A DNA stretch of 42,125 nucleotides, from the IMG/VR virus record IMGVR_UViG_2651869821_000001. One strand, 5' to 3'. Position numbers and translations under genes: made by a program. The notes beneath the pieces were generated by a model. It searched no databases. It saw nothing but the letters and a program-made list of their open reading frames with translations, and had not been told where the DNA came from. The stretch comes from a virus (lineage: Duplodnaviria; Heunggongvirae; Uroviricota; Caudoviricetes). Shown piece after piece: positions 1 through 42,125 of this stretch (the stretch's first letter is position 1; every line of letters begins with the position of its first letter).

Positions 1-78
1 CGCTCTTCGGGGCGCTTGTTTGCTTATGGAGAGGTACAACATCATTCATTTTCCTCGGTTTTAAAACCGTATTCCCCT

Positions 79-651
79 TTATCCGTTCTGCACTTCGCGG
101 ATGCGTTTAATCACGAATTCCCGAAGTTCGCTTAATGCGTTTGCTTCGTTCCCCAGCTTCGAGATAGACATCTCAAGCGCATTGCTATACCAGGCCAGTT
201 GAGGCAGGTTCATGTGATTATGATTGAGGGTAGGTACAACCTCTACAGCCTCGTTTTTTTCCTGCGTCAACGAGAACATATTCATTTCTTCCATAGTGGC
301 GAACTCACCCACAATAACCGGCTGGTGGTCTGGTCGCTGTGGCTGTCTAATGAGGACAAACGGCGGTTCTGTCGAGTACAGGAATGTCGGTTCAGCGCGT
401 TTTTTTACCCATTCAGCTTGTTTCTTTTCTGCCAGTTCACAGGCTTCATCATACGTATCAGCTACACCCAAGAAAGAAGAGCGATCCCATGATCCGCCAT
501 TAAGACAACGCACCATAATTTTTCCGTCAGGTTGAGTAAGCCCATACGGATGGTCCCACCAGGCGTCGAGCTGTCTCTTAGAACGTTTGTCGTTTGGTGT
601 TATGTCAAAATTTGCCGGTAGTTTAGGGTCCAATGGAATGCAGTTAGGCAT
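79..651 (-). CDS. Hypothetical protein (190 aa)
   Basis: Long ORF with a globular-looking composition (RCLNGGSWDR motif), divergent from 814..1008. No function recognised. Confidence 0.75.
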   Translation of the reverse strand: MPNCIPLDPKLPANFDITPNDKRSKRQLDAWWDHPYGLTQPDGKIMVRCLNGGSWDRSSFLGVADTYDEACELAEKKQAEWVKKRAEPTFLYSTEPPFVLIRQPQRPDHQPVIVGEFATMEEMNMFSLTQEKNEAVEVVPTLNHNHMNLPQLAWYSNALEMSISKLGNEANALSELREFVIKRIREVQNG

Positions 652-731
652 AAATATCCCTTTCCGAGAGTGTTATCCTCACAGAATACCCTGAAAAGAC
701 TTTCTGATAACGTGAGATTCCAAACATAATT

Positions 732-776
732 AAATAATTTGTTTGTATTGACAAGCAAACTTAAAGCTTTAATATC
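732..776 (+). promoter_or_regulatory. Operator-like palindrome AAATA-ATT-TGTTT next to a sigma70-like promoter
   Basis: Palindrome at 732-744, TTGACA at 748-753, TAATAT at 770-775 (16 bp spacer), upstream of 814..1008. Confidence 0.55.
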
Positions 777-813
777 GCTCACATGGCGCTAAAACTGGAG
801 ATAAGGAAGGAAA

Positions 814-1008
814 ATGAAAGGGAAACGCGATCCTCGCAGTCTGAATCCTCTCAAAGAGGCCGTACCGGCGACGGCCCAGATACAGATGCGCGTTACCCCT
901 GATCGCAAAAACCGGTATGTCCGGCAAGCACAAGCAGAAGGACTGAAACTAACCGACTGGATTCAGAAGCATATGGACAACGTTTGTAACGACGCGGGGG
1001 CAGCCTGA
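814..1008 (+). CDS. Small ribbon-helix-helix-like DNA-binding protein
   Basis: RBS AAGGAAGG. The segment TAQIQMRVTPDRKNRYVRQAQAEGLKLTDWIQKHM fits the beta-helix-helix RHH pattern. Confidence 0.65.
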   Translation: MKGKRDPRSLNPLKEAVPATAQIQMRVTPDRKNRYVRQAQAEGLKLTDWIQKHMDNVCNDAGAA

Positions 1009-1040
1009 TACCACGCCATACACTATGAATGAACGAATAG

Positions 1041-1274
1041 ATGAAAAAAACAAAATTTAAAAACCTGTTGCCGCGAACCGAGGCTATTGCCTCCTTAGAG
1101 GTCGGTGATTCCATTCTGTTAGCTCCATATAACGATGGAGAGTACGCTCGCGAGCAGGCCAGTATCAAATCAGCAGCAGTGCGCAAAGGTATGCACGTAG
1201 CACTGAAACAGGTGATGGTGGTCATTGAAGGTGAAGTGGTTCAATACATGATCCGCGTAACCAGGATAAAGTAA
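1041..1274 (+). CDS. Hypothetical protein (77 aa)
   Basis: ATG ORF in tandem with 814..1008, with an LEVGDS...IRVTR pattern typical of small phage proteins. Confidence 0.65.
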   Translation: MKKTKFKNLLPRTEAIASLEVGDSILLAPYNDGEYAREQASIKSAAVRKGMHVALKQVMVVIEGEVVQYMIRVTRIK

Positions 1275-1333
1275 AAAATCTGCTGGGCATATTTCTTGTA
1301 GTCACTTCATACCTCGCATTAACGCAACACCGT

Positions 1334-1402
1334 AAACATTTTGTTTTCTACCTTTTGTTGTTTTAGATAATAAAGCACATAAGAAAATAAGTTGTTTAGG
1401 AG
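1334..1402 (+). promoter_or_regulatory. Repeated promoter cassette, copy A (two AAACA-N3-TGTTT-type operators flanking GATAAT)
   Basis: AAACATTTTGTTT at 1334-1346, GATAAT at 1366-1371, AAATAAGTTGTTT at 1385-1397, then AGGAG RBS. Confidence 0.7.
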
Positions 1403-1408
1403 ATTTCG

Positions 1409-1651
1409 ATGTTTGGAACAGCAAAAGTGATTATCGAGAGACTGGATAAATACCCAGAAGATGAGCCGTTGTTGATGGTTATGTGGCAAAAGGAAGACGT
1501 TGCTCAAGGGCACCCAGATCTGACAGACGAACAGTGTATTAAGGTGATGCGCAAAATTAAACACGGCCATGAAGTTAACGTAGACGTAAATTGGGATGTC
1601 ATTTCTGATACGGCAGACACCCTGTTTCAGAAGGTGAAGGTGCCATGCTGA
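1409..1651 (+). CDS. Hypothetical protein (80 aa)
   Basis: Strong RBS (AGGAG) downstream of the cassette; overlaps the next ORF. Confidence 0.75.
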   Translation: MFGTAKVIIERLDKYPEDEPLLMVMWQKEDVAQGHPDLTDEQCIKVMRKIKHGHEVNVDVNWDVISDTADTLFQKVKVPC

Positions 1652-1962
1652 AAATCACCGAATCCTATAAGACCGCTGTGATTAGTACCGCCCACGTTAC
1701 GGCCAAAGACTCCGAACTTTTGCCTGTCGCTTGTTTTGACCCACTCACTGATCGCGGACTTAATTGGGTACACGGCACAGAATACGGATGGATAGTCCGA
1801 GCAGGAATGCGGGGAAACGACTGGAAAGAAGAGCTGAATGAGTTAGGCATCTCGGAAGATACGATCGCCAATATTCAAACCATACTTGATGCTGGGTATG
1901 ATTCGGTACACTTTGATCGCGACGCCGAGCTGGTGGATGGACTCGCCTCATGGGACTGGTGA
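1645..1962 (+). CDS. Hypothetical protein, DUF5983-like
   Basis: Overlaps the previous gene. STAHVT...VHFDRDA...WDW pattern recalled from plasmid/phage DUF5983 proteins. Confidence 0.7.
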   Translation: MLKITESYKTAVISTAHVTAKDSELLPVACFDPLTDRGLNWVHGTEYGWIVRAGMRGNDWKEELNELGISEDTIANIQTILDAGYDSVHFDRDAELVDGLASWDW

Positions 1963-2003
1963 CCTGTGTTAAAATATGCTTTTCATATTGAGAGCAGACA
2001 ACC

Positions 2004-2189
2004 ATGTTTAATAAGGATTCTTACCTATATCAGTGTATCGAGATGAGAGGGGTAGTTCCCACCCCTAAAACTATCCACGATATCTTCATGCAACTAACGC
2101 CAGAATTGCGACAAAAAATTAGTGCCTGGGGTGTTAACGATCAGTCACTCAAAGAACAAATTAACGACGAGCTTGATAATCTGATTTAG
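2004..2189 (+). CDS. Hypothetical protein (61 aa)
   Basis: ATG ORF continuing the + strand operon with a GAGAG RBS-like sequence. Confidence 0.6.
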   Translation: MFNKDSYLYQCIEMRGVVPTPKTIHDIFMQLTPELRQKISAWGVNDQSLKEQINDELDNLI

Positions 2190-2587
2190 TCACATCGTTG
2201 ATATTGGCGGTCATAGTTTGATGATTTCTATAAGAGTTTGTTGATCGCCACTCTCCCCTACTCTTAATACGACTCAAGCCAGGCGTGGCAAGACATTTAA
2301 GCTAATAACACCACCAAGAAAACAAATGAATAACACATCAATGAAAAGTCAATGCTTTCTACTGGTTTGGTCTAAAAAGTTGACGTTTGCACAAGCCATC
2401 TCTTATACCATGAATCCTGAGCGACAGGAGCCACTTCCCTGCGACGTTTACATCTAAAACGACTCATGATACCACCCAAAAAAAGACACGCTCAGAAGCG
2501 CTCTCGTTGCTTTATATTCAATGTTTAAACAACTTGTTTTCAGGCATAAGAAAATAAATTAATTACACCTACGGGAAATCAAGAAAC

Positions 2588-2967
2588 GCCATTACCCACA
2601 ATCCCGCAAAGACCCACCTCTTATTGTCAGGCTACCTAAAATACCAACCTCTTCCATCAAGGCTACCGACCACCCACCTAACCCTCCCAGGCAACAGAAA
2701 GCGCAGCTCGCACACGTAAACCCCTACACGCCATTGTCTAATACACGGAGAATAAAAGTCGGAACGAAATACCCGGATAAACCCAGACCAGAACAGGAAC
2801 CTTCGCTATCTCGCTGACCCACCATTATTAATGAAGAGCGCAAACTCCTGAAAACAGGGAACGCCATTACTCCATATACGAAAACAAGAAAAGCACCCAC
2901 TGCCATTACCCACACTTCCATCAACTCACGTAAACGAAGAGAAAATTGCACCTGCCATTACTCCATA
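2588..2967 (+). repeat. Four direct repeats GCCATTAC(CCACA/TCCATA)
   Basis: GCCATTACCCACA at 2588 and 2902; GCCATTACTCCATA at 2863 and 2954. Confidence 0.75.
2617..2665 (+). repeat. Tandem pair of CCTCTT-N6-AGGCTA motifs (locus 1)
   Basis: Exact copies start at 2617 and 2648 (31 bp period); a degenerate third copy lies near 2677-2694. Confidence 0.75.
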
Positions 2968-3353
2968 CTCGGAGAAGAAAACTCAGCAAAACGAAGATAA
3001 CCACCAGGACGAAAATACAGAGAAGAACCATCTCAAGAAGAACGAAAATACATACGCCGGCAGAGAGAGTAAACCACCCATTTCACACACCGAAATAGTC
3101 TCCCTATGGAGCGTTATCAGAAGGAAGATTTGCACCTCCACAGGAGAGAAAAACAGTAGAGATATAACTGTCGATAAGAGCTTTTCGAGAGAGATATATA
3201 AGTGAGAGGGGTAGGAGGGGGATCGCTACTTTCTCCGCATTTATTAAACCCATAGTATCCATACCCTTAACATCCCTTCGGTCGGACGAGTGATAGAACC
3301 ACCGCGAGAATCAACGATGGTGTCCAGAAGGCGAAAGGCTGGCTGCCTGACTG

Positions 3354-3382
3354 GAAACGGCCAGAAAATTTTCGGGAAACGG
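3354..3382 (+). repeat. 29-bp direct repeat, copy 1 (GAAACGGCCAGAAAATTTTCGGGAAACGG)
   Basis: Identical to 6394-6422; similarity continues about 17 bp further with a few mismatches. Confidence 0.9.
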
Positions 3383-3680
3383 CTGGGTTCCCGTCATGGA
3401 AAGGGTGTGTGTCGGTATAGAGATAAAATGCCGATGGGACGGCTGATTGTATGGCGGTACACCGTTGGGTTGAGGTTGGTTTCTTCCCGCTGCGTGCAGA
3501 TGCTGAACTCTATTCTGCCAGACCATCTTCTGGTCTCAAGTTATTTCAGTAGGTTTTCGGGGAGAAGAATATTCTGCGCAATGGTCTGCGGGGTGTGATA
3601 AACGGAATAATGTAAAAAGTTAGTGCCGTGGTGAACTTAACTGTTCGCTCTAAAACCTCTTTTTCCCGACACAAAATTCT

Positions 3681-3733
3681 TTTTTACCTGTTTGTTATTG
3701 CGATAATAACTCCATCAAGAAAACAACATGTTT
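3681..3733 (+). promoter_or_regulatory. Repeated promoter cassette, copy B
   Basis: TTTTTACCT at 3681, extended -10 TGcGATAAT at 3699-3707, operator AAACAACATGTTT at 3721-3733. Confidence 0.7.
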
Positions 3734-3746
3734 AGAAAAAGGATAA

Positions 3747-3965
3747 ATGATGGATCTGCCCGTGATTGTGGAAGTCTGGAGCGTCGACTCTCTCGCTGAA
3801 TGTCTGGATGCTGTAGGGCCGGAACTGTATCGCAAGCTGTGGTCGTTCGTCCCTGCAGAAGGGGAATCACCCAAAGGGAAGGATATCTGGCACCTGCTTA
3901 CGGAAGAAGAGAAACGTGAGTTGGTGGTCGCAATAAAAGAGGAATTCCCTGACGAAGAATGTTAA
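3747..3965 (+). CDS. Hypothetical acidic protein (72 aa)
   Basis: AAGGA RBS directly after cassette B, followed by a hairpin. Confidence 0.75.
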   Translation: MMDLPVIVEVWSVDSLAECLDAVGPELYRKLWSFVPAEGESPKGKDIWHLLTEEEKRELVVAIKEEFPDEEC

Positions 3966-3970
3966 GAGAT

Positions 3971-3992
3971 AGGCCACCTGCTGGTGACTTTT
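3971..3992 (+). terminator. Hairpin AGGCCACC-TGCT-GGTGACTT, probable terminator
   Basis: Imperfect stem just after the stop at 3965; a related hairpin occurs at 5621-5642. Confidence 0.5.
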
Positions 3993-4025
3993 GAGTGATT
4001 GTGGCCTGCGGTCAGCTGAATGCCG

Positions 4026-4097
4026 GAACGCTTCGTTTGGTGGCCGTTTTCACACTGGTATTATTTACACCAACAAGAAAACAAGTTGTTTACGGAG
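4026..4097 (+). promoter_or_regulatory. Repeated promoter cassette, copy C
   Basis: Degenerate GAACG-CTT-CGTTT at 4026, TGgTATTAT extended -10, CACCAACAAG, operator AAACAAGTTGTTT at 4079-4091, GGAG RBS. Confidence 0.7.
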
Positions 4098-4103
4098 TGT
4101 GTA

Positions 4104-4415
4104 ATGAATACCGAGATGATTTTGAAGCTGGATAAACTCCAGCCTCGCAAAGACAAACCTGCAGTAATCGGTTCGATCACTTTACTGGACATTATGGCCA
4201 ACGGCACAGCCATCCGACTTTTCAAAGAGACCGTTGTCGTATTCGGCGAAACTTCTCGCAAGCGCATCGTAATGAACGTCCGGCGCCATAGTGGGAAAGG
4301 CTGGGTGGCTAAACAAGTTATCTGGCCTGAGTCAGATCTGGAGTTGGCTTTACTGGAAGTTAACAAGGTCGCCCAGCAGGAAATTCAACGCGCAACAACC
4401 CTCGCCATAGCATAG
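4104..4415 (+). CDS. Hypothetical protein (103 aa)
   Basis: Start moved from 4020 to the ATG at 4104, which follows the GGAG RBS and the cassette; a terminator follows. Confidence 0.75.
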   Translation: MNTEMILKLDKLQPRKDKPAVIGSITLLDIMANGTAIRLFKETVVVFGETSRKRIVMNVRRHSGKGWVAKQVIWPESDLELALLEVNKVAQQEIQRATTLAIA

Positions 4416-4449
4416 TCATGTGCAACACCTATTAGTCGAATTTACGACA

Positions 4450-4475
4450 GCCCCGTCGATCCTTCGGGGTTTTTT
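4450..4475 (+). terminator. Intrinsic terminator
   Basis: CCCCG...CGGGG stem followed by a T6 run. Confidence 0.7.
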
Positions 4476-4481
4476 GTATTG

Positions 4482-4502
4482 TAAGCACTTACCTATGATA
4501 AT
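4482..4502 (+). promoter_or_regulatory. TAAGTA-NN-TACTTA-family palindrome plus -10 (GATAAT)
   Basis: TAAGCACTTACCTA at 4482-4495 (reverse complement TAGGTAAGTGCTTA); GATAAT at 4497-4502. Confidence 0.55.
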
Positions 4503-4535
4503 AACATTACATCGACCAATAACAGGGAGTTGATT

Positions 4536-4931
4536 ATGAGTATTTTGCGTGAAAATCTGACAATGGATTTGTTTTATGCCTCCGGCAAAGCGGGAGACGC
4601 TAATGTCGCTCGTATTACCGTAGTCGTGAAAGATGCTTCAACCGGCATCGAGGTGCATATCAGTACGCTAACCCGTACAGGCGATGAGAAGAACGCCACA
4701 TATGCGGTTGGGTTACAGACTATAAGCGATGCATCTGACCCGATTTTGCTCAAACTTGAAACCTATTTCCGTAACGTTGATAAAGGCATGTTTGAGAAAT
4801 ACATGGCAAAATCTAATGAAGTATTCAAATCCAGTCTTAATCAAGGCAATACATGGTTAGGGCAATACGGATTACGAATTGCGTCAGGCGTGCTCGTTAG
4901 CGAGGAGCTGCCTGAAAGCGTATTCGCTTAA
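4536..4931 (+). CDS. Hypothetical protein (131 aa)
   Basis: GGGAG RBS and ATG at 4536 (the track start is TTG at 4530); a terminator follows. Confidence 0.75.
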   Translation: MSILRENLTMDLFYASGKAGDANVARITVVVKDASTGIEVHISTLTRTGDEKNATYAVGLQTISDASDPILLKLETYFRNVDKGMFEKYMAKSNEVFKSSLNQGNTWLGQYGLRIASGVLVSEELPESVFA

Positions 4932-4937
4932 TCCCTC

Positions 4938-4966
4938 AAGTGGCGCGTATCCCGCGCCACTTTCTT
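4938..4966 (+). terminator. Intrinsic terminator
   Basis: AAGTGGCGCG-TATCC-CGCGCCACTT 10-bp stem followed by TTCTT. Confidence 0.75.
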
Positions 4967-4974
4967 ATCCCCGA

Positions 4975-5038
4975 TAACAAAATGTTTTTTACCTTATCCG
5001 CATTGCGATAATTACACCAACAAGAAAACAAGATGTTT
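4975..5038 (+). promoter_or_regulatory. Repeated promoter cassette, copy D
   Basis: TAACAAAATGTTT at 4975, TTTTTACCT, TGcGATAAT at 5004-5012, CACCAACAAG, AAACAAGATGTTT at 5026-5038. Confidence 0.75.
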
Positions 5039-5051
5039 ACGCATTGAGGAT

Positions 5052-5339
5052 ATGCACATGACCGATTTCACTATCTCCCTTAAAGCTGAAAACGTGTGGC
5101 TGGAATCCTGGATCGACCTGTCGCCGGAAGAGCAGCAGGAAATGGATCACGTCGATTTCGATGAGCAGACCTACACTCGCTTCTTTCATTATCAGGACAG
5201 CGTGTATGACATTGCTGATTTCATGCGAGACGATCGTTTCCCTGAATGGCACGCAGGTTATCCGCTTAATGCCTTTGCTATGCTGATGATCCGCGTGACA
5301 GATTCAGGTGATTCAATCGATATCGCATTGCTGCATTAA
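5052..5339 (+). CDS. Hypothetical acidic protein (95 aa)
   Basis: GAGGA RBS after cassette D. Confidence 0.75.
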   Translation: MHMTDFTISLKAENVWLESWIDLSPEEQQEMDHVDFDEQTYTRFFHYQDSVYDIADFMRDDRFPEWHAGYPLNAFAMLMIRVTDSGDSIDIALLH

Positions 5340-5353
5340 GAGAGATTTTTACG

Positions 5354-5614
5354 ATGGCAAAATTAACCAGATCACAGGAGCGTGACCTGCAACGCGCAAT
5401 CTACGATCTTGAAAGAGGAATCGCTTATCTGCGACACCCCAAGACTGCGGTCTGCTATCGCCACGATTATCCCGCAACTACCACATCGGCGTATTCATCA
5501 CATGACGGGAAGACTTCACTTTCCCCCGTTTGCATCGACTATGGTTCGGATATTGTCGGCCTTTATGATGCGCTAAAAACCGTGAAAGAGTTCGTTGCAG
5601 CACATAGGAAGTAA
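5354..5614 (+). CDS. Hypothetical protein (86 aa)
   Basis: Co-oriented with the previous gene, AGAGAG RBS, followed by a hairpin. Confidence 0.7.
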   Translation: MAKLTRSQERDLQRAIYDLERGIAYLRHPKTAVCYRHDYPATTTSAYSSHDGKTSLSPVCIDYGSDIVGLYDALKTVKEFVAAHRK

Positions 5615-5620
5615 CGATAT

Positions 5621-5642
5621 AGGCCACCAATGCTGGTGGCCT
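5621..5642 (+). terminator. Hairpin AGGCCACCA-ATGC-TGGTGGCCT (contains Chi GCTGGTGG)
   Basis: Perfect 9-bp stem after the stop at 5614; Chi octamer at 5632-5639. Confidence 0.55.
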
Positions 5643-5653
5643 TAAACAACCAT

Positions 5654-5699
5654 CCTCTTTCCCGTAGGCTAAAATCACCCACCTCTTACCGCCAGGCTA
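5654..5699 (+). repeat. Tandem pair of CCTCTT-N6-AGGCTA motifs (locus 2)
   Basis: Exact copies start at 5654 and 5682 (28 bp period). Confidence 0.75.
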
Positions 5700-5736
5700 C
5701 CGAACTATCCAGTCAACCGCAGGCCATAATCTGCCG

Positions 5737-5807
5737 TAACAAAACGTTTTGATGCCTCACACACATAGCGATAATTATCACCAATAAGAAAACAAATTGT
5801 TTAGAGG
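5737..5807 (+). promoter_or_regulatory. Repeated promoter cassette, copy E
   Basis: TAACAAAACGTTT at 5737, GCGATAAT, CACCAATAAG, AAACAAATTGTTT at 5790-5802, GAGG RBS. Confidence 0.75.
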
Positions 5808-5816
5808 ATTATCACC

Positions 5817-6299
5817 ATGAATTTTATCGCTACCGTAAACACCCCGGTTCATGGCTCTATTTTTGTGACTTTCTCAGATATAGACAAGACAGTCATTGGC
5901 GCCTGGCGTGACAATGTAACCATCGAGCTGTCCGGGAAAGAGAAACAGCAGATCACCAATGACATTATCTGCAACCGTCGCCATAAGCGCGTATTTGAGA
6001 AAGCGTATGTCTCCACTTCGGGATTTGGCGTATTCATCTTCCCGGTACGCAGCGGTCGCTTCTGCCAGTCTAAACTCATCGATTTCGCCACTCAGATCGC
6101 TTTATGGGTTAAAACGGAATCCGGATTCAACTTTACCGAACAGGAAGCTGTGGGGGAGGGGATGCGCATTGCCAACAACGCCATCAAGTGCAAAAACGTT
6201 ACCTACGAAGCAGGAATCGACTCGTGGAGTGTCTCGTGCGGGGAATACGTGAAAGAGGTGTACTGGAAGAACCGCATTCATATCCTGACTGGCAGATAA
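5817..6299 (+). CDS. Hypothetical protein (160 aa)
   Basis: GAGGA RBS after cassette E, followed by a GC-rich hairpin and T-run. Confidence 0.8.
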   Translation: MNFIATVNTPVHGSIFVTFSDIDKTVIGAWRDNVTIELSGKEKQQITNDIICNRRHKRVFEKAYVSTSGFGVFIFPVRSGRFCQSKLIDFATQIALWVKTESGFNFTEQEAVGEGMRIANNAIKCKNVTYEAGIDSWSVSCGEYVKEVYWKNRIHILTGR

Positions 6300-6334
6300 G
6301 AGGGGAGGGGCTGGAAGCGCCCCCTCTCTTTTCT
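6299..6334 (+). terminator. Probable intrinsic terminator
   Basis: GAGGGG...CCCCTC stem followed by TCTTTTCTT. Confidence 0.5.
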
Positions 6335-6393
6335 TCAATCAACTGCCGCAGGGAACTTCAGGAACGGCCAGATTACATTCGAACAATCCAACA

Positions 6394-6422
6394 GAAACGG
6401 CCAGAAAATTTTCGGGAAACGG
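6394..6422 (+). repeat. 29-bp direct repeat, copy 2
   Basis: Identical to 3354-3382; a partial GAACGGCCAGA lies upstream at 6362. Confidence 0.9.
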
Positions 6423-6819
6423 TTGGGGTCGCCTCATGGGAAAAATTTGTATAGAGGGAGACGAACAATTGTCACCAACCGGTGGACGTGAGCTGTTTTT
6501 GCGCATACGCCCAGCGCTACGATCTGCTATGTGTAAGTTAACCACTGTTAGCGCGTACACGTTGCGCCAACGTGATAATGATACGCGAGCGCCAACGTAT
6601 AACGCCATTATTGCCGCCACGTCCCGAAGGATGGCGTGAACGCGTCGCCAGATTAGCACGCCAACGACACAACAAAACAGCACCATTACAACCGCTGCGG
6701 GCCTCGCATTTTAAGCGTTTTTATATGTTGGCTATGGGTATGTATAGCTGTATGTGAAAACTAGCGAGGGTAACGCGTTTATGGCGCTTATTTTTGGTGT
6801 GAATGAGTGAGCGCCAGAT

Positions 6820-6848
6820 AAAAGAAAACGCGCCAACAATGGCGCGTT
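6820..6848 (-). terminator. Intrinsic terminator (minus strand, second of a tandem pair)
   Basis: AACGCGCCA-ACAA-TGGCGCGTT with an A-rich run on its left. Confidence 0.65.
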
Positions 6849-6869
6849 ATGGTGTGAGTATTGAAAACG

Positions 6870-6893
6870 AAAAAAGCGCCCATAGTGGACGCT
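6870..6893 (-). terminator. Intrinsic terminator (minus strand)
   Basis: AGCGCCCA-TAG-TGGACGCT preceded by A6 on the + strand, immediately after the stop of 6899..7126. Confidence 0.65.
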
Positions 6894-6898
6894 TGATT

Positions 6899-7126
6899 TT
6901 ATTGATGTAAACTTATTTTAAATCCCATTTCAATAAACGCTTTAAACATTAAAAGTATATCAGCGTTGTTGATTCCAATATCAGAACGCTCAATATCATT
7001 TAATAAATCAATTTTACGCGTTGTTTCATCTATAAGCTCAACAGATCCAGCATAACCTGCGATCCCAGCAATATCATTAACCCAATATTCATTGTGGACG
7101 TTAACGCCAGCGATAATAGTAAACAT
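6899..7126 (-). CDS. Hypothetical protein (75 aa)
   Basis: AGGGAC RBS; last gene of a minus-strand, AT-rich three-gene unit. Confidence 0.7.
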   Translation of the reverse strand: MFTIIAGVNVHNEYWVNDIAGIAGYAGSVELIDETTRKIDLLNDIERSDIGINNADILLMFKAFIEMGFKISLHQ

Positions 7127-7145
7127 GTTTAAGTCCCTTAAAAAA

Positions 7146-7349
7146 TTAAATAGAATTTTGAAGTTTTCCGATTAATGCGCTTAAACGTAAATATTCACGT
7201 TTGCGCTTGCAGTCTCGTTTGCTGTTAAGCAAATCAGTAAAAGTAAAATTGAGTTTATCGCGTTGCGCTTTTAGATCGTCGATTAATTCCAGTTTATAAG
7301 CGCGATACTTTGCGCGATACTCTTCGCGGATCTGGTCATAGCTGGTCAT
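7146..7349 (-). CDS. Hypothetical basic helical protein (~67 aa)
   Basis: The ATG at 7349 has a GGATAG RBS. The track start at 7376 lies inside a hairpin (GCGCCCAT-A-ATGGGCGC). Confidence 0.65.
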   Translation of the reverse strand: MTSYDQIREEYRAKYRAYKLELIDDLKAQRDKLNFTFTDLLNSKRDCKRKREYLRLSALIGKLQNSI

Positions 7350-7398
7350 GGCTTCTATCCTTAAACTAGCGCCCATAATGGGCGCCTAATCCGTCTAC

Positions 7399-8049
7399 TT
7401 ATGCTTTGAACGCGTCGGCAAGATAGTTATAGAAATCATTCTTGATAAAGCGGTATTGTTGTGTACCAGCTTTCGCTATTCCAACACCTTTAATTTTTTC
7501 TACCAGTCCAAGACGTTCACAAAGATTAATTAACTGGTTTGCCTGAGTGTATCCAGCGTCTAACTTAACTTCGTATTCTTTTTTTGCTTCATTCATTAGA
7601 TCGTATACTGCGCCGTTAGTGAACGTTTCCATTTCATCATTAATCATTTCAACTAATGCGAATACACGAGACCCTGACATATCAGCGACGGAATAAACAC
7701 ATTTACCAGCTTTGATAGATGTAACCAGATATACCAATTTTTCAAGCGAGTAACTGTTAGTCATAGCTTCGCGGAAAAATACTTCTGGCGCTTGTTTGCT
7801 TGCTTTAATCGCGTAGTAGAAAACACCCGATAACTTATCATCATTGACAGCGTTTACTACATTGTTAGTAAAGTATGCTAACTTAGTAGACGTCGCCATC
7901 ATATTAGCTTTATCCGCTTTGGTGTGCGTGCCATTTTTATAATGTTCGTTATAAGTCTGGACCGCGAGATCTGCTTTGGCTTTTAATTCTTCTGTAATAA
8001 CAAAAGTAGCTTCGATAATGGATTTTTTAGAGATGGGGAAGTTAGACAT
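7399..8049 (-). CDS. Hypothetical protein with a possible C-terminal winged helix (216 aa)
   Basis: AAGGA RBS; the C-terminal YTQANQLINLCERLGLVEK...QYRF resembles a wHTH recognition helix plus wing. Confidence 0.8.
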   Translation of the reverse strand: MSNFPISKKSIIEATFVITEELKAKADLAVQTYNEHYKNGTHTKADKANMMATSTKLAYFTNNVVNAVNDDKLSGVFYYAIKASKQAPEVFFREAMTNSYSLEKLVYLVTSIKAGKCVYSVADMSGSRVFALVEMINDEMETFTNGAVYDLMNEAKKEYEVKLDAGYTQANQLINLCERLGLVEKIKGVGIAKAGTQQYRFIKNDFYNYLADAFKA

Positions 8050-8320
8050 GATATGTATCCTTTTGAGAAAATTAAAAATTAATTTTTTGTATCGTTAGCA
8101 TGTCTGCTTTCGATGTGAGTAATTATCGAATAACGGTTTTTTTTTGCAAGTCTTTTTTGTCAGGTAGTCGAAAAAAAATAATTATTTCAAAATCAATGTC
8201 TTAGAAATAAACTCAGTTTTTAAGAAGGTGTTCCCTAAATAAATACCCAATTTGGCATATCGCCCTTATATATTTGTGTTGAGGATGCTAATTGTGAAAA
8301 TAGCTACTAGGTAGCGATGA

Positions 8321-8348
8321 AAAATAATAACCGGACGTGTCCGGTTAT
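8321..8348 (-). terminator. Intrinsic terminator of the accessory operon
   Basis: ATAACCGGAC-GT-GTCCGGTTAT inverted repeat with an A-rich left flank, just after the stop at 8361. Confidence 0.7.
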
Positions 8349-8360
8349 CACCCTTATAGA

Positions 8361-8669
8361 TTATTGAGAAGGTTCGACAAATTTGCGATTAGTCTCAAAA
8401 AGCGCGTCGATAAAATCTGCCGAAGACTCGCTATCGTCACATTCAAGTAATTTACGATTTTCAGACGAAAGACTTTTACATAGTTCGATATTCTCGCCAA
8501 TTGTTTTTCCTGCTTTAACACCTGCTGAGAACTGGTACATGCAAATCGACACATTATCCGACGATGAACAAACATCGTTCATAAGTGACTGGATAACCGG
8601 CTTATAGTCCATCGCCGAAACGGCATATGGAGTAATAAAAAGCATGGAGGATAGAAAAATAACTTTCAT
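8361..8669 (-). CDS. Secreted/periplasmic protein with four Cys (102 aa)
   Basis: N-terminal signal peptide MKVIFLSSMLFITPYAVSA and four cysteines in the mature part. Confidence 0.75.
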   Translation of the reverse strand: MKVIFLSSMLFITPYAVSAMDYKPVIQSLMNDVCSSSDNVSICMYQFSAGVKAGKTIGENIELCKSLSSENRKLLECDDSESSADFIDALFETNRKFVEPSQ

Positions 8670-8672
8670 AGT

Positions 8673-9197
8673 TTATATCGGTAAAATACGTTCGACCCAA
8701 TCAAATAAAATAATCATTCGTCGATGCTTGCCAATTCTAATTGTCACTTGGCAAGCATCGACGCCAAGTGTAGTCCCATCAATTTCACGACCGTCAGCCA
8801 TGTAGACTCTTATAGATTTTTGCTCATGATGAGCTTGACGACAAATTTTGAAGAAGTCGCGGCGAGATGGTAGGTGGCTCTCCTCTTCGTTACTTATCGT
8901 TAATCTACCGGTGAACGTCTTATCCACTTCGTTAGTGGTAACTGTCTCTATAGTGCTTACTCTTTCTAGCGGGAGACGGACGCGATGCTCTTTACTTCCA
9001 ACAACTGGAGAAAGATCTAGCTTGTTGCGTGCAGTAAGCAGACCGTTTACATAAAGACAGAACGTCTGACTGTCATCTGTCGTGACCCTTACAGGAATTT
9101 CCTTTGCACGCATAAATTGCAAACTGAACTCTATACTGGAGTAATCACGAGGCCAGACTTCTGCAGGTATACCGTATGTGATATCTGTGGTGGACAT
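8673..9197 (-). CDS. Protein with two Sm-like (Rof/Hfq-like) domains (~174 aa)
   Basis: Likely start is MSTTDITY at 9197, which avoids overlap with the lipoprotein gene. Two helix+beta units resemble the Sm fold (see findings). Confidence 0.7.
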   Translation of the reverse strand: MSTTDITYGIPAEVWPRDYSSIEFSLQFMRAKEIPVRVTTDDSQTFCLYVNGLLTARNKLDLSPVVGSKEHRVRLPLERVSTIETVTTNEVDKTFTGRLTISNEEESHLPSRRDFFKICRQAHHEQKSIRVYMADGREIDGTTLGVDACQVTIRIGKHRRMIILFDWVERILPI

Positions 9198-9201
9198 AAA
9201 T

Positions 9202-9624
9202 TTATAAAGTTGTAGGTAATAGATCCATTGTACCATCCCATGATGTATATACTCGATATTTTTTCGTGTCTCCATTATTCAACTTTACCTCTCGCTCCAT
9301 CCTTGATGGGTTTAAGGCGCAAAGACCAGAACTTTCCAAAGATGAACCTACAACCCACTCACCTTCACTGAGATAGAAAGTTGCCTTTTCACCTGTTTTA
9401 AGCTTGGCAACAATGTCGCCATTTATGAATATAGTAGCGTTACATCCAGAACCAGTTAAACCTTTATCTCGTACAATAGTTAATGTTGTTTCTGTCGGGA
9501 TCTGGTATTTAAGCACTCTATTCTGTGGTGCTAATTTTGCCTCAGTTGCTGGAACTGAAGACGTGGAACATGCTGTGAGCATGGTTACGGAAATAAAACC
9601 TATAACAAAAAATTTATAGCCCAT
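9202..9624 (-). CDS. Lipoprotein (DUF2846-like)
   Basis: Signal peptide with lipobox LTAC; the IVRDKG..G...IFING..VAKL..GE pattern is typical of small beta-sandwich lipoproteins. Confidence 0.85.
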   Translation of the reverse strand: MGYKFFVIGFISVTMLTACSTSSVPATEAKLAPQNRVLKYQIPTETTLTIVRDKGLTGSGCNATIFINGDIVAKLKTGEKATFYLSEGEWVVGSSLESSGLCALNPSRMEREVKLNNGDTKKYRVYTSWDGTMDLLPTTL

Positions 9625-9645
9625 GATTTTAGTACCTTATCATAT

Positions 9646-10218
9646 TTATGAACAATGGTTAGGTTTGATAGCATGACATCTATCGTATATGTCTTCTAGC
9701 AAATCGTTTCTTCTGATGTCACGACAAATATCATTAAAATGTAACCGCTTAGATACTATACTTTTGTTATACAGCTCTAAAAAATTCTTTAACGAATCTC
9801 TGGATTCAAATAAAAACGAAAATCCATACATGGAAGTTGCATTGATGATTATATTCTTGGCACTTGGATAACCAACAAGATTAGAATGCAACTCAAGTTT
9901 TCCAAATCTGACCCCATTACACTCATGCATGAGATTTGCAAGAGTTAATATATTATATGGGTAGAAAATTATGCCGCAGTTTGTCCTGTCACCTATAATA
10001 TCTTTTATATATACATAATGCTCATAATCATCTTTTTGGGATGCCTGTAACCTGTAACTAATTAGCTTATGATCGCCTTTCTCACGTGGGATGATGTTGG
10101 TCAGTTTACTTAAACAAGATTTTTTTGATTTGTAATATATATAAATTGTATCTTTGATATCCTTTGCACTTAAATAATCAGAATTAAGTGGAAGATGTCC
10201 CATTGTAACCTCTAGCAC
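9646..10218 (-). CDS. Hypothetical protein, very AT-rich (190 aa)
   Basis: Long ORF in very AT-rich DNA, where chance ORFs are rare. The start may be the internal ATG (MGHLPL). Confidence 0.7.
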   Translation of the reverse strand: MLEVTMGHLPLNSDYLSAKDIKDTIYIYYKSKKSCLSKLTNIIPREKGDHKLISYRLQASQKDDYEHYVYIKDIIGDRTNCGIIFYPYNILTLANLMHECNGVRFGKLELHSNLVGYPSAKNIIINATSMYGFSFLFESRDSLKNFLELYNKSIVSKRLHFNDICRDIRRNDLLEDIYDRCHAIKPNHCS

Positions 10219-10473
10219 GTACTTTGAGTTTAGGTAACATTTAATTCGTATAAGCCTACCCAGACAATGTAGCCAATCAAGATCTTTTTTCAGCCGGAGG
10301 TATTTGTAAATAAAAATTTGATATAGATCACATGCAAGTGATCGATGATGGCTGCATGTTGGTCGTTATTTGTTCAGTGGTTTATATTGATAAGTTCTCC
10401 ATCATGTGCTCGTTTTACACTTATGACGAGCACATGATGGAGTTTGAAAGTAGAGCGGTGCAAAGATGATAAG

Positions 10474-10752
10474 TTATGTCAAACGTTTAAGGATGTCCTC
10501 CAGATCTTCTTTGGTCATAGGTGAATTTTCATAAATCTTCATGACCTTTTCACGAGCTTTTGTCGTAGCCTCTAGTGATGTTGCTGCTTTGTCAAAATCA
10601 GATATTGTCATTTTTGATAACACCAAATTTATAATTTCAGCTTTAGATAGCTTGATGTTCCGTTCACGCAATCGACTTTGAAAGGCTTCCAGTTTGTCGT
10701 TTGCCTTCTCTGTCAATGGAACCTGACAATACGTAGCTCGTTTTTCGCTCAT
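10474..10752 (-). CDS. Ribbon-helix-helix-like protein (92 aa)
   Basis: Begins 2 bp after the helicase stop; YCQVPLTEKANDKL...LSKAEIINLVL pattern. Confidence 0.7.
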   Translation of the reverse strand: MSEKRATYCQVPLTEKANDKLEAFQSRLRERNIKLSKAEIINLVLSKMTISDFDKAATSLEATTKAREKVMKIYENSPMTKEDLEDILKRLT

Positions 10753-10754
10753 GG

Positions 10755-12314
10755 TTACTCTCTTTTCAAAACAGTAAAATCGAAGGTGCTGTCTACTGGC
10801 AATACGCCTTCAGCAAAACCAGGTGTTGTATCTATGATGTTCTTCCGCTCATATGAATGCGACATCAGATGTTTATTTGACACGTCAATGAAATCGGTAA
10901 TGAAACATACATTAGCCTGATTTTTTTTAGATCGCAGACCGCGGCCAACTCGCTGGCGCATTTCAACCTCTGCTTTTCCGCCACCAGCCAAAATCACCGC
11001 CCCAACACTTGGCACATCGACACCAACATCCAATATAGTTGAACCAATCAGGACATCGATTTTACCCGAAGCCAGACTGTTAAGTTTTGCTTGTCTTGTT
11101 GCCTGATTTGACTCTCCGTATATGAAGTCGACATTTAGACCGCTTTCTTTCATCATTTCCATCAGAATTTGTCCGTGACGTTTTAAGCGAACCAGCGTCA
11201 TGCAATTCAGACCATGACTTTTATACATCAAGGCTTCACGGACGATGGTGTCGTTACGTGCCAGATTATAAACAATACCTAACTGATATGCTTTTTGGTA
11301 TGCGGTACTCATACCAACTCTGAAATTTAGATGTTTTGATGCTAGTTCAGAACGGATTCGCGCCTCATCAGGAGTGTACGCGATTTTATGATAAAGAAAG
11401 TACGGTTTAGCTAAAATGCCTCTATCAATCAGATACTTCTCTGTGACCTTTATCTCAATACGACCAGCTACTGCCATTAAACGCATGTTAGCTTCAGTTG
11501 AGTCTTTCATGAACGGTGTTGCCGTTAATGCAAGTCGATAATCGGCATTAATGCATAGTCGTGAGATATCGTAGAAATTTGAGCCTGATGACTCGTGAGC
11601 CTCTTCCAGAATGAGCAATGAAACGCTGGAAAGAAAGTTTTTCACTAGTTCTCGGCGCTTGAGATGGTAAGTTTTTTTACTAGACGAAGCATCACGTGGA
11701 GGCTCTTCAAGAAAGCTGGCCAGGGTTTGTACTGTTGCGACGTTGATATGGCGTGATACCTGAAACTCCCCAGACCCTATGATTCCAACTTTTTGTCCTT
11801 TAAGCCACGGCTCGCCATTCTCCGCGCGGTAGTCGATGGATTTCTGGAAGTTCTCTGCCATCTGGAACATCAGAACCGATCGCGTGGTTAAAAACAGCGT
11901 CATACGACCAATGCGAGCAGCTGCCTTACACGCTACGTTCGATTTACCGCCACCCGTCGCAATCTGGGCGATCATCATCCCTTCACGCACCAGTGTTTCC
12001 ACTGTCTGATCCTGATACGCATAGTCCGGGTTATACGGGAATGGGTTAACTACCGGGTTCGGCTTGCCCAGCGAAGGGGCTTTTTCCTTGCGGACATGCA
12101 CGCATTTGATGCCGGCTTTTAGAAGGTTGGCCACAACTGGCTTCGCAAACCCAGCCGGGAAAGCGTTTTTACTCCAGTTGAACATCGTGCTGGTTCCTTT
12201 CCAGTCACCAGTCTCCACCTCATAGCTTAACATCTCCTGAACGAGCCGCTTCACGTTGTCATCAGCGCCAGAAATCAGCGCATTGACTGCATTAGATACA
12301 ATCCGAACTGTCAT
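10755..12314 (-). CDS. SF2 DEAD/DEAH-box helicase (UvsW/ResIII-like)
   Basis: Motif I ATGGGKS, motif II LEEAH, motif III TAT, motif V STILDVGVDV, motif VI QRVGRGLR. Confidence 0.92.
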   Translation of the reverse strand: MTVRIVSNAVNALISGADDNVKRLVQEMLSYEVETGDWKGTSTMFNWSKNAFPAGFAKPVVANLLKAGIKCVHVRKEKAPSLGKPNPVVNPFPYNPDYAYQDQTVETLVREGMMIAQIATGGGKSNVACKAAARIGRMTLFLTTRSVLMFQMAENFQKSIDYRAENGEPWLKGQKVGIIGSGEFQVSRHINVATVQTLASFLEEPPRDASSSKKTYHLKRRELVKNFLSSVSLLILEEAHESSGSNFYDISRLCINADYRLALTATPFMKDSTEANMRLMAVAGRIEIKVTEKYLIDRGILAKPYFLYHKIAYTPDEARIRSELASKHLNFRVGMSTAYQKAYQLGIVYNLARNDTIVREALMYKSHGLNCMTLVRLKRHGQILMEMMKESGLNVDFIYGESNQATRQAKLNSLASGKIDVLIGSTILDVGVDVPSVGAVILAGGGKAEVEMRQRVGRGLRSKKNQANVCFITDFIDVSNKHLMSHSYERKNIIDTTPGFAEGVLPVDSTFDFTVLKRE

Positions 12315-12360
12315 AAATCTCTTTCCTTCGTGCCTTTTGTATGGTAATTGGCTATTATAG

Positions 12361-12380
12361 TAAGTAAGTACTTATACAAT
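12361..12380 (+). promoter_or_regulatory. TAAGTAAGTACTTA palindrome plus TACAAT -10
   Basis: Lies in the 64-bp gap between the divergent helicase and ParB-like genes. Confidence 0.65.
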
Positions 12381-13077
12381 GGATTGTATCAGAATTATGG
12401 ATGTGAATATTACGATTCTGCAGGTGGAAGTCGCTAACCTGCGTCCGAATCCCTGGAATACCAACTCCGTTGGGGCGCAAAACTTCGAAAAGCTGAAAGG
12501 CTCTATCGAAAAATTGGGCTTTTTTAAGCCAATTCTGGCGCGGGAGCTGGACGGCGACGTTTTTGAGATCCTCGGTGGTGAACACCGCTGGCGTGCCGCG
12601 ATGGAGCAGGGGATTTCAACGGTTCCAGTCATCTCTGTGGGCAAAATTAACGACCTGGTAGCCAAACAGATGTCCTTGGTCGATAACGAGCGCTACGGCG
12701 AAGACGATCAGGTCGCTTTGCAGCGCTTAATCGAAGAAATCCAGTCTGAAATCGACTACCGGTTGTCCGATATCGCTCCGTATGACGACGAAATGGCTGC
12801 AACACTCGCAAAAGCGTCCGTTATCGATCTTGAAGCGCTGGAAGCGCTCTCCCGTGGCGATGACGAGCCGATCGATGAGGACAAACGCGAGAAAACCGAG
12901 CGAGTCGGCGCTGAACACCAGACGATGCGCTTCAAAGTGACGTTTGATGCGTCAGATCGCGTCGCCGACACCATCAAAACCATCATCAAAGAGCAGGGAA
13001 TCAATACCGGTAACGAAATGGAGAACGCCGGTGAAGCCCTGGTGTGGCTGGTCGACTACTACAAGGAGCGTATGTAA
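12379..13077 (+). CDS. ParB/Srx N-terminal domain protein 1
   Basis: LRPNPWN, PILAR, and GGEHRWRAA (GxxRxxA motif). No HTH seen. Alternative start at 12397. Confidence 0.9.
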   Translation: MDCIRIMDVNITILQVEVANLRPNPWNTNSVGAQNFEKLKGSIEKLGFFKPILARELDGDVFEILGGEHRWRAAMEQGISTVPVISVGKINDLVAKQMSLVDNERYGEDDQVALQRLIEEIQSEIDYRLSDIAPYDDEMAATLAKASVIDLEALEALSRGDDEPIDEDKREKTERVGAEHQTMRFKVTFDASDRVADTIKTIIKEQGINTGNEMENAGEALVWLVDYYKERM

Positions 13078-13745
13078 TGACCAAAAACTTTGAAATCGTC
13101 TATCGAAACCCGGCAGAACTCATCCCGTATGAGATGAACGCCAAAAAACATGACGAACAGCAGATCCGCGACTTGGCTGCCGCAATCAAAAAGCGCGGTT
13201 TTGACCAGCCGATCACGATCGACAAGAACGACGTCATCATTACTGGCCACGGTCGTCGCGAGGCGGCACTTCTGGCTGGACTGGAGCGTGTGCCGGTCAT
13301 CATTCGCGACGATCTGAGCGAAGAAGAAGTGAAGGCGAAGCGTCTGGAAGACAACCGCCTGTCCAGTATCGACTATGACGCTATCAAATTACAGCAGGAG
13401 CTGGAATCTCTGGTGCTGGGCGACGTCGAGGTCTTCGGTTTTGAAGAACGTGAGCTGAATGTATTGGTAGGCAGCATGACTGAAGAGATGGAAACCGGCT
13501 CTTTGGTACTAGATCTTGGCGAAGAGACTGAGCGTCAGAAAGAAGAGCACACCGAGATTAGTCGCGAAGTGGCTTCTGAAGAAGTCCGCGTCATCGACGT
13601 ATTGGGTTTTAAAACGCTCCCTGCTGGCTCTGCCATTGTGGTTGGTGATTTGCTTGCCCACATGGAAGAAATTACAGGAGAAAGCGGGGTAGACGCTTTC
13701 GTGGCGTATGCGGAGAAAGTTTCTTCTGGGGAGCTGGCTGCATGA
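13077..13745 (+). CDS. ParB/Srx N-terminal domain protein 2
   Basis: TAATG overlap with the upstream gene; LIPYEMNAKKH, GFDQPI, TGHGRREAA, and DNRL motifs; acidic C-terminal half. Confidence 0.9.
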   Translation: MTKNFEIVYRNPAELIPYEMNAKKHDEQQIRDLAAAIKKRGFDQPITIDKNDVIITGHGRREAALLAGLERVPVIIRDDLSEEEVKAKRLEDNRLSSIDYDAIKLQQELESLVLGDVEVFGFEERELNVLVGSMTEEMETGSLVLDLGEETERQKEEHTEISREVASEEVRVIDVLGFKTLPAGSAIVVGDLLAHMEEITGESGVDAFVAYAEKVSSGELAA

Positions 13746-14380
13746 GCAAATACACCATCAACGTATCGTTTCAGACCCGCGTGAACAAAACCACGCGCAC
13801 ACTGGAGATTGCCGAATCGTTCGGTCTTGGTCTGGACGAAAAAGAGTGGACGCTTTACGACAATCTGACGCTGGAAGTGAAGCAGGGCGATGTAGTGTAC
13901 ATCACCGGCCAATCCGGTTCAGGCAAATCCGTTGTGCTGCGCGATCTGCAACGCCAGATGAAAGATGAAGGGCTTTCTGTGGCCTCCATCGATGATTTTA
14001 CCTTCGACAATGAGGTTAACGTCATTGACCAGCTGGGGAAAACCACCAGCGAAGCGCTAGGGCTGCTATCTATGGCCGGATTGAATGATGCCTATCTCTT
14101 TGTGCGCAAGCCATCCGAAATGTCTGACGGCCAGAAATACCGTCTGAAGATCGCCAAGCTGATTGAGTCCGGCGCAAAAGTCTGGGCAGCCGACGAATTT
14201 GGAGCTGTTCTCGACCGTGTAACCGCTCAGGTAGTGGCTTCAAATCTCCAGCGCGCCGCACGTAAGGTTGGTGCGACGGTAATGGTGGCGACGACCCACG
14301 AAGACCTGAAGAACGCGCTGCGCCCGGATATGCAGATCACCAAACACTACAAAGAACGAGTGAAGGTTGAATATGCCTGA
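13742..14380 (+). CDS. Stand-alone ABC-type ATPase
   Basis: Walker A GQSGSGKS, signature MSDGQ, Walker B WAADEF, H-loop ATTH; ATGA overlap. Confidence 0.92.
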   Translation: MSKYTINVSFQTRVNKTTRTLEIAESFGLGLDEKEWTLYDNLTLEVKQGDVVYITGQSGSGKSVVLRDLQRQMKDEGLSVASIDDFTFDNEVNVIDQLGKTTSEALGLLSMAGLNDAYLFVRKPSEMSDGQKYRLKIAKLIESGAKVWAADEFGAVLDRVTAQVVASNLQRAARKVGATVMVATTHEDLKNALRPDMQITKHYKERVKVEYA

Positions 14381-14627
14381 TTTGAAAATTGTAGAACTGA
14401 AGCACTCAAGAGAGACTGATGACAACAATGCCGAGGTTATACGTCTTCTTGAAGAAGCTCTCAAATATGCCAAAGAAGGTAAAAGCCAAAGCATGGCGAT
14501 TTTGCTTATCAATAGTGACGGTAGCGTTCTGGATTGCTGGCATTCAGGTGGGCGCCCATACGTCATGGTTGGAGCGATGGAGTCACTTCGTCTTGACTTC
14601 ATCAACGCTAATATTGAGCGCAGGTGA
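14373..14627 (+). CDS. Hypothetical protein (84 aa)
   Basis: Overlaps both the ABC and GNAT genes. Confidence 0.7.
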   Translation: MPDLKIVELKHSRETDDNNAEVIRLLEEALKYAKEGKSQSMAILLINSDGSVLDCWHSGGRPYVMVGAMESLRLDFINANIERR

Positions 14628-15523
14628 GCGACATGGCAGACGTCATCATCAAACGCTACCGTCCGGAAGAGTTCCCGCGTCATCTGGACTTTCTGGAGCG
14701 TATGACCGTTACAAAAGGCACGGTTGAAGACTGGCACGCGCTGAAGTCGCTGCATTACAAGACGGATGGTAAGCCGTTCGCGCCAACGTATTACCGCTGC
14801 GAACTGGACGGCCGGCTGGTGGGTGTCGTGGTTATGGCTTACCCGAAACTGCTTCTGGCGCCTCGCCATCGCATGTTTCCTAAGCTGAAGCCAACCTCTA
14901 ATACCACTGTGGCCAACCAGTATTGGGGTCGGTACGTGAACAACAACTTTGCAGTGATCAGCCGTTCCGTTGTGGACACTCAGTACCGCGGTGTCGGCGT
15001 CTCCTATCGAATGATTAACTTGGTTAGCAGGATGCATGACCGGCCAATCATCGAGATCCAGTCGTCAATGAGCAAATACAACCCGTTCGCCATGAAAGCA
15101 GGGTTCCAGTTTATCCGTCCTGAGCGTCCGAAGAGCTATGAAAGTGCTCTACGTGTATTCCAGCGCCATTTCCGTTCAGACCCTGGCGATAACGAAGCGA
15201 TTGTCAAAGAACTATTAGCTATGAGTGAACCTCGTCGTCGTCGTGCGCTACGCGATCTGGTTGCGGACTATCACAAGAACAGTTCTCTTGCCAAAGCTGG
15301 ACGTAATCGCGGCACCACAGTTCAGGACATTGCCGACAGTCTGGTGGATGAGGCCAGTATCGTGAAACTACTCAAGGATATTCATAATCTGAGCTTCACA
15401 TCTCCGCTATATGGCGTGTATCGCAACCCTGATTTTGGTCGAAAATTACCAGACACACTACCACTGCTGGCATTTGATAAACAGCCTTTTGATAAACCTC
15501 TAGAAATTGCTTTACCGGCATAA
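14624..15523 (+). CDS. GNAT-fold acyltransferase (Mom-like candidate)
   Basis: The acyl-CoA binding motif A is VISRSVVDTQYRGVGVS; N-terminal WHALKSLHY. Alternative ATG at 14633. Confidence 0.8.
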   Translation: MSDMADVIIKRYRPEEFPRHLDFLERMTVTKGTVEDWHALKSLHYKTDGKPFAPTYYRCELDGRLVGVVVMAYPKLLLAPRHRMFPKLKPTSNTTVANQYWGRYVNNNFAVISRSVVDTQYRGVGVSYRMINLVSRMHDRPIIEIQSSMSKYNPFAMKAGFQFIRPERPKSYESALRVFQRHFRSDPGDNEAIVKELLAMSEPRRRRALRDLVADYHKNSSLAKAGRNRGTTVQDIADSLVDEASIVKLLKDIHNLSFTSPLYGVYRNPDFGRKLPDTLPLLAFDKQPFDKPLEIALPA

Positions 15524-15532
15524 GGATTTGCC

Positions 15533-15799
15533 ATGACTTTAACCGACAAACAAAAAGACATCATCAAAACCATCAATTTAGGTCATGAACGTGGCCACTT
15601 GCTCGATCTGGATGAATTGCTGGAAGTGCTTCCGTACAAAACAACTAAACAAAGTATGCAGTTTTCGATTCGCGCACTGGTGAAAAAAGGGCTGGTTGAG
15701 AAAGGAATATGTCGCCAGCGCGATGACTCTGGTTACTACCGTCGCACTCTGGGGCTGACAACATTAGGTCGGGCAAGAGCTAAGTTACTGGTGATGTAA
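15533..15799 (+). CDS. Winged-helix transcription regulator (LexA-N-like)
   Basis: LTDKQKDIIKTI...MQFSIRALVKKGLVEK parallels the LexA DNA-binding domain. No peptidase domain. Confidence 0.75.
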   Translation: MTLTDKQKDIIKTINLGHERGHLLDLDELLEVLPYKTTKQSMQFSIRALVKKGLVEKGICRQRDDSGYYRRTLGLTTLGRARAKLLVM

Positions 15800-15821
15800 G
15801 TTCAACTGGGAGTCAGTTTAT

Positions 15822-15881
15822 AGCCTGCTTCCGTATATTAAATAATAAATCACTTATTAAATATATATACGGAAGCAGGCT
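15822..15881. repeat. 17-bp perfect inverted repeat with a 26-nt AT-rich spacer
   Basis: AGCCTGCTTCCGTATAT at 15822-15838 and ATATACGGAAGCAGGCT at 15865-15881. Confidence 0.9.
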
Positions 15882-15942
15882 TTGAAAAATACTCAATTCT
15901 GATTTAATCATCCCAGAAAACAAATTAGTTAGAAATATCTAT

Positions 15943-15955
15943 AAACAAATTGTTT
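15943..15955. promoter_or_regulatory. AAACA-N3-TGTTT operator upstream of terS
   Basis: AAACAAATTGTTT exact copy; a half-site AAACAAAT occurs at 15918. Confidence 0.6.
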
Positions 15956-15995
15956 AGGAGCACAAGGATGTGCTCTGTGTGTTTTAGAGGGATCT

Positions 15996-16637
15996 ATGAC
16001 TGTAGAAAAAGACGAGAGTAAAACTCGCCTGACACCAGCTGAGTGGGCTGAAGCCGAAGCGAAGTGGACATCAGGCGAGTACACACTCTCAAAGCTGGAA
16101 GAAGAGTACGGCATTCGTCGTGAAACGCTATCCAGACATTTTAAAAAGCGCGGCTTAGAGAAAGGTGCCGATTCCGTTGGAAAGATGGTACGAGAATCAC
16201 TCAAATCCGATGCTGAACTGCGTGCAAGAGCGCGTGCAGATAAAATCGAAGAACGCCGTACTCGCTATGATGACTGGGCTTTTGCATTAGGTCGTATGGT
16301 GATGCACGAGGTTGCTACTGCTAAAAAGGAAGGCAAACCTCTCGCTGCTATTGAAGACGATCTGAAGAGTCTTCAGCGTGCAAGTGGCACGCTTGCTAAG
16401 TGTTTCGATATCTCATCGAAAGCACTAGGCATGGATCGTGTAGAAAACGACGAAGAAGAAATTCCAAACCTGGTATTTGGCGAACTTACGCCATCTCAGG
16501 TGGCGCAGCTGCGTAAGGAAGAAGATGAGCCTGAGTCGATTGATGATGATCTGCTTGAGTCACTTGAAGAGGAAGCTCTGAGCGAAGCTGATAGCGATTC
16601 TAGCGCGTTGAGCGATGAAGTAGATGGGAGAGATTGA
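15996..16637 (+). CDS. terS: Terminase small subunit
   Basis: Directly upstream of TerL; N-terminal HTH (YTLSKLEEEYGIRRETLSRHF), central coiled coil, acidic tail. Confidence 0.8.
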   Translation: MTVEKDESKTRLTPAEWAEAEAKWTSGEYTLSKLEEEYGIRRETLSRHFKKRGLEKGADSVGKMVRESLKSDAELRARARADKIEERRTRYDDWAFALGRMVMHEVATAKKEGKPLAAIEDDLKSLQRASGTLAKCFDISSKALGMDRVENDEEEIPNLVFGELTPSQVAQLRKEEDEPESIDDDLLESLEEEALSEADSDSSALSDEVDGRD

Positions 16638-16639
16638 TT

Positions 16640-17896
16640 ATGTCCATCCCGTCGTCTCTGAGTCTCGTGCAGCTGCATTCTGGGCAGATGCAAGTCTTCC
16701 AGTCTCCACATCGTTTCAAAGTGGTGTGTGCGGGGCGACGCTGGGGTAAATCTCGGCTGTCGATCTCCACCATCATCCGTGCGGCAGCCAAAGAGAAGAA
16801 ACAACGCGTCTGGTACGTTGCACCGACATATCAGATGGCTCGCCAGATCTTATGGGATGATCTGCAGGAAGTTCTACCGCGTAAATGGGTTCGGAAGAAA
16901 AACGACACCACGATGACCATCGTGTTGAAGAACGGATCGGAAATAGCGCTCAAAGGCGCCGATAAACCCGATACGCTCCGTGGTGTTGCGCTGCACTTCG
17001 TAGTTCTTGATGAGTTTCAGGATATGAAGGCTGACACCTGGTACAAGGTGCTTCGTCCGACATTGTCCTCTACTCGCGGTGGCGCGCTTATCATCGGTAC
17101 ACCGAAAGGTTTCTCGGAGTTCCACAAACTGTGGACTATAGGACAGAACAAGGAACTGCAACGCAAAGGTCAGTGGAAGAGCTGGCAGTTTGTTACCGCC
17201 GACTCTCCGTTCGTTCCAACTGCGGAAATCGAAGCCGCGAAGAATGATATGGACCCGAAGTCGTTCGCTCAGGAGTATCTTGCAAGCTTCGAAAACATGT
17301 CCGGACGTGTTTATTACCCGTTTGATCGAAACGTGCATGTGAAGCCACTACAATTCAATCCAAAACTACCGGTATGGGTTGGACAGGACTTCAATATCGA
17401 CCCAATGTCCTCAGTTATTCTACAGCCGCAGCCAAATGGTGAGTTGTGGGCCGTGGACGAGGTTGTGCTGTTCTCTTCCAACACGGCAGAAGTGTGCGAT
17501 GAGTTGGAGCGTCGATTCTGGCGCTGGAAATCACAGGTCACGGTTTTCCCTGACCCTGCTGGTGCGTATCGTCAGCACGCACGAGGCGAATCAGACGTTG
17601 ATATCTTCAAGGAGAAGGGGTTCCTGCGCGTAGATTATCCGAAGAAACATCCGCCGATCGCAGATCGTGTGAATGCGGTTAATCGCATGTTGATGAGTGC
17701 TTCTGGTGAAATACGATTGTATATCGATCCGAAGTGTAAACATCTCATCGACTCTCTTGAAAAAGTCATATACAAACCAGGTTCGCGCGATATAGATAAG
17801 TCTGGCGGTATAGAACACAGCGCAGATGCGTTAGGCTATCCCGTTCATCGTAGGTATCCGGTGAAAAATCGTGTTATTCTTGGTGGATCTAGATAG
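16640..17896 (+). CDS. terL: Terminase large subunit
   Basis: Walker A CAGRRWGKS, Walker B VVLDEF, motif IIGTPKG, nuclease residues GQDFN and HSADALGY. Confidence 0.95.
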   Translation: MSIPSSLSLVQLHSGQMQVFQSPHRFKVVCAGRRWGKSRLSISTIIRAAAKEKKQRVWYVAPTYQMARQILWDDLQEVLPRKWVRKKNDTTMTIVLKNGSEIALKGADKPDTLRGVALHFVVLDEFQDMKADTWYKVLRPTLSSTRGGALIIGTPKGFSEFHKLWTIGQNKELQRKGQWKSWQFVTADSPFVPTAEIEAAKNDMDPKSFAQEYLASFENMSGRVYYPFDRNVHVKPLQFNPKLPVWVGQDFNIDPMSSVILQPQPNGELWAVDEVVLFSSNTAEVCDELERRFWRWKSQVTVFPDPAGAYRQHARGESDVDIFKEKGFLRVDYPKKHPPIADRVNAVNRMLMSASGEIRLYIDPKCKHLIDSLEKVIYKPGSRDIDKSGGIEHSADALGYPVHRRYPVKNRVILGGSR

Positions 17897-17907
17897 GTAA
17901 TTACTTA
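17894..17907. promoter_or_regulatory. TAGGTAATTACTTA palindrome before the portal gene
   Basis: Member of the TARGTA-NN-TACTTA family. Confidence 0.6.
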
Positions 17908-17915
17908 CCTAATAA

Positions 17916-19496
17916 ATGGAAATAAAGAAAATGGAATTTACCGACAAACAAATAAAAGACCTGGTGGCACGGCGCCACCCAGAATATGAGAAGAAAAAAG
18001 AGCATTGGGATTTTCTCTCCAGTACCTACGCTGGCGGGCGTTCCTGGTTTAATGACAATATCTTCCGATACTTTAAAGAGGGAGATCAGGAGTTCAAAGA
18101 ACGTCTGGAACGCGCCTATCGTTTTAATCACACTCGCGAAGTAGTGAATCTCATCAACAAATATCTCTTTAAAGAGGATATTCATCGTAATCAGGAAGAG
18201 GCGCCTGAACAGATTCGAAATTTCTGGAAACGAGCTACACGTCAGAATTCTTCCATTGATGCCTTCATGGCGGCTATAGACCTACAGTCTTCTATTTATG
18301 GCCGTATCTGGGTTGTTGTCGATAGCACCATGAATGGCAATGTTGAATCCATCGCGGATGAGAAGCAGAAAGATGCTCGCGCCTACGCCTACTGGATTGC
18401 ACCACAGCAATTACTCGACGTTGCGTGGGATGAAGACGGCAATATGCTGTGGGCGCTTATTGTGGAGATTGCGCGTGATGACGAAGACCCTTTCACCTCT
18501 TCCGGTCAGGAATACCAGCGTTATAGACTGTGGACTCAAAACGAATGGTATCTTTTCCGTGAAGAGATGAAGAAGGGAGCTGGGCGTCGTCAGGCAAAAG
18601 TGGTGCTTGAAGATTGTGGTGAACATAATCTCGGCGTTGTGCCTGTGTTCCCTGTGGACTGCATTGGGGAGAGCGAATCTCCATATTTTAGCCCGTCGTT
18701 GATAGATGATATCGCTTATCTTGACCGCGCCGTTGCTAACTATCTGTCGAATCTTGATGCAATTATTCAGGATCAGACATTCAGCCAGTTAGCGATTCCG
18801 GTTCAGTCATTACTGCCAGGGGATGATAACCACACCAAAGTACTAGAAATGGGGACAAAACGCGTCTTCACCTACGATTCTGAGGGGGGGAATCAGCCGT
18901 TCTATCTGTCGCCAGACCCAAAACAGGCACAGATGATTATAACTACTATTAAGACGGTAATTAATGAGATCTACCATTCCGTTGGCGTTGCCGGCGAACG
19001 GACCAAGCAGGATAACGCACAAGGTATCGATAACTCTTCTGGCGCGGCCAAGATGTATGACTTCCAGCGTGTGAATAGTTTGCTGGTGACAAAAGCGGAG
19101 CGTTTAGAAAGAGCTGAACGTCAGATGATGTTGCTGGCTGCGAAATGGATGGGGATCGAGCTTGACGAAGACCACTCTCTCATCGCATACCCTGAAAGTT
19201 TTGATATTCGCGGTCTGATAGACGAATTTTTAGTGGCTGAGAAACTGGCTCTATTACAGGCACCTGATTCTGTACGTCGGCTTCAGATGGAAATGCTCAT
19301 TGAAAAAGTCTTTCCAAACATTTCCGAAGCGATGAAAAAAGAATTCGATAAAGATCTCTTGAAATTTCCGCCCAAAAATGATCTTAACACCCTTGAAAAT
19401 AAGTCAGTACTTACTTATCATCATGGCAAGGCCCAAGAAAGCGGGCAGGAAAACCCCGAGGGAATGGGGGACTCATCTACTCAAGAGACCGAGTGA
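17916..19496 (+). CDS. Portal protein
   Basis: Follows terL, 526 aa; N-terminal HPEY...WDFL...YAGG and RLERA...N motifs. Confidence 0.9.
   Translation: MEIKKMEFTDKQIKDLVARRHPEYEKKKEHWDFLSSTYAGGRSWFNDNIFRYFKEGDQEFKERLERAYRFNHTREVVNLINKYLFKEDIHRNQEEAPEQIRNFWKRATRQNSSIDAFMAAIDLQSSIYGRIWVVVDSTMNGNVESIADEKQKDARAYAYWIAPQQLLDVAWDEDGNMLWALIVEIARDDEDPFTSSGQEYQRYRLWTQNEWYLFREEMKKGAGRRQAKVVLEDCGEHNLGVVPVFPVDCIGESESPYFSPSLIDDIAYLDRAVANYLSNLDAIIQDQTFSQLAIPVQSLLPGDDNHTKVLEMGTKRVFTYDSEGGNQPFYLSPDPKQAQMIITTIKTVINEIYHSVGVAGERTKQDNAQGIDNSSGAAKMYDFQRVNSLLVTKAERLERAERQMMLLAAKWMGIELDEDHSLIAYPESFDIRGLIDEFLVAEKLALLQAPDSVRRLQMEMLIEKVFPNISEAMKKEFDKDLLKFPPKNDLNTLENKSVLTYHHGKAQESGQENPEGMGDSSTQETE
19400..19421 (+). promoter_or_regulatory. 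TAAGTCAGTACTTA plus TATCAT -10, internal to the portal 3' end
   Basis: Family palindrome at 19400-19413 and TATCAT at 19416-19421, about 100 bp before the scaffold start. Confidence 0.6.
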
Positions 19497-19517
19497 TAAG
19501 TAACGAAAGGAATTTTT

Positions 19518-20414
19518 ATGAATCTGTGGCAAATGCTTATGGCCCGTCGTGGCCTGATGGATGTAGCCGAATCGCATGAGCGTGGTGGTACAGGTGCTGG
19601 TGCTCCTGCTGGTGATAACGAGCAGGGTACACAAGACCCAGGCAAACAGGGTGAGCAAAAAGAGCAGCCGAAGGGTGAAGACGACGATTTAGCTGGTTTG
19701 ACTCCTGAAGAGTTGCTAGCCGAACTGCGTAAGTCTAAGAAAGCTGGCGCTGACCTGCTGAAAGAGAATATGAAGCGCAAGGAAAAAGAGCGCTCATTAT
19801 CCGATCAGCTTGCTCAGTACGGTGACATTGACCCGGCGCGTGCTCGTCAGCTTCTGGACGCCGAACAAGCCGCAGAAAATGCACGCCGTGAGGCGGAGCA
19901 AGCTGAACTGGAACGCCGAGGCGAGTTCGATGCTGTCAAAAAGCAGATGATCGAAGCTCATCAGCATGAGCTGGCACAGCGTGACGAACGATTCTCTGCT
20001 TTGGAGAGTGAAAACGCTGCCTTAAAAGCCCAGTTGGTCGAAATGACTGTCGGCGCCTCATTCAGCGGCTCCACCTTCCTGCGTGAAAAGGTTCTGATGA
20101 CACCGGCGAAAGCACGCGTTATCTACGGCTCTCATTTTGAAGTGGGTGAAGACGGTAGCGTTGTTGGTTATGACAAGCCGGCCGGTCAGAAGGAACGTGC
20201 AGTTCTGGTTGACGGCGAAGGTAAGCCGTTACCGTTCGAATCCGCGATTGAGCGCATTCTGCGTGCTGATCCGGAGGCTGACGCATTGATGCGCAGCGAA
20301 GCCAAGCAGGGTGCCGGTTCAAACAGCAAACCGACCCATAAAGTTAACCAGCCGAAGAACAGGTCGACAATGGATAAGTTGACTTCCGGTCTGGGGAAAA
20401 TCGGACTCAAGTAA
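19518..20414 (+). CDS. Capsid scaffolding protein
   Basis: Lies between portal and capsid; charged coiled coil with a disordered N-terminus. Confidence 0.8.
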   Translation: MNLWQMLMARRGLMDVAESHERGGTGAGAPAGDNEQGTQDPGKQGEQKEQPKGEDDDLAGLTPEELLAELRKSKKAGADLLKENMKRKEKERSLSDQLAQYGDIDPARARQLLDAEQAAENARREAEQAELERRGEFDAVKKQMIEAHQHELAQRDERFSALESENAALKAQLVEMTVGASFSGSTFLREKVLMTPAKARVIYGSHFEVGEDGSVVGYDKPAGQKERAVLVDGEGKPLPFESAIERILRADPEADALMRSEAKQGAGSNSKPTHKVNQPKNRSTMDKLTSGLGKIGLK

Positions 20415-20439
20415 CATCTTAATCATAGGGAAATGAAAG

Positions 20440-21321
20440 ATGCCATTACTGCGTGAAGAAGCTGAAAAGCTGTCTAACAACGAACTCGAACAGGGCGTGA
20501 TCGAAACTATTATCGACCGCGATGATCTGTTCGCCATTCTGCCGTTCATGAAGATCGACTCCAAAGCGTACCTTTACAATCGTGAAGCTACCCTGAGCGA
20601 AGCGACCTTCATTGATGTGAACGACACCATCTCCGAAGGCGCGGCAACCTTCACCGAGCATGTGGCGAAGCTGCGTATTCTGGCAGGTGACGTTGATGTC
20701 GATAAATTCTTGGCAACTACAATGTCAGATACTAACAGCCAGTTGGCGATCCAGGTTCGCCAGAAAGTGAAAGGTCTGGCTCGTGCGTTCCGTCGTAATT
20801 TGATTTTGGGTAACTCTACCGAGAATACCAAAGCGTTCGATGGCATTCCTAAGCTGATGCATAACGATCAGAAAATCGATATTGCTAAAGCATCTATGAC
20901 CTTCTCCATGTTTGATGAACTGGTCGATGCAATTAAAGATCTCGGTGCCGACTGTATCATGATGCGTTCTGAGCATCTGCGTGCGTATCGCGCATTGCTT
21001 CGTACCGTTAACGTAGGGCCGTCAGAAATTATGATGGAAAACTTCGGTCGCCCTATGCTGTGTCATAATGGTATTCCGTTTATTATTAACGACTTTATTC
21101 CAAAAACTGAAGACGGTTCGGCTGCCGACATTTACGGTTTACATCTGTCAGAAGAAAATGGCGTGACTGGTCTGTACGGTGGTGAGAATGCGGGTATCGT
21201 AGTTGAGAATATTGGTACTGTTCAGAACAAAGATGCCGTTCGTACACGTGTTAAGTGGTACTGCTCTCTTGCGAACAAGCATGACAAAGCGATTGCCGCT
21301 CTAACTAACGTTAAAATTTAA
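20440..21321 (+). CDS. Major capsid protein
   Basis: 293 aa after the scaffold gene; HK97-fold-like motifs (ILPFMKI...YNRE, GDVDVDKF, AFDGI); strong terminator downstream. Confidence 0.9.
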   Translation: MPLLREEAEKLSNNELEQGVIETIIDRDDLFAILPFMKIDSKAYLYNREATLSEATFIDVNDTISEGAATFTEHVAKLRILAGDVDVDKFLATTMSDTNSQLAIQVRQKVKGLARAFRRNLILGNSTENTKAFDGIPKLMHNDQKIDIAKASMTFSMFDELVDAIKDLGADCIMMRSEHLRAYRALLRTVNVGPSEIMMENFGRPMLCHNGIPFIINDFIPKTEDGSAADIYGLHLSEENGVTGLYGGENAGIVVENIGTVQNKDAVRTRVKWYCSLANKHDKAIAALTNVKI

Positions 21322-21330
21322 TTTAACTGG

Positions 21331-21352
21331 TAGGTATGTAGTTATCTACTTT
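21331..21352 (+). promoter_or_regulatory. TAGGTATGTAGTTA plus TACTTT -10-like
   Basis: Family palindrome at 21331-21344, hexamer at 21347-21352. Confidence 0.5.
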
Positions 21353-21353
21353 T

Positions 21354-21381
21354 AAGGGTGGGCTAAGCGCCCACCCTTTTT
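21354..21381 (+). terminator. Intrinsic terminator after the capsid gene
   Basis: AAGGGTGGGC-TAAGC-GCCCACCCTT followed by a T-run. Confidence 0.8.
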
Positions 21382-21394
21382 GTAGGAGCGAGGA

Positions 21395-21826
21395 ATGTCA
21401 GAACGAAAGATGAAAATTACGGAAGAAGCATTTTCTGACTATACAGGCCACATGTGTAGAGCAGTATTTACTAATTCCATTTCTAACGAGTCTTTAAGCG
21501 AGCGTCAGCAGAATTATCTTGCTGCTTGTCTCAAGGCCGTTCCGTTTACTCAAACCTTAACCATCACACCTACTTCGCCATCTGTGTTGGTAGGGAAGAC
21601 AGTGCAATTAAAGGCAGATATCACTATGAGCAAAAGTGCAGGTTCATTTACGTGGAAAAGCGCTAACGCCAAGATCGCTACCGTTAGCACATCTGGATTG
21701 GTTACTGGTGTAGCGCCTGGGACAGTCCAGATTACTGCAACAGACATAGAAACAAATCTGTCAGAAACGGTGGAACTAATAGTAAAACCTGTTTCTGTTG
21801 AAGTAGCTGAATCTCCAGCTGCGTAA
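21395..21826 (+). CDS. Ig-like (Big_2) domain virion protein, probable head decoration
   Basis: C-terminal VGKTVQL...TWKS.N.KIATVS.SGLVTGVAPGTVQITAT is a Big_2 pattern. Confidence 0.85.
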   Translation: MSERKMKITEEAFSDYTGHMCRAVFTNSISNESLSERQQNYLAACLKAVPFTQTLTITPTSPSVLVGKTVQLKADITMSKSAGSFTWKSANAKIATVSTSGLVTGVAPGTVQITATDIETNLSETVELIVKPVSVEVAESPAA

Positions 21827-21865
21827 TATTACCTTGGCGGCACTGCCGCTCATAAGCGAGAAACT

Positions 21866-22300
21866 ATGAAACCAGCAAAAATTCGTTTATTAGAACCCCA
21901 GTTTGTGGGTTATACGGGAATTCTATGCGGCATTCAGTTTGAAAACGGTATATCTGTAATAGATCTTCCGTTTGTCGATCAGCAGCGGATTTGTGCGTCA
22001 ATGCGAGCTTCTACCGAAGATGGGATAAATGTCTCCCCTTCCGCGGCATATAGTCGTCGTAATGAGCTTGTTGCGGATCAGATTGTAGAGCCTGTCGCCC
22101 CTGATATTGTACCTATGCAGCGTGGTGCTAATGAAGTTACAGACAAACCATTACCACATTTTACCCGTGAAGAGCTGGAGTCTATCGCTGATTGCGAAGG
22201 TATTGCAGGTTTGCGTCAGATAGGCAATCAGATCGGCGTTAAAGCTAAAGGAATCAGTGAAATGATTGAAAGCATACTGAATGCACAGGGCGGTGAGTGA
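21866..22300 (+). CDS. Head-associated protein, paralogous N-terminus with 21395..21826
   Basis: Shares the F..YTG..C...F.N.IS motif with the previous gene; has a helical C-terminal domain. Confidence 0.8.
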   Translation: MKPAKIRLLEPQFVGYTGILCGIQFENGISVIDLPFVDQQRICASMRASTEDGINVSPSAAYSRRNELVADQIVEPVAPDIVPMQRGANEVTDKPLPHFTREELESIADCEGIAGLRQIGNQIGVKAKGISEMIESILNAQGGE

Positions 22301-23133
22301 TGGCGCAGATCGACACGTACCGTAGTGGGGAAGCTGTTTCTCTTTCATTTTCATTTAACATTCTGGATATCCAGTCGGCCACTTACACCGTCAAAGACAG
22401 TGAAGGGAGTATCTTAATAAGTGATGAGCCAATTGAGATTACCGAAGGTCAGATGTCTATTCCGGTTGTCGTGTCGGCCGATCACAACCAGCTTTCTGAA
22501 AAAGAGCGTGATCTTCGTCATGTGATTGTTAAAGCGACTGCTTCAGGGCTGACGCATGAAGAACGCAAAATGTACGTTCTGCTTAACAACTTTGAGCTTT
22601 TAATCCCTGGGCAATCGTTCGCAACAGTGGCTGATGCCCAGATGCAAGCTATTGATATGCTAAATGGTGACACGCTGCTGGCAGATGGCGAAGGGTTGAT
22701 GCGCAAACGTCTTATCGAAGCCACCAGACGAGTCAAAACACTGCCGTTTTCCATTCGTAAGATTTTGCGTATCGACTTCGACCGGTATGAGCGCCCGCAG
22801 AATATGCTGAACGTCTATGACATTCCGTGGGGCGTTGATGGTGTATATCGTCACGATCTTGTCGACTGGGAGCGAATGACACAAGATAAGTTTGATGAAT
22901 TACCGGACTACTTCAAGGAAGCGTTGATGCTGGCCGTGGTAAACGAAGCCTGCGAGATCGCTAACGGCAATGACGTGGCGGCAGCACGAGAGGACGGCAT
23001 CTTGTCTGAGTCTATTGGTGAAACCACCAATATGTATAGAACCGGTAAGGCGGCGAACGTAAGAGTGGCACGCAGTACTTGGCGGCTGCTGACCAGCTAC
23101 ATCAACAATCGCATGATTGTTCGCCGTGCGTAG
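22300..23133 (+). CDS. Head-tail connector/adaptor-like protein
   Basis: Position after the head genes; C-terminal LSESIGETT..Y pattern seen in adaptor proteins. Confidence 0.7.
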   Translation: MAQIDTYRSGEAVSLSFSFNILDIQSATYTVKDSEGSILISDEPIEITEGQMSIPVVVSADHNQLSEKERDLRHVIVKATASGLTHEERKMYVLLNNFELLIPGQSFATVADAQMQAIDMLNGDTLLADGEGLMRKRLIEATRRVKTLPFSIRKILRIDFDRYERPQNMLNVYDIPWGVDGVYRHDLVDWERMTQDKFDELPDYFKEALMLAVVNEACEIANGNDVAAAREDGILSESIGETTNMYRTGKAANVRVARSTWRLLTSYINNRMIVRRA

Positions 23134-23230
23134 CGCTCGCCACATAATTTACTTCTGGTCAAACGGCTCAAGACGAGAAATCGCGCCTTTGCCTGGTATT
23201 AAGTGTGGCGATCATCACGAGGGAAAGTGG

Positions 23231-23575
23231 ATGAATATTTCATGGCAAACCGAATTATCAGTTTATCGTTTTGGTTCGAAAAATGTTTACGGTGAAGCAC
23301 AATTGCAATTCATTAGAAAGACGAACGCAGGCGTAGTTAAATTTGAACAAAGCAACGAAAAATCATCTGTACGAGCTGATAGTTCAGGTAGTCGTGGTAA
23401 AGCGAATCTGGAGTTGTTCGATGCGGTATTAGTTATTCCACTTGAAGCAGCAGTGCAATTGGATGATGTGCTGATTCTTGAAGAGCAGAAACTGAAAGTA
23501 TCAAGTGTACATCGTCGCTGGGGGCTGCGTGGGCGCCCTGGGCATCTTGAAGTGGGGGCAAATATATGGGTTTAA
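23231..23575 (+). CDS. Head closure (stopper)-like protein
   Basis: Start moved to the ATG at 23231; 114 aa, beta-rich, KNVYGE motif; neck position. Confidence 0.7.
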   Translation: MNISWQTELSVYRFGSKNVYGEAQLQFIRKTNAGVVKFEQSNEKSSVRADSSGSRGKANLELFDAVLVIPLEAAVQLDDVLILEEQKLKVSSVHRRWGLRGRPGHLEVGANIWV

Positions 23576-24039
23576 AGTATGATGCACATCAGTTTAAGCG
23601 TGCCGGAGATAGACTTAATAACAGCCAGAAAGCCTTCAAGCGCTACTTGATCCGCGATATGGAGAAACTTTCCAGACTGGTCGAACGTCTGGCTCGTGCG
23701 ATGGCTCCAATCGAGACCGGTTCGCTGGAAAGTGCCATTTTTGCTCGTGTCATAAAAGAGGGATATTCAGGGCTACGTATCGAGCTGTCTGTATCAGGCG
23801 CAAAGTCGCGAGAAGAGCACCCAGGAGTTGAGGTTGGTGATTATGCGGAGTATATGGAGTTGGGAAAATATCGTCTTGGCTATCTTTCTCGCATGAAGAG
23901 TGTCACCAATCCGCCAATAGCAGGAGTGAAGCCGCGAGTTGGGCCTTTATTCCTTGAAAGAGCCACTCAGATAAGTGAAAAACAGTTCGCACAGACGATC
24001 GCTGTAGCGGCAAGGAAAGCTGGTTTTACGAGAGGTTGA
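23566..24039 (+). CDS. Neck protein (HK97 gp10-like)
   Basis: APIETGSLESAI, YAEYMELG, and PLFLERA motifs typical of gp10-like proteins. Confidence 0.8.
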   Translation: MGLKYDAHQFKRAGDRLNNSQKAFKRYLIRDMEKLSRLVERLARAMAPIETGSLESAIFARVIKEGYSGLRIELSVSGAKSREEHPGVEVGDYAEYMELGKYRLGYLSRMKSVTNPPIAGVKPRVGPLFLERATQISEKQFAQTIAVAARKAGFTRG

Positions 24040-24040
24040 T

Positions 24041-24424
24041 GTGTTTATCGAAGCATTTGCTAGTCTCATGCAGAAGGCAAAAATAGGTGTTGTAGGAACA
24101 GATATTTTCTGCCATTACATGCCTGCCAGTGTAAAGTCAGGCGTGCTGCTAATTAACCCAAATACGGGTATATCAATTGATCATGAACTGAAAGGGTTTT
24201 ACCACGACTCCTTTACAATTATCGTGCGTAACTCGACGATAACAAGAGCTGTGAGTAAGGCTAATAAAATTATGGAAATGTTCCCTGTAGAGGAAACGAT
24301 AGCCGATAATGTTTATTTTCGTCTGATTAGGCCAATGTCTATGCCTATCACATATCCCAAAAACGAAGGTGCGTTAATAGAGTCAGGTATTCCTGTTGAA
24401 TTTGCTGGCTATTTATTGAATTAA
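24041..24424 (+). CDS. Tail terminator / tail completion protein
   Basis: 127 aa, immediately upstream of the major tail gene. Confidence 0.7.
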   Translation: MFIEAFASLMQKAKIGVVGTDIFCHYMPASVKSGVLLINPNTGISIDHELKGFYHDSFTIIVRNSTITRAVSKANKIMEMFPVEETIADNVYFRLIRPMSMPITYPKNEGALIESGIPVEFAGYLLN

Positions 24425-24433
24425 TAAAATAAG

Positions 24434-24447
24434 TAAGTATATACTTA
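24434..24447. promoter_or_regulatory. Perfect palindrome TAAGTATATACTTA before the major tail gene
   Basis: Member of the TARGTA-NN-TACTTA family. Confidence 0.65.
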
Positions 24448-24496
24448 TCGAGAGCGCAAAAAGTGCTGATTTAACGGAAAAAGGAGTTTTCCAACA

Positions 24497-25243
24497 ATGT
24501 CCAATACCCATGTAAAAAACATCAAACTTGGCGCATGTAAAGTGTCGTTTGGTGGTGTAGATCTGGGTTACACCAAAGGCGGTGTTCAGGTCGAGGTTGC
24601 GACTGAGACTTTGAAGGTTACTGTCGACCAGCATGGTCAGACCACTATGTCTGAACTTGTTCAGGGTCGTAACATTACCATCACGGCACCGCTGGCTGAG
24701 TCTGTGTTGCGGAACATGGTCGATTTGATGCCAGGTTCAACCATGAGCGAAGAAGACAATTCTGTGACCATTACTTCTGCCCAGGGCGTCAACCTGATCG
24801 ACGTTGCTAAAGAGTTGATTCTGACCCCGCAGGATACGACCGACTACGTTCTGACAATTCCGAAAGCCGCAACTGCAGGCAACTTCACCATGACCTACCA
24901 GTCTGATGATGTTCGCGTTTTCTCCGTTCAGTTCACTGCATATCCGGATGATGACGGTGTTCTGGGGAAAATGAGCGGCCCAAAGCAGGTTAAGGCTGTG
25001 TCTCTTTCACCTGAAAGACCTACGGTTAAGGTTGGTGAAACTGTACAGCTGACTGCTGAAATTACCCCTGCTGATGCCGGCGATAAAAGTGGGGTATGGG
25101 CTTCAGAAAATGAAGATAAAGCAACCGTAGATCAGGGTGGCCTTGTTCGTGGTGTAGCTGAAGGCTCTGCGAACATCTCCTTCACCAGCAATAGCGGCAA
25201 TAAGAAAGCGACCAAAGCTGTAACGGTAAATGCAGCTAGTTAA
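24497..25243 (+). CDS. Major tail tube protein with a C-terminal Ig-like domain
   Basis: LGYTKGGV tube motif; C-terminal Big_2 (VGETVQLTA...ATVDQGGLVRGV); AAGGAG RBS. Confidence 0.9.
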   Translation: MSNTHVKNIKLGACKVSFGGVDLGYTKGGVQVEVATETLKVTVDQHGQTTMSELVQGRNITITAPLAESVLRNMVDLMPGSTMSEEDNSVTITSAQGVNLIDVAKELILTPQDTTDYVLTIPKAATAGNFTMTYQSDDVRVFSVQFTAYPDDDGVLGKMSGPKQVKAVSLSPERPTVKVGETVQLTAEITPADAGDKSGVWASENEDKATVDQGGLVRGVAEGSANISFTSNSGNKKATKAVTVNAAS

Positions 25244-25250
25244 TTAAGTT

Positions 25251-25269
25251 GAGGCTCAGGAAGAGCCTC
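25251..25269 (+). terminator. Hairpin after the major tail gene
   Basis: GAGGCTC-AGGAA-GAGCCTC with a weak T-run. Confidence 0.5.
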
Positions 25270-25291
25270 GCTTCTAAAAGGAATTTAACCA

Positions 25292-25609
25292 ATGACCAAA
25301 TTACTCGATCTCGATTCTATTCTGCCTCCGAAAAAAAGTATTAAGTTCGGCGGTCAGGAGTACCCCATCGTTGAAATGACGGTTGGTCTGTTTGTTTCCA
25401 TCAAACAGATGGAAGGCAAAGATATTCAAAATATGTCCCCGGTAGAGCAGGTTACTGCATATGCCGATCTTGTGCGCAAGGTAATCCCATCCGTACCTGA
25501 TGCAGTGCTGGAAAAACTGACTGTTCCGCAGCTTCAGCAGATCTTCACCTTCGCTATGGAAGTGATTGATGAAGAGAACGAAAAAGCGGCTGGTGAAGAG
25601 GCAAAGTAG
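25292..25609 (+). CDS. Tail assembly chaperone (gpG-like)
   Basis: Lies between the major tail and tape measure genes; ends ...GAG GCA AAG TAG. Confidence 0.85.
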   Translation: MTKLLDLDSILPPKKSIKFGGQEYPIVEMTVGLFVSIKQMEGKDIQNMSPVEQVTAYADLVRKVIPSVPDAVLEKLTVPQLQQIFTFAMEVIDEENEKAAGEEAK

Positions 25610-25959
25610 TTTCCCGCGATGAATCCGGGATAAAGACCGTCTCGATAGATCTTGGATTCTATTTCAGTCGTGTAGTTGCTCACTACGCTGTGTCGCCAAT
25701 AGAGCTGCTGGGCGTCCCTCTTACGATGTTCTGGATGCTCAGTCGCAACATCGACCGTCTACGTGCGGAAGAGGATGTCCGCAATCTACAAGTCGCTCGC
25801 GTCGCCCAGGCAGATGGCGATGGTGTGAAGGCGTTCATGGAGGGTTTGCAACTCAGGATTGGAAGACCAGTCGTTACCGATAAAGTCTACGATCCACGTA
25901 AGGATAAGGCAGACCCTGACGCCAAAGAGCAACTGATGCAAATTTTTGGCAAAGGATGA
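25597..25959 (+). CDS. Tail assembly chaperone extension (gpT-like), -1 frame
   Basis: The -1 frame is open from 25597 to the stop at 25959, with no strong own start; it contains the track ORF 25690..25959. Confidence 0.75.
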   Translation, partial: RGKVVSRDESGIKTVSIDLGFYFSRVVAHYAVSPIELLGVPLTMFWMLSRNIDRLRAEEDVRNLQVARVAQADGDGVKAFMEGLQLRIGRPVVTDKVYDPRKDKADPDAKEQLMQIFGKG

Positions 25960-25966
25960 CAAGGGA

Positions 25967-28900
25967 ATGTCACAAAACGTAGAGTTTATCCTGTCGCTGG
26001 AAGACAAGAAGTTTACAGCGTCAATTGACCGTGCGGGTAAGTTACTTACCAAATTCGGTGAGAAGGCAACGAAGCCTGCTCAGAAAATTAACAATCTGGA
26101 ACGCTCTTTGGGTTCGGTCTCCCGTATCATTGGCGTTCTGGAATCCAAGCTCGAAGCAACGGCAGATAAACTACAGGATGTAGCTGCTGGCTTCGAGCTT
26201 ATTTCCGATGCTTCGCGTAGGACGCGCAGCAACATTACAAGCCTCAATTCTGGGTTAAAAACCCTTATTGAGCGTGTCGACACCACCACCTCATCTGTTA
26301 ATAAGCTAACTACATCACTTCGTAAGGTCCAGTCAGAACTTAATGAGTTTTCCGATTGGGCTACGTTCGCGAGCAAGAGCGCCAGACACTTTGGTACGGA
26401 GATTAAAGAGACCTCTTCATCCGTTAGTGGCATGAATACGCGTCTGAATGCCACGACTAAGCGACTCAGCAATTGGGGCGTAACGACTAACCAGGCTGCC
26501 GAGGGTCTGAAAAAAGTTCGTGATCAGATGGATGCAGTTATCGATCGTCAGCATTTGATCAGTAAGCCAGTGCGTGTACGAACCTCAGGAGGAGATGGCG
26601 GTTCAGGGGTTGGCGGTAATGGCAGGCATAGCAAATTATCTGCTCATGGAGGGAGGGGCCATGAAGGAGGGATGTTTTCTGGTCTTCGAGGTAATATTTT
26701 CCTGCTTGGTGAAATAGGCGATGCTGCAAGAACGGTAACAGATATTCTGTTTGGGTGGCAGAAACCTATAATTGATGCGGCTGCTGAAATGCAGCGAATG
26801 CGTGTCATGCTGCGTGGATTGAATAAGGAAAAAAACAACCCTGGCAAAGCTGCGGCCGAAGACATGCAATACATCGTTAACATGGCCCAGAATGCGCCGT
26901 TTGCGATGCAAGCCTTGACCGATTCGTTTGTGAAGTTTCGCTCTGCTGGTTTAGACCCTACAGATGGTTCGTTGAAGGCATTGGTTGATTCAGTAGCTCG
27001 TTTTGGTGGCGATAGTGAGTTGCTAAAACGTGCAGCCATTGCCATCCAACAGATGTCTGGCAAGGGCGTTGTGTCGATGGAAGAGCTGCGTCAACAATTA
27101 GGCGAAGCTGTTCCTAACGCAATGAAAGCTATGGCTGATGCTGCAGGTATAACAATGGGACAGCTTACTAAAGCTGTCTCAAGCGGTACTGTTGAAGCGA
27201 AGCAGGCTCTTTCGCTTATGTTTGTTGGTTTGCGTGCGGAAAATGAAAACGCAGCCAAAGACATGATGCAGACCTACACAGGTGCACTGGCGCAACTGCA
27301 AACTTCCTTTACGCTGTTTGCCGATCGCGTCGGTCAGGCGGGCTATCTGGATTCTCTCTCAAAAGGGATGAAAGAGCTGGCCTCCATCATGAACAGCGCT
27401 GAAGGTATTTCGTTCGCTAACTCGCTGGGTTCCGGACTCTCCACGGCAATCGACGGCTTACGCGAGCTGGCGCAGTGGCTGGCTAAAAACCAGGAACTGG
27501 TTATCAGCCTGGGCAAAGTCGTTGCTGCAATGGTGGCGTTCAAGCTGATGCGTGCCGGTATTGCAGGCGTGATTGGTACAGCTGGGCAAATGGTTAACAC
27601 ATTTACCAAGATGTCGACCGTTCTCCAGGCTCCGTTCAATCTGGGCTCTACAGCTGTCACCCGCTTTAATCGCGCGGCTCGTATGGGGCTGGCTCCAATC
27701 CCATCGCTGATCTTCGCTATCCGTGGCGCGATTACGGGGCTTCAGGGCGCGTTTGCTGGGCTAACTGCGTTCATTGCAGCAAACCCCATTGGTGCTGCGT
27801 TCACCGTAGCTACCGTGGCTGTAGCCAGTCTTATCACGTATATGACCATGCTCCGCAACGAAACGTCTAAAGTCGTGGATGAGATCCGCAAAATCCCGGA
27901 GGCGATGACGGCGGCCAAGCGTGCGCAGATGGCAGCGCGTGCAGCCGAGCTTGAAAAGCAGATCCAGCGAGACAAGCAGGCGCTTAAAACTGGCGAGAGT
28001 GTGAACTACTACTCCACAGTGGCTGGCCCTGTCGCCGTGAAGGAGTCCAAAGATGTTGTTGAGGCTCGCCTGAAGAAAAATCAGGAAGAGTACGAAAAAA
28101 CCACGGGTACGATGGCGCTGGGTGATGGTGCGGTGGCAAAACGTCTGGCAAAAGAGGCTGCTGAATCCCAGATTGAGAAAATCCGAGCAGATAACCAGAT
28201 CTTCTCTGCAACGTTTGTGAAAGCCCGTCAGGAGGCTCTGGATAAGATCCAGAAAATCAACGACGACAAATCGCTTTCGGACGACGAGAAGAACAAGCTA
28301 CTCGCACCACTTCGCGAGAAGGTGAACAAGTCCTATCTGGAACCTGCACAGAAGCTTGTCGACGACCTGTCTTCTCGTAAAAACGCCACCGAGAAGCAAA
28401 TTGCCCACTTCAGCGACATGCTGGAGAAAGCGAAGAAAGAGGGGAACACCGAGCAGGTTCAGAAGCTGCAAGGCAGCATCCGTGGGTATCAGGAGCATCT
28501 TGAAGCTGTTGCTCAGGAGCTGACTCAGGCGGAGTTCGAGCGTGATAGCGCGGCGAAAACCGGTAAGGGCGTAATGTCCAACCAGGGAACCATTCTGGGT
28601 TTGGGAACGACCGATAAGGCGGCCCAGAAAGCTCTGGCGCAGTATATGCGGAACCAGATGGACTCCGCGACCTACCAGCGCATACTGCCAGACGGTACGC
28701 CAATGATGGACTTCGAGGGCAAGCCGATCATCGGGCCTAAACAGCTCAAGACTCAGCTGAACCTGCAGAAAGCCTCCAGCGCCAGCTCACTTGAGAAAAT
28801 GAGTGACGAGGAACGTGCTGCCGCAATTGCCGCACTTACCAAAGCGCGTGAGCAGGATGCAATAGCCGCGGAGAAAGCCGGACAGCGTGCAGCCAACGCT

Positions 28901-30544
28901 TCTCAGCGTGCGGCGAATAAGGAAGAGAGTGCGCAGCGTAAGTTAGCGGCCGGATATCAGAAGGCGCTTGACAAGGCCGATCAGCTTATGGGGCAGATGG
29001 GCGAAAGCTCAAAAGCTACCGTATCGTTTGACCAGTCTCTCCGCGATACCACCAAATCGCTGACCGAACTGGCCAACGCCGTACCGAATGAGTTCATCAC
29101 TCAGGAGATGATCGACAAAGCCAAGACACGCCTCGCTGATCTGGCGAGTGCAAGCGACGACTATCGCGAGATGTTTAATCGTCGCAACGTCGAGCAGATG
29201 ATCTCCACTTGGGCGCCGGAATCCGATTCCATCATCAGTGCGGGTTACAAGCCGTCTCGCGAAGAGAAAGTGGCCGATTTCAACGATACCTACAACCGTA
29301 ATCTGAAGGCGTTGATGGATTTGCGGGACCAAGCTTCTGATCCGAAAATCGTGGCGCTATACACCAAGCAGATCAACCAGCTGGTGGCGGCAGGCAACAC
29401 CGCGCTCATTAAAGAAACCGGTACGGCTACACAGAAGCTGGCGCTTGAGTACGAAAATCTGGCCGATCAGCTGGAAAACAGCTGGAGCAACCTGTTCGGC
29501 AACATGACGGATAAGCTGACCGAATTCGTTATGAAAGGGAAAATGAACTTCTCCAGTCTGGCAGAATCCATTCTCCGTGACATCACCAACATGGTTGTTA
29601 AGACGCAGATCACTCTACCTCTCATGAATGTGCTGGGCATGGGAACAACGGCAGCTGGGAATTCTCAAAGTGGTAATTTATTAGCAGGTGTAGCATCGGC
29701 AGTCTCAAACCAGGGCGTACGCATGAATACGGTTAATGGTGACAAGTCTGTAGGTGAAGCTACGAAGGAGACATCCAGCTCGGTATCTGGCTTAGGGCAG
29801 ACCACACAGCAGGCAGCTAATGCGATCGGTTCAGCGAATAACGCGATCGGTAGCTGGGTGTCTGGGTTGTTCAGTAGCACAGAAGCTAAAGACGCAGAAA
29901 CCAAAGCTGTCAAAACCTCCATCTTCTCCATGCAAAATCTTAGCTCGGTGGCCGGCGCTCTATCTGCCTCGTTCGCCATGCTTGGCGCTAGTGCCTCTGG
30001 TTCTGGCAATAAATGGTTAAGTTTTGGCGCAACCGTAGCCTCCGGATTGGTATCAGCCTGGGCTGGTGGTGGCTTCGATAACATCGGATCTGGTTCCTCC
30101 GGCTCTAACTCAGGGTTCAACAATCTCACCGGATCAGCTGCTGATGGAACTAGCGGTATTCCTAACATTCCTAAGTTCGCTAATGGCGGCATCTTCGGTA
30201 AAGACGGAGTGATTCCATTGCGAGCATACAAGAAAGGCGGAATTGCTGATTCCCCACAGCTGGCAATCTACGGTGAAGGCGATATGAACGAAGCTTTTGT
30301 CCCCTTACCTGATGGCCGCTCTATTCCTGTAACACTAAATACAGGTGATGCAGGGAAAGGCTCTGTTTTTTCGCCTGTTCATATTGCGATTAATGTTAAC
30401 AGTGACGGAAGTTCAAGTGAGAGTGGCATGGATGAAGCCAGATGGGGAGGCGCAGCAAGACAGATTAAAGCCATTGTCCTTGATACTATTGCGGAAGAGA
30501 AGCGTAGCGGCGGTTCACTAAACCCAAATACTAATCGTAACTAG
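25967..30544 (+). CDS. Tail tape measure protein
   Basis: About 1525 aa, Ala-rich and helical; tape-measure domain EELRQQLGEAVP; C-terminal FANGG motif; ATG at 25967 after AAGGG. Confidence 0.95.
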   Translation: MSQNVEFILSLEDKKFTASIDRAGKLLTKFGEKATKPAQKINNLERSLGSVSRIIGVLESKLEATADKLQDVAAGFELISDASRRTRSNITSLNSGLKTLIERVDTTTSSVNKLTTSLRKVQSELNEFSDWATFASKSARHFGTEIKETSSSVSGMNTRLNATTKRLSNWGVTTNQAAEGLKKVRDQMDAVIDRQHLISKPVRVRTSGGDGGSGVGGNGRHSKLSAHGGRGHEGGMFSGLRGNIFLLGEIGDAARTVTDILFGWQKPIIDAAAEMQRMRVMLRGLNKEKNNPGKAAAEDMQYIVNMAQNAPFAMQALTDSFVKFRSAGLDPTDGSLKALVDSVARFGGDSELLKRAAIAIQQMSGKGVVSMEELRQQLGEAVPNAMKAMADAAGITMGQLTKAVSSGTVEAKQALSLMFVGLRAENENAAKDMMQTYTGALAQLQTSFTLFADRVGQAGYLDSLSKGMKELASIMNSAEGISFANSLGSGLSTAIDGLRELAQWLAKNQELVISLGKVVAAMVAFKLMRAGIAGVIGTAGQMVNTFTKMSTVLQAPFNLGSTAVTRFNRAARMGLAPIPSLIFAIRGAITGLQGAFAGLTAFIAANPIGAAFTVATVAVASLITYMTMLRNETSKVVDEIRKIPEAMTAAKRAQMAARAAELEKQIQRDKQALKTGESVNYYSTVAGPVAVKESKDVVEARLKKNQEEYEKTTGTMALGDGAVAKRLAKEAAESQIEKIRADNQIFSATFVKARQEALDKIQKINDDKSLSDDEKNKLLAPLREKVNKSYLEPAQKLVDDLSSRKNATEKQIAHFSDMLEKAKKEGNTEQVQKLQGSIRGYQEHLEAVAQELTQAEFERDSAAKTGKGVMSNQGTILGLGTTDKAAQKALAQYMRNQMDSATYQRILPDGTPMMDFEGKPIIGPKQLKTQLNLQKASSASSLEKMSDEERAAAIAALTKAREQDAIAAEKAGQRAANASQRAANKEESAQRKLAAGYQKALDKADQLMGQMGESSKATVSFDQSLRDTTKSLTELANAVPNEFITQEMIDKAKTRLADLASASDDYREMFNRRNVEQMISTWAPESDSIISAGYKPSREEKVADFNDTYNRNLKALMDLRDQASDPKIVALYTKQINQLVAAGNTALIKETGTATQKLALEYENLADQLENSWSNLFGNMTDKLTEFVMKGKMNFSSLAESILRDITNMVVKTQITLPLMNVLGMGTTAAGNSQSGNLLAGVASAVSNQGVRMNTVNGDKSVGEATKETSSSVSGLGQTTQQAANAIGSANNAIGSWVSGLFSSTEAKDAETKAVKTSIFSMQNLSSVAGALSASFAMLGASASGSGNKWLSFGATVASGLVSAWAGGGFDNIGSGSSGSNSGFNNLTGSAADGTSGIPNIPKFANGGIFGKDGVIPLRAYKKGGIADSPQLAIYGEGDMNEAFVPLPDGRSIPVTLNTGDAGKGSVFSPVHIAINVNSDGSSSESGMDEARWGGAARQIKAIVLDTIAEEKRSGGSLNPNTNRN

Positions 30545-30545
30545 T

Positions 30546-30572
30546 AAATGCCGCCCATTATTGGCGGCATTT
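30546..30572 (+). terminator. Hairpin after the tape measure gene
   Basis: AAATGCCGCC-CATTATT-GGCGGCATTT. Confidence 0.6.
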
Positions 30573-30584
30573 AAAGGAAGAGTC

Positions 30585-30920
30585 ATGGAAAGAAAGACAT
30601 TTAATTGGTATCCGGACTACGAGTCGGAGAAGACGGTAAAGCCGAGTGTATCTGTATTAAATTTTGGTGATGATTACGAACAACGTCAGGGGAAAGGACT
30701 TAATCGTATAAAAGAAGAGTGGGCTTTGGCATTTACTCGTTCACATGAGGTTATTAACGCAGTAGATGATTTCCTGACAGAACGCGCGGCGATAGAGTCT
30801 TTTTACTGGACTAATCCGCGCGGTAAGCAAATGGTAGTTGTATGTGATAGCCACTCGGTAAAACGTTATCAAGGGCATCTAATTCTTACCGCTACTTTTA
30901 GACAAATTTATGAGGCTTAA
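30585..30920 (+). CDS. Minor tail protein (lambda gpM-like, distal tail)
   Basis: FGDDYEQR..GLN, FYWTNP motifs; ATG at 30585 after AAGGAAG. Confidence 0.9.
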   Translation: MERKTFNWYPDYESEKTVKPSVSVLNFGDDYEQRQGKGLNRIKEEWALAFTRSHEVINAVDDFLTERAAIESFYWTNPRGKQMVVVCDSHSVKRYQGHLILTATFRQIYEA

Positions 30921-30934
30921 TTTACACCTATAGA

Positions 30935-30956
30935 TAAGTATGTACTTATCTATTAT
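30935..30956 (+). promoter_or_regulatory. TAAGTATGTACTTA plus TATTAT -10
   Basis: The palindrome extends to ATAGATAAGTA-TG-TACTTATCTAT; hexamer at 30951-30956; hairpin at 30964-30988 before gpL. Confidence 0.7.
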
Positions 30957-31007
30957 TATGATGGTGCGCTAACAGGAGGTTGGCGCACGTAACTTCAAGG
31001 AAGAAAT

Positions 31008-31709
31008 ATGGGTATTAGAGCTGATATTCAAAGCTTATCGCCCTCCGCACTCATTGAGTTGTTCGAGCTGGATATGACGAACACTACTTCAGGGGGCAAG
31101 CTTTACTTTCATGCCGGCACAAACAAACTGAACGAACCAGTGGTTTGGCAAGGCGTAACATACGAACCGTGGCCAGTTAAAGCGTCAGGCTTTGATAAAA
31201 CTGGTCAGGGTAAATTGCCTCGACCAAAAATTCAGATTTCTAACTTTGAAGGAGCTGTATCTGCTGAAGTTCAGGCTAACGACGATTTGGTTGGCTGTAA
31301 AGTCACACGACGCCAGACGCTTGCGCGGTTTCTTGATGCAGTAAATTTCAAAGATGGCAATCCAACCGCCGATCCCAATCAACATTTCCCAGATGAAATG
31401 TGGTTTGTTGAACAGAAAACTCTTGAAACTCATGAGGTTGTTGAGTTCGAGCTGTCTAGTGTGTTCGATCTGATGGGAGTACAGCTTCCAAACAGGCAGA
31501 TCATCAAAAACACCTGTCCGTGGAAATATCGAGGCCCAGAATGCGGATATACGGGACCGTATTTCGACAAAAATAACCAGCAAACCACTATGTCAGGCGA
31601 GGATTACTGCACTAAGAGATATGACTCTTGTAACGCACGCCGCAACTTCTTTGCCAATGGCGTAATTCATTTTGGCGGATTTATTGGAGCAACGCGTTAT
31701 GGGTCTTAA
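31008..31709 (+). CDS. Minor tail protein (lambda gpL-like)
   Basis: IELFELD, YFHAG, WQG..YEPWP, and the Cys cluster CPWKYRGPECGY...C.KR...C. Confidence 0.95.
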   Translation: MGIRADIQSLSPSALIELFELDMTNTTSGGKLYFHAGTNKLNEPVVWQGVTYEPWPVKASGFDKTGQGKLPRPKIQISNFEGAVSAEVQANDDLVGCKVTRRQTLARFLDAVNFKDGNPTADPNQHFPDEMWFVEQKTLETHEVVEFELSSVFDLMGVQLPNRQIIKNTCPWKYRGPECGYTGPYFDKNNQQTTMSGEDYCTKRYDSCNARRNFFANGVIHFGGFIGATRYGS

Positions 31710-32496
31710 ATCATTATCTGAGCTTGGATCTGGCGTTATGGAGCAAATCTATCTTTGCGCCATCAATCGTTACCCCAATGAAGCATGTGGTTTTCTGGTG
31801 CGTACTAACGGCGATAAATATCGCTTTATAGAAACGCGTAATGTGTCAGATAACCCACAAAACACTTTCGTCATGCATGTCGATGACATCATTGCTGCAG
31901 AAGATGCAGGAGAGGTGGTCGCTATCTGGCATTCACATACTGACGAGTCAGCAGATGCTTCTGACGCTGATCGTGCTGGATGTGAGGCTACTGAGGTTCC
32001 GTGGATGATTCTGGCTGTTCGAAAAAATGTGGATGGTAATGCCAATTTTCATTTCAGCGAGATGAATGTAATTACCCCTGATGGCTTCGAAATGCCTTAT
32101 CTCGGGCGCCCATATGTGTTTGGCGTTTTCGATTGCTGGATGTTGTGTCGTGACTATCTCAAGCGTGAGTTTAATGTTGAGCTTAACCCCAATGCCCATC
32201 TGCATATCCCGTCATGGTACACGGGTGATAACGACATTTTAGATCAGAATTACCGTAACGAAGGTCTTGTTCGTCTGGCGCCGGGAACGGAGCCCCAGCG
32301 CGGTGACATCTTTTTCATTCAGTACGGGAAAATGCCTGATCACTGTGCAGTGTATATCGGTAACGACATGATTTTGCATCACCAGATCGATCGTCTTAGT
32401 TGTCGTGCTTATTACGGTGGAATGTACCAGAAACATACTACCCATCATCTACGCCACAGGGATTTGCTCAAGGGAGATGAGACGTGTCTGAGTTAG
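31699..32496 (+). CDS. Tail assembly protein (lambda gpK-like; JAB + NlpC/P60)
   Basis: YPNEACG, WHSH, S..D, FDCW, and DHCAVY motifs. Confidence 0.95.
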   Translation: MGLKSLSELGSGVMEQIYLCAINRYPNEACGFLVRTNGDKYRFIETRNVSDNPQNTFVMHVDDIIAAEDAGEVVAIWHSHTDESADASDADRAGCEATEVPWMILAVRKNVDGNANFHFSEMNVITPDGFEMPYLGRPYVFGVFDCWMLCRDYLKREFNVELNPNAHLHIPSWYTGDNDILDQNYRNEGLVRLAPGTEPQRGDIFFIQYGKMPDHCAVYIGNDMILHHQIDRLSCRAYYGGMYQKHTTHHLRHRDLLKGDETCLS

Positions 32497-33077
32497 TACA
32501 TGTGCAACTTGGCGGACCTATGTCCAAGCATTTCGGCCGCCATTGGCATTTAAAAGTTAGTAACACAAAACAGGCGTTGGATTTAATTGAAGCTAATCGT
32601 CCAGGCTTTAAAGCATGGATGAAGCGCAACATCAAAATCTACGACAAGTACCACATCCAAATCACTAATAAGCAGGGGAAAAAATGGTCGGTTGATGAGA
32701 ATGAATACCAAATGATGGGGCAATCGAACAATATTGCTAAGATCCGAATAACACCAGTTCCTCGTGGAAGCGGTGGTAAAGCGTTTGGCTGGTTTCAGAC
32801 TCTTGTTGGGGCTGCTTTGCTTGTTGTTTCCGCTGTTTTTGTCCCAGCACTTGCTCCGCTTGGTCTGTCATTGATGATGGGCGGTGTAGCACAGCTTCTT
32901 TCCCCACAAGCCTCTAACAAGGCTGTTCGTCAGGCAGATAACAAGGACTCGTATTACTTCGACGGTCCGCAAAACACAACTAACCAGGGAAACCCCGTAC
33001 AGCTTATTTATGGAGAGGAAATCTTGGTCGGTTCTCAGGTGGTTAGTTCTTCCATCACGATCGATCAACTGATGTAA
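32484..33077 (+). CDS. Tail assembly protein (lambda gpI-like)
   Basis: QGNPVQLIYGEILVGS motif, hydrophobic middle segment; position between K and J. Confidence 0.92.
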   Translation: MSELVHVQLGGPMSKHFGRHWHLKVSNTKQALDLIEANRPGFKAWMKRNIKIYDKYHIQITNKQGKKWSVDENEYQMMGQSNNIAKIRITPVPRGSGGKAFGWFQTLVGAALLVVSAVFVPALAPLGLSLMMGGVAQLLSPQASNKAVRQADNKDSYYFDGPQNTTNQGNPVQLIYGEEILVGSQVVSSSITIDQLM

Positions 33078-33092
33078 AAGGATTTTTTGAAC

Positions 33093-36000
33093 ATGGAACA
33101 GTTCAAGAAGAAAAAGCTACCGCTTTTAATTTCAGGTGCCGGTGGTAAAAAAAGCAGTGGCTCAAGTCGTACTCCGGTTGAGGCTGACGATACTGTTAAT
33201 TCTCGCGCTATGGCGTCAATTCTCGATTTACTCGGTGAAGGCGTTATTGGCGGGCTTGTCGATGGAGCAAAGTCGATATTCATTGATGATTTGCCAATTA
33301 TGAACGAGGACGGTTCGACTAACTATAGCGGTATAACATGGGATTTCCGCGACGGTTCGCAAGATCAGACCCCAATGACTGGTTTCGATTTCGTCGAAAC
33401 GCCTAAGTCCGTAAATATACAGCTGAAAAAGACACATGAAGTCACCGTTGCTGTTGATAACGACGAAGCCGATCGTGTGAGGGTTATCCTTAAATACCCG
33501 TCGCTAAGAAGCATCGATCAAAAGTCTGGCGATACGAACGGCACAACTGTCCAGTACAAGTTTCAGATTGCCAATGGCGATTCAACTTTTCAGGATGTCA
33601 TTGCAGAAGGTGAAAATAGCATCATCATTTCACTGTCTGCCAAAAAGACAGGTGTTTATTATCGTAGCTATGAATTTAAGCTACCTAAACCTGGTCGCGC
33701 ATACAAAGTACGTGTAATTCGCATCACCGATGACAGCTCATCGCAATATCTTTATAACGATATATGGGTTGATTCTATCGGCGAGATTGTCGATACGCCA
33801 ATGAATTACCCGAACTCTGCACTGGTCGGACTCAAAGTCAATTCTGAACAGTTCGGTGGCAATATGCCATCCCGCTCTTATTTGGTTCGCGGAATGAAAA
33901 TCCGTGTACCTTCAAACTACAATGAGAGCGCAAACTCTTATGTTGGTGTATGGGACGGTACATTTAAGCTCATCTCTTCATCGAACCCTGCATGGATTCT
34001 TTTTGACGTTTTGACAAACACCCGATATGGGCTAGGTCAATTTGTTAGCGAGTCGATGATAGATCTGGGACAACTGTATCAGATAGGTCGATATTGCGAT
34101 GAAGAAGTAGACGATGGGTTTGGCGGTAAAGAGAAACGATTTGCTATCAATACCCAGATAACCAGTCGTCAAGATGCTTATCGTCTCATTCAGGATATTG
34201 CCGGCGCATTCCGAGGTATGGTCTTCTGGGCTGGTGGTATGGTTAATGTCATGCAGGATAGCCCGTCCGATCCGGTAATGATGTTCACTAATGCCAACGT
34301 TAAAGATGGCATGTTTAGCCATAAGGGCTCTTCTAGAAAAGATCGCCCGTCAGTAGCGCTTGTGACCTATAACAACAAGGATGACGGCTATAAACAGAAC
34401 ATTGAGTATGTCGAAGATCAGGAGGCTATGCGTCGCTACGGCGAACGTAAGACTGAAGTTGTTGCATTCGGATGTACAAGTCGCGGACAAGCGCACCGTG
34501 TTGGGCTATGGTTGCTCTATACAGCAAGGATGGAGTCCGATGTAATAACGTTTACAGCAGGCCTTGATGCAGCATTTTTAATGCCTGGAGAAACTGTACT
34601 TATTCAAAATAAGTATCGCTCAGGTAAGAGAAACTCAGGCCGTATCGTGGCGTTTACGCAAAACAGCATCACACTAGACGCGCCAGTATCTCTGAAAAAG
34701 AGCAATAGCTTCATTCGCATAGTGAATGAAAAAGGCAAATTAATTGAGCGAGATATTCTGGAGACAGGTGAAAATATCTCCAAAGTAACGTTCACTAAGC
34801 CTCTTTTGCAGGGTGAGAAACCTGTTTTGAATGGCGTGTGGATGATCAGCGAACCTGATCTCGAACCAATGTGTGCACGTGTTATTAATGTGGCCCAGGG
34901 GGATACTCAAGGCTCTTTTGATGTAACGGTAGTACAAAACAACCCGTCAAAGTACCAGGCTATCGATAATGGCGCTACTCTAATACCGCAAAATACTACG
35001 GTACTTGATCCAACATACTCAAAGCCTACAAATCTACAGGTTACTGAGGGAACTTATATTTCCAGCCCTGGTAATCTGTCGATTAAACTTATTGCGACGT
35101 GGGAAGGGAAGTCTACCGAATACTGGATAAGCTGGCGCCGTTCGGATGAAAATAATGTATCCAACTGGCAGTCTGCTCGCGTTAATGAGGAACAGTATGA
35201 GATAGAAAATATTGCCGAGAATGGGCAGTATGACATCCAGCTCTATGCGGTATCGTTCAGCGGTAAGAAAACGGAAATAATCAGTACCGTATATAAAGTT
35301 CTTGGCACGATGACGCCACCTGGATCACCTACGTCTCTTACAGCGGTTGGGGACTATCGTAATGTTGTGCTTAATTGGGTTAACCCAGACTCAGTTGACC
35401 TTGATCACATTAACGTTTACGCATCAAGAACAAACGATTTAGATACGGCAACGCTTATTGCAGAAGCCGCCAGCACCACGTTTACCCATTCTGGTCTTGG
35501 CGATAGTGAGACTTGGTTTTATTGGGTCAAAGCTGCAAACAAACGAGGAATGCTTAGTCCACCCAACTCAAACTTGGGTACTGAGGCGATGACGAAAGAT
35601 ATCCTTTCATTCTTGAAAGATAAGATCACGTCTTCGGAGTTGGGGCAGGAACTGCTGGAAGATATTAACTCGAAAGCGTCTCAAGATACCGTAAATGAAA
35701 TTTATAAGGAGATGGAGGATAGTCTAAGTGAGCTTGATGGTAAGCTTACCATTGCCAGTAATAAGCTGGAGTCAGCACAAACTGAACTCAAATCCGAAAT
35801 TGATGGCACGATTAATAAAGTAAATGATGCGTTAGAACAATTAGACAGTACTAACGCAGCCATCGTTAAGCTGGAAAATAAAGTATCCGAGCAGGATAAG
35901 GCAGTAGCAGGTGCTGTAGATGCCGCCAAGGCTGCCATAGATAATGCTTCAGCTCTCGTAGCAGAAGAAAAAGAGGCTCGTGTCGAAGGAGATAATGCAA

Positions 36001-37718
36001 ATGCGAAGCAGATCGAGGCATTAAAGTCATCCGTTGATGACAGTGTTGCCGCCGTTGAAGAGATGAAAAAGACGGTTGCTGAAATTGATCGAGCAAGTTC
36101 TGAAGTTACAACGAACATCGAGGCGTTAGCTAAGACAAACATTGATCTGGCACTACGACAGGATGAAGATCAGCGTAAGCAGATGTTTAACAATGCGAAA
36201 ATTGCCACTACTCAAAAGGCCTTTGCAGATGATATGACTGCGATGGCAACGAAGGTAGAGGAAATTCGAGCTGAAATAGGTGAGGACATTAAAGCGTCTA
36301 TTACCGAAGAAACAACTGCTCGTGTTGAAGCCGATAAGGCTTTGGCAACCAATATAAGTAAACTGGAAACTAAGTTAAACGATGATATTTCTGCCTCAAT
36401 TATTGCTGAACAAGAGGCAAGAGTAACAGCTGATGAATCGCTCGCACGCCAGATTGTTAGTTTACAAGCACAGACAGGGGATGATATTAAGGCCGCTGTC
36501 GCTGGCGAGACACAAGCAAGGACAGATGCTGATAGCGCACTGGCAAGCCAAATCAGCACTCTTAAAGCTCAAACTGCCGAAGATATAAAAGCCGCTGTAG
36601 CAACTGAAACTAAAGCACGAACCGACTCGGATTCAGCTCTTGCAAGCCAAATTAGCAATCTGCAAGCCCAGACAGGGAAAGATATCAGTGCGGCAATAAC
36701 GTCAGAATCTACTGCTAGAGCGGAGGCTGACAATGCCATTGGTAAACGAGTTGATACCATTAAAGCCGAGGTTGATGGTAATTCTGCTGTAATTCAGGAA
36801 CAGGCTCAGGCTATTGCTGACACGAATAAAAAGGTATCAGCAGCCTGGACACTGAAAATGGAAACATCATCTGCAGGTGGTCAGACATATGTTGCAGGTA
36901 TCGCGTTAGGTATCGATAGCACTGGTCTTTCGCAGTTCCTTGTACAAGCCGATCGCTTTGGGTTGGTTAACTCAGTCAATGGAACTGTCACAACGCCTTT
37001 CGTTATCGAAAACGGCATAGCCTATATGAACGGTGCATGGATTAAGGACGGTACGATTTCTGATGCAAAAATTGGAAACGTAATTCAGTCCTACGACTAT
37101 GTTGCAGGTGTATCAGGTTGGTGTATTCGTAAAGATGGAACTCCTGAATTTAATAACGGCAAATTTAGAGGAAATATTGATGCAAACTCAGGAACGTTAA
37201 ATAACGTTACTATTGCTGATACTTGTACTATTAACGGGACGTTAAAAGCGGAAAGAATAATTGGAGATATAGTGAAGATCCACAATGTCACTTTCCCCGC
37301 GTTGCAACAAATAGGCGACAAACGATATGCCACAGAAAGAACTGTGACTGTGCTTGATGATCAGACATTTGATCGTCATATATCTATCCCACCTGTCTTC
37401 TATTCTGGGGTGGTGTATGAGGGTAGTGGTAAAAATGGCGCATGGTCTCTTTGTACGCTGATTGTTTCTGTTAATGGGGGGGAGATTTTCAGGAGAAGCG
37501 TGGAGATCGTAACTTCTGGCTATGTTACGCAGGATGTCTTAAATCCAGGTAAATCTAACCCATTTAGTTTTTTTAAGCCTATGTACTCTGGAGGTGGCGA
37601 TATCAAATTTACATTTAGGATTGAAGTGGCAGTCCAGAACACAGCAGCAGGTTATGTTACTAGTGGAATACAAATCACGACAACGAAGTCATCCCCATCA
37701 GGATTTCTTGTGAGTTGA
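33093..37718 (+). CDS. Central tail fibre / host specificity protein (lambda gpJ-like)
   Basis: LLGEGVIGG, YPNSALVG, NPAW, GCTSRGQA.R.G.W motifs, FN3 domains, coiled coil, and DUF1983-like SQFLVQADRF. Confidence 0.95.
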   Translation: MEQFKKKKLPLLISGAGGKKSSGSSRTPVEADDTVNSRAMASILDLLGEGVIGGLVDGAKSIFIDDLPIMNEDGSTNYSGITWDFRDGSQDQTPMTGFDFVETPKSVNIQLKKTHEVTVAVDNDEADRVRVILKYPSLRSIDQKSGDTNGTTVQYKFQIANGDSTFQDVIAEGENSIIISLSAKKTGVYYRSYEFKLPKPGRAYKVRVIRITDDSSSQYLYNDIWVDSIGEIVDTPMNYPNSALVGLKVNSEQFGGNMPSRSYLVRGMKIRVPSNYNESANSYVGVWDGTFKLISSSNPAWILFDVLTNTRYGLGQFVSESMIDLGQLYQIGRYCDEEVDDGFGGKEKRFAINTQITSRQDAYRLIQDIAGAFRGMVFWAGGMVNVMQDSPSDPVMMFTNANVKDGMFSHKGSSRKDRPSVALVTYNNKDDGYKQNIEYVEDQEAMRRYGERKTEVVAFGCTSRGQAHRVGLWLLYTARMESDVITFTAGLDAAFLMPGETVLIQNKYRSGKRNSGRIVAFTQNSITLDAPVSLKKSNSFIRIVNEKGKLIERDILETGENISKVTFTKPLLQGEKPVLNGVWMISEPDLEPMCARVINVAQGDTQGSFDVTVVQNNPSKYQAIDNGATLIPQNTTVLDPTYSKPTNLQVTEGTYISSPGNLSIKLIATWEGKSTEYWISWRRSDENNVSNWQSARVNEEQYEIENIAENGQYDIQLYAVSFSGKKTEIISTVYKVLGTMTPPGSPTSLTAVGDYRNVVLNWVNPDSVDLDHINVYASRTNDLDTATLIAEAASTTFTHSGLGDSETWFYWVKAANKRGMLSPPNSNLGTEAMTKDILSFLKDKITSSELGQELLEDINSKASQDTVNEIYKEMEDSLSELDGKLTIASNKLESAQTELKSEIDGTINKVNDALEQLDSTNAAIVKLENKVSEQDKAVAGAVDAAKAAIDNASALVAEEKEARVEGDNANAKQIEALKSSVDDSVAAVEEMKKTVAEIDRASSEVTTNIEALAKTNIDLALRQDEDQRKQMFNNAKIATTQKAFADDMTAMATKVEEIRAEIGEDIKASITEETTARVEADKALATNISKLETKLNDDISASIIAEQEARVTADESLARQIVSLQAQTGDDIKAAVAGETQARTDADSALASQISTLKAQTAEDIKAAVATETKARTDSDSALASQISNLQAQTGKDISAAITSESTARAEADNAIGKRVDTIKAEVDGNSAVIQEQAQAIADTNKKVSAAWTLKMETSSAGGQTYVAGIALGIDSTGLSQFLVQADRFGLVNSVNGTVTTPFVIENGIAYMNGAWIKDGTISDAKIGNVIQSYDYVAGVSGWCIRKDGTPEFNNGKFRGNIDANSGTLNNVTIADTCTINGTLKAERIIGDIVKIHNVTFPALQQIGDKRYATERTVTVLDDQTFDRHISIPPVFYSGVVYEGSGKNGAWSLCTLIVSVNGGEIFRRSVEIVTSGYVTQDVLNPGKSNPFSFFKPMYSGGGDIKFTFRIEVAVQNTAAGYVTSGIQITTTKSSPSGFLVS
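36276..36770 (+). repeat. Five tandem 33-aa (99-bp) repeats inside gpJ
   Basis: Units begin IGEDIKAS, LNDDISAS, TGDDIKAA, TAEDIKAA, TGKDISAA; each contains E..AR..AD. Confidence 0.85.
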
Positions 37719-37807
37719 TGATTGCCTTTTTGGGGGTAATAAGAGTTCGTTTATGTGTACATGAAATGTTCACTGTAGAAAAATTTTTTTGAATAAGACA
37801 AAATAGA

Positions 37808-37843
37808 TAGGTAATTACTTATGGCTGGCATTCATGCCAGCCA
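37808..37843 (+). promoter_or_regulatory. TAGGTAATTACTTA palindrome plus hairpin before the fibre gene
   Basis: Motif at 37808-37821 (same sequence as 17894), then TGGCTGGCAT-TC-ATGCCAGCCA. Confidence 0.6.
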
Positions 37844-37858
37844 GATTAAGGAGATTTT

Positions 37859-40684
37859 ATGTGGTACAGGGAAGGTACTGTAACGTTTACAAGTGGAAGT
37901 CGCTCGTTGACCGGGACGAGTACATTCTGGAACGTCACCTCTAATGGCGTGCTTCCGGGCATGATCGTTATTGGGCCTGATAACAAATTGTACGAAATTA
38001 AACGTGTACAAAGCGACACCAGTCTTACTCTTGTCGAGGAGTATACGGGCGAAACGCAGACAGATGTCCCATGTCGCATTATCACGACTTATGAAGGCGA
38101 TCTAACACAGTTTAGTGCGAGATTTACTGCACTAATGACTCGTATGTCGAATGACTCTAAAGCTATGCGCAGCTGGCTTACGGCTGTAGATGAAGTCTTG
38201 ATTGAGCGAGAGGATGGAACGGAATTAGCTGTTAAATCACTTCTTCAAATCGTTAACGAACACAATGCTGCCTTGAAATGGTATACAGATAATACGGATG
38301 CAATTAATGCTGCTGGTGATAAGGCTAAAGAAGCTGCCGCAAGTGCTGCATCTGCTTCCCAATATTCCTCCATCGCATCAACCAAAGCTGATGAGTCTTC
38401 TCAAAGTGCGGCTTCGTCAGCAGAAAGTAAGAGTGCAGCAGAATTTAGCGCTTTAGCCGCAAAAACGTCTGAAACCAACGCAGCAGAAAATGCCGCATCG
38501 TCGAGAGTCAGTGCTGCGGCTGCAAAAGCGTCTGAAACCAACGCAGCAGCCTCAGAAGCTAAAGTATCTGAAAGTGAAAAGGCGTCGGCATTAAGCGCGT
38601 TATCTTCGGCAAACGACGCTGCTGAAGCAAAAAAATATGCCGAAGCCGCAAATAGCTCTAGAGAGGCGGCGGCTGCTTCTGAAACTGTATCAGCTAAAAA
38701 CGCCGCTGCCGCCAGCGAGTCGAAAGAAATCGCTGGCGGCCACGCTACAAATGCTGCAAAAAGTGCGGCAGATGCCAACCAGTTAAAGCTGGATGTGGAT
38801 ACCAGCAAATCTCAAATTTCCGAATTTAGAGACGAGGTTATTGCTGCTCGTGAAACCACGCGTCAATACAGCGAAGAAGCAAAAGACGCTGCAAATAACG
38901 CTGCAAATAAAGCGGCCTCTCAGACATCAGCACAGATCACCGCTTCAATTCAAAGAGAAGTGGAAAAGGCGACAACTGCAAGCACCAGCGCAAGTGAATC
39001 TGCTTTTGACGCCAAACAATTTAGAGACGAGGCTGCGGCTTTTGCAGGGAGTCTTGATATCAAGGAGAGCACCACGTCTCAAAAAGGCATAGTTCAGTTG
39101 AGCAGTGCCACGGACAGTGACAGCGAAGCGCTGGCAGCCACACCAAAGGCGGTAAAAACCGTTATGGGTGAGGTACAGACCAAAGCGCCGCTGGACAGCC
39201 CGGCATTCACTGGAACGCCGACCACACCGACGCCGCCAGACGATGCTAAAGGGCTTCAGACAGCAAACGCGGAGTTTGTCCGCAAACTGATTGCCGCGCT
39301 GGTTGGTTCCGTACCGGAATCACTGGACACCCTGCAGGAACTGGCTGACGCGCTGGGAAACGATCCGAACTTTGCCACCACAGTACTGAATAAACTGGCT
39401 GGCAAGCAGCCGCTGGACGAAACCCTGACGGCGCTGTCAGGAAAAAGCGTTGACGGTCTTATCGAATACGTTGGTTTACGGGAAACGATAAATCACGCCG
39501 CCGATGCGTTACAAAAATCACAGAACGGCGGCGATATTCCGGACAAAAAACAATTTGCGAGAACTATCGGCGCAGTAACGTCGACTACCATTACACTTGG
39601 TGAATCGGGATGGTTCAAAATCGCCACGGTTTTCATGCCGCAGGCCACGTCTACGGCGGTGATTAAATTGTATGGCGGGTCGGGGTTTAACGTTGGATCA
39701 TTTGAGCAAGCGGCTATCAGTGAACTGGTTCTGCGCGCCGGCAATGGTTCGCCTGTCGGAATTACTGCCACATTATGGAAACGCTCACCTAACGGTGTTC
39801 TGGAGTGCGCATGGATTAACACATCAGGCGACAATTACGACATTTATGTCAGGATCAACCAGTATGCGTATTGGTTAATTGCACAGTACGATTATTCCGG
39901 TAATGCAAATGTCACGCTGCACAGTACACCTGAATATTCATCAGTACAGCCGGGAAACTCAACCAGCGGTCAGACATATGCACTGTTTAATAGTCTGATG
40001 AAACCCACAGCCGGTGACGTTGAGGCACTGTCAGTTAATGGAGGACGGCTAAACGGTGCGTTAGGCATTGGTACTGATAATGTGCTGGGTGGAAGCTCAA
40101 TTGTATTTGGCGATAACGATACCGGGTTTAAACAGAATGGTGACGGGATACTGGATACGTTTGCGAATAGCCAACACACCGTTCGTGTCGCTCCCGGTGA
40201 AATGCAAGTTCTGGGAGCCATGCGCACAGGCAATGCCAAACGAATGACTATGACGAGCTTAAATAACTCCTCGCTGAATGCTCAATTTCATTTGTGGGGT
40301 GACGGAGGAAACCGCCCAACGGTTATTGAACTGGGCGACGACCAGGGGTGGCATTTATACAGCCAGCGAAATCCTGATGGCAGTATTCAGTTTGTTGTTA
40401 ATGGACAGGTTATTCCGGGTAATTACGGTAATTTCGACGCCCGTTATTTAACATCAGGAAACGTATATACAAAAGGTGAGTCAGATAATCGTTATGTCCA
40501 GAATATCCAGCGTGGTGCTCCAGTATGGCCTGGCAAAGTAGATGAATATGGACCTGCAGAAGCGCCTGCTGGTTGCTTTTTAACACAAGCCAGACATGAC
40601 CCGACAACAGCATACGGTGTGACATTTGCGTATCGACCGCTGCAAATGTGGGTTGGTAATGGCTGGCGTACCATTAATGGATGA
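37859..40684 (+). CDS. Side tail fibre protein
   Basis: N-terminal attachment domain, Ala/Ser-rich stalk, fibre repeat KGIVQLSSAT...AATPKAVK, DTL.ELA.ALGNDPNFATT, and a C-terminal gp37-like tip. Confidence 0.95.
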   Translation: MWYREGTVTFTSGSRSLTGTSTFWNVTSNGVLPGMIVIGPDNKLYEIKRVQSDTSLTLVEEYTGETQTDVPCRIITTYEGDLTQFSARFTALMTRMSNDSKAMRSWLTAVDEVLIEREDGTELAVKSLLQIVNEHNAALKWYTDNTDAINAAGDKAKEAAASAASASQYSSIASTKADESSQSAASSAESKSAAEFSALAAKTSETNAAENAASSRVSAAAAKASETNAAASEAKVSESEKASALSALSSANDAAEAKKYAEAANSSREAAAASETVSAKNAAAASESKEIAGGHATNAAKSAADANQLKLDVDTSKSQISEFRDEVIAARETTRQYSEEAKDAANNAANKAASQTSAQITASIQREVEKATTASTSASESAFDAKQFRDEAAAFAGSLDIKESTTSQKGIVQLSSATDSDSEALAATPKAVKTVMGEVQTKAPLDSPAFTGTPTTPTPPDDAKGLQTANAEFVRKLIAALVGSVPESLDTLQELADALGNDPNFATTVLNKLAGKQPLDETLTALSGKSVDGLIEYVGLRETINHAADALQKSQNGGDIPDKKQFARTIGAVTSTTITLGESGWFKIATVFMPQATSTAVIKLYGGSGFNVGSFEQAAISELVLRAGNGSPVGITATLWKRSPNGVLECAWINTSGDNYDIYVRINQYAYWLIAQYDYSGNANVTLHSTPEYSSVQPGNSTSGQTYALFNSLMKPTAGDVEALSVNGGRLNGALGIGTDNVLGGSSIVFGDNDTGFKQNGDGILDTFANSQHTVRVAPGEMQVLGAMRTGNAKRMTMTSLNNSSLNAQFHLWGDGGNRPTVIELGDDQGWHLYSQRNPDGSIQFVVNGQVIPGNYGNFDARYLTSGNVYTKGESDNRYVQNIQRGAPVWPGKVDEYGPAEAPAGCFLTQARHDPTTAYGVTFAYRPLQMWVGNGWRTING
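39459..39484 (+). other. gix/cix/pix-type invertase crossover site inside the fibre gene
   Basis: TTATCGAATACG-TT-GGTTTACGGGAA resembles the 26-bp Gin/Cin site (gix TTATCCAAAACC-TC-GGTTTACAGGAA, recalled from memory). Confidence 0.75.
40352..40380 (+). repeat. 29-bp inverted repeat with 42097-42125
   Basis: CATTTATACAGCCAGCGAAATCCTGATGG; its exact reverse complement occupies the last 29 nt of the window. Confidence 0.9.
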
Positions 40685-40698
40685 TTTAGGGAAATATA

Positions 40699-41217
40699 AT
40701 GGAATTAAAAAACGTTAACCGATACATTCCTGACGATCCGGATTATGATAGCAATTTTCTGTATTTTCGTAGTGAAGATGGTCAGGATTTTTATGAGTCG
40801 CTGAGTAAATTCACGAAAAAATATAAGTTGTGCATTGATTCTGAAAATATAATCCGTTCCGTATCAGAAGATGTGTCGCGCCTCTATCCAGCTGGCTTTT
40901 CAGTTGTTGAGGTCAATAAACTACCAGCCGGATTTAATATCTATGGCGACTGGAAATATTCGAACGGCACTGTTCTGGCTGTTCCCGTTGACTATCAGGC
41001 TAAGGCCGAAACCACCCGACAGAAACTACTGGATGCCGCTAACAGCACTATTGCTGACTGGCGAACCGAACTGGCGTTAGGGGATATCAGCGACGACGAT
41101 AGGGCCAGCCTGACTAAATGGATGGTCTATATCAGGGCGCTGAAAACGCTGGATTTGAGCGATGTGAAAGATGAGGCCACCTTCACAGCAATCAGGTGGC
41201 CTGCATTACCACAGTAA
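40699..41217 (+). CDS. Tail fibre assembly chaperone (Tfa/gpU-like)
   Basis: YFRSEDGQDFYE, W.TELALG.ISDDD.ASLTKWM.YI.AL..LD, and IRWPALP motifs. Confidence 0.9.
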   Translation: MELKNVNRYIPDDPDYDSNFLYFRSEDGQDFYESLSKFTKKYKLCIDSENIIRSVSEDVSRLYPAGFSVVEVNKLPAGFNIYGDWKYSNGTVLAVPVDYQAKAETTRQKLLDAANSTIADWRTELALGDISDDDRASLTKWMVYIRALKTLDLSDVKDEATFTAIRWPALPQ

Positions 41218-41220
41218 CGG

Positions 41221-41754
41221 CTACTGACTGGCTGGTCTATCCGGCCAGTCAGGTTTTGATGTGTCCACCCGATTAACCAGAACGCTGTATTCCTCCCATA
41301 CCTCCAGTCGCTTCTGCTCCTCATCAGTCGCGATACCCAGCTTTACTGCACGCGCCAGTGGCGTAATAACGGTCTCGGCTTCTTCGAGTAACTTCAGTTT
41401 TTTCACTTCTGCCTGCTGGCGCAGCTCCTCCGATGTATAAACTCGCTTAATTACCTTCTCACCATCAAACACCCAGCCGCCGTATATATCAGCACGTCTG
41501 TTTGCTGTGATGTTCGGTAATTCAACGACGCTCAAACCAGATGGGTTTATTGTTGAAACATCTTTGCTGATATTCACAATAACACCGTTCTTGTCATAGG
41601 CTATTTTCAGCGTGTCAGTCGCAAAGTTTTTCTGTTCTTCGTACCAGTTCTGCCCGTCCTCCGAGAATAGCCAGATAACGCCAGAACGTTTAGTTAACTG
41701 AAATTGCGCCATCGTTTTTGGATTACCCGCAGAAATATTTTTCAAATGCATCAT
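41221..41754 (-). CDS. Tail fibre assembly chaperone (Tfa/gpU'-like), inverted copy
   Basis: [26 protein letters not shown]...[18 protein letters not shown] motifs. Confidence 0.92.
41224..41252. terminator. Hairpin at the junction of convergent chaperone genes
   Basis: CTGACTGGCTGG-TCTAT-CCGGCCAGTCAG. Confidence 0.45.
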
Positions 41755-41756
41755 AT

Positions 41757-42125
41757 TTAAATACTCGCAACATTATACCAGACACCGCCAATGAGTTTTT
41801 GCAACGGGCGTCGGTGCACCCCATCGATTAGTTCATCGCTATTGCCGTTCATGACACCTGTGATGACATAGCCTGGTGTGTCGTTGTATCCAGGTCCGTT
41901 CCATGCCTGAGCATATTCAATTCCACCCAGCCTGATATCCTGGACAAAACGATTGATAATGGTGTTATTAATCCAGTCATTCAGCCAGCCGCCCCATAGC
42001 GAACCGTAAATATTTCCATCAGTGGAGATAGTATTGGCCCCCGCATGAATAGAGCTGGTAGTGAAAATCTCACCATTGACCATAAAACGAATTGAACCAT
42101 CAGGATTTCGCTGGCTGTATAAATG
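41757..42125 (-). CDS. Alternative tail fibre C-terminal cassette (5' part outside the window)
   Basis: Open frame to the window edge ([18 protein letters not shown]...). The C-terminus [13 protein letters not shown]...[14 protein letters not shown] is a fibre tip. Confidence 0.9.

What the first reader, a model, noticed from the sequence alone, without database searches (positions are those of the whole stretch)
12379..15523. ParB-ParB-ABC ATPase-ORF-GNAT cluster before terminase: candidate packaging-linked DNA modification system
Seen in sequence: five genes with overlapping stop/start codons. Two are ParB/Srx N-domain proteins with GxxR motifs and no HTH. One is a complete ABC ATPase with no membrane partner. 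One is a GNAT with motif A (QYRGVGVS) and a long C-terminal extension. The cluster lies directly upstream of a regulator and terS/terL. Established: Mu Mom is a GNAT-fold enzyme that acylates adenine in DNA for anti-restriction, and ParB-like domains are often fused or linked to phage DNA-modification enzymes near terminases. Inference: an ATP- (and possibly CTP-) driven machine that acylates virion DNA, or a virion or host protein, late in infection. There is no parA or parS-binding domain, so partition is unlikely.
Basis: partly seen in the sequence, partly recalled or inferred. Interest (0 to 1): 0.75.

Follow-up and report, generated by a model that had tools for sequence, protein, structure and literature searches.

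The report
Phage ParB-ABC ATPase-GNAT acyltransferase operon
Beside the DNA-packaging genes of this SSU5-type phage-plasmid lies a real, deeply conserved operon of two ParB-like proteins and an ATP-driven acyltransferase split into two genes; it most likely adds an acyl mark to phage DNA, an idea already published as a prediction but never tested.

Summary
Window 12379-15799 is a tightly coupled six-gene operon: ParB1, ParB2, a minimal soluble ABC ATPase, a small variable ORF, a GNAT-fold protein and a small basic protein. A strong hairpin ends it just before terS/terL.

The element is an SSU5/pHCM2-type phage-plasmid (92% nt identity to phage SSU5). 773 PLSDB plasmids carry the block.

ABC and GNAT are the two halves of an enzyme that is one polypeptide elsewhere. 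Natural fusions include ABC-GNAT, ParB-ABC-GNAT and family-B DNA polymerase-ABC-GNAT.

The order ParB, ABC(-GNAT), terminase, portal recurs in unrelated phages of Streptococcus, Gordonia, Leptospira and Pasteurella.

The GNAT keeps a CoA-type R-x-x-G motif and is very basic. Its "C-terminal extension" is really a helical insert inside the GNAT core. It is not a Mom family member.

SSU5 has its own ParA plus small partner 30 kb away, so partition is unlikely.

Best reading (about 45%): a ParB-assisted, ATP-dependent acyl-CoA transferase acting on phage DNA. Aravind's group predicted this (cited to 2013, restated 2021), and I found no experimental test.

This scan has already reported the same module on other DNA at least seven times. 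Verdict: real and important if tested, but not new as a computational finding.

The parts
10755..12314 (-). Context: SF2 (DEAD/ResIII, UvsW-like) helicase, transcribed divergently from the operon. The 64-bp spacer 12315-12378 should hold both promoters.
   Evidence: Pfam ResIII/DEAD/Helicase_C; PHROG 16. It is conserved next to ParB1 in the loci with enough flank.
12379..13077 (+). ParB1 (232 aa, pI 4.5). It has a ParB/Srx N domain (12-102) with PNPWNTN, GGEHR 66-70 and DNERYG 102-107. An acidic vestige of the middle domain follows (111-158), then a disordered acidic linker (160-178) and a confident C-terminal strand-helix-helix domain (180-231).
   Evidence: Pfam ParB_N 52 bits; PHROG 723 E 1.6e-84. 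AF2 model pLDDT 80. Best Foldseek matches are Noc and ParB-CDP, E 6e-9. Ortholog alignment A2; charge.
13077..13745 (+). ParB2 (222 aa from ATG 13077, pI 4.5). It has a ParB/Srx N domain with PYExNAKxH and GHGRR 57-61, of the type fused to phage DNA methyltransferases. The C-terminal half is acidic and ends in a conserved LGFK...TGxxG module.
   Evidence: Pfam ParB_N 33.7 bits; PHROG 930 E 7.6e-114 and PHROG 498 'DNA methyltransferase' N-terminal region E 1.7e-32; PADLOC MTase_II N-terminal region. Alignment A3; start codon.
13742..14380 (+). Minimal soluble ABC ATPase (212 aa) with every nucleotide-binding-domain motif. It is the ATPase half of a split ABC-GNAT enzyme.
   Evidence: Pfam ABC_tran 50 bits; PHROG 293 E 1.3e-57; motifs. 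It is 39% identical over 201 aa to the ABC part of the fused ParB-ABC-GNAT protein P0236, and 52-63% identical across alpha-, beta- and gammaproteobacterial loci.
14373..14627 (+). orf84 (PHROG 796), a small phage protein of unknown function. It is a variable passenger in an insertion spot between ABC and GNAT, not a core part.
   Evidence: PHROG 796 E 1.6e-44. It is absent in Cyrano. In 30 loci the gap holds nothing, orf84, a 182-189 aa protein, or ORFs that look thioredoxin-like (CxxC motif), HAD-like or membrane-spanning. The Atlas gives only viral hypothetical proteins.
14624..15523 (+). GNAT-fold acyltransferase half (299 aa from GTG 14624, or 296 aa from ATG 14633; pI 9.8, net charge +15). 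The motif A loop is at 120-127, with R122 and G125 invariant. A helical insert (about 166-258) lies between alpha4 and beta6.
   Evidence: PHROG 886 E 1.5e-163. AF2 pLDDT 88. GNAT matches Z 9.7-11.8 and Foldseek. Invariant columns. The family profile hits the C-terminal part of fused ABC-GNAT proteins at E 1e-16 to 1e-29.
15533..15799 (+). orf88 (PHROG 900), a small basic protein (pI 9.9) and the last gene of the operon. It may be a winged-helix DNA binder; this is a lead only.
   Evidence: PHROG 900 E 2.5e-47. It is conserved after the GNAT in most gamma- and betaproteobacterial loci. A minority of Atlas neighbour clusters carry MarR_2, HTH_IclR or Penicillinase_R.
15817..15886 (+). A 22-nt-arm inverted repeat forming a very stable hairpin. 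It is the likely terminator that separates this operon from the packaging operon. The AAACAAATTGTTT operator at 15943-15955 follows it.
   Evidence: the repeat finder. Fold -37.5 kcal/mol, z = -9.8. Operator position.
15996..17896 (+). Context: a 213-aa acidic protein with an N-terminal DNA-binding region (PHROG 867, the probable small terminase subunit), overlapping the large terminase (16634-17896). The portal gene follows at 17916.
   Evidence: PHROG 867 E 3.9e-102; Pfam Terminase_6N and PHROG 2 / 10250 for TerL; ATGA-type overlap.

Best explanation
The operon encodes a ParB-assisted, ATP-dependent acyltransferase that acts on replicated phage DNA before or during packaging.

Shown:
- ABC (13742-14380) and GNAT (14624-15523) are the two halves of one enzyme that is a single polypeptide in many other viruses.
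- ParB-like proteins are its constant partners.
- The GNAT keeps the acyl-CoA pyrophosphate loop (R122-x-x-G125-x-S) and is strongly basic.
- The set is a core module that sits next to the terminase.

Inferred:
- ParB1 and ParB2 have a nucleotide-binding N domain and a C-terminal dimerisation-type module but no evident DNA-binding domain. They may load or hold the enzyme on dsDNA, as the 5mYOX-associated ParBs appear to do.
- The ABC dimer may use ATP to open or remodel the substrate site, as the ATPase domain of TmcA/NAT10 does for RNA.
- The GNAT may transfer an acyl group from acyl-CoA to an exocyclic amine of a base. Its basic core and helical insert would form the DNA cleft.
- The product would be acyl-marked virion DNA, which could serve against host restriction or as a self mark for packaging.
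For: - Split enzyme: the GNAT profile finds 1017 relatives. Many are 440-500 aa proteins with Pfam ABC_tran in front of the matched GNAT part. The window's ABC is 39% identical to the ABC part of such a fusion.
- ParB partnership: ParB_N-ABC-GNAT single proteins exist, although their ParB_N hits fall below Pfam's cut-off (P0236; the P0218 cluster of 640-668 aa seen on several contigs). ParB1-ParB2-ABC-GNAT are kept together in every locus with enough flank, at 37-46% GNAT identity.
- DNA link: family-B DNA polymerase-ABC-GNAT fusions occur (1260 aa on 12 contigs, and a second cluster with a 1266 aa member), as does a Gins51-ABC-GNAT fusion. The order ParB, ABC(-GNAT), terminase, portal is found in Streptococcus, Gordonia, Leptospira and Pasteurella phages.
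- Chemistry: GNAT fold at Z 11.8; invariant R122/G125 loop; pI 9.8 and +15 charge.
- Insert position: the helical insert is at the same topological position as the DNA-binding insert that is essential in Mom (PMC13219725).
- Precedent: a phage ParB lacking a DNA-binding domain activates a DNA base-modifying enzyme specifically on dsDNA (PMC13229309).
- Published prediction of the same function (PMC7824862, citing Iyer et al. 2013).
Against: - No result here identifies the substrate.
- In the fold searches, protein N-acetyltransferases (NatA, RimI), small-molecule GNATs, TmcA/NAT10 and Mom all score alike.
- The ParB proteins are very acidic and have no recognisable DNA-binding domain, so their contact with DNA is assumed.
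- N6-acyl adenine is reported to be chemically unstable (PMC13219725), which narrows the possible products.
- I found no report of unusual bases or restriction resistance in SSU5-type, Nickievirus or RHEph10-type phage DNA. None of the papers I opened reports such a test.
- The hairpin after orf88 shows the operon is a separate transcription unit from the packaging genes. Co-expression with packaging is therefore not shown.
Confidence: 0.45

Rival explanations
1. The enzyme acetylates a protein that sits on DNA. The target could be a phage packaging or replication protein (terminase subunit, portal, polymerase) or a host nucleoid protein. ParB would serve as the DNA-bound platform and ATP would drive engagement with the substrate.
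For: Most characterised GNATs that match the model equally well are protein N-acetyltransferases (NatA/Naa10, Ard1, RimI). Fusions to DNA polymerase B, GINS and TFIIB could mean the fused partner is the target or the neighbourhood. Phage GNATs that acetylate host proteins are known (Rac of phiKMV, described in PMC7824862).
Against: None of the protein acetyltransferases matched here is coupled to an ABC ATPase. The strong positive charge of the GNAT (+15) fits a nucleic-acid substrate better. The constant ParB partnership parallels a DNA base-modifying system (PMC13229309).
Confidence: 0.2
2. The module is an accessory of DNA packaging or of the handover from replication to packaging. ParB clamps and the ABC ATPase would organise or mark concatemeric DNA for the terminase, for example in choosing the packaging start site. 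The GNAT would play a regulatory or degenerate role.
For: The position immediately upstream of terS/terL/portal is invariant in phages of four phyla. The ABC ATPase is as conserved as TerL (52-63% versus 53-63%). In Streptococcus prophage 315.4 only an 89-aa ORF, matching just the start of the GNAT part, follows the ABC gene.
Against: The GNAT residues of the cofactor loop and many others (34 invariant columns) are strictly conserved, as expected of an active enzyme. The ABC protein has no coiled coil or DNA-binding insert of the SMC/Rad50 kind (212 aa). The hairpin separates the operon from the packaging genes.
Confidence: 0.12
3. The substrate is RNA (tRNA or rRNA), as for TmcA/NAT10. An ATPase would remodel the RNA and the GNAT would make N4-acetylcytidine or a similar mark, to tune translation late in infection.
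For: TmcA, NAT10 and Kre33 are among the top Foldseek hits (E 1.4e-4 to 3e-4). They are the only characterised GNATs known to need an ATPase domain (my own knowledge).
Against: Those matches are no better than dozens of other GNATs and have rmsd near 15 A. The ATPase here is an ABC domain, not the RecD-like helicase domain of TmcA. The ParB partners, the polymerase and GINS fusions, and the terminase linkage all point to DNA.
Confidence: 0.08
4. The two ParB proteins are the plasmid's partition proteins, and the ABC ATPase replaces ParA.
For: They are the only ParB_N proteins in the complete SSU5 genome. Records annotate them as partition proteins.
Against: SSU5 has a ParA-like gene followed by a 96-aa partner with a ribbon-helix-helix-like sequence pattern, 30 kb away. 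The module's ParBs lack an HTH and are acidic. The same module occurs in many phages not described as plasmids and in integrated prophages.
Confidence: 0.03

Closest known systems
ABC ATPase-coupled GNAT of phages and archaea (COG2401 / 'MK0520' type; PHROGs 293, 886, 11143). It is predicted to make an uncharacterised acyl modification of a DNA base (Iyer, Zhang, Burroughs & Aravind 2013, as restated in Iyer et al. 2021, PMC7824862).
   Same: It has the same two catalytic domains in the same order. Homology to the fused forms is shown. It is phage-borne. Some records already annotate the window's GNAT gene with this name.
   Different: Here the enzyme is split into two genes with a variable insertion spot between them. 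It is accompanied by two distinct ParB paralogues and a small basic protein. I could not read the 2013 paper itself, so I cannot say how much of this it already describes.
Mom of phage Mu (GNAT-fold DNA adenine modifier; PMC13219725)
   Same: It has a GNAT fold (Z 10.9, rmsd 3.3 A, 142 residues aligned). It has a helical insert between alpha4 and beta6, which in Mom is essential and is modelled to bind DNA. It is phage-encoded.
   Different: There is no detectable sequence relationship (hhalign probability 0.3%). Mom works alone, without an ATPase or ParB, and uses Gly-tRNA(Gly). The window's protein keeps a CoA-type R-x-x-G-x-S loop.
ParB-dependent phage thymine dioxygenases (5mYOX/ParB pairs; PMC13229309)
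   Same: A phage ParB-like protein with a nucleotide-binding N domain and a C-terminal domain, but no obvious DNA-binding domain, is encoded beside a post-replicative DNA-modifying enzyme and is needed for that enzyme's action on dsDNA. ParB1 has this architecture.
   Different: The partner enzyme there is a Fe(II)/2-oxoglutarate dioxygenase, not an ABC-GNAT. Two ParB paralogues are present here. Homology between these ParBs and the 5mYOX-associated ones was not tested.
TmcA / NAT10 / Kre33 (ATP-dependent RNA cytidine N4-acetyltransferases)
   Same: A GNAT works together with an ATPase module on a base in a structured nucleic acid. These proteins are among the top Foldseek hits.
   Different: Their ATPase belongs to a different class (helicase-like rather than ABC). 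Their substrate is RNA. They have no ParB partners, and the structural match is not specific.
Canonical ParABS partition systems
   Same: The ParB/Srx N domain carries GxxR and a box-III-like DNxR motif. The best structural matches are Noc and ParB bound to CDP.
   Different: There is no HTH domain and no adjacent ParA. The C-terminal halves are acidic. The plasmid carries a separate ParA with a small partner.

Membership tests
ABC ATPase-coupled GNAT (COG2401/MK0520 type; predicted DNA-base acyltransferase) | ABC nucleotide-binding domain with a complete motif set | tested here: met
   Walker A 56-63, Q-loop, SDGQ 128-131, Walker B 147-152, D-loop and H-loop; Pfam ABC_tran 50 bits.
ABC ATPase-coupled GNAT (COG2401/MK0520 type; predicted DNA-base acyltransferase) | GNAT-fold domain with an acyl-CoA binding loop | tested here: met
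   AF2 pLDDT 88 and GNAT matches at Z 9.7-11.8. R122 and G125 are invariant in 30 sequences. Cofactor binding itself was not tested.
ABC ATPase-coupled GNAT (COG2401/MK0520 type; predicted DNA-base acyltransferase) | Homology of both halves to the single-chain ABC-GNAT proteins | tested here: met
   The GNAT profile matches the C-terminal part of 440-1260 aa proteins whose N-terminal part is ABC_tran. The ABC is 39% identical to that of P0236.
ABC ATPase-coupled GNAT (COG2401/MK0520 type; predicted DNA-base acyltransferase) | Acyl transfer to a DNA base | not testable with these tools
   No biochemical or nucleoside data exist in the papers found.
Mom family (phage Mu) | Sequence-level homology to Mom | tested here: not met
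   hhalign of the family profile against Mu Mom: probability 0.3%, E 0.18, 11 columns.
Mom family (phage Mu) | GNAT core with a helical insert before beta6 that forms a basic DNA cleft | tested here: inconclusive
   An insert lies at the same topological place (166-258) and carries net positive charge. It is about 90 residues against about 35 in Mom, and no residue-level superposition was made.
Mom family (phage Mu) | Catalytic residues R111, S124, D149, R151 and use of Gly-tRNA(Gly) | not tested
   No reliable alignment exists to map these residues. The donor cannot be tested here (PMC13219725).
Canonical partition ParB | ParB/Srx N domain with an arginine-patch (GxxR) motif | tested here: met
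   Pfam ParB_N above the cut-off for both proteins. GGEHR and GHGRR are invariant in the ortholog alignments.
Canonical partition ParB | Central HTH domain that binds parS | tested here: not met
   No HTH family appears in Pfam. The ParB1 region 111-158 is low-confidence, acidic and lacks a basic recognition helix. The ParB2 structure was not modelled.
Canonical partition ParB | Adjacent ParA ATPase | tested here: not met
   There is no ParA in the window. In SSU5 the ParA-like gene is 30 kb away with its own small partner.
ABC transporter | Membrane permease partner | tested here: not met
   No hydrophobic segment occurs in any operon protein. Fused relatives carry GNAT, ParB or polymerase domains, not permease domains.
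TmcA/NAT10 RNA acetyltransferases | Helicase-type ATPase domain joined to a GNAT_acetyltr_2 domain and a tRNA-binding tail | tested here: not met
   Pfam finds ABC_tran, not a helicase domain. No GNAT_acetyltr_2 hit appears even at E 5. The structural match is non-specific.
5mYOX-type ParB activators of DNA modification | N-terminal nucleotide-binding domain plus C-terminal domain, without a DNA-binding domain, encoded next to the enzyme | tested here: met
   ParB1 model and gene order. This concerns architecture only; homology to those ParBs and any activator function were not tested (PMC13229309).

The most novel reading that the evidence does not exclude
The module writes a DNA base modification not yet described in any virus: an N-acyl (for example N4-acetylcytosine-type) mark. 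An acyl-CoA-dependent GNAT would install it on double-stranded DNA. The reaction would need both an ABC ATPase and a heterodimeric ParB clamp. That would make it the first ATP-driven DNA acyltransferase and a second, independent case of ParB proteins recruited as cofactors of DNA modification.
Probability: 0.35. Interest if true: 0.85.

Novelty: new member of a known kind. Interest (0 to 1): 0.5.

Why it matters
The block is a core part of SSU5/pHCM2-type phage-plasmids. It is present on 773 PLSDB plasmids of Klebsiella, Escherichia, Enterobacter, Yersinia pestis and Salmonella. Simpler forms sit next to the terminase of phages from at least four bacterial phyla and in archaeal sequences.

Nobody has shown what it does. 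If it writes an acyl mark on DNA, three things would follow:
- a new chemical class of phage DNA modification;
- a possible explanation for how these elements cross restriction barriers between clinical hosts;
- wider scope for the newly found role of ParB proteins as cofactors of DNA-modifying enzymes.

SSU5 grows on laboratory Salmonella, and the four genes can be co-expressed in E. coli, so the question is directly testable.

Tried and rejected
- Pfam, NCBIfam and PADLOC give no significant hit for the GNAT. At E up to 5, only 5 of 30 members touch Acetyltransf_10 weakly. A profile search of PDB sequences finds nothing. The fold assignment therefore rests on the model.
- The word-based search for longer proteins found no fused forms, only one odd 1475-aa protein. 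The exhaustive profile search was needed to find them.
- ASCH idea: an ASCH domain next to the module in Streptococcus prophage 315.4 suggested a writer/eraser pair for N4-acetylcytosine. ASCH is present in only 1 of 5 phages that carry the module, so I dropped it.
- RHH idea: the ParB1 C-terminal strand-helix-helix looks like a ribbon-helix-helix. No Pfam RHH family matches at E up to 10, and the Foldseek list is filled by the N domain. It remains an unverified impression.
- Papers on ANB28 and Nickievirus phages, which carry the module, say nothing on ParB, ABC or DNA modification. The Cyrano paper does not discuss these genes. A search for 'MK0520' or 'COG2401' found nothing relevant.
- Iyer et al. 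2013 is not held. The prediction is cited through its restatement in PMC7824862.
Contexts came from the search for related loci and the phage records instead.
- The window's own assembly is not held. The complete SSU5 record served as proxy for whole-genome questions.
- The simple promoter and terminator scan gave no more sites than shuffled sequence. The long hairpin was found by other tools.

Full report
**What the window is.** The region 12379-15800 is 92.4% identical in DNA to Salmonella phage SSU5. It is 83-84% identical to Escherichia phage Cyrano and to Klebsiella phage-plasmids. A Salmonella enterica plasmid in PLSDB is 99.8% identical. In all, 773 plasmid records of Klebsiella, Escherichia, Enterobacter, Yersinia, Salmonella and others carry the block. 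The window is therefore part of an SSU5/pHCM2-type phage-plasmid.

**Checking the observation.** The ORF list and the junction sequences show a compact unit on the plus strand:
- ParB1, 12379-13077.
- ParB2. It is best started at ATG 13077, with an AAGGAG site and a TAATG junction. This matches the Cyrano and SSU5 annotations.
- ABC ATPase, 13742-14380, with an ATGA junction to ParB2.
- An 84-aa ORF from ATG 14373, overlapping the ABC stop by 8 nt.
- The GNAT gene from GTG 14624 (GTGA junction) or from ATG 14633.
- An 88-aa gene, 15533-15799, after a 9-nt gap.

After orf88 comes a 196-nt spacer. It holds an inverted repeat with 22-nt arms that folds at -37.5 kcal/mol (z = -9.8). The operator-like palindrome follows at 15943-15955, and then the probable terS, overlapping terL. 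The unit is therefore a six-gene operon of its own, divergent from an SF2 helicase gene. It lies immediately upstream of the packaging operon but is separated from it.

Both ParB proteins pass Pfam's ParB_N threshold. They carry GGEHR and GHGRR, which are invariant among orthologues. The ABC protein has all nucleotide-binding-domain motifs in 212 residues. No protein of the operon has a membrane-like segment.

**The GNAT.** Sequence libraries do not recognise this protein. An AlphaFold2 model built on 30 homologues is confident (pLDDT 88). It matches more than a hundred GNATs at Z 8 or better, with a best Z of 11.8, and Foldseek agrees.

Across the family the invariant residues are R122 and G125. 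This fits the R/Q-x-x-G-x-G/A loop that binds the pyrophosphate of CoA (my own knowledge of GNATs).

The 'C-terminal extension' is really an insert. Helices 172-257 lie between alpha4 and beta6, and strands 262-267 and 278-280 complete the core. The protein is very basic, with pI 9.8 and net charge +15.

**The ParB proteins.** The ParB1 model (pLDDT 80) has four parts:
- a confident N domain (12-102);
- three weak helices (111-158);
- a disordered acidic linker (160-178);
- a confident C-terminal strand-helix-helix unit (180-231) that is conserved across orthologues (HQxMRFKV...TNAGDAL).

The best structural matches are Noc and ParB bound to CDP. The only sequence similarity that reaches into the HTH region of Spo0J is weak, and it replaces the basic recognition helix by DDEMAATLAKA. 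The C-terminal halves of both proteins carry charges of -17 and -21. 'No HTH' therefore stands.

The architecture is a nucleotide-binding N domain plus a C-terminal domain without a DNA-binding domain. That is the architecture described for the ParB proteins that activate phage thymine dioxygenases on dsDNA (PMC13229309).

**One module, deeply conserved.** A scan of one genome per species found 30 loci encoding the GNAT. In every locus with enough flank the order is helicase (divergent), ParB1, ParB2, ABC, a gap, GNAT, then usually orf88, the terS-like gene, TerL and portal. This holds in gamma-, alpha- and betaproteobacteria at 37-46% GNAT identity. The ABC protein (52-63% identical) is as conserved as TerL.

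The gap between ABC and GNAT varies from 15 to about 1180 bp. It can be empty, or hold orf84, a 182-189 aa protein, or ORFs that look thioredoxin-like (CxxC motif), HAD-like (DxDGT motif) or membrane-spanning. So orf84 is a passenger in an insertion spot and not a component.

**A split enzyme with telling fusions.** An exhaustive profile search gave 1017 relatives of the GNAT. Many are 440-500 aa proteins in which the matched part follows about 200 residues that Pfam calls ABC_tran.

Other architectures:
- ParB_N-ABC-GNAT, though the ParB_N hits fall below Pfam's cut-off (P0236; the P0218 cluster of 640-668 aa on several contigs).
- Family-B DNA polymerase-ABC-GNAT (1260 aa, seen on 12 contigs; a second cluster holds a 1266 aa member).
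- Gins51-ABC-GNAT.
- ABC-GNAT-TFIIB, in Nitrososphaerota.
- An intein inside the ABC domain.

The window's ABC is 39% identical over 201 residues to the ABC part of P0236. ParB2 aligns with the N terminus of P0236. The fusions show two things. ABC and GNAT are one enzyme, with ParB as its partner. The enzyme also keeps company with the replication machinery.

**Link to packaging beyond this lineage.** The split form occurs in isolated phages of Rhizobium, Pseudomonas (Nickievirus), Stenotrophomonas and Xanthomonas. Fused or adjacent forms occur in Streptococcus, Gordonia, Leptospira, Pasteurella, Porphyromonas, Nonlabens and Tenacibaculum phages. In the four I opened, a ParB-like gene comes directly before the ABC(-GNAT) gene, and the terminase and portal genes follow within three genes.

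**Partition.** The complete SSU5 genome has only these two ParB_N proteins. It also has a ParA-like gene 30 kb away, followed by a 96-aa protein whose sequence has a ribbon-helix-helix-like pattern. That pair would be a self-sufficient partition system of the small-ParA type (my own knowledge of plasmid partition classes). The module also occurs in phages and integrated prophages that are not described as plasmids. Partition is therefore unlikely.

**Comparison with what is known.** Iyer et al. [quoted passage not shown] They cite Iyer et al. 2013 (PMC7824862). The 2013 paper is not held. Some records already label the window's GNAT as 'ABC-type ATPase fused to a predicted acetyltransferase domain'.

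The protein is not a Mom relative by sequence. Mom is now shown to use Gly-tRNA(Gly) (PMC13219725). Mom does have an essential helical insert at the same topological position, which is modelled to bind DNA. That is a functional analogy, not kinship. TmcA/NAT10 offer the analogy of an ATPase-assisted GNAT acting on a nucleic-acid base, but the structural match is not specific.

**Most likely mechanism.** ParB1 and ParB2 hold the enzyme on replicated dsDNA. The ABC dimer spends ATP to expose a base. The basic GNAT transfers an acyl group from acyl-CoA to that base. I rate this at about 45%.

Shown:
- the enzyme's composition;
- its partners;
- its conserved cofactor loop;
- its genomic company.

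Inferred:
- the substrate;
- the donor;
- the roles of ATP and of any CTP;
- the biological purpose.

Rivals are acetylation of a DNA-bound protein (20%), a packaging-accessory role (12%), RNA acetylation (8%) and partition (3%).

**Earlier notes of this scan.** A look-up by sequence showed that the same module had been followed up at least seven times on other DNA, with the same conclusion. The pointer to the Aravind prediction came from those notes, and I verified it in PMC7824862. The ParB/5mYOX paper appeared both in my own search and in one note.

I cannot tell how much of the following those follow-ups already contain, since I saw only their summaries:
- the domain anatomy of ParB1;
- the insertion spot between ABC and GNAT;
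- the polymerase, GINS and ParB fusion forms with their recurrence on independent contigs;
- the separate ParA system of SSU5;
- the terminator hairpin that sets the operon apart from the packaging genes.

**Verdict.** This is a real, well-delimited and widely distributed operon of unknown biochemistry. The experiment is straightforward and would be of high interest.

Noticed in passing
window 14380-14624; L005, L007, L010-L030 between the ABC and GNAT genes: The junction between the two halves of the split enzyme is an insertion spot for unrelated small genes. These include thioredoxin-like ORFs with a CxxC motif (L018, L020, L028, L030), HAD-like ORFs (L011, L029), small membrane proteins (L010, L023, L024) and a 182-189 aa protein (L005, L007). 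In several loci the gap is empty.
   Followed up: partly
window 15817-15886 and 15943-15955: A very stable hairpin (22-nt arms, -37.5 kcal/mol, z = -9.8) lies just after orf88, with an AT-rich 26-nt loop. The AAACAAATTGTTT palindrome follows, upstream of the terS-like gene. The SSU5 GenBank record ends inside this spacer.
   Followed up: partly
L006 9941-12190; L021 9826-12421; L029 3493-5031; L012 around 9927-11389: The large terminase gene is interrupted by about 0.9-1.4 kb in Xenorhabdus hominickii, Chelativorans composti and a Rhizobiales MAG. The tblastn match splits into two pieces. This may be an intein or a homing-endonuclease insertion.
   Followed up: no
L031 (Halomonas sulfidaeris chromosome, 3878-12860): A chromosomal copy of the whole helicase-to-portal block exists. 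In it the matches to the helicase, GNAT, terS-like, TerL and portal genes are broken into several pieces, some in different frames. It looks like a decaying integrated element.
   Followed up: no
L004 (Bacillota MAG) and L005 (Candidatus Fimivivens MAG): Contigs binned into Firmicutes MAGs carry this enterobacterial phage-plasmid block at 91-96% protein identity. This is probably a binning error rather than a host jump.
   Followed up: no
P0191, P0275, P0190, P0156, P0166 (proteins): Several natural fusions of the ABC-GNAT enzyme exist. Partners are a complete family-B DNA polymerase (on 12 contigs), the Gins51 C-terminal domain and a TFIIB repeat (Nitrososphaerota). One protein has a LAGLIDADG intein inside the ABC domain.
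   Followed up: partly
L035 3498-4522 (SSU5 30497-31521): The ParA-like gene of SSU5 is followed by a 96-aa protein with a strand-helix-helix sequence pattern. This is probably the real partition pair of the plasmid. It lies outside this window.
   Followed up: partly
L036 5481-5858 (Streptococcus prophage 315.4): An ASCH-domain gene lies between the ABC(-GNAT remnant) genes and the terminase. In this prophage only an 89-aa ORF, matching the start of the GNAT part, follows the ABC gene.
   Followed up: partly
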